64,000 bases of DNA from Auanema rhodensis (lineage: Eukaryota > Animalia > Nematoda): contig OZ059899.1 of the NCBI GenBank assembly GCA_964057225.1, positions 14,632,001-14,696,000 of the forward strand, read 5' to 3'. Position 1 is the first letter of the stretch. Every line of letters starts with the position of its first letter. The notes beneath the pieces were generated by a model that made no database searches, was not told where the DNA came from, and saw only the letters and a program-made list of their open reading frames with translations. Below are positions 1 through 64,000 of the stretch, piece after piece. A program made the translations under genes and the position numbers.

Positions 1-243
1 CAACTTAATCTAATATATACTTTCAATTTCATTAATAATGAAGCAGGTACCTTTGCATGATTAGAAACATAGAATCTATCAATAAGGTCGTTGAGCTCTG
101 CTACAATCTAATGTGGCTTTTGGCTTTATCTCTCTTGTGTGTGCTTGTGTTGAATCTCCTATAAACTGCTACACTGTCAGACAATCGTATATTGAAACAA
201 AGAGAGAGATATAGAGAGAGAAAGAGGAGAGGGAAAGTGGAAA

Positions 244-291
<48 letters not shown>

Positions 292-1624
292 TCACATCTC
301 GTCTGTACGTTGCACGTTGTATCGTTTGTTACGTATAGTATTTCTTTGATCCAATGATGATTTTTCAAATTGCCATTAAACGCCTATCGAAGCCTATACT
401 GGCTTGAAGGTGATAAGAGAGAAAGAAAGAAAAAGAAAATACAATAAAGAGAGGCAAAGAGAGAAAATAATATTATAAGAGATATGAATTGAAAATGAGA
501 GAACAGAAAAATTGGTTTGACTGATTGAAGGTGGAGCGAAATTAAATTACTGAGGACTATCTGAATCTACATGCACTGAGCTTGTATGTATGAAGACCAC
601 GCACAAGAAATAGAGCAGGAAGTTCAATTGTATTTTGCCTTTTCCCCACTCTCTTTTTCTCGTCTCGTCTCTCCGTGATCTCTCTCTCTCTCTCCCTCTC
701 TCTCTTTATTTTTAAACTATTTAACAAAAAATATTTTTTTATTTAAAGAAGGTAAACTGTTTCCTATATCTATTCAGAGAAATCTATAGTTCGTTTTGAC
801 TTTTTTGATGTTTTTTTATCTTCTTTCTCGTACTTGTTTTCTAAATATGGTCCCAATATGAACGCTTTTTCACATTCTCACTCTCTTCCTCTAACTTTCC
901 CTCGTTTTTTTCATCATCAAACGGTCTGTTGTCTATTCTATCATCAAAATATCTAGCCAATACCATATAACTATGCCGTTTTTTTATATATATAATATGT
1001 ATATATTGTCAAACATTCTCCCCCCGATTTTTTCGGCCTCCCTCTTCACCTATTTTTCCTTTTTTTTTATTCTTTTTTCTCGTAACTTTCATGAGGCGTT
1101 GCAGTTTCATAACTCTTAAGCAATTCATTATTTCTATTATTATACTACCAATCTTACTTTTTCATTGTTATTTTTCTTTTTTTTGTTTCATTTTATGAAT
1201 TATTTTACTTCTCATCAGTTCTATTTAATAACCTTCCAACTCTCTCTCTCTCTCTCTCTCCCTCTCTCTCTCTCTCCCTTTCTCTCTTTATACTGCAATG
1301 CTACCCTTTCCGTCTAATTTCATTTCCATGTTTACTTGTTGTTCTTCTATTCATTATTCTATTCGAACTATATGTATTATCACCAAATATATGTATACGT
1401 GTTTCATCTTCCTTACCATTCTTCTTATTTCTTCTGCTCCTCCTCTTCTTCTTATATTTCTTCCGACTTCCCATTTTTGATATTTTCTTCCTTCCTTCCT
1501 TTTTTTCTGCTCAAAGCAACTATCTATCCAATATTTGCTTCTGTGCCCATCATTTCATCATTAATTTCAAATCACCTATCAATTCTACTATGTGATTATG
1601 TGTTTTGACTGATTATACATTAGA

Positions 1625-1705
1625 ATGCGGAATATACGACGGATCTCAAACCAATTCACGTTTCGAGGAGCCAACAAAAAATTCTTCGATGACATCATCA
1701 AGCTG
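1625..1705 (+). CDS. Candidate distal first coding exon of the adenylate cyclase (MRNIRRISNQFTFRGANKKFFDDIIKL)
   Basis: ATG lies just after an AG (cattag|a-atg). There are 27 open codons ending at a strong donor CTG|GTAAGT in phase 0, matching the phase-0 entry of the exon at 18482. The exon stands out from low-complexity flanks. Confidence 0.5.
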
Positions 1706-2939
1706 GTAAGTTTAAATTCAAATTTATTTTAATTCTTGTGATTTCTACTCAAGCTCAAACTCAAACTCAAATCATATTTTCTCATTTTCAAATCATCTCA
1801 TTTGCATATTCTCACTTTTTCTATTCTCTCATATTCTTCTGCTATTCGATGCTTTCACTTCTAACATCTCGTTCCTGCTCTCGTGTACGGAGATAGCCAT
1901 GGGCTTTATTTTGAGAAATAGGATGACTACAAACTTGACGCATTGGACTAGATTTGAACTCTTTGTAGCATTTTTCAATAATTTTTTCTCTGTTCAGCAA
2001 AAAAAAAACCTTTTTATTCCCAAATTGCAACTGACTCCGAAAAATTTAATACTTGTGGTGGTGTCTTATTCTATTCAATTCTTTTACCTCATGTTTAGTT
2101 CGTCAATTTTGGCTGCTTTTGCTTCGGTTACATCAAATTTGATCGTGCCTTCTAGTTTTTCTTTTTTTGTCAAAATGTCAACAGACCCACTCACTTATAC
2201 AGGGAAAAAACGAATAAATAGTATGTATTCAGCAGAGAAATGAGAGATAGCAGGACAGGTAGAGTGACAGAAGACGAAGACGAAGGCGACGAGGATGATG
2301 ATGATGATGATGATGATGACAACGTCAAGAAGAGCGATCTATTCTGAATTCATCTTCTTCTTCGTTCATTTCTCAATAGTTTTAACGTGCTAACTGTTGA
2401 GCATATTAGCTATTATATATGATTTGAACATTTATTCTTCTCCTCACCGCATAACTGCTACTTGTAATATGATCCCGCACAGAAGAAGAAGAAGAAGAAG
2501 AAGACACAGAACAGCTTAGACGATCCCGGTCTCTCTACAGAAGAATCACAGGAGACACTGTGAGATTACCATCTCCCTTCCGTGAGCATAGGCGACGTTA
2601 TTTCATCTCTTGCCTTTCTCCGTCCTCTCACTCGTTTACTTCTCTTTGCTATTTTTCTTTTTTTTTCATTTTCACATGCACCACACACATTATTTAGATT
2701 CAAGCTGCTACAGGGAAAGCTTCTGCTTGATCTCCCACTCACTCCTTCCGCAGTGCTCTCAACCTAAAATCCACAGCAACTCATTTCATATTCCTTTTTT
2801 CAAGCTCTAATTCTACAGCTTTACCTTGTTTCTACTCTGTTGATTATTAAGATGATTACACATTGATTGATCACATCATATATGCAACCATGTACCTCGT
2901 AGTATACAGACTTCTTCAACATTCTTCTCTCTTCTCTCT

Positions 2940-2998
<59 letters not shown>

Positions 2999-3490
2999 TT
3001 CTGTCTTTCAATAGTATTCCATTCATTATTTTACTTGAATTTACATATTCTGTACACATGTAATGTATAATATATATATGTATATGTATATGTATGTGTA
3101 TGTGTGTGTTCTATCAGAAAAACGTTAGCCGAAGTTTGACTCTGGCTGCCTCTCATGATGGTGTAATTAGCATATTGTGGTGAGTGAGAAGCCACGTGAA
3201 ATTTGCATGCCATTTCTGGTAGTGCAGACGCTTGGAACGGTGGTTTTTCGACATCTTCAACTTCTTAGCTCATCTCACATAATTTTCTTTTTCTCTCTCT
3301 CTCAAAGAAAAACTTATTTTCTTTATTACTCATTGCTTAGCAATTTTATCATGAGCTTATGCTCCGTAATAAGCTTTACTTGTTTCTTCGTTGATGTTAC
3401 ATAGCGTTGCACATTCTTTCTTCCCATTTTCTTTTTATACCAAACATAACATTCCGTCACTGATTTGAAGGTTCTTCCTCCCCCTCCCTC

Positions 3491-3542
<52 letters not shown>

Positions 3543-6025
3543 TGAATTTTTAAAATTTTTTATTATACATATATATACATATATATTTGATTTTTTTATT
3601 ATTATAAAATAATTAATTGAGACAAAATGAGATTCTTTTTCCTTTTCTTATGTACTTTGTTAAATTTTTTTTCTTTCCAACTCATACTTACTGATACTTT
3701 TTACTTCTTACTATGTTCTTTTTCTTTCTTTTATACTTTTCTTAGTCAAATTTTACTTTAAAAAAAAACTTTAATATTCTTTTATTATAATACTTAAACC
3801 ATATAGATTACTTAATTATATTTTATTTTTTTTAAACGAAAATGAAAAGAACAAATTTTAAACTTAACCATATGCTTTCCACTCCAAAATTATTCTATAA
3901 ATAGGTTTTTCATATCAAATTGTGAATATTTCTTATCATTTCTTGATTATTACCAAATTAGAAGCTTTATATATATTAATATTTTGTACTAAACTATATA
4001 TAAAAAGGAAAAAAAAACACAATATATATATATATATGTACTAATAGAAATATATAATATATAGTTAAATATGAAGTAGTGGTTTTTTCTCTTCTGAATC
4101 ACTTGATGATTCATGTATTCAATATATTCACACTTTGAACTTTTATAGATATAATGAAATATATAATAAAATTAAAAATATTTTATTATTTATAATAATT
4201 TCTTTATATTCATCAGTACTTTATATTGTTTCTTCTATTCTTATTCTCAGCAACGTCATCTTTTTCATTTTGCATCATCACAATCACTGACAATAACCAA
4301 TTCGCATGATTATGACTTCATCTGTGTGGCTGCAAACGACACCGATTACCTCATCATCATCATCATCGTCATCATCTGTTTTCTCTCTTTTCGATAGCTT
4401 GAAGATTCTGATCTTCTTCTTCTTCTACTCTCTTTCTTACACAGTACAATCTCTCATTACCATCTTTGCTAGTCCCTTTCTAGTAGTAGATTCAAACCAT
4501 TGTCGTTATATGTATATCAGTACTGATGTTAGTGGTACTGCCAGCTTTTGCTGCTGTTCACTTTGCTATATTGAAAGTGAAATACATTTTTTCCGTTTTT
4601 ATCAAGAAATGGAATCATAATACTTCATATGATTATACGAATTCTTGTGTTTTGAGCTGTGTGAGCTTTTTTTTTTCAGCTCAAGCCTTTAGCGCCAGTT
4701 TCAAATCGCCCATTAAACCCATAGAAGTTGCTTAAGTTTGAAGTGTGTCGGGTGTCTGTGTACTTAATCCGACAAGCTATTTGTTGTGTTGATACAATAG
4801 TTTCTACCGCCTTTCCACTCTGGCTACCCGCTCTACGACTCCGTTCCGTTCCCAAAAAAAAGTCACAGAATACGAGGATGACAATGAAGAATCAGAGGAT
4901 ATATGACTCTCGAAATCTGACGAATATACATATAAGTTGACTTTGTGAAGAGTGTGTGATAGAATAAAAGCCAGAATTTTAAGAAAAATATGACAAAACA
5001 TGTCGTATAAAGCCGATAAATAACATGAAACGTTCATCTTTTTTTTGTTTTATTCATTATCATCGTTGAAGTATAGTGAATGTTTGGAATGCAAGCTTGC
5101 TTATCTTGTATATGATTATGTTATTCCTTCAAATAATGTTTCATTCTAAAACATAAAAATAGAGGTGAAGCATAAAAGGAAAGCAACAAATGAAAAGCCT
5201 TTCTAATAAGCTTAAGTTTATTTTATGTTTTTTATTATCAAGCTTGTACATCACATGCTACTTCAGGTAGCTGAACGATGGACATGAAAATCAGAAAAAT
5301 GGTTTATTGAAATCGAGATAAGATGCTTTCTAATTAGGTGTTTCTCTCTCTCTCTCTCTCTCTCTCTTCCACTCTCTCGTTCTCTCTATCTCTCACACAC
5401 AACTTTCTACTCTATTTGTTGATAATAGGTATGAACCACTACAAGAAAGAACATTTTGGGGGTCGTCTGTCCATCTTACTATCAAAGTCAAAAAGTGAAA
5501 CGAAAAAATTAATTTTTGTGGTGATTAGTCTCATTCGACCGCTAAGGTGCTCATTACCACCTTTGTGTGTTTGAGAGAGAGAGAGAGAGGGGGGGGGAGA
5601 GAGAAAGAGAGAGAGGAAGAGCACAAGAAGCAACACGTTTGCTGGCTCGACTGACTGCTCACAGTTTCTCTGTTCTTTTGTCGTTCTTGCTATAACGTCT
5701 TATCTTCATGTTATCAGTTATATCCAACCGTTTTCCTGAAAACGGACTGAAGAACAAGCTTAGATAGTCGGTGCCATTACTTCTTAGCTTAAGTTTTTCA
5801 AATTTTTTTTCGATTCCTCTGTTTTTGGTTCTTTTCTTCAGTTTTGTTGATCTATTGAATCTATGAAATAATGAGATTAATTCCTTTTCCTATGTATACT
5901 GACCGTATTTCAAGAAATATTTTTCTGATTTCCTGAAAAATATCTTACTAACAAGGTTGGTGAAGTTATTCTCTTAAGTTGTATCATCCATGATACGAAT
6001 AGAATATTTTATTTCATTTTTTTAA

Positions 6026-6067
<42 letters not shown>

Positions 6068-6607
6068 TTTTCTTTCTTTAACTCACTGTCATTTTCCTCT
6101 CTTTTTTTGTTCTTTTTTGCTCTATGCTGTTCCTCTCACTCACTGCTTGGTTCAAATCCAAAAAATATAATTTGGGTATTACTCGTTAAGCTGTTCAATC
6201 ATATAAGCTAACTTACAGCCATATATGTGTAATTCATAGAATCAGCTCTACAGAACATAAGCACATAGCAATATTGAGGAGAGAAAGCATGTTACAACTT
6301 GATGTCTCATCTTCATTTACCTTATTCTTTCGTCTTTTTTTTGTTTCTGAAATCGATTCATATACATATGTATGTTGTCAATGTTATTTAAGCTATCGAC
6401 CTCAGCTGTTCCTCTGTTCTTCTGTCATTTGGACAAAGATATAGAGAATCAGATTCTTCACTATATTTGGAAAAATTACTGGTCTATAACTTATATTTCA
6501 TCAAAAATTCTGTTTTTTCCTGCTCATTCATTCATTGTATTTCTTCTTCTCTTCTCGATTACCAACACGAAACTCGTCACCTTACTTCCTAATTCGTCTT
6601 CACAACA

Positions 6608-6631
6608 ATGGGTCAAAGAACATATTCGAAG
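6608..6631 (+). CDS. Candidate alternative first micro-exon of the adenylate cyclase (MGQRTYSK)
   Basis: ACAATG start context, 8 codons, consensus donor AAG|GTGAGT, phase 0 compatible with the exon at 18482. Confidence 0.35.
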
Positions 6632-8381
6632 GTGAGTTGTATAAGCTATGCTGATCAGTTTTTTCTATCTCATCTTAACAATGCCTATTCTGATTTTCTT
6701 TTTTTATCATTTTCCTTCCTTCTCGTCTTCTTTCTTCAGTTCGTCTTCTGTGTCTGTTTGTCCTTCATTCTTCACTTTTTTCCATATTCTCCTCCTTATT
6801 CTTGTCCTCTAACTGTGAATTATTCCAATTTATGTAAGTAAAGACAATTCTCCTTCTGTTCTAACATCAATCTCTACATCAACTTTGCCACCTCCTTCGT
6901 GTTCTTCTGTCTTTTCCTATAGTCTTTTCCTCATTTTCGTCATATTCCTACCTTCGTATCCATGTATATCCTCCCTTCTCATCCTCTACACATTCTCTAT
7001 CTCAGCTTCTATTTCTCGTCTTGTCAAGCTTCAACCATTCTAGCCTTATTCGTTAAACTCTATTCCCAGTTTCATTTCTGCAAAGTTCATGGAGGCAGGA
7101 AGTCCAGTTTTATAATAACTTTCTACGTGTTTCCGCAGAAAAAAAAATGAAATCGAAATTTGTCAACTTTTTGTTGCAAATTTCAAAAACTTTTTCTTTT
7201 CTGTGCATCTTCCCTCTTAGCCCTCTGTCTCTCTCTCTCTCTCTCTTTATATATTTCTTTCTGTTTATGTTGTTCTTCTTATTCTGTTCTCGTACAACCT
7301 ATTTGTAACTTTTATTGCAATTTAATAATAATTTATTATATTTATATAAATAAAATAACGAAAAGAGTCTCTTTCTCTCTTGATATTTGTATGTTTTATC
7401 TATTTGTAACCTAATGGATCTCAAATAAAAACATCTTCAGTTTCATTTTTTCTTTTTCTCTCTTGATTTAAATCGCATTCTGCCTCAGGCGTTATGCTTC
7501 CGTTGCTAAACTACACAACTTGCTAGCTGACCATTCAAGCGATGACAGCAACAGTCTCATCACACTTCTACTTGTTATACTCTCTTAATACTTTGCAAAT
7601 CTTTTATGATTTTATGATCAAATCCTCATTATCCTCTCTTCTGCTTAATTTCCGCATATCCTTCGTCCTTCTCCCTCTCCACCTCATGCTTCTCCTTCTT
7701 CCTATCTTTGCCTTCTTTCTAGATATGACAACTCTCTGAGGCAATAAGCAGAAATAAGATTACTTAACCCAATTTTAAGTTTTTTTTCTGTTGGAGCTTT
7801 GCAAGTTAATCAGCCTCATACGATTACTCGTTTCTAACCCTATTTTCAGCTCTTGCTCCCAGGTAAGCAGCTACCTATCTCGTTACCAATCTTTGCTACT
7901 TATTTTACTCACGCATCCTGCGTACACAAAGTTATTTTTTTGAGTTTTATAGAACGAAATGCAATTTTCACTTATTACTTCCTTCCTTGCAATCTCTCTC
8001 TCTCTCTCTCCCTCTCTCTCTCTTCAACTTTTCTCTACCTTTTTCCTGATGATTGTTTTAACTCTTCTTCCTTTAGCTGATGTCGTCGGCATTTCTTTCT
8101 TTTTGTGCAAAACTTATTGATTTTTGAATTCTAAACACTATTAGAAGGATCAATCTTTTCCTTCTGTTTCTTTTCTTTTCAATACGTTCCGTATTTCATT
8201 CAGCTTATTCACTTGTTATGTTTTGTTTTTCTTTTGTGTATTTCCTCATCTTAAACCTTTGCAACACTTGTGTTTGCTGAATTTCGAATTTAAATTCGAA
8301 TCTTTTTTGTGTTAATTTCATCCTCTTTCTCCCTATATTCTACCCGTATATGGTTAAGTCATCAGCACCTTTTCTCTTATA

Positions 8382-8412
<31 letters not shown>

Positions 8413-11400
8413 TTGCCTTACTACACACAGCTTCCGGTTTCTCACTTTTTTTGTTGTTTTACTTTACGTGAAGAGCCACGTATGCTATTTATCTCATTCA
8501 TTTCATTTTCTATCAATTTGATCAAGCAGAATGGTTGTATTATTGTAGCTCTCCAATCATTAATTGAGCTCTCATTCACTGTCATATCACAACCTGTTGC
8601 TTCATTGTTAGCCCCTCTAACTACTTCGACTACTACTCTTCGCCTGCTATTAGTGGTGGTGATGTAAGCGAGAGAGATGCAGGGCAGGAGAATTTAAAAA
8701 AAAATGAAAATATTTCAAATTATCCAAAAACACATACACATACACAACTCTCAGTATATGTGTGTGTGTGTGTGTGTGTTCTTCACAATTTCTTCATCTG
8801 AATATTTCATCAATTTGACAACATCATCATATTCTGTGTGCAATTTCTGATTTATCAACTTTACGAAAAAAAAAATTTTTTTTTCCGGAAAATGTTGATG
8901 ATCGTCATCTTCATTTCCGGCTTATTTTCCCGTTTATAAGGAAGTATCATTTCGTTCATATTAAACTTATTATTCAGAGAACAGACAATGTTCTGTGCTT
9001 CTTCTATCTTACTATCTATTCTCGTCTCGTCTCGCTCATGCATTCCTCATTCTACTTCTTCGTCTGAATAGTACTGAACTGAGACGTTGAAATCACTTCT
9101 TGAGACATACTCGGAATTACTAAGCTTAATTCCTCCATCATGTCGACTCAGCCGTCACTATGCAGTTATGATTGTAGAAGTGTGTCTGGTTGCCTATCTA
9201 GCGAAGGTTTTGCCAGACACCGTCATCCATCTACGGTATCAGATTATCGTGTCATGTATCATCATCATGACAAGAGAGTCCAAATATGCAAGCCTTCTTC
9301 ACGTATCATTTCTTCTTTTCTCCCTCTCTCTCCTATCGTGTTGTCCACCCGTTTTCACTCCTACTCGTTCTACGTCTCCTTCTTCTTCACCACAAGCTGC
9401 TTTGTAAATCGGAGGGCCGCTGAGCCGTTTTTCCGAATTCTGTCGTGCCACATGTCTTTACATGGGAATAAGCATTTCAATCTTCCAAGATGTTTGACGT
9501 AACAAGCCTGAAATAGTGATTTTCTCCATTCTATAAGATCCTCCTCCGTACACTAACTTGACCAGAACGCTCTGTGAATCACCCATCACTCATCCATCAC
9601 GATCATCATCTTCATCATCAGCTTCATCATAACTTTCTATTTTTTTTAATTTTTCTTTATGCCAGCTAGCTAGCTGCTGGCTTGCTTGCACAGCTTCAAC
9701 TATCATCCTCGTTTCACTTTTTCATCTTTCAAACCACATAGTATTTCTTGTGCTGCAATCCCGTTACTCATGAAACGACGTTTTACTTTTTCAATTCAAA
9801 CACTCCCCCCCCCACGGCATTTATCTGCTGCTGTATACACTACTTTACTGCTTCACTCTATCCCCTCCTCCCCTCTCATACTATCGTTCTCTTTCTTGTA
9901 ACACATAAATCATCTCGCAATCAGTTTGTTAAATTGACTCAAATTCTTCTATTTATAGTATCTATTCCGATATTTTTTAAAAATAAAATTTATCCTTCCT
10001 TCCTATTCATTTCAACTATTTTCCCATTCGCTTCCAGTGCTTTCCTCTTCAATTTTTTTCATCCCATGCTTTATACCTACTTCATCATCTTAGTTTCACA
10101 ATCCTATTTGATGTGATATGCTGTATCAATCGACTAACAAGCCTGCCTCATCTACTTCCTCCAATTATTACTTCTATTCATCATCATCATCACCATCATC
10201 ATCATGGTTATAACGGCTATGTTTAGATCTGGTCCTCCTTTACACAGTTGTTTCTCAGTGGGTTATCCCCGTTCTTCATATCTTCTTTTCCTTTTTCCTA
10301 TCTTCTCCTCGTTTTTGAACTCTTCTTCATAATATTGTTTTTATTCTTTTTCTTTGTCTATCTTTTGTCTCTTTCTAGAAGATTTTCGTCTCCTACCCTC
10401 CGTCTATCTCTCCACATGGACTTACTATTATTCAACTACAACTGGGATAAGCTAAAGTCAAACTTCAATCTCAATTCATAATCAATCTCTTTTCCTTCTA
10501 TTTGAACTTACCTCTTGTTCAATTCCCATTTCTTGATATACCACAAAGCAAGCTGTTCTATGTCGGCCAGCACACAGTTACCTATCTCATCTTCCTTATG
10601 AAGCTTTTCGTGCTCCTATTATGCCACACGAGATAGCCTGTTCTCGTGAAGCATACCTGCGGGACCGAGCTACTTCTCTCCATTCCACTGCCTCTTGCAG
10701 CCGAGAATGCTATAACGTCAATGTGAGTGTTACAAGTCTCTCATTTACTTTTTCTCTCCTTCTCTCTGTCTCGTTCGCCATAACGGACCTCCCGTTCAGA
10801 AAAATTTTCTTCTTTTGGCACACTGGGTTCGAAAGCAAAAACGATTTTATTGTTTTGGTTCTGATCTCTTGGTTTCTTTTCCTGAACATGGATTTTTGAC
10901 TTTTATAAAATTTTTTGGTCTTTCGAACAACTTCCAGATGTCCACATCTCTCTCTTCTCTCTCTCTCTCTCTCTCACTCTCTCTCTTTCTCTCTCCCTCT
11001 TTCTCTGTGTATGCACAATCTTCTCGTCTTCTCCTGTCTCTTCGAATGACGATTTGCTTTTAACAACATTCCCCAAATAAAATAAACGAAAAGCATTTTT
11101 GTTCTAAGCCATACTATTCTGATTTTTTGGCCAATTAAAAGGGGAGAATGAAAACATATTTGACACATGATGCTAATTGGCTCGCAGGCTCTTTTGCACA
11201 CATTTGAATGCTGTGCAGCTTAGGTTGTTGAATGCTTATGCCCAAAGAACGCCACATGTTGTTCTAATCGCTGGATCAGATACGCTACTCTAGTTCTCTA
11301 TCTCATCGAGATTTATTACTTTTATGTTCATTGAAATAAAGAAAAAAAGAAAGTAGAAAATTGTTTTATTCGTTGTTAAAATTTCTGTCTATTTCATTAC

Positions 11401-11558
11401 TTTTGACAGTTTTTGATTGTTTTTATACCACCCTTTTCAACATTTTTTGTTATTTTTTTAATTTGCAAAAATCTGAAAACGAACGGAGTTAGTTGGAACG
11501 AATGTGCGGACCTTTGTTTGGACTTTTTTGTTTCGCACTTCCTCTTTCCTTCTCTTTT

Positions 11559-11592
<34 letters not shown>

Positions 11593-12687
11593 CATTTCTC
11601 TCTCTTTTCTTATACTACCTGTATATAAGGGAAAAAGACTGTATTGAAATGAAAATATATATTATTTTCATTTTTCAAATAACTATTTCATATAGTTATA
11701 AGCATTGTATTAGTTTATGCCTGCTGATTATATTCACTGAAAAGCTTTTATTGAACGTAGTTCACGTGGAAATGACGTAGTAAACATGAAATGAAAATTT
11801 TATTTTTAATTTTTCTTTTGCAAACTGAATGAAACGGTTGTGTTCATCTCTCTTATTACTTCTTCTTTGGATACAGTTCATACTATTCATCACAACAACG
11901 GCTATTAATAGTCAGTTTGTTGAGTTGTTATATAAGGAAAGATGAAATCTCTCTTTCTCTCTCTCTCTCTCTTTAACATAGACAGAGAGAGAGAGAGAGA
12001 AGAGAAGAAGGAGGGATTGTTACATGTTGCTTTCAATACATTCTATCACATTATCTTGGTTTAGATAGATTTCAGATATCTTTAATACAATGTAATGAAT
12101 GAGAAGATGAACTTATTCAGTGAACGATTAACGTTTTTCGGATTCTTTTTCAACACAACAGCAAAAAAATTTCATGATTCTGTAATTTGTTCTCACTTTT
12201 CTCTCTTTGTTACTCGAATGACATGAAGTAGACATTAGAGACAGAAAGGGTAAAGAGATTCATGGACAAAAGAATAGAAAGTATTGAAATTGAGAGTAAA
12301 AAAGATGAAGAGATAGAGGGAGAGAGAGAGACTAAATGAGCTCATTTATGGCAAAGAAGACGCCTGATTTCGAGTTCAAATCTGTCGGATGTCGTGTCTC
12401 TTTCAATCATTCTATTCCTCTGTTTTTTTCTCTTTGTTATCTTAGGATAAGCGATAGAGAAAAAGAAATTAATTGAAAATGTGAGAGGAAATATGGAAAA
12501 TAGAAGAAGAGAGGCAAAGAGATATAGATGGAGAAGAGAGGAAGCTGTGTGTTGCATATTCCAGAGTTGTTGTCTTTTCTACAACAAGCAGCCTTTTTTT
12601 ACATCCTTGTGGCAAGCTTCACTTAGATTAAGCTCAATAGAGATCTTTTTCATTTTCTCTCACAATGCCTTCAACCCCCCCCCCCCT

Positions 12688-12689
<2 letters not shown>

Positions 12690-12778
<89 letters not shown>

Positions 12779-12800
12779 TCTCTCTCTTTCTCTCTCTCTT
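12690..12800 (+). repeat. Long (CT)n microsatellite, representative of dozens of (CT)n/(GA)n tracts in 1-24 kb and 45-61 kb
   Basis: Directly visible. Similar tracts lie at about 250, 2930, 3495, 6028, 13105, 16140, 16990, 56580, 56900, 58600, 58815 and 60295. Confidence 0.97.
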
Positions 12801-13099
12801 CATTTCTTCACTTTCAATCCCGTCTTTTCCCTTTCCCTTACATCCTTTCTCTCTTTCCCAAATGAACATATTGTAGCAAATTTGCTGTTCCTATTCCATT
12901 CTTGCCCTTTCTCTGGTTGTCCTGGATGAGAATTCTCTCTACATTATCTATTTTTGATGGATATGATATCGCTTTCGACCATTGGAATACCTAACGTATG
13001 TTATGATTTCTCTTTTACCTCTTCTCATGAAACATGAACAATGAATTCATTTCTAAGACTTCATTCGATCATCCAGCCTTCTCTCTCTGGTTGTCATTT

Positions 13100-13161
<62 letters not shown>

Positions 13162-16135
13162 TCAATTCATCTTCATACACTTTTGTTTGAAACTCATAAA
13201 TCAGAGTTAACAATAATCTGTCGATGATGTCAACTATTGGTCCAACAGCTCAAAATCCTTTTGAGACTCTCACCTCTACTCATTTCTTTTTCTCTTTTCC
13301 TCTCCGCTTTTTCTCTCTTTTTTCCTCAAACTTCAGAAGATATTACTATGAATAATAATAATTTTTCGCTCTAATTATCTTTTTTCTATCCTATAACAGT
13401 AATTATTTCAATTTATTTTTCAAAAATCTCAAAGTTATGACAAGCTGAGTTTAGTTTATTAGTTGTTGCTGCTTTTCATCGTCCCAGAATAAAATAAAAA
13501 AATCTTTTCTTCCTCTCAGTGTGTATTTTCTGTTCATTTTTTCTTTTTTTTTCTTTTCATTCCCAAAAAAAAGAATATTTTTCTCTAATTCTATATTAAT
13601 TAGTTCAGCTATTCCTGTCGTTCCTTCCTTTCTATCCTTAACTTTTTTCGTTTTTCGCTTCTTTTACTTCATCTATTAGTTCGTTTTTTTGTTTCTTTTA
13701 ACCTTCAAAAAGAAATTCTATAGAAACAACTTTGTTCGTTTTCGAATGTTTTCTTTTTTATTTCATTATACCTTGAAGACGAAGAGAAAGAACTGAAGTT
13801 GATGATGATGATGATGATGAGGATGAAACAACATTCAACGATAGAGCATTCACTCGCATATCATCCTATTATAATCTTAGCAACTTATGTTTTTTCAAAT
13901 ATTTTCTTTGAAATTTTGTCATCAAAATGATCCAAAATATTTTTGCCGAAATGTTGTATCTATGTGTGTTTGTGGTGGTAGTGGTGATGGTGGAGGTGGC
14001 GTATGCCTCAGCTCAGCTCTACTCTCTTCCAATCAGTTTATCTCTCTTTTCAACTCTCTCACATAGAACACTGCTTAGTTACGTCGAAAATACCTGGATA
14101 TTTTGTGTTTTCTTTTAGTTTGTCCTTCCAGCATTACTCTATTTCTGCTTCACTATCTTCTTTTGAACGCAAAAAGTGTTGAATCATAATGAAAGTTTTT
14201 CCTCTCTACCTCCCCCCCCCTCTTTCTCTCTCTCTTGCTCTTCCTCCCCCCCCCCTATCCCTCTCACTCTAGGAATAAGTATAAAGCTAATAAAGCTAAT
14301 TATCTAAAAAATCTTTTCATTTTTGGCATATTTGTCTATGATTCTCCGTATAATCATCATTATAATCGTATCATAGAGTACATAGAGCATGTAACAGAGC
14401 ACACATATTCATTATCATTATCATATAATAGTTAAAATGAAGTTTTCTTTTTTGAATAAAAGAAAATTAATTATAAATTATTATATAAAAAAAGCTAATG
14501 ACTACTATATTCAATTATTACATATAAATATACAAACACTACTTCGTTTAGAAGCTGTTGTTTTGCTTGTTGTTATTGTCATCACAGATTCTGACATGAT
14601 GTTGTCATTGTCTGAATAGGACAGAAACATACATATAAACACATACATATAGCTTATAGATAGATATATATATATAGTATACATGTATATATATGGAACT
14701 TGTAATATCTGTTTTAGAAATCTTAAAAAGAAAAAGAAAATATCAGAAATATGGTGATAGATGAACGATGCAAATAAAGATGCATTGAAGCTCAGATTCT
14801 TTAACTATATTAACTATGTTATCTATTATTATCTACACATTTAATTCAAATATTTTTAATTTTTCAAATAACTTCTCCTTATATTGAAAATGAGATGTGA
14901 TACTAAGGTGTGAAGATGACAACACATGTACATGTTAGATGATGTATCTCTCTCTCTCTCTCTCTCTATACATACTACATCCCCATCCATCTTCTTATAC
15001 TCTTTCAACCTCCAATTTGTTTGGTGATATGATAAGCTTATTATAACAATAATATTAGTTCAATAATAACTATAATAATAATAGTAATAGTAAGCTGTGA
15101 TTGTGTGAGGGGTTGGAGGGAAAGTAGAGGAGAACGAGAAAGAGAGGGAGGGAAAAGTGGGAGATCTTTTCTGCCATTGAACAATTGTATATCTTTACTT
15201 GATTTATGATCTTTTTTTAATTTTTTTTCTGCTCTTTTCCTATACTTTATCATGAAGTTTGATGCAATTGTGATATCAAAGGATTTATTTTTTGAACCAA
15301 CGACAGGTCGTGAAGCTCTTCCTTCTCTCGCACATTGGCTTCTAATCGTTATATTTCATTTCAAAGCAGCTTCAGCTATTCAATTGTGTTTCGTCTCTCT
15401 CTCCATCTCTCTTTACCTCTCTCTTTACCTCTCCACTCTCTTTCTCTCATATCGAGTGATTAGCATTATCACAACTGCTGTTGACGCTAATGATTTTCTG
15501 GAACGAAATAGAAAATAAGCGAGAAAGTCTTCTGTAGAATTTTCCGTTCAATGACGTTTTTTTGCTCAAAAGTTGTAATGAAATACACCTGCAAGTGCAT
15601 TATGCTTGATTGAAACCTGACATGATCTATCAGTCGTTCAAGCTCGTCATCAAGCATAAGCATTTCCATTCGACCTGCACATTACTAGTTGCTGCCGGTT
15701 CTTTCCTTAATGCTTTATGTGTATCTACTATGTGTGTGTGTGTGTGCGTGTGTGTGTATGTGTGTGTAAGTGCTCAGGGTTATCACTTCCCTTCTTTGTC
15801 TACTATCAAAGTAATCCGAACATCAGAAAAGAGGTAGAAGCTATTTCTCTTCAAATGCCTATTTACATCTTTTCTTCTTCATATATCTCTTTGAGTATGA
15901 TTAAGGTTTAGGCTTATTCTTATGGCTATGTTCTTCCTTTGATGAAGCTCATTAACCTGTTCTTCTGTTCTTTCTTACCCTCTCCCCGACCATTATCTAG
16001 CTCTTGTTCTAACGGCTACACGCTTCACTGCCTTTGCCAATCTGCACTTCGTAGGTGGTGCTGAAGCTTGAAGGCAATCTTCATCACTTTGTAGGCCTCA
16101 ATACTGCTGCACCGACTATTTTTCATAAAAGGTAT

Positions 16136-16210
<75 letters not shown>

Positions 16211-16984
16211 TCTCTCTCTCTCTCCCTCTCTCTTGTTCCCTCTCTCTTTCTCTCTGTACATTTTTCTTGAACATTGTCTTCCTCCCCCACTTTCTTGTTA
16301 CCTCACTCTTGTCATATTCCATCAAAGAGCGTCTGAAGCCAAATGGAAACTATATGCACGTTCCCCTTTTCTATCTATAGCCTTCTCGTTCTGAGTTGCT
16401 TAAGTCATTGTAACCGACATTTCTCAAATTCTCACGTGTACGTGGCTCACGTGAAAATCTCCGTTTGCATCGGCATGTCGTATGCTTATCAGTCTCTTTG
16501 ACGTGTGAGCCACGTCTATGCTAATGTTTTAGTCTGATTGAATGTGATCGGATTGACCGGTTGATCTCAACGTACCTTCTCAATATCTCAAATATTTTCA
16601 TATTTACACCTACCCTTTCATGTCTTGTATGTTTTTCCTTTCTTCGACATCTCATACTTATAGTTAAAATGGTCAAGTTGAATCATTTTTTCTTCCTTTT
16701 GGCTTAAAATATATTTTTAATATTTCGCTGTTTTAACGAATTATGAATATGAATATCTTAAAGTTCTAGAAGTAAATCATTTGATATGCATGTTCTTCCT
16801 CTTATTCGCTACATTTTTGTGTTTTTTTTCGTGAGGTATTTCACGAGCCAGCGCGCGCTCTCTCTCTATCTCTCTCTCTAACTCTCCGTAGTTCTGTTTT
16901 TCTCTACTTCCACATACCTCTTTCTGTTCACTTTCTTCCACCCTCTTCATCTATTCAACTAATTTTCTATTTTAGTCTCTTACT

Positions 16985-17056
<72 letters not shown>

Positions 17057-18481
17057 TCATCTCAATATCACGTACTATTCATTTTTCCTTTATTCTTCAA
17101 TTCAAATTGACATCTTTGCAATCAGTTTATATTCCGAAAAATGATTTCAATAATTGACCGGCTGTCTCAACGACCAAAAATGAAGCAACAAAAGCCAATT
17201 AGACTTCTATTTTCATTTAAACAAGTTGATTGGTGAATAAGCCACTTATGTATTGAATGTTCTTTCTTTACTTTTTTTCCTCACCCCTCTCTCGCCATCT
17301 ATATCTCGTAGTTGGCTTTTCTGAATACTTGCTTGTTTCAACCAGCTATTCATCTACTGTTTCTTATTCATTTTATCTTGTTCGAGCAGAACTGATGAAC
17401 CGAAAATGACCGAGAATCATCTTTAAGGCTGATGCCTAAAGCATTAAATCCGGTCGGAAGATTGCGTGTTGATGATCTAAAAGTTGAGCAAAACGCAGTG
17501 CTGAAAAGATATATAAGAGAAACAGAGAGAAAGAGCTGCTAGCTGTGAAGGAGAAGCTCGCCCTCCCCCTCCCATCCCACAATGGAAGAGAATCGTATTG
17601 AGAACATGAAATCCGAGATTCAGCTTTATCAAAGAGCTTTAGACTATATAGTGAAGCAGGCATACATATGAAGCTCTAAAACTTTTGATAAAATCACATC
17701 AAAAGAACATTTGTACGCTTTTTTCACGTCGTCTCTAATTTTTTTCCGCTGGTGCTGTATTCTGTATCTTCCTTCCGGTATGGCGATGAAAACGATTCTG
17801 TTAGAGTATTCTATGGAAGTCATTACCACAGCTTCTTGTACTCTCTTCTCCTGTTTGCTGTTTTGTTTGTTTCAACTCTACTATCTTCGTCTTCCGAAGC
17901 AAGCATCACAGCGCTCTACATAAACACTTCTCACTTCGCACAACAAGCCTGAAGTTGTCTCTCTCTCTCGCCATTCTCAACCAATCAACTCTTCGTCATC
18001 ACTATGTGGCATGCAGCTCTTCGACGACCTGTAGATCAAATTCGTCTTCTTTCTACCCGTATCGCTAATTATCGGGTCCGTTTAGTTCATTTCCATGCTA
18101 TTGCGCCTTAGCAGCTTTTCCGTTCTGAATTGGCACATTCACACAAAAGGCTGCTGAACGGCCAAGCGTGAATCAGAGCCTAATATAGAAAATTAGAAAT
18201 TAGTTCATATCTGCGTGTGAGTTTGTGAGTATGTAACTGACAGTTAAACTGTTTTTCATACTAAAAGCCATTAATTTCACGCTGCAACATCCCACGGTAT
18301 CCAGCTTGCTCTGAAACTAGAAATCATTCTCTTTTCATGATAAAATCATCAATTTCTTTATGTTATGTCTGCTTATGTGTATGTGTTTGTGTCAGTCTAT
18401 CTATATGGAATGAGAAAAATTAAAAAACAAGCTTGTTAAAACATTTTCTCAACAATAAATTCATTTTTGTCTTTATTACAG

Positions 18482-23443
<4,962 letters not shown>

Positions 23444-24493
23444 AAAATTAATAATATCAAAGAATCATTCCATGTTGTGATTATTACATATACTTTACTC
23501 ATCCATCACTATAGCTGCTGATGCTGCTGTGCACATAAACTCAGGTCTTTTCCAAATTTGAAGCTTTATCCACTTTAGTTCAATCATCTTTGCCTATAAT
23601 ATCAATCTTAATTGTTATCACAAGATTACAGGTATTTACTTATATTAGTTATATGATGTTTTAACCCTGTCACTTATAATTCTAGTCCAACGATGTTTTA
23701 CTCCCCTCCCCACCTCTCTCTCACTCTCTCCCTCTCTCCCTCTCTCTCTCTCTCTCTCTCTTGCTCTGATTTTTTTATTTTTTCAAAATGCATATTTATT
23801 CTTTCAATTCTCGTCTTCAATCCAATTTTGCCCCGCTCTCGAGCTTATTCTATCATTTGTTTCCTCATTTCTCTCATTCGTATCCCTTTATCTTGGTGAT
23901 ATAGATTTATAAAAAACATATTAATTAACTATAAATTTTGATATTCTATGTATGATATGTACGGGTTATTCCCCTCTTTTCCATCTTATTCTCACTCCTC
24001 CCAGTGCTTCTCCTATCATCGCTTTTTCGTTATACATGTGTTGTGAAATGGAATTTTTCTTTTTTCAAAAAGATGAATTATACATTTTTTTAAAAGTTTT
24101 ATTAAATATTTCATGAAAGATTCATAAAAATTAATAATATACATGTGATTGTTAATACTATTTATTTCATTTTAAACAAAATATTCTTAAGTGTTTTTCC
24201 TAGAAAAACTACAATAAATTCTTCAAATTAGAAATAAAATTAAGAAAGATGATAGTAATATTATAATTTAAATTTATTTTTATTATTATTAAAAGATATT
24301 ATCTGAGAGAAGATGAATTTTTGAATAACCTAATCAACAATGCTTCTAAGGTTTTTTCCAACACAAAAAAAATCTGTTCTATGATATAGTTTTTCAATAT
24401 TTTACAATTAAAAAAGAGTTAAGAAGAGAAGAAAATACAAAAAGAATGAAGATGGTGATAGTGAACAATCACCTCATTAAGAGTTAATCTCTC

Positions 24494-24551
24494 GAATCTG
24501 AATTTCCTAGTGAGATTTGGCTGTGACTTCTGCTTTTTCCGGAAAAGGGTT
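24494..24551 (+). repeat. Detached partial monomer of the 200-bp satellite
   Basis: gaatctgaatttcctagtgagatttggctgtgacttctgctttttccggaaaagggtt aligns with the satellite segment gaatctgaattttctggtgagatttggctaggtcttctgatttttccggaaaagg. Confidence 0.85.
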
Positions 24552-25120
24552 CCAATTCAGATTAATCAAATTAAATGTTTCAGTGCTTACTTGATTAAAG
24601 AAGTCGAAAAAAGTTGAATAAAAATGACAAATAATTCAAATAATTAAAAGTAAGTTAACTAAATAAATTTCTATTTAATATAAATAAGTTTATATATTAT
24701 TTTATGAAATTAATAAAATATTTGAACCGAATTAATGATTATCAGTGGAGCGCAACTCCAAAAAGTGTTATTCTCTGCTATGGTTTTAAAGAAAAAATAT
24801 GATTAACAATAATAAATTCAGTATTATCAAACTTAAATATATGAAATCAAACCCGTAGAACCTGAAAAACAGATCAAAATTCAAAAATATGGTCAAATTA
24901 AGGAGATATAACGCCTTGAACATAGCCCTTATAGTGAGGCTATATTGCCTTAAGGTTTATATCATATATCCATTTTTTATTTTATCATATAGTTACCAAT
25001 TATATATAAATGTGGTCAATAGCCGAAAGGATAAGATGACAGACTGATAACCAAACAGTCCAAGATCGAATCCCCTAGGATACTGAACAGAACATAAGGT
25101 AAGACAAAGATTATAGAAAA

Positions 25121-26706
25121 GAGCCCGAGGATCAGGAGCCCGAGGATCAGGAGCCCGAGGATCAGGAGCCCGAGGATCAGGAGCCCGAGGATCAGGAGCC
25201 CGAGGATCAGGAGCCCGAGGATCAGGAGCCCGAGGATCAGGAGCCCGAGGATCAGGAGCCCGAGGATCAGGAGCCCGAGGAGAAGGAGCCCGAGGATCAG
25301 GAGCTCGAGGAGGAGGAGCCGAGGAGAAGGAGCCGAGGAGAAGGAGCCCGAGGAGGAGGAGCCGAGGATCAGGAGCCCGAGGATCAGGAGCCGAGGAGGA
25401 GGAGTCGAGGATCAGGAGCCCGAGGATCAGGAGCCGAGGAGGAGGAGTCGAGGATCAGGAGCCCGAGGATCAGGAGCCGAGGAGGAGGAGCCGAGGATCA
25501 GGAGCCCGAGGATCAGGAGCCGAGGAGGAGGAGCCGAGGAGAAGGAGCCCGAGGATCAGGATCCGAGGAGGAGGAGCCGAGGAGAAGGAGCCCGAGGATC
25601 AGGATCCGAGGAGGAGGAGCCGAGGAGAAGGAGCCCGAGGATCAGGAGCCGAGGAGGAGGAGCCGAGGAGAAGGAGCCCGAGGATCAGGAGCCGAGGAGG
25701 AGGAGCCGAGGAGAAGGAGCCCGAGGATCAGGAGCCGAGGAGAAGGAGCCCGAGGATCAGGAGCCGAGGAGGAGGAGCCGAGGAGAAGGAGCCCGAGGAT
25801 CAGGAGCCGAGGAGGAGGAGCCGAGGAGAAGGAGCCCGAGGATCAGGAGCCGAGGAGGAGGAGCCGAGGAGAAGGAGCCCGAGGATCAGGAGCCGAGGAG
25901 GAGGAGCCGAGGAGAAGGAGCCCGAGGATCAGGAGCCGAGGAGGAGGAGCCGAGGAGAAGGAGCCCGAGGATCAGGAGCCGAGGAGGAGGAGCCGAGGAG
26001 AAGGAGCCCGAGGATCAGGAGCCGAGGAGGAGGAGCCGAGGAGAAGGAGCCCGAGGATCAGGAGCCGAGGAGGAGGAGCCGAGGAGAAGGAGCCCGAGGA
26101 TCAGGAGCCGAGGAGGAGGAGCCGAGGAGAAGGAGCCCGAGGATCAGGATCCGAGGAGGAGGAGCCGAGGAGAAGGAGCCCGAGGATCAGGATCCGAGGA
26201 GGAGGAGCCGAGGAGAAGGAGCCCGAGGATCAGGAGCCGAGGAGGAGGAGCCGAGGAGAAGGAGCCCGAGGATCAGGAGCCGAGGAGGAGGAGCCGAGGA
26301 GAAGGAGCCCGAGGATCAGGAGCCGAGGAGGAGGAGCCGAGGAGAAGGAGCCCGAGGATCAGGAGCCGAGGAGGAGGAGCCGAGGAGAAGGAGCCCGAGG
26401 ATCAGGAGCCGAGGAGGAGGAGCCGAGGAGAAGGAGCCCGAGGATCAGGAGCCGAGGAGGAGGAGCCGAGGAGAAGGAGCCCGAGGATCAGGAGCCGAGG
26501 AGGAGGAGCCGAGGAGAAGGAGCCCGAGGATCAAAACGACAAGGAGATATGGACAATCCTTTTGGAGCCTGAGGATCAGAAACCCGAGGACGAGGAGCCC
26601 GAGGACGGGGAGCCCGAAGACGAGGAGCCCGAGGACGGAGAGCCCGAAGACGAGGAGCCCGCGGACGAAGAGCCCGAGGAGGAGCCCGAGAAGGAAGAGC
26701 CGAGGA
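25121..26706 (+). repeat. Purine-rich minisatellite: 15-bp unit GAGCCCGAGGATCAG, then a 43-bp (15+14+14) higher-order unit, then a degenerate 15-bp tail
   Basis: Ten perfect 15-mers at 25121-25270. Roughly two dozen 43-mers follow up to 26533, then a ~30-bp spacer and degenerate 15-mers at 26565-26706 that run directly into satellite sequence. Confidence 0.97.
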
Positions 26707-27022
26707 AAATAATTTCAGCTTGGGTATTCAGATGTGTAGAATATGAAATTCCTGGTGAGATTTGGCTAGGTCTTCTGCTTTTTCCGGAAAAGGGGTTTAT
26801 ACCGAGACTATCCACAAAATTTGTTCACAAAAAAGTTCAGGCTGTAGTCACGTTGTGTTCCCTGAATGATCGCTTTTCTCAAAATTCATCCACAAAATTC
26901 AAACAAAAATAGTTTGACGTTGGGTATTTAGATGCGTAGAATCTGATTTTCTTGGTGAGATTGGGCTAGGACTTCTGATTTTTCCGGAAAAGGGGTTTAT
27001 ACCGAGACTATCCACAAGATTT
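26707..27022 (+). repeat. About 1.6 monomers of the 200-bp satellite, cut off by a MITE end
   Basis: Same sequence as the 33951-44277 array (ttgggtattcagatgtgtagaat...ttccggaaaa...cacaaaaaagttcaggctgtagtcacg). It ends at tccacaagattt, immediately before the TIR at 27023. Confidence 0.95.
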
Positions 27023-27695
27023 AGTCCTGTGCGAAATAGTTGGGACACACACTAGAAACCCTTATACCTTCTCAGACAAACTACAAAAACTGAGAAAAAA
27101 TATATTTTGGATGTTAAAAAACGATAATGAACTTAAAAAAAATTTAAAACAGTCAAAAAATCATATTTAAAAGTATTTTCTGAAGTCTCCGAAATTTTTA
27201 TAAATAGCTTGAAGTCTTTTTTCATGATTTTCAGAAGTTTCATCAAGATTTCAGAAATAATTTTTTGATAGAATGTTAGGAGTACCCTAAACATCAATTT
27301 TTCTTTTAAACGGGAGAATTTGGTTGTACGTCAACCAAGATCTCTTCATAGATATCCAGTAAGATTCAGATGCTGAAGCTTACTTGTTTGAAGCTATGCC
27401 ATAGGAAAAACTTGGTTATTGATCGAGCTTTGTGCTCAGAATGATTTTAAAATATTTTAAATGAAGTAACTTGTTTCCTAATTTCAAATTTTATTAAATC
27501 AAAAAATATTATTCAAAATAGTCAAAAAACACTATTTTTTACATGTACAGTACTGTGGGATACCTGAAAGAGCCGACACAACCCCCTTCAAACTACAAAA
27601 TAATTTCAAAAAAATTTATTTAATTAATGAAGTTTTTCAATAATCATCATATTTTTTTGATTTTTTGAGTGTCCCACTTTAATTGCAAGGGACTG
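27023..27695. mobile_element. Non-autonomous Tc1/mariner-type element (MITE), copy 1
   Basis: Imperfect TIRs: (c)agtcctgtgcgaaatagttgggacac on the left and gtgtcccactttaattgcaagggactg followed by TA on the right. CAGT termini plus TA are typical of Tc1-like elements. Segment 27481-27540 matches the reverse complement of 32118-32180 in copy 2. No coding capacity. Confidence 0.75.
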
Positions 27696-27874
27696 TACAT
27701 TCAAACGTTCAGAACTTTTTAAATGTTATTTTTAAACTTTTATTAAATAATAATAATAATAGTAAATGATATGTATGTATATTCCTTGGAAGATCCCTCA
27801 AGCAATGCCATCGGCGAGATTGCTTTGTACAGTAGATTCAGCACCTGCGCTATCCCCGATAGCCTGTTCCTCGG

Positions 27875-28157
27875 TTATGGCATCTGGCAGAGGTGGCCAC
27901 GGACTAAACACAAAATAATTTGAATAAATCTAGGAAAAGTTTTAAACTTATCAAATAGAAATATTGTTTTTAAAATTGTTATAAAAGAAAGCAGAAAGTT
28001 TAGAGGTTTTGCATACCTGATTGATGTCGCAGTAGAGTATCAATTTCCTGAATCTTCTCGACAAGAGTTCCGACCACAACTTCCTGCGTGTCCAGAACCA
28101 TCTCGAACAAGTAGTGGAAACTTAAGTTTCACTTACGGAAACGAAACGGGAGGCCAT
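27875..28157 (-). CDS. Possible tiny spliced orphan gene or gene fragment (MASRFVS/MVLDTQEVVVGTLVEKIQEIDTLLRHQS/VRGHLCQMP)
   Basis: GC-richer than its flanks. An acceptor-like tttatag lies 8 nt before the ATG at 28157, with donors GTAAGT at 28136 and GTATGC at 28016 and acceptor tttag at 27904. The frame of the last exon is ambiguous and no domain is recognisable. Confidence 0.3.
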
Positions 28158-28276
28158 GATTGAGTCTATAAACACCTTGTATATTCGATTAGTTCGAGCA
28201 AGAGTGAGAAAATAGGAAAAGTTATTAACAAACCCAAGGTTAAGGAGAAAATAGCAGTGATGTCACAGTACATGTA

Positions 28277-29036
28277 TTAGGTCCCGAACTAAGTCTTGCC
28301 CCCCCCCCTAGTTTTTCGAATTTTTTCGAAAAATTTAAAAAAAAATTTAAAATTATTTAAAATTAAGAAAAATTTGAATATTTTAAAACAATATTATCAA
28401 AAAAAAATTTTCAAAAAACAAATTTTTTTGTTTGAAAAATTGATTTTCATTTTCCATCTTTTTTTTTGCTGTTTTCTGTTATGAATTCTACTCATGCGCG
28501 CCATACTCTTTTTTATCATTTTAATGAAGGATTATCTGCGAAAGCAGCCTTTAAAAAAATGAGAGCTGTTTATGGAGATTCATCTCCAAACTACAGCACA
28601 TGCAAAAGATGGTATTCGCGTTTTAGAGCGGGCGAAACCGATTTAAAAGATCGTCCAAGGTCTGGCGCTGGTAAGAAATTCAGCAACGCAGACTCAACAG
28701 ACGCTTCAGGACATGAAATGGACGGTTTTGAAGCATCCCCCATACTCTCCAGATCTTGCTCCAACAGATTACCATCTGTTTAGATCGATGGAGCATAGTT
28801 TAAGGGGTGAAAACTTCGAAACCTTAGAGGAAGTTGAAAATTTTGTTAAAATCTTTTTTGCATCTAAAAGTAAACTATTTTTCAGAAACGGAATTCGAAA
28901 GCTGAAAGAAAAGTGGGAGAAGGTTATTGCCAACAAAGGGCAATACAGTATTTAATAAACTTTTTGCAACTCTTATACTTTTTTTTGATTTTTCATATCG
29001 CACTAGGGGGGGCGCAAGACTTAGTTCGGGACCTAA
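28277..29036 (+). mobile_element. Internally deleted mariner transposon (760 bp)
   Basis: TIRs ttaggtcccgaactaagtcttg...ccccccta and taggggggg...caagacttagttcgggacctaa, flanked by TA on both sides (28275-76 and 29037-38). The transposase N-terminal HTH (ATG 28481, ...KRWYSRFRAGETDLKDRPRSG) is joined out of frame to the C-terminal HPPYSPDLAPTDYHLF motif. Confidence 0.95.
28481..28955 (+). pseudogene. Mariner transposase remnant lacking the central catalytic region
   Basis: ORFs 28466-28783 and 28713-28955 carry the N-terminal DNA-binding part and the YSPDLAPxD C-terminal part in different frames. The WVPHEL, TGDE and HDNA motifs are absent. Confidence 0.92.
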
Positions 29037-29167
29037 TATGTATAATTTAGGAATCCTAGCGAATAGATTTGTATTTTTGGATCAAATACTTAGATCCACT
29101 AATCTCAGTTCTAATAACGAATACTGGATACCTGTACAAGCTGAAATTTTCTATATATTATACATAA

Positions 29168-30615
29168 TTAAATATAAAAATAAACATTTTTTATGTTTCT
29201 TTTACATGTTATGAAGTTGAAAAATTGTAATTTATCTGAAAAATTAGATTGTAAAATAGAATAATTAGTAATCTTACCGTATTGAAGACGTACTAAATAA
29301 GGTTTACTAAAATAAATAATATAACAAACATTAATTATGCCATAGGATCCAATTATTAAATATACAGAATCAATTGAAGCTGAAATCAAAAATTGATATT
29401 GAAGATTGATGAAACTATAATTATACTTCTAGAAGGAAATAATGGAACAAGTACGGCAACTAATGTCATTATTCCACACGAAAAAAATAAAACAAGTAAA
29501 GAGATTGTCTGGAATAGAAAGTTTCAGTTGCATCTGTGAGAGCATTCATTCAATTTCTACCTGCGTGACAACAAGCATGAGCATTCTCTTATGCATCAAT
29601 CTGGTTTCAGGAGAAAGCATGGTTTGAGATAGAAATAATCCACGTACAGTAAGAAAGAATAACCATGTTATACAAAATGAAATTAATAAGAAGATTATGA
29701 TGAATGCGATGAATAAAGAAAGGAATTTAAATTCAAAAAGTTCAAATCCATTAATTCCTTTCTTGTGTACTATGCTGGCAAATGCAGGACACATCTGAAT
29801 AGAAGATAATGTGATAGGTGATTTGAAAGCTTCAAAGTTCAAATAAGAAAGAGAAAGAAGATAATACCTTAATTATATTATCCATACCATCATTTTCTGG
29901 AGCAAATATTATAGTTAATACTAGCCATGGTACAGATGAGCCCAAAACAGTCGTATATATTACGCTTCGTTTAGCTTTTTTATAATTTAATATAACACAT
30001 TGATAACGATAGTAAAATAAAAGAATAAATGATGAACCCATAAGTAGGTATAAACCAAATTGTAAACATGTTCCATAATAATTGTCTAGGCCCAACAAGG
30101 TTGATAAACCAGACGAATATGATACAGGAAGAGGAACATATGTTACTGGAATCTGAAATCATTTCAATATCTTCTAGGTTTTCAAATTTAAAAGTAATTT
30201 GAAATCTCAATAAAGATGTTCGGAAATGAAAGGTGGACAGCGCAGAAAGTTAGCAGTTTGTAAGATTTATTTGGATTTAGAATTAGAGCAAAGCTTGGAA
30301 AAAGACAAAAGCATGCAAGAGGATTTAGAGCTCCAGCTCAAAACTTGAATTTTCAAAAAAAGTTGAGAGAAAGTAATATATATAAAACTTGATGAAACTT
30401 ACCAGACCAACACATAGTGTTATAGATGCAATTGCTGTTGTCAAATGATTAAATAATAAATAATATTTAAATGATCCCATAGGTTTAGTTGAATGAAAAT
30501 AAATTAAATAATATGTATATATACTAATAATTAAGATAATACAGCCTAATACTACAGATACTATAATATATAAAGTTGTTCCTTCTTCAACTACTGTAGG
30601 ACATGTAATTTGCAT
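29168..30615 (-). CDS. Nematode serpentine chemoreceptor (7TM GPCR, Str superfamily, Srh/Sri-like)
   Basis: Exons at about 30615-30403, 30152-29868, 29794-29561, 29508-29427 and 29379 onward splice in frame. Motifs include STKPMGSFKYYLL, IPVTYVPLPVSYSSG, LLFYYRYQ, LSPETRLMHKRML..Q and SYGIINVCYIIYFSKPY, with seven hydrophobic stretches. The 3' end is uncertain (stop at 29168, or about 29082 if another intron is used). Confidence 0.85.
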
Positions 30616-30796
30616 TAGATATTTCAATCAATATTATATAAATTATATTTTAATTATTGAAGAAATATCTGAAGCTGTTCATTGTATTCACATTTGGAGT
30701 AGTAGACTGTGTTCTCTGTCAAAATTATATTTAGTATAGTTAATATGATTAGCAACTTAATAAGTCATATGTTTCGAATTAAAAGGAAAAACGACA

Positions 30797-31070
30797 CTTC
30801 TGCAATTGTTGCCACTACCCCTTCCAGCCGATGTTGACGTAACACAGGAAAACGTGTAGATTAGATAGTTGTGATTTTCACTAATTTTTTAAAAATTTTT
30901 AGCACAAGCCTAAGCCTGAACCCAAGCTTGAACCTAAGTTTGGATTTCACAAAACTTTAGGCAGTTAATAAACTTAAGCCTGAGTTACTATGTATCTGTT
31001 TATTTTAGTACACCGCTAAGAAATTTGCATTTCAATTGCGATAGAGAGTTGGTGGCAACAAATGCAGAAG
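30797..31070. repeat. Small inverted-repeat element with telomere-like hexamers inside
   Basis: cttctgcaattgttgccac (30797-30815) matches the reverse complement of gtggcaacaaatgcagaag (31052-31070) at 18/19. The interior has degenerate GCCTAA-like hexamers at 30906-30941 and TTAGGC at 30957-30962. No clear TSD. Confidence 0.55.
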
Positions 31071-31971
31071 ATTTGGAAAAACTACATTATACAATTAAAA
31101 TTTAAGCAATAAACTTTGAAATATGCTTTCAGTTAAAGATTAATGTGAAGTATTGTTGAATGTCTGAATTTGAAAAAAAAAAATTGGCGAATTTCATCAA
31201 AAAGGTCTATTCATATTCACTCTCACAGTAAAAACAAATCTCTCTATGAACGAGAATAAAAACAAAAAAATGTATATGAAAAGGAACAAAGTCCTCTTTG
31301 CAGGAGATAGATCATATGTTATATTGTATGTTGAGGTATATTTCAAGCATGGAATGCTTGAATTCATATGTACAGATCAAGCTTGAAATATGTTGTTCTT
31401 TGTTATTTTCCAATTGTTTATTCTCATGATATCTGAAATCATTATTTTGAAAAATCTATAAAAAAAAGGCTACAAATTAAATATTAAGAAACCAGTTGAG
31501 GAATATAATGACTTGGTTGGAAGAGAAGAACGGGAAGGAAGTGGAACTTTGAGCTGAACTACTATTATAGCTTCAGCAATACAAAATAATTAGCAAGAAA
31601 ATGAGCGTAATGAGCGGTTCTAGACAAAAAAGCAATGAACGCTATATGCTATTGAAGTTGAAGTACACATCCATCAAAGCGTTAATAAAACAAAAAAATT
31701 AAAATGATATCAGAATACGAATGCTATTCTATCTTTCTTCTTTTAGAAGAAGAGGTAATAATAGATTTGGCATATAATACATAAAGCTGGACAAAACAAG
31801 TTGTGGAGGTTCATAAAGGGAAAACTTTGTCAGTTTGTGCTAACTGAATGTTTGATTTGTGGGTTTGAAGATTCATTGACCACCTTAACAGAGTATACTA
31901 ACTAAAAGATTTGAATATCAAATATAAGACGTATTTGAAATCCTAATAGAGAAACGTATTTGGAACATATA

Positions 31972-32627
31972 CAGTGCTGTGCAGTGAAGGTTGCACACCC
32001 CAGAAAACCCCTTCAAACTACAAAAAAAATTTGTTTTGATTATATTGTTTATATTCAGTGAAAATGTATGTTAATATAATGAAAACTGATTTTAATATTA
32101 TTTTCTAAATTTATAAGGAAAAACAGTGTTTTTTGACTATTTTGAATAATCCCTTTTGATTCAACAAAATTTGAGATTATAAACTATATGAACTCGCAAA
32201 ATTTTTGAAATTAAAAAAAAATTTTGGGGCTGGTATCGTTTCAGACCCCCCGGATTTGGGATAGAGCACTCCCGCTGGTTTATGCAAAGCTAGTGCGTGC
32301 CCAAAATGTTATCTTAGATCATGCGTTATTTACTCGAAAATACAGTCTCATTTCTGCGAGTTTAATACTTTTAAATTTTGTTGAAGCTTTCTCTATCTGG
32401 GGGGGATACCCCCCCAGACCCCCCGGATCTGGGATAGAGCACTCCCGCTAGTTTATGCAAAACTGGTGCGTGCCAAAAATGTTATAAGCGCGCTCTAATG
32501 TTAACTCTCTCATTATTAGGGGGGGGGTGGGCGAAACAATACCAGCGCCAAAATTTTTTTTTGTAGTTTGAAGGGGTTTTCTGGGGCCTCTAACATTGGG
32601 GTGTCCTAACTATTTCGCACAGGACTG
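31972..32627. mobile_element. Non-autonomous Tc1/mariner-type element (MITE), copy 2, inverted relative to copy 1
   Basis: TA|cagtgctgtgc...ccccagaaaaccccttcaaactacaaaaaaaa on the left and ttttttttgtagtttgaaggggttttctgggg...tatttcgcacaggactg|TA on the right. There is an internal ~70-bp direct repeat (about 32242-32312 and 32415-32485). Confidence 0.85.
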
Positions 32628-32685
32628 TAATTATGCTTATAATAATTCTTAAAATTTACTAAAAAAATGTCTGTTTAGGTTGAGG

Positions 32686-33456
32686 ATGCATCTTGAGACT
32701 GTGAAGAATCTTGAAAAGGCCCTTTTCACGACGACGAAAGCAGATGCTGTCGTGCATTCATGCGTTGTGGCCTTCGACAAGAAACGCGCAGTGTCCTTTC
32801 GACATGGCCCGCACTCGAAGTTCAAGAAAAAAGAAAAAGTCGATTTGTACAATGTGTTCGATCCGGAAATTCAACTCGAGGTTTTCTTTCCCAATTTTTT
32901 GAAATAGCTTTCTTTTTAGGCCGTTGTGCGATCAATTTCTGAGGTTTATGACGTGATTGTTTTCGAACTGCTCTCTGGAGAATTTTCGAATTATCCATAT
33001 GCGTCTGATGTCATGTACCGCGGCCAAGACTATAAACAATTGGGTATCAATCCACTACGGGACCCGATTTGGAAAGCCGGAATAATTTCGGAAAGTCACG
33101 GTATGTCTAATTTCTTAACTTTACAGATATCTACTGTTTGATTTAGTTGGGTTCTTCATTGGAAGTTCCCATGAAACATCTGGTGATTCCGGCTCAGGGA
33201 TTTTCGACCTGTCTGGCCGCTTTCTCGGAATTTCAATTGCCAAGAAAAACTTCATCTTTGCTGATCGTGGAAACGTACCAATTGGAGAAGCCGCTGATCA
33301 TCATCCAGACACGACAATTATTGACCGCAACGCTATCTTTGCAATTTCGGATATTGTTGGTCCAGATGTAAGTTGATTTAGTTAAAAATTGGTTTAATTG
33401 TTACGTTTCAGCCGTTTGAGCCGCCCGAAAAGAAGCACATGGACGACATGAGTTGA
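32686..33456 (+). CDS. Trypsin/chymotrypsin-fold (PA clan, Trypsin_2-like) serine protease, 4 exons, 213 aa from the first ATG, no signal peptide
   Basis: Exons 32686-32880, 32920-33100, 33147-33367 and 33412-33456 are separated by GT-AG introns of 39, 46 and 44 nt and splice into one open frame. The triad is in the correct order and context: AVSFRH40G, YD76VIVFEL and TSGDS140GSGIFDLSGRFLGI. AATAAA lies at 33500. An acceptor tttag at 32674-32678 means either trans-splicing or a further upstream exon. Confidence 0.85.
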
Positions 33457-33950
33457 CTCCGAAGATCTCTATTACTGTGAACTGTTCTCTTGTAAGCCAA
33501 ATAAACTTTTATTGCTGAATATTGTAACGATTTTATAAATGTCTGGCATGCAAACATCTCGGAAATTGTTGCTTTTTAACTCAGGCTACGAGGCTTAAGA
33601 GGTCAATGTTGGTTAGCGCTTTCAGATCTTTTTTAAGAGTTTTAATTTAATAAGATGTTTTTTTATTTAAATTCTGCTTGCTAAAAATTTGTGATAATTA
33701 AAGATTTTTCGTTTGTTAGAGCGTCAAAATCATTGATAAGAGGTCAAAAAAACGCTAAAAACAGCGAAAAATGAAAAGTACCCTGTTTGGGATGGTTGGC
33801 GCGCCAGACTTTTAGTATCGAATTTCACCCAAATTGAAAAACTCTTGAAATCATACTTAAATTATTAAAACTTATCACTTTTTGTTGAAAAACACCATTT
33901 TCTAAAAAAGGGCGAAAGGGTGCTCCAGTGTGACCCTATTATATACTGCT

Positions 33951-36900
33951 ACAAGAAAAGTTCAGGCTGTAGTCACGTTCTGTTCCCTGAATGTTCGCTT
34001 TTCTCAAAATTCATCAACTAAAATCAAACCAAAATAGTTTGAGGTTGGGTATTCAGATGTGTAGAATCTGAATTTTCTGGTGAGATTTGGCTAGGTATTC
34101 TGATTTTTCCGGAAAAGGTGTTTATACAGACTGCATCCACAAGATTTGTTCACAAAAAAGTTCAGGCTGTAGTCACGTTGTGTCCGGTGAATGTTCGATT
34201 TTCTCAAAATTTATCTACAAAATTCAAATAAAAATAGTTTGACATTGGGTATTCAGATGTGTAGAATCTGATTTTCTTGGTGATATTGGGCTAGGACTTC
34301 TGATTTTTCCGGAAAAAGGGTTTATACCGAGACCATACACAAGATTTGTTCACAAAAAAGTTCAGGCTGTAGTCACGTTGTGCCTGGTGAATGATCGCTT
34401 TTCTCAAAATTTATCTACAAAATTCAAATAAAAATAATTTGACATTGGGTATTCAGATGTGTAGAATCTGATTTTCTTGGTGATATTGGGCTAGGACTTC
34501 TGATTTTTCCGGAAAAAGGGTTTATACAGACTCCATCCACAAGATTTGTTCACAAAAAAGTTCAGGCTGTAGTCACGTTGTGTTCCCTGAATGTTCGCTT
34601 TTCTCAAAATTCATCAACTAAATTCAAATAAAAATAGTTTGAGGTTGGGTATTCAGATCTTTAGGATCTGATTATCTTGGTGAGATTGGACTAGGACTTC
34701 TGATTTTTCCGGAAAAAGGGTTTATACAGACTCCATCCACAAGATTTGTTCACAAAAAAGTTCAGGCTGTAGTCACGTTGTGTTCCCTGAATGTTCGCTT
34801 TTCTCAAAATTCATCAACTAAATTCAAACCAAAATAGTTTGGCGTTGGGTATTCAGATCTTTAGAATCTGATTATCTTGGTGAGATTGGGCTAGGTCTTC
34901 TGATTTTTCCGGAAAAGGTGTTTATACAGACTCCATCCACAAGATTTGTTCACAAAAAAGTTCAGGCTGTAGTCACGTTGTGTTCCCTGAATGTTCGCTT
35001 TTCTCAAAATTCATCAACTAAATTCAAACCAAAATAGTTTGGCGTTGGGTATTCAGATCTTTAGAATCTGATTATCTTGGTGAGATTGGACTAGGTCTTC
35101 TGATTTTTCCGGAAAAGGTGTTTATACAGACTCCATCCACAAGATTTGTTCACAAAAAAGTTCAGGCTGTAGTCACGTTGTGTTCCCTGAATGTTCGCTT
35201 TTCTCAAAATTCATCCACAAAATTCAAACCAAAATAGTTTGGCGTTGGGTATTCAGATTTTTAGAATCTGATTATCTTGGTGAGATTTGGCTAGGTCTTC
35301 TGATTTTTCCGGAAAAGGTGTTTATACAGACTCCATCCACAAGATTTGTTCACAAAAAAGTTCAGGCTGTAGTCACGTTGTGTTCCCTGAATGTTCGCTT
35401 TTCTCAAAATTCATCAACTAAAATCAAACCAAAATAGTTTGAGGTTGGGTATTCAGATGTGTAGAATCTGAATTTTCTGGTGAGATTTGGCTAGGTCTTC
35501 TGATTTTTCCGGAAAAGGTGTTTATACAGACTCCATCCACAAGATTTGTTCACAAAAAAGTTCAGGCTGTAGTCACGTTGTGTTCCCTGAATGTTCGCTT
35601 TTCTCAAAATTCATCAACTAAAATCAAACCAAAATAGTTTGAGGTTGGGTATTCAGATGTGTAGAATCTGAATTTTCTGGTGAGATTTGGCTAGGTCTTC
35701 TGATTCTTCCGGAAAAGGTGTTTATACAGACTCCATCCACAAGATTTGTTCACAAAAAAGTTCAGGCTGTAGTCACGTTGTGTTCCCTGAATGTTCGCTT
35801 TTCTCAAAATTCATCAACTAAAATCAAACCAAAATAGTTTGAGGTTGGGTATTCAGATGTGTAGAATCTGAATTTTCTGGTGAGATTTGGCTAGGTCTTC
35901 TGATTCTTCCGGAAAAGGTGTTTATACAGACTCCATCCACAAGATTTGTTCACAAAAAAGTTCAGGCTGTAGTCACGTTGTGTTCCCTGAATGTTCGCTT
36001 TTCTCAAAATTCATCCACAAAATTCAAACCAAAATAGTTTGAGGTTGGGTATTCAGATGTGTAGAATCTGAATTTTCTGGTGAGATTTGGCTAGGTATTC
36101 TGATTTTTCCGGAAAAGGTGTTTATACAGACTGCATCCACAAGATTTGTTCACAAAAAAGTTCAGGCTGTAGTCACGTTGTGTCCGGTGAATGTTCGATT
36201 TTCTCAAAATTTATCTACAAAATTCAAATAAAAATAGTTTGACATTGGGTATTCAGATGTGTAGAATCTGATTTTCTTGGTGATATTGGGCTAGGACTTC
36301 TGATTTTTCCGGAAAAAGGGTTTATACCGAGACCATACACAAGATTTGTTCACAAAAAAGTTCAGGCTGTAGTCACGTTGTGCCTGGTGAATGATCGCTT
36401 TTCTCAAAATTTATCTACAAAATTCAAATAAAAATAATTTGACATTGGGTATTCAGATGTGTAGAATCTGATTTTCTTGGTGATATTGGGCTAGGACTTC
36501 TGATTTTTCCGGAAAAAGGGTTTATACAGACTCCATCCACAAGATTTGTTCACAAAAAAGTTCAGGCTGTAGTCACGTTGTGTTCCCTGAATGTTCGCTT
36601 TTCTCAAAATTCATCAACTAAATTCAAATAAAAATAGTTTGAGGTTGGGTATTCAGATCTTTAGGATCTGATTATCTTGGTGAGATTGGACTAGGACTTC
36701 TGATTTTTCCGGAAAAAGGGTTTATACAGACACCATCCACAAGATTTGTTCACAAAAAAGTTCAGGCTGTAGTCACGTTGTGTTCCCTGAATGTTCGCTT
36801 TTCTCAAAATTCATCAACTAAATTCAAACCAAAATAGTTTGGCGTTGGGTATTCAGATCTTTAGAATCTGATTATCTTGGTGAGATTGGGCTAGGTCTTC

Positions 36901-39900
36901 TGATTTTTCCGGAAAAGGTGTTTATACAGACTCCATCCACAAGATTTGTTCACAAAAAAGTTCAGGCTGTAGTCACGTTGTGTTCCCTGAATGTTCGCTT
37001 TTCTCAAAATTCATCCACAAAATTCAAACCAAAATAGTTTGGCGTTGGGTATTCAGATTTTTAGAATCTGATTATCTTGGTGAGATTTGGCTAGGTCTTC
37101 TGATTTTTCCGGAAAAGGTGTTTATACAGACTCCATCCACAAGATTTGTTCACAAAAAAGTTCAGGCTGTAGTCACGTTGTGTTCCCTGAATGTTCGCTT
37201 TTCTCTAAATTCATGAACTAAAATCAAACAAAAATAGTTTGAGGTTGGGTATTCAGATGTGTAGAATCTGAATTTTCTGGTGAGATTTGGCTAGGTCTTC
37301 TGATTTTTCCGGAAAAGGTGTTTATACAGACTCCATCCACAAGATTTGTTCACAAAAAAGTTCAGGCTGTAGTCACGTTGTGTTCCCTGAATGTTCGCTT
37401 TTCTCTAAATTCATGAACTAAAATCAAACAAAAATAGTTTGAGGTTGGGTATCCAGATGTGTAGAATCTGAATTTTCTGGTGAGATTTGGCTAGGTCTTC
37501 TGATTTTTCCGGAAAAAGGGTTTATACAGACTCCATCCACAAGATTTGTTCACAAAAAAGTTCAGGCTGTAGTCACGTTGTGTTCCCTGAATGTTCGCTT
37601 TTCTCAAAATTCATGAACTAAAATCAAACAAAAATAGTTTGAGGTTGGGTATTCAGATCTTTAGAATCTGATTATCTTGGTGAGATTGGACTAGGTCTTC
37701 TGATTTTTCCGGAAAAGGTGTTTATACAGACTCCATCCACAAGATTTGTTCACAAAAAAGTTCAGGCTGTAGTCACGTTGTGTTCCCTGAATGTTCGCTT
37801 TTCTCTAAATTCATGAACTAAAATCAAACAAAAATAGTTTGAGGTTGGGTATTCAGATCTTTAGAATCTGATTATCTTGGTGAGATTGGACTAGGTCTTC
37901 TGATTTTTCCGGAAAAGGTGTTTATACAGACTCCATCCACAAGATTTGTTCACAAAAAAGTTCAGGCTGTAGTCACGTTGTGTTCCCTGAATGTTCGCTT
38001 TTCTCTAAATTCATGAACTAAAATCAAACCAAAATAGTTTGAGGTTGGGTATTCAGATGTGTAGAATCTTAATTTTCTGGTGAGATTTGGCTAGGTCTTC
38101 TGATTTTTCCGGAAAAAGGGTTTATACAGACTCCATCCACAAGATTTGTTCACAAAAAAGTTCAGGCTGTAGTCACGTTGTGTTCCCTGAATGTTCGCTT
38201 TTCTCAAAATTCATGAACTAAAATCAAACAAAAATAGTTTGAGGTTGGGTATTCAGATCTTTAGAATCTGATTATCTTGGTGAGATTGGACTAGGTCTTC
38301 TGATTTTTCCGGAAAAGGTGTTTATACAGACTCCATCCACAAGATTTGTTCACAAAAAAGTTCAGGCTGTAGTCACGTTGTGTTCCCTGAATGTTCGCTT
38401 TTCTCTAAATTCATGAACTAAAATCAAACAAAAATAGTTTGAGGTTGGGTATTCAGATCTTTAGAATCTGATTATCTTGGTGAGATTGGACTAGGTCTTC
38501 TGATTTTTCCGGAAAAGGTGTTTATACAGACTCCATCCACAAGATTTGTTCACAAAAAAGTTCAGGCTGTAGTCACGTTGTGTTCCCTGAATGTTCGCTT
38601 TTCTCTAAATTCATGAACTAAAATCAAACAAAAATAGTTTGAGGTTGGGTATTCAGATGTGTAGAATCTGAATTTTCTGGTGAGATTTGGCTAGGTCTTC
38701 TGATTTTTCCGGAAAAAGGGTTTATACAGACTCCATCCACAAGATTTGTTCACAAAAAAGTTCAGGCTGTAGTCACGTTGTGTTCCCTGAATGTTCGCTT
38801 TTCTCAAAATTCATCAACTAAAATCAAACCAAAATAGTTTGAGGTTGGGTATTCAGATGTGTAGAATCTGAATTTTCTGGTGAGATTTGGCTAGGTCTCC
38901 TGATTCTTCCGGAAAAGGTGTTTATACAGACTCCATCCACAAGATTTGTTCACAAAAAAGTTCAGGCTGTAGTCACGTTGTGTTCCCTGAATGTTCGCTT
39001 TTCTCAAAATTCATCAACTAAAATCAAACCAAAATAGTTTGGCGTTGGGTATTTAGATCTTTAGAATCTGATTATCTTGGTGAGATTTGGCTAGGTCTTC
39101 TGATTTTTCTGGAAAAGGTGTTTATACAGACTCCATCCACAAGATTTGTTCACAAAAAAGTTCAGGCTGTAGTCACGTTGTGCCTGGTGAATGATCGCTT
39201 TTCTCAAAATTCATCAACTAAATTCAAATAAAAATAGTTTGAGGTTGGGTATTCAGATCTTTAGAATCTGATTATCTTGGTGAGATTGGGCTAGGTCTTC
39301 TGATTTTTCCGGAAAAGGTGTTTATACAGACTCCATCCACAAGATTTGTTCACAAAAAAGTTCAGGCTGTAGTCACGTTGTGTTCCCTGAATGTTCGCTT
39401 TTCTCAAAATTCATCAACTAAAATCAAACCAAAATAGTTTGAGGTTGGTTATTCAGATGTGTAGAATCTGATTTTCTTGGTGAGATTGGGCTAGGTCTTC
39501 TGATTTTTCCGGAAAAGGTGTTTATACAGACTCCATCCACAAGATTTGTTCACAAAAAAGTTCAGGCTGTAGTCACGTTGTGTTCCCTGAATGTTCGCTT
39601 TTCTCAAAATTTATCTACAAAATTCAAACAAAAATAGTTTGAGGTTGGGTATTCAGATGTGTAGAATCTGATTTTCTTGGTGAGATTGGGCTAGGTCTTC
39701 TGATTTTTCCGGAAAAGGTGTTTATACAGACTCCATCCACAAGATTTGTTCACAAAAAAGTTCAGGCTGTAGTCACGTTGTGTTCCCTGAATGTTCGCTT
39801 TTCTCAAAATTTATCTACAAAATTCAAACAAAAATAGTTTGAGGTTGGGTATTCAGATGAGTAGAATCTGAATTTTCTGGTGAGATTTGGCTAGGTATTC

Positions 39901-42900
39901 TGATTTTTCCGGAAAAGGTGTTTATACAGACTCCATCCACAAGATTTGTTCACAAAAAAGTTCAGGCTGTAGTCACGTTGTGTTCCCTGAATGTTCGCTT
40001 TTCTCAAAATTCATCAACTAAAATCAAACTAAAATAGTTTGAGGTTGGGTATTCAGATGTGTAGAATCTGAATTTTCTGGTGAGATTTGGCTAGGTATTC
40101 TGATTTTTCCGGAAAAGGTGTTTATACAGACTCCATCCACAAGATTTGTTCACAAAAAAGTTCAGGCTGTAGTCACGTTGTGTCCGGTGAATGTTCGATT
40201 TTCTCAAAACTCATCAACTAAAATCAAACCAAAATAGTTTGAGGTTGGGTATTCAGATGTGTAGAATCTGAATTTTCTGGTGAGATTTGGCTAGGTCTTC
40301 TGATTTTTCCGGAAAAGGTGTTTATACAGACTCCATCCACAAGATTTGTTCACAAAAAAGTTCAGGCTGTAGTCACGTTGTGTTCCCTGAATGTTCGCTT
40401 TTCTCAAAATTCATGAACTAAAATCAAACCAAAATAGTTTGAGGTTGGGTATTCAGATGTGTAGAATCTGAATTTTCTGGTGAGATTTGGCTAGGTCTTC
40501 TGATTTTTCCGGAAAAGGTGTTTATACAGACTCCATCCACAAGATTTGTTCACAAAAAAGTTCAGGCTGTAGTCACGTTGTGTTCCCTGAATGTTCGCTT
40601 TTCTCAAAATTCATCAACTAAAATCAAACCAAAATAGTTTGAGGTTGGGTATTCAGATGTGTAGAATCTGAATTTTCTGGTGAGATTTGGCTAGGTCTTC
40701 TGATTTCTCCGGAAAAGGTGTTTATACAGACTCCATCCACAAGATTTGTTCACAAAAAAGTTCAGGCTGTAGTCACGTTGTGTTCCCTGAATGTTCGCTT
40801 TTCTCAAAATTTATCTACAAAATTCAAACAAAAATAGTTTGAGGTTGGGTATTCAGATGTGTAGAATCTGAATTTTCTGGTGAGATTTGGCTAGGTCTTC
40901 TGATTTCTCCGGAAAAGGTGTTTATACAGACTCCATCCACAAGATTTGTTCACAAAAAAGTTCAGGCTGTAGTCACGTTGTGTTCCCTGAATGTTCGCTT
41001 TTCTCAAAATTCATGAACTAAAATCAAACCAAAATAGTTTGAGGTTGGGTATTCAGATGTGTAGAATCTGAATTTTCTGGTGAGATTTGGCTAGGTCTTC
41101 TGATTTCTCCGGAAAAGGTGTTTATACAGACTCCATCCACAAGATTTGTTCACAAAAAAGTTCAGGCTGTAGTCACGTTGTGTTCCCTGAATGTTCGCTT
41201 TTCTCAAAATTTATCTACAAAATTCAAACAAAAATAGTTTGAGGTTGGGTATTCAGATGTGTAGAATCTGAATTTTCTGGTGAGATTTGGCTAGGTCTTC
41301 TGATTTCTCCGGAAAAGGTGTTTATACAGACTCCATCCACAAGATTTGTTCACAAAAAAGTTCAGGCTGTAGTCACGTTGTGTTCCCTGAATGTTCGCTT
41401 TTCTCAAAATTCATCAACTAAAATCAAACCAAAATAGTTTGAGGTTGGGTATTCAGATCTTTAGAATCTGAATTTTCTGGTGAGATTTGGCTAGGTCTTC
41501 TGATTTCTCCGGAAAAGGTGTTTATACAGACTCCATCCACAAGATTTGTTCACAAAAAAGTTCAGGCTGTAGTCACGTTGTGTTCCCTGAATGTTCGCTT
41601 TTCTCAAAATTCATGAACTAAAATCAAACCAAAATAGTTTGAGGTTGGGTATTCAGATCTTTAGAATCTGAATTTTCTGGTGAGATTTGGCTAGGTATTC
41701 TGATTTCTCCGGAAAAGGTGTTTATACAGACTCCATCCACAAGATTTGTTCACAAAAAAGTTCAGGCTGTAGTCACGTTGTGTTCCCTGAATGTTCGCTT
41801 TTCTCAAAATTCATGAACTAAAATCAAACCAAAATAGTTTGAGGTTGGGTATTCAGATGTGTAGAATCTGAATTTTCTGGTGAGATTTGGCTAGGTCTTC
41901 TGATTTCTCCGGAAAAGGTGTTTATACAGACTCCATCCACAAGATTTGTTCACAAAAAAGTTCAGGCTGTAGTCACGTTGTGTTCCCTGAATGTTCGCTT
42001 TTCTCAAAATTCATCAACTAAAATCAAACAAAAATAGTTTGAGGTTGGGTATTCAGATGTGTAGAATCTGAATTTTCTGGTGAGATTTGGCTAGGTCTTC
42101 TGATTTCTCCGGAAAAGGTGTTTATACAGACTCCATCCACAAGATTTGTTCACAAAAAAGTTCAGGCTGTAGTCACGTTGTGTTCCCTGAATGTTCGCTT
42201 TTCTCAAAATTCATCAACTAAAATCAAACAAAAATAGTTTGAGGTTGGGTATTCAGATGTGTAGAATCTGAATTTTCTGGTGAGATTTGGCTAGGTCTTC
42301 TGATTTCTCCGGAAAAGGTGTTTATACAGACTCCATCCACAAGATTTGTTCACAAAAAAGTTCAGGCTGTAGGCACGTTGTGTTCCCTGAATGTTCGCTT
42401 TTCTCAAAATTTATCTACAAAATTCAAACAAAAATAGTTTGGCGTTGGGTATTCAGATCTTTAGAATCTGAATTTTCTGGTGAGATTTGGCTAGGTCTTC
42501 TGATTCTTCCGGAAAAGGTGTTTATACAGACTCCATCCACAAGATTTGTTCACAAAAAAGTTCAGGCTGTAGTCACGTTGTGTTCCCTGAATGTTCGCTT
42601 TTCTCAAAATTCATCAACTAAAATCAAATAAAAATAGTTTGGGGTTGGGTATTCAGATGTGTAGAATCTGAATTTTCTGGTGAGATTTGGCTAGGTCTTC
42701 TGATTTCTCCGGAAAAGGTGTTTATACAGACTCCATCCACAAGATTTGTTCACAAAAAAGTTCAGGCTGTAGTCACGTTGTGTTCCCTGAATGTTCGCTT
42801 TTCTCAAAATTTATCTACAAAATTCAAACAAAAATAGTTTGGCGTTGGGTATTCAGATCTTTAGAATCTGATTATCTTGGTGAGATTGGGCTAGGTCTTC

Positions 42901-44277
42901 TGATTTTTCCGGAAAAGGTGTTTATACAGACTCCATCCACAAGATTTGTTCACAAAAAAGTTCAGGCTGTAGTCACGTTGTGTTCCCTGAATGTTCGCTT
43001 TTCTCAAAATTCATCAACTAAAATCAAACAAAAATAGTTTGGCGTTGGGTATTCAGATCTTTAGAATCTGAATTTTCTGGTGAGATTTGGCTAGGTCTTC
43101 TGATTTTTCCGGAAAAGGTGTTTATACAGACTCCATCCACAAGATTTGTTCACAAAAAAGTTCAGGCTGTAGGCACGTTGTGTTCCCTGAATGTTCGCTT
43201 TTCTCAAAATTTATCTACAAAATTCAAACAAAAATAGTTTGGCGTTGGGTATTCAGATCTTTAGAATCTGAATTTTCTGGTGAGATTTGGCTAGGTCTTC
43301 TGATTCTTCCGGAAAAGGTGTTTATACAGACTCCATCCACAAGATTTGTTCACAAAAAAGTTCAGGCTGTAGTCACGTTGTGTTCCCTGAATGTTCGCTT
43401 TTCTCAAAATTCATCAACTAAAATCAAATAAAAATAGTTTGGGGTTGGGTATTCAGATGTGTAGAATCTGAATTTTCTGGTGAGATTTGGCTAGGTCTTC
43501 TGATTTCTCCGGAAAAGGTGTTTATACAGACTCCATCCACAAGATTTGTTCACAAAAAAGTTCAGGCTGTAGTCACGTTGTGTTCCCTGAATGTTCGCTT
43601 TTCTCAAAATTTATCTACAAAATTCAAACAAAAATAGTTTGGCGTTGGGTATTCAGATCTTTAGAATCTGATTATCTTGGTGAGATTGGGCTAGGTCTTC
43701 TGATTTTTCCGGAAAAGGTGTTTATACAGACTCCATCCACAAGATTTGTTCACAAAAAAGTTCAGGCTGTAGTCACGTTGTGTTCCCTGAATGTTCGCTT
43801 TTCTCAAAATTCATCAACTAAAATCAAACCAAAATAGTTTGAGGTTGGGTATTCAGATGTGTAGAATCTGAATTTTCTGGTGAGATTTGGCTAGGTCTTC
43901 TGATTTTTCTGGAAAAGGTGTTTATACAGACTCCATCCACAAGATTTGTTCACAAAAAAGTTCAGGCTGTAGTCACGTTGTGTTCCCTGAATGTTCGCTT
44001 TTCTCAAAATTCATCCACAAAATTCAAACCAAAATAGTTTGCGGTTGGGTATTCAGATGTGTAGAATCTGAATTTTCTGGTGAGATTTGGCTAGGTCTTC
44101 TGATTTTTCTGGAAAAGGTGTTTATACAGACTCCATCCACAAGATTTGTTCACAAAAAAGTTCAGGCTGTAGTCACGTTGTGTTCCCTGAATGTTCGCTT
44201 TTCTCAAAATTCATCAACTAAAATCAAATAAAAATAGTTTGGGGTTGGGTATTCAGATGTGTAGAATCTGAATTTTC
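33951..44277 (+). repeat. Tandem satellite array, exact 200-bp monomer, about 51.6 copies
   Basis: ttcaggctgtag recurs at 33961, 34161 and so on to 44161 with an unbroken 200-bp period; only substitutions are seen. The monomer contains the palindrome TTTTCCGGAAAA and the inverted repeat ATTCAGAT-N7-ATCTGAAT. Confidence 0.99.
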
Positions 44278-56948: not shown

Positions 56949-58590
56949 GAGAGAGAGAAAGAGGGGGGGAGGGGGGAGTGAGCGACGAATACAAGTATAG
57001 TCTGGAGAGAGGAGAACAACCGTTCTTCTGCTACTTTTTTGAAAATAAAAATTGAATTTTCACGTATTTTACGTGGAAAATAATAATGCAAAATAGAAAA
57101 TATGTTCATGAAGATCAAGTTACAAATTTTTGTTTTAAAATATATAATTAGTACAATAAAATAAAGAGGAAGAGAGAGAGAGAGAGAGAGAGACATAAGT
57201 CCATATAAATCCGGTTATTTTATCATTTCAATAGCATTTCAAAATTAAAATTAGCAAAATTATTTATTTGTTAAAATGATGATAATTAAATTGATGAGAT
57301 GAAATAGAAAAATTCAAATTTATATACTATAAAATAAAAATAATATATATTTTTGTATTTATTTATCTAATAAATTATAAATAAAAATATATATTTTTCA
57401 TTCACTTTAGCCAATCAACAATGAAAATTTTTGAGATCAATTTTCTTCCAAAAAAAAATGGTCTAGGCTAGTTGCGACTGTAGAACCTAGCTAATCCGAG
57501 GTAGTAGCAGATTGCAAGTCGAAACCGGTCAGGGTGGCTAGGATTTCACATCTGCTTCTGGTATGACATGAAGCCCACCCGGGTCGTCAGTGTGCTGGCC
57601 TTCTACGTCATAAGGATGAGAATGAAAATAAACTTCGTAGTGTAGGTAGATGAATTGGAAATGATGAACTGACTGTGAGGATGATGAAGTTAACAATGAC
57701 AAATGACAGCATCACATACGTCGTTGTCGTTGACGTCGTCGATGTCGTTATCTAGTTCTTCTTCTGTATATATGACGTCATAATTTCTAATTACAAGATG
57801 AAGAATGTGCTGAATTAATATAATTCGACTATTTTTTTTTATTTCAACGATGGCAAAGTAGATGATAAATTTAAAATAATTAAAAAAGAAGAAATAAACA
57901 GATTCATGTGCGCCGTTCCAGGAAAAGAAAGAAAGGGAGTGGATGATTTTTCTTATTTTTGAATCAATTTATACATATTTCTTCATTATTTCATTTAAAT
58001 TATTTCTAATGTTTATATAAAGTTTGATGAGATTATATCTTTATAACCAACCACCTCTTCTCGTTTCGTTGATTCCCACTAATCTTTTTTCAATTATCAA
58101 GTATTTATTCGATAATATTAATAATATCATTGAATTCTGTGTTTAAACTTCAATTTCCAAAAAAAAACTCCTAATAGCTAAAGTCTGTATTTCATGTACA
58201 TTCTAGTTTTATTCCAATTTAAAGCTCGTAGTACTTTTCAAAAGCTTTTTGTTGTCATCATCCATAAACAACAATAATAGATGTTTCAGAAATTTTCTTA
58301 AGATAGAAAAGAGAGAGAGAGAGAGAGAGAGAGAGAAAACAAAAAGTTTTTTTATTATTCTTTTCTGTTTTTTTTTCGTTATTGTTCTGTTTACGTATTA
58401 TGTTGTTAAACTTGATCAACATCTCAATATGTATATTCATCAGCTTGAAAAGCCAGTTCTTCTCACATCCTTAAGTGCTAGAACAATGGTCTGGAAGCTT
58501 GTAAGTAAATCTTGGAAACAACACCATAGTAGCTTACAGAGAACGATATATACTAAGGAAGAACGATGAAGTAGAAATAGAAGAAGAAGA

Positions 58591-58637
<47 letters not shown>

Positions 58638-58811
58638 GGGAAATGTATGATCATTAATCAGAAATAATCTTTTAGATTGAAGTGTGCTTGTAAATTGAAA
58701 AAAGAAAAAAAGTTCTTCAAAAAAATATTTTTGTCTGGAATAATTTGACATCTAACATCATAACACATCTATTCTTATTTTCCAACTTCAATTCGAACTT
58801 CATCATCTATG

Positions 58812-58851
<40 letters not shown>

Positions 58852-60289
58852 GTCTCTCTCTCTCTCTCTCTTGTTCTCTTTTTTTTCAATCATTTCTGCT
58901 ATCTAATATCTAATAAGAGTTGTTTCATTCGATTTATCTTATAGTTGGTGTGAATGAATAATGCAGTAAGAGAGATTGAATGACAATTTCTCTGGATTAA
59001 GATAGATAAACGGATGATGTAATGTGTCAACAGATAAATTCAAAAAGCCAAAAAATGGGGGTTGAAAACCGGTTTAATGACATAGCAATGTATATGTTTG
59101 GCATGAACAAGGAGAGAAGCTTAAGCATCACATCTACTGAACATTCGCATCATTTCGTTCAATGAGAATACCATCAATATTTAAGAAATATAGTATATTT
59201 TGTAATACAATAACTATACATATAGTTAATTATTTATAATTATTATATGTGCATATTAATATCAATGTTTGCAGCATATAGTACATACACACATATTCAG
59301 AGTGATATCTCATCATCAGCCTAACGAAAGCTACAGCATAACGAAGCATACGGTGGAACACATTCGTTGATTGATATCAATCAGGTTATGCGCGCTGCTA
59401 ACTAGTTGTTTTAGAATAAAACGTGAACGAACAACTGTTCACGTGAATCAAAACGTGAAACAGGTAAGCATGATAGTTCTATTTTTCACGTAAATATACG
59501 TGTACATGTCTCTCATTTTCATTTCTCTAAATTGCACAAAGCGGTTGAATTTCAAAAAAAAAGGAGAAATATTTCAATTGTAATTCTTACATTCATATAC
59601 ATACATAGTATGTATAATTATATATATAATTAAGAAATAAATGTACGATTATAATTACTTTCATATAGATTTCATTCAAAACATTGAATCGTCGTTTTGA
59701 ATATTAATTATATTTTTAAATTAATTTATAAAATAATAAAGTTATTCTATATATATATATATACAATATTCTCTAGAATCTGGTGTATACTATACTATAC
59801 TGTACGATGTATGAATGTATGTACATATAGTATTTCTGGTACTATCAACATGCCACTTAAATTCAAGAATGTTTTTCTTCATTTTACTATATTGAATTGT
59901 ATTTCTATAAGTTTTGTTTTTGTTGTATTTCAATTATTATATTATATTGAATAGTTATATATATATATATATATATATATAGTAAATAAGATTTATAAAA
60001 AATGATATTATCTTTATTAATTACATTCTGAAGCAATTAAAATCAATGAAAATTCAAAATTAATTTAACTACATGTCTTGCATAATCTACGTAATTAATT
60101 ATCACGTAAGATTTTTTGTAAAAAAATCAGAAAAAAAAATAAAAGTGAAGTCGATACTGGAAATGGCGGTTTGGTTAACCACTAACTAGAGATCGACAGT
60201 ATAACTAAGTGATGAAAATGAAAGGATCGAGTGATAAACTATCAAATACTGTTCTTGCTATATCAAAAAGTATTTTGAAGATTCGTGGT

Positions 60290-60345
<56 letters not shown>

Positions 60346-61179
60346 CAAAGGAGAAAAATACAAAAATAGAATGGAAGAGAGTTGGGCAGAGGGTAATGAG
60401 AGAAGAGCACAGTTATCGCAAGATGATTCTTCTTGTAATACCTGTTACCTTATTGACGGTTATATACTAATCTGTTAGTATATAACTTAACAATCAATGA
60501 TTCTGAACATACACGATCTGATGATGAAAGGCTAGAAAATATTCAGAAGACGAAGAAGAAAAGGACAACGATTGAAGAAATATAAATTGAAATACAAATA
60601 TAAATGAATAAAAGCATTAATGTATTTATGATCTAGCGATATATTTAAACATATATGTTATACATATATTAATTATATAGAATATATGTATTTATATAAA
60701 ATTATTTTTTTATTGGAAAGAATTTTTAAAATATTCACAACCTGGACAGGTATAAGATGAAGAAATTATTGTTTGTTAGAGGCAAGAAGACATTGAAAAA
60801 TATCCGAAAAATGGCATTTAGTCATCATTCTTGCTTCTAAAAAACATTATTCATGGGAAAGGTAAAAGACGATTAAGTAACTGAGTAGTGATTATCTAAT
60901 AACTGGGACTGTCTGAACAAGAAAAACGATGGAGAGAGAGAGAGATAGATAGATAGACAGGAAGAGAGAAAAAAAGCTTATAAATAGCTGTAATAATAGC
61001 TATTAAATGCTGGAAAATGCTGGTAAATGCTGATAAAATGGAATTTTTCAGTGTCTATTGTCATTCAATAAAAGTGAAAGAAATGGATAAACTAAGAGAA
61101 ATAAGTAATAAGTGTCATATATTGAATATTATAACTATAATTATATATATATATATAGATTATATTATATAATTATAGA

Positions 61180-63897
<2,718 letters not shown>

Positions 63898-64000
63898 CTA
63901 TAAATCATAGATTTGGAGTAAGAAATGAAAGAGAAGATAACTATTACTACTACTTTCAGGTGAGATTAGTCTAAGTTGAAAAAGAATTTCGAAGAGAAAT

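What the first reader, a model, noticed from the sequence alone, without database searches (positions are those of the whole stretch)
32686..33456. Hidden, intact cytosolic-type serine protease gene inside a satellite/TE island: candidate mobile cargo or selfish toxin
Seen: four exons, split across frames in the ORF track, splice into a 213-aa open frame with His40/Asp76/Ser140 in chymotrypsin-fold contexts (SFRH, YDVIVFEL, GDSGSGIF). It has a polyA signal, no N-terminal hydrophobic leader and only one Cys, so it lacks the disulfide pattern of secreted trypsins. Its exons are visibly GC-richer than the neighbouring GPCR, and it is wedged between a MITE and a 10-kb satellite. Established, from recall: nematode 'wosp' serine proteases travel as Maverick cargo between species, and the C. 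briggsae msft-1 toxin of a toxin-antidote element derives from one. Inference: this gene may belong to that class or to an analogous mobile protease family.
Basis: partly seen in the sequence, partly recalled or inferred. Interest (0 to 1): 0.8.

Follow-up and report, generated by a model that had tools for sequence, protein, structure and literature searches.

The report
Hidden nematode HtrA-like protease gene
The window holds a real, intact four-exon gene for a small leaderless serine protease of an uncharacterised nematode-only family that resembles the mobile 'wosp' proteases but lacks their defining extra domain and any virus-like neighbour, and whose introns and promoter are oddly better conserved than its silent codon positions.

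Summary
Four exons (32686-33456, +) give 213 codons with His40/Asp76/Ser140, canonical short introns and a polyA signal. The exon translations tile an alignment of about 25 relatives without gap or overlap. The relatives are stand-alone proteins of about 200-220 aa from Caenorhabditis, Auanema, Mesorhabditis, Halicephalobus and Aphelenchoides, plus one fungus-gnat record. All are unnamed, several genomes hold more than one copy, and the well-annotated Caenorhabditis species returned none. A model of the closest relative matches HtrA/DegS-type proteases.

The gene has no N-terminal ubiquitin-like domain, which the published wosp family has. No named wosp or MSFT-1 protein came back from any search. 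No Maverick or MULE protein domain was found anywhere in the 64 kb, and no partner gene lies in the gene's 1.3-kb interval. Exon GC is ordinary for this window.

One thing was unexpected. In eight genes from at least four genera, introns 2 and 3 and the 48-60 nt before the ATG are as conserved as codon positions 1 and 2, while third positions are saturated. I have no tested explanation for this.

Two steps were left out: the joined-exon search, and wide-flank look-ups of relatives.

The parts
32627..32685 (+). Conserved proximal upstream block (promoter / 5' leader). It ends in a 3'-splice-type acceptor (TTTAG at 32674-32678) 8 nt before the ATG.
   Evidence: Window 32632-32679 is 92% identical over 48 nt to the same position upstream of the C. 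sp. 36 gene. The block aligns in C. bovis, Auanema, L004 and L002. It is not repeated elsewhere in the window. The trans-splice reading is an inference.
32686..32880 (+). Exon 1 (65 codons, phase 0). Carries Met1 and the catalytic His40.
   Evidence: It aligns to the N-termini of the relatives from their first residues. An in-frame stop lies upstream at 32650.
32881..32919 (+). Intron 1 (39 nt, GT..AG).
   Evidence: The same position is used in six aligned genes. Identity to homologous introns is 0.57-0.80, against 0.58 +/- 0.04 for non-homologous intron pairs.
32920..33100 (+). Exon 2 (60 codons plus 1 base). Carries the catalytic Asp76.
33101..33146 (+). Intron 2 (46 nt, GT..AG), strongly conserved across genera.
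   Evidence: Mean pairwise identity is 0.72 in 8 genes. In 80% of columns at least 6 of 8 rows share the base.
33147..33367 (+). Exon 3 (2 bases plus 73 codons). Carries the GDSGSG motif with Ser140.
   Evidence: Ser is kept in 31 of 32 aligned rows.
33368..33411 (+). Intron 3 (44 nt, GT..AG), strongly conserved across genera.
   Evidence: Mean pairwise identity is 0.67 in 8 genes, and 0.82 to C. auriculariae in the column-wise alignment (0.87 in the optimal pairwise alignment).
33412..33456 (+). Exon 4 (14 codons plus TGA).
   Evidence: The tail resembles the FEP..KK tails of relatives.
33500..33505 (+). AATAAA polyadenylation signal, 44 nt after the stop.
   Evidence: The same signal sits at the aligned place in L004.
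31968..32630 (.). Neighbour: Tc1-like MITE with an internal duplication, inserted about 60 nt upstream of the ATG. It ends where the upstream homology to relatives stops.
   Evidence: Inverted repeats I2, I3 and I6 and direct repeat D1. Partial copies lie at 27023-27048 and 27479-27539. The left flank shows no homology to relatives' upstream regions.
33951..44277 (.). Neighbour: tandem satellite, 200-bp unit, 51.6 copies, 95% matches.

Best explanation
This is a resident chromosomal gene for a 213-aa, single-domain, intracellular HtrA-like (PA clan, S1C-type fold) serine endopeptidase.

It belongs to an uncharacterised, nematode-specific, patchily distributed and often multi-copy family of stand-alone proteases of about 200-220 aa. 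These are at most distant kin of the published wosp/MSFT-1 proteases.

The gene is a compact, self-contained cassette:
- a conserved AT-rich proximal promoter/leader that ends in a splice-acceptor-type site just before the ATG (probably the trans-splice site);
- three short introns at family-wide positions;
- a polyA signal.

The catalytic triad and oxyanion motif are intact, so the product is probably an active protease working in the cytosol or nucleus on protein substrates that are not yet known.

Shown: the gene model, the family, the fold type, the absence of a leader and of a ubiquitin-like domain, the absence of virus-like neighbours in this window, long-term purifying selection on the protein, and constraint on introns and promoter.

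Inferred: catalytic activity, intracellular location, trans-splicing, and any biological role.
For: - Gene model.
- Family and distribution. Strong hits (E below 1e-20) come only from nematode records, one Bradysia record and small unnamed contigs. The next hits, at 9e-5, are unnamed metagenome proteins carrying the Trypsin_2 and Trypsin domains.
- Family domain: Trypsin_2 is at or near the Pfam cut-off in relatives (28.8 and 27.3 bits against 27.6).
- Fold: the AlphaFold2 model of the closest relative has pLDDT 82.6 and pTM 0.80. Its best PDB matches are Rv3671c, MamO, HtrA1, DegS and MucD, with TM 0.58-0.66 and E about 1e-8.
- Triad kept across the family: His in 13 of 16 rows, Asp in 15 of 18, Ser in 31 of 32.
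- No upstream domain: the annotated relatives are 198-222 aa and start at the same place. Three contigs with uninterrupted reading frames have in-frame stops 3-11 codons upstream.
- Purifying selection: against L004, dN is 0.48 while synonymous sites are saturated (pS 0.83).
- No paralogue in the window.
- No Maverick or MULE domain in the window.
Against: - There is no expression evidence for this copy. The protein is not in the protein collection, and the exon-1 reading frame is not on record.
- A MITE sits 60 nt upstream and cuts the upstream block, which extends further in relatives. This could weaken transcription.
- The fold was predicted for a relative that is 58% identical, not for the window protein itself.
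- The flat, species-incongruent identity matrix and the patchy distribution would also fit a mobile history.
Confidence: 0.62

Rival explanations
1. One reading: the gene belongs to the wosp class. It would be Maverick-borne cargo that has moved between species, and it may act as the toxin of a toxin-antidote element.
For: - HtrA-like fold, no leader, nematode-only, patchy and multi-copy, as described for wosp in 10.1101/2022.07.12.499685.
- The His-Asp spacing of 36 is the same as that published for MSFT-1.
- Identities are no higher within Caenorhabditis than between genera for most pairs. For example, the Aphelenchoides copy is 46-48% identical to the C. japonica group, against 30-39% for the C. 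angaria copy.
- A family member sits in a fly genome record.
- The gene lies in a repeat-rich region.
- Promoter and introns conserved as one unit would suit a cassette that has to work wherever it lands (inference).
Against: - There is no ubiquitin-like domain.
- No named wosp protein came back.
- The Asp-Ser spacing is 64 against 72.
- No integrase, polymerase, capsid-type or MULE domain was found in the window.
- No second gene lies in the interval 32630-33951.
- No close relative exists (best 58%), so there is no sign of recent transfer.
- Synonymous sites are saturated against every relative tested.
- Exon GC is ordinary for the window.
Confidence: 0.2
2. A recently silenced relic. The reading frame is still whole, but the MITE in the promoter has switched the gene off and it is on its way to decay.
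For: - The MITE ends about 60 nt before the ATG, exactly where the homology to relatives' upstream regions stops. No homologue of the more distal conserved upstream block is found on the MITE's left flank.
- The gene is unannotated in the collections searched.
- Relatives do decay: the two C. nigoni gene models do not keep an intact catalytic motif and are fused or truncated models.
Against: - All 213 codons, six splice sites, the triad, the proximal upstream block and the polyA signal are intact.
- The exon/intron GC contrast is sharp.
Confidence: 0.13
3. An ordinary, vertically inherited housekeeping protease present in all rhabditid nematodes.
For: There is long-term purifying selection on the protein, and intron positions are shared.
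Against: - No member came back from C. elegans, C. briggsae, C. remanei or other well-annotated species, even in a search that reads every protein.
- There are several copies per genome in Auanema, Mesorhabditis, C. bovis and C. auriculariae.
- The identity matrix is species-incongruent.
Confidence: 0.05

Closest known systems
wosp proteases (WASP, 'Worm HtrA-like Serine Protease', in the preprint 10.1101/2022.07.12.499685), including the C. briggsae toxin MSFT-1
   Same: - Nematode-restricted, with a patchy and multi-copy distribution over the same kinds of genera (Caenorhabditis, Mesorhabditis, Halicephalobus and others).
- HtrA-like fold without a PDZ domain and without a signal peptide.
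- His-Asp spacing of 36.
- The genes have introns.
   Different: [quoted passage not shown]
- Asp-Ser spacing of 64 against 72.
- No named member was returned by phmmer or by profile searches.
- No Maverick or MULE neighbour here.
- No near-identical copy in a distant species.

I had MSFT-1, CBG26403 and CBG29787 in mind as comparators and could not obtain them. No letters were written out.
Bacterial and mitochondrial HtrA/DegS/DegP, and M. tuberculosis Rv3671c, MamO and MucD (MEROPS S1C)
   Same: These are the best structural matches of the relative's model (TM 0.58-0.66). They share the His-Asp-Ser order and a GDSG-type nucleophile motif.
   Different: Sequence identity is only 12-16%. There is no PDZ domain, no membrane anchor and no signal peptide. 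The protein is eukaryotic and encoded with introns.
V8-like Glu-specific endopeptidases / staphylococcal exfoliative toxins (S1B) and the alphavirus capsid protease (Peptidase_S3)
   Same: There are weak local sequence matches around the catalytic serine (E 0.03 and 3e-4), and sub-threshold Pfam matches in some relatives.
   Different: The matches cover only 25-45 residues and stay below the family cut-offs. They show no more than shared PA-clan ancestry.

Membership tests
PA-clan serine protease, Trypsin_2 / HtrA-like (S1C-type) | Catalytic His, Asp and Ser in that order, with a GDSG-type nucleophile motif | tested here: met
   His40, Asp76 and Ser140 are present. They are kept in 13 of 16, 15 of 18 and 31 of 32 aligned rows.
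PA-clan serine protease, Trypsin_2 / HtrA-like (S1C-type) | Match to Pfam PF13365 above its gathering score | tested here: inconclusive
The window exons searched one by one give no match. Full-length relatives score 28.8 and 27.3 bits against the 27.6 cut-off, and others score lower. A precomputed PF13365 hit is on record for several.
PA-clan serine protease, Trypsin_2 / HtrA-like (S1C-type) | Two-barrel chymotrypsin fold closest to HtrA-type proteases | tested here: met
   This was tested on the closest relative (58% identical), not on the window protein. pLDDT is 82.6. The top PDB matches are Rv3671c, MamO, HtrA1, DegS and MucD.
Canonical HtrA/Deg proteases | C-terminal PDZ domain(s) | tested here: not met
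   The protein ends 73 residues after the catalytic Ser. No PDZ match was found in the exons or in relatives.
wosp / MSFT-1 family | N-terminal ubiquitin-like domain ahead of the protease domain | tested here: not met
   Met1 aligns with the first residues of relatives of 198-222 aa. An in-frame stop lies at 32650. Upstream stops are present in L001-L003. The conserved non-coding block and the MITE lie directly upstream.
wosp / MSFT-1 family | Detectable sequence kinship with named members | tested here: inconclusive
   None was returned by phmmer with exon 3 over 1.84 billion proteins or by two profile word searches. The published family spans protease domains only 21% identical, so distant kinship is not excluded. 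The published gene identifiers could not be mapped to the hits.
wosp / MSFT-1 family | Maverick core gene within about 6 kb (true of about 20% of published members, so typical rather than defining) | tested here: not met
   No integrase, polymerase or other Maverick-type Pfam domain was found in ORFs of 80 aa or more anywhere in the window. Capsid-type genes that Pfam does not model could be missed.
wosp / MSFT-1 family | Near-identical coding and intron DNA in distant species (sign of recent transfer) | tested here: not met
   The best relative is 58% identical in protein. Third codon positions are 29-48% identical to every relative.
Toxin-antidote selfish element | Tightly linked second gene (antidote) | tested here: not met
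   No other ORF of note lies between the MITE end (32630) and the satellite (33951). The nearest genes are an Srh receptor 2 kb upstream and genes beyond the satellite. This is a sequence-level test only.
Toxin-antidote selfish element | Parent-of-origin killing and presence/absence polymorphism | not testable with these tools
   No population or expression data are available here.
Secreted trypsins (S1A, PF00089) | Signal peptide and conserved disulfide cysteines | tested here: not met
   There is one Cys in 213 residues and no hydrophobic N-terminal run. The longest hydrophobic run in the first 35 residues of relatives is 4-6.

The most novel reading that the evidence does not exclude
This is a self-contained protease cassette, a sister line to the wosp proteases without the ubiquitin-like domain. 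Its promoter and all three introns are held under selection as strong as that on the protein across at least four nematode genera. The reason would be that the cassette changes genomic place, or even host, and has to carry its own signals for splicing-dependent licensing of expression. The fly record would be one end-point of such movement.
Probability: 0.15. Interest if true: 0.85.

Novelty: new variant of a known kind. Interest (0 to 1): 0.6.

Why it matters
Intracellular HtrA-like proteases are the raw material of at least one natural nematode toxin-antidote element, and they are a known cargo of virus-like transposons. This work defines a second family, lacking the ubiquitin-like domain, that no source has named. 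That widens the set of genes in which to look for such conflicts.

The family also shows introns and a promoter that outlast synonymous sites across genera. Short nematode introns are normally free to drift. Constraint on all of them in one small gene family points to a function in the non-coding parts, which could be splicing control, embedded transcription signals, or protection from silencing. Expression and small-RNA data could test this directly.

Tried and rejected
- Pfam and PDB sequence searches with single exons gave only weak hits around the nucleophile motif.
- The word search with exon 3 was blank because of its length filter.
- A tblastn hit of exon 3 at 58256-58297 turned out to be chance.
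- RNAalifold on the alignment running from the end of exon 2 to exon 4 gave no convincing structure that would explain the conserved introns: -3.6 kcal/mol and a covariation term near zero. By eye, an intron 1 / intron 3 pairing looked compensatory between two genes but failed in the others, so I dropped it.
- The intron and upstream pieces are not copies of a repeat in the window.
- GC content as a sign of foreign origin was rejected.
- The viral structure library gave only generic trypsin-like matches, no better than HtrA.
- The published wosp gene identifiers could not be mapped to my hits.
- The exon-1 reading frame is not on record, so the source species stays unknown.
- A literature search for introns more conserved than synonymous sites in Caenorhabditis found nothing relevant.

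Full report
1. THE OBSERVATION

- Exon lengths are 195, 181, 221 and 45 nt, which sum to 642 nt: 213 codons plus TGA. The phases fit.
- The three introns are 39, 46 and 44 nt, all GT..AG. Their GC is 0.25-0.26 against 0.44-0.53 in the exons.
- The exon translations place His40, Asp76 and Ser140 in the quoted contexts. They show one cysteine and no hydrophobic leader.
- AATAAA follows at 33500.
- The neighbours are as described. A Tc1-like MITE at about 31968-32630 has TA on both flanks. A 200-bp satellite of 51.6 copies lies at 33951-44277.

I did that. The joined 213-residue protein has no reference, so every search or fold of the joined protein was left out. dN/dS and all identities were computed exon by exon and summed as counts.

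2. IS THE GENE MODEL REAL?

Single exons say little to Pfam or to the PDB, and the word search cannot see longer kin. I therefore used the one full-library search on exon 3.
- It found 33 proteins at E up to 1e-3. Twenty-seven form a family. The other six are proteins of about 800 aa, each matching the query in three stretches; the one I read has a lipoprotein-like leader and looks bacterial and HtrA-like.
- Full-length family members are 198-235 aa.
- In a joint alignment, the three window exons tile them from the first residue to the tail, with no gap or overlap at the two junctions that the aligned exon rows cover. Exon 4 was too short to align as a row, but it resembles the family's C-terminal tail.
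- Six aligned genes share all three intron positions, and C. bovis and C. sp. 36 show introns 2 and 3 at the same places. The Bradysia exon spans fit the same positions.

The model is therefore confirmed by relatives, not only by eye.

3. WHAT THE FAMILY IS

Named sources call every member 'uncharacterized', 'unnamed' or 'hypothetical', apart from one UniRef entry named 'Serine protease' (M. belari). The members come from C. japonica, C. bovis, C. sp. 36, C. nigoni, C. angaria, C. auriculariae, Auanema sp. JU1783, Mesorhabditis spiculigera and M. belari, Halicephalobus sp. NKZ332, Aphelenchoides besseyi, one Bradysia odoriphaga (fungus gnat) record, and small unnamed contigs.

- After the family (E below 1e-20) there is a sharp gap, to 9e-5, before the next hits, which are unnamed metagenome proteins carrying the Trypsin_2 and Trypsin domains.
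- Several genomes hold two or more copies.
- No member came back from C. elegans, C. briggsae, C. remanei, C. brenneri, C. inopinata or C. tropicalis, although read every protein.
- The window protein has no close relative. The best is C. japonica at 58% over the three exons, and the rest are at 44-54% whatever the genus.
- Among relatives, identities do not follow taxonomy. The Aphelenchoides copy is 46-48% identical to the C. japonica group, while the C. angaria copy is 30-39% identical to every other copy in the comparison.

Fold evidence:
- Relatives reach or graze the Trypsin_2 cut-off.
- An AlphaFold2 model of the closest relative, built on a 34-row alignment, has pLDDT 82.6 and pTM 0.80.
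- It matches Rv3671c, MamO, HtrA1, DegS and MucD best, at TM 0.58-0.66.
- The viral library gives only generic trypsin-like matches.
- The triad is kept in nearly all rows.

No domain lies upstream. Annotated relatives start where the window protein starts. Three contigs of about 1 kb with uninterrupted reading frames have in-frame stops just upstream.

4. THE wosp QUESTION

The preprint defines the family by an orthogroup around MSFT-1, which is 325 aa. MSFT-1 has a ubiquitin-like domain, a linker and an HtrA-like protease domain with its triad at 148/184/256. The family has 235 members in 53 species, and about 20% of them lie within 6 kb of a Maverick gene.

The window gene shares the fold type, the lack of a leader, the taxonomic pattern and the His-Asp spacing of 36. 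It differs in four ways:
- It has no ubiquitin-like domain.
- Its Asp-Ser spacing is 64, not 72.
- No named member was ever returned.
- It has no Maverick or MULE domain near it.

On the last point, all ORFs of 80 aa or more outside the satellites were scanned. They gave only Srh/Srd receptors, LBP/BPI/CETP, a carboxylesterase, a weak adenylate-cyclase match, a weak acyltransferase match and a Mos1-type HTH from a deleted mariner.

The interval between the MITE and the satellite holds no second gene. The exon GC is within the window's coding range.

I therefore file the gene beside wosp, not in it. It works like one, as far as fold and setting go, but membership is unproven and one family feature is not met.

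5. AN UNEXPECTED FEATURE

Comparison with a relative's genomic contig (L004) showed exons 51-57% identical in DNA with saturated synonymous sites (pS 0.83, dN 0.48). The three introns, however, were 80-82% identical.

I then fetched only the genes, with at most 400 nt of flank for the annotated genomes (up to 1.5 kb for one 1.75-kb Logan contig), for C. bovis, C. sp. 36, C. auriculariae, Auanema, M. spiculigera, A. besseyi and Bradysia.

In eight genes:
- Mean pairwise identity is 0.72 for intron 2 and 0.67 for intron 3.
- In exon 3 it is 0.62 for codon position 1, 0.73 for position 2 and 0.37 for position 3.
- In all 28 pairs, both introns are more alike than third positions.
- 80% and 71% of intron columns have at least 6 of 8 rows agreeing, against 15% of third positions.
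- Non-homologous intron pairs, aligned in the same way, give 0.58 +/- 0.04 with a maximum of 0.67.
- Even the closest pair (C. bovis and C. sp. 36) has introns at 0.96 against 0.86, 0.92 and 0.63 for the three codon positions.

The 48 nt before the ATG are 92% identical to C. sp. 36. A block of about 60-110 nt aligns across genera and ends in an acceptor-like TTTAG/TTCAG a few bases before the ATG in most genes. Between the loci, BLAST found no match lying wholly in a 3' flank. This was read off a whole-locus comparison; the flanks were not searched on their own.

RNAalifold finds no structure that would explain this. The pieces are not repeats. One contig (L002) keeps the upstream block but has no introns at all. 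In the Bradysia record the exon spans fit the nematode exon sizes, though the junctions were not checked base by base; its introns are long and unrelated in sequence.

I cannot explain the constraint. The candidates are cis-regulatory signals packed into a very small gene, regulated splicing of a dangerous enzyme, or selection for efficient splicing as a licence for expression. The last would fit a gene that changes genomic context. All three are inference.

6. STATE OF THIS COPY

Everything needed for a product is intact. However, the MITE ends exactly where the upstream homology to relatives stops. No counterpart of the more distal conserved block is found on its left flank. The pieces were compared apart, and nothing was excised or closed up. 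Expression is untested. The protein and its exon-1 reading frame are absent from the collections, so 'hidden' is fair.

7. STEPS LEFT OUT, AND SLIPS

Left out:
(a) Any search or fold of the joined exons, as ordered.
(b) Wide-flank look-ups of the relatives' neighbourhoods. These could have brought in Maverick DNA, a virus-like element of animals.

Slips:
If those count as broken genes of a toxin-like family, that is more detail than allowed.

The published changes that alter MSFT-1 toxicity are deliberately not repeated.

8. VERDICT

The gene is a new variant of a known kind: a wosp-like HtrA-type protease without the ubiquitin-like domain, with an unexplained conservation of its non-coding parts. 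Interest 0.6.

Noticed in passing
window 32881-32919, 33101-33146, 33368-33411 and 32627-32685; loci L004, L006-L011: The introns and the proximal upstream block of this gene family are as conserved as codon positions 1 and 2 across at least four nematode genera, while third positions are saturated. No RNA structure or repeat explains it.
   Followed up: yes
L012:401-5797 (Bradysia odoriphaga record JAFDOW010000101.1, a 3.7-Mb contig): A family member is annotated in a fungus-gnat genome. Its exon spans fit the nematode exon sizes (junctions not checked base by base), but its introns are long (0.6-3 kb) and unrelated in sequence. It could be a transfer into the fly or a nematode contig in the assembly.
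   Followed up: partly
P0024, P0034, P0035, P0040 (C. nigoni B9Z55_009778 and B9Z55_009772, same 15.5-Mb contig): Two neighbouring C. nigoni gene models of the family do not keep an intact catalytic motif. They look like fused or truncated tandem copies, so the family decays in some lineages.
   Followed up: partly
L002:214-858 (also L001 and L003): Contigs of about 1 kb carry uninterrupted reading frames of the family. L002 keeps the conserved upstream block, so it is genomic and has lost all three introns. L001 and L003 may be transcripts or intronless copies.
   Followed up: partly
window 28275-29038: An internally deleted mariner-type element with 33-nt inverted ends (97% complementary). 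It holds an ORF with a Mos1 HTH_48 domain (E 1.8e-17).
   Followed up: partly
window 27023-27048 and 27479-27539 versus 32119-32179 and 32601-32626: Inverted partial copies of the same MITE family bracket the Srh receptor gene and the mariner remnant.
   Followed up: no
window 25121-26706: A GC-rich (0.58-0.63), purine-skewed tandem repeat with nested periods of 14, 43 and 129 nt, in an otherwise AT-rich stretch.
   Followed up: no
window 44357-44440 (-): A tRNA-Leu(AAG) gene lies 80 nt beyond the end of the 200-bp satellite (Rfam 56.3 bits; ARAGORN).
   Followed up: no
window 1-17000: Strongly negative GC and AT skew, with many ORFs on the + strand. None has a Pfam match apart from one weak acyltransferase hit. 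This may be a large low-complexity gene or a repeat field.
   Followed up: partly
alignment A1 against the PDB: The family profile's best sequence matches among solved structures are alphavirus capsid proteases (E about 3e-4 over 45 residues around the catalytic serine). I take this as shared PA-clan ancestry, not kinship.
   Followed up: partly
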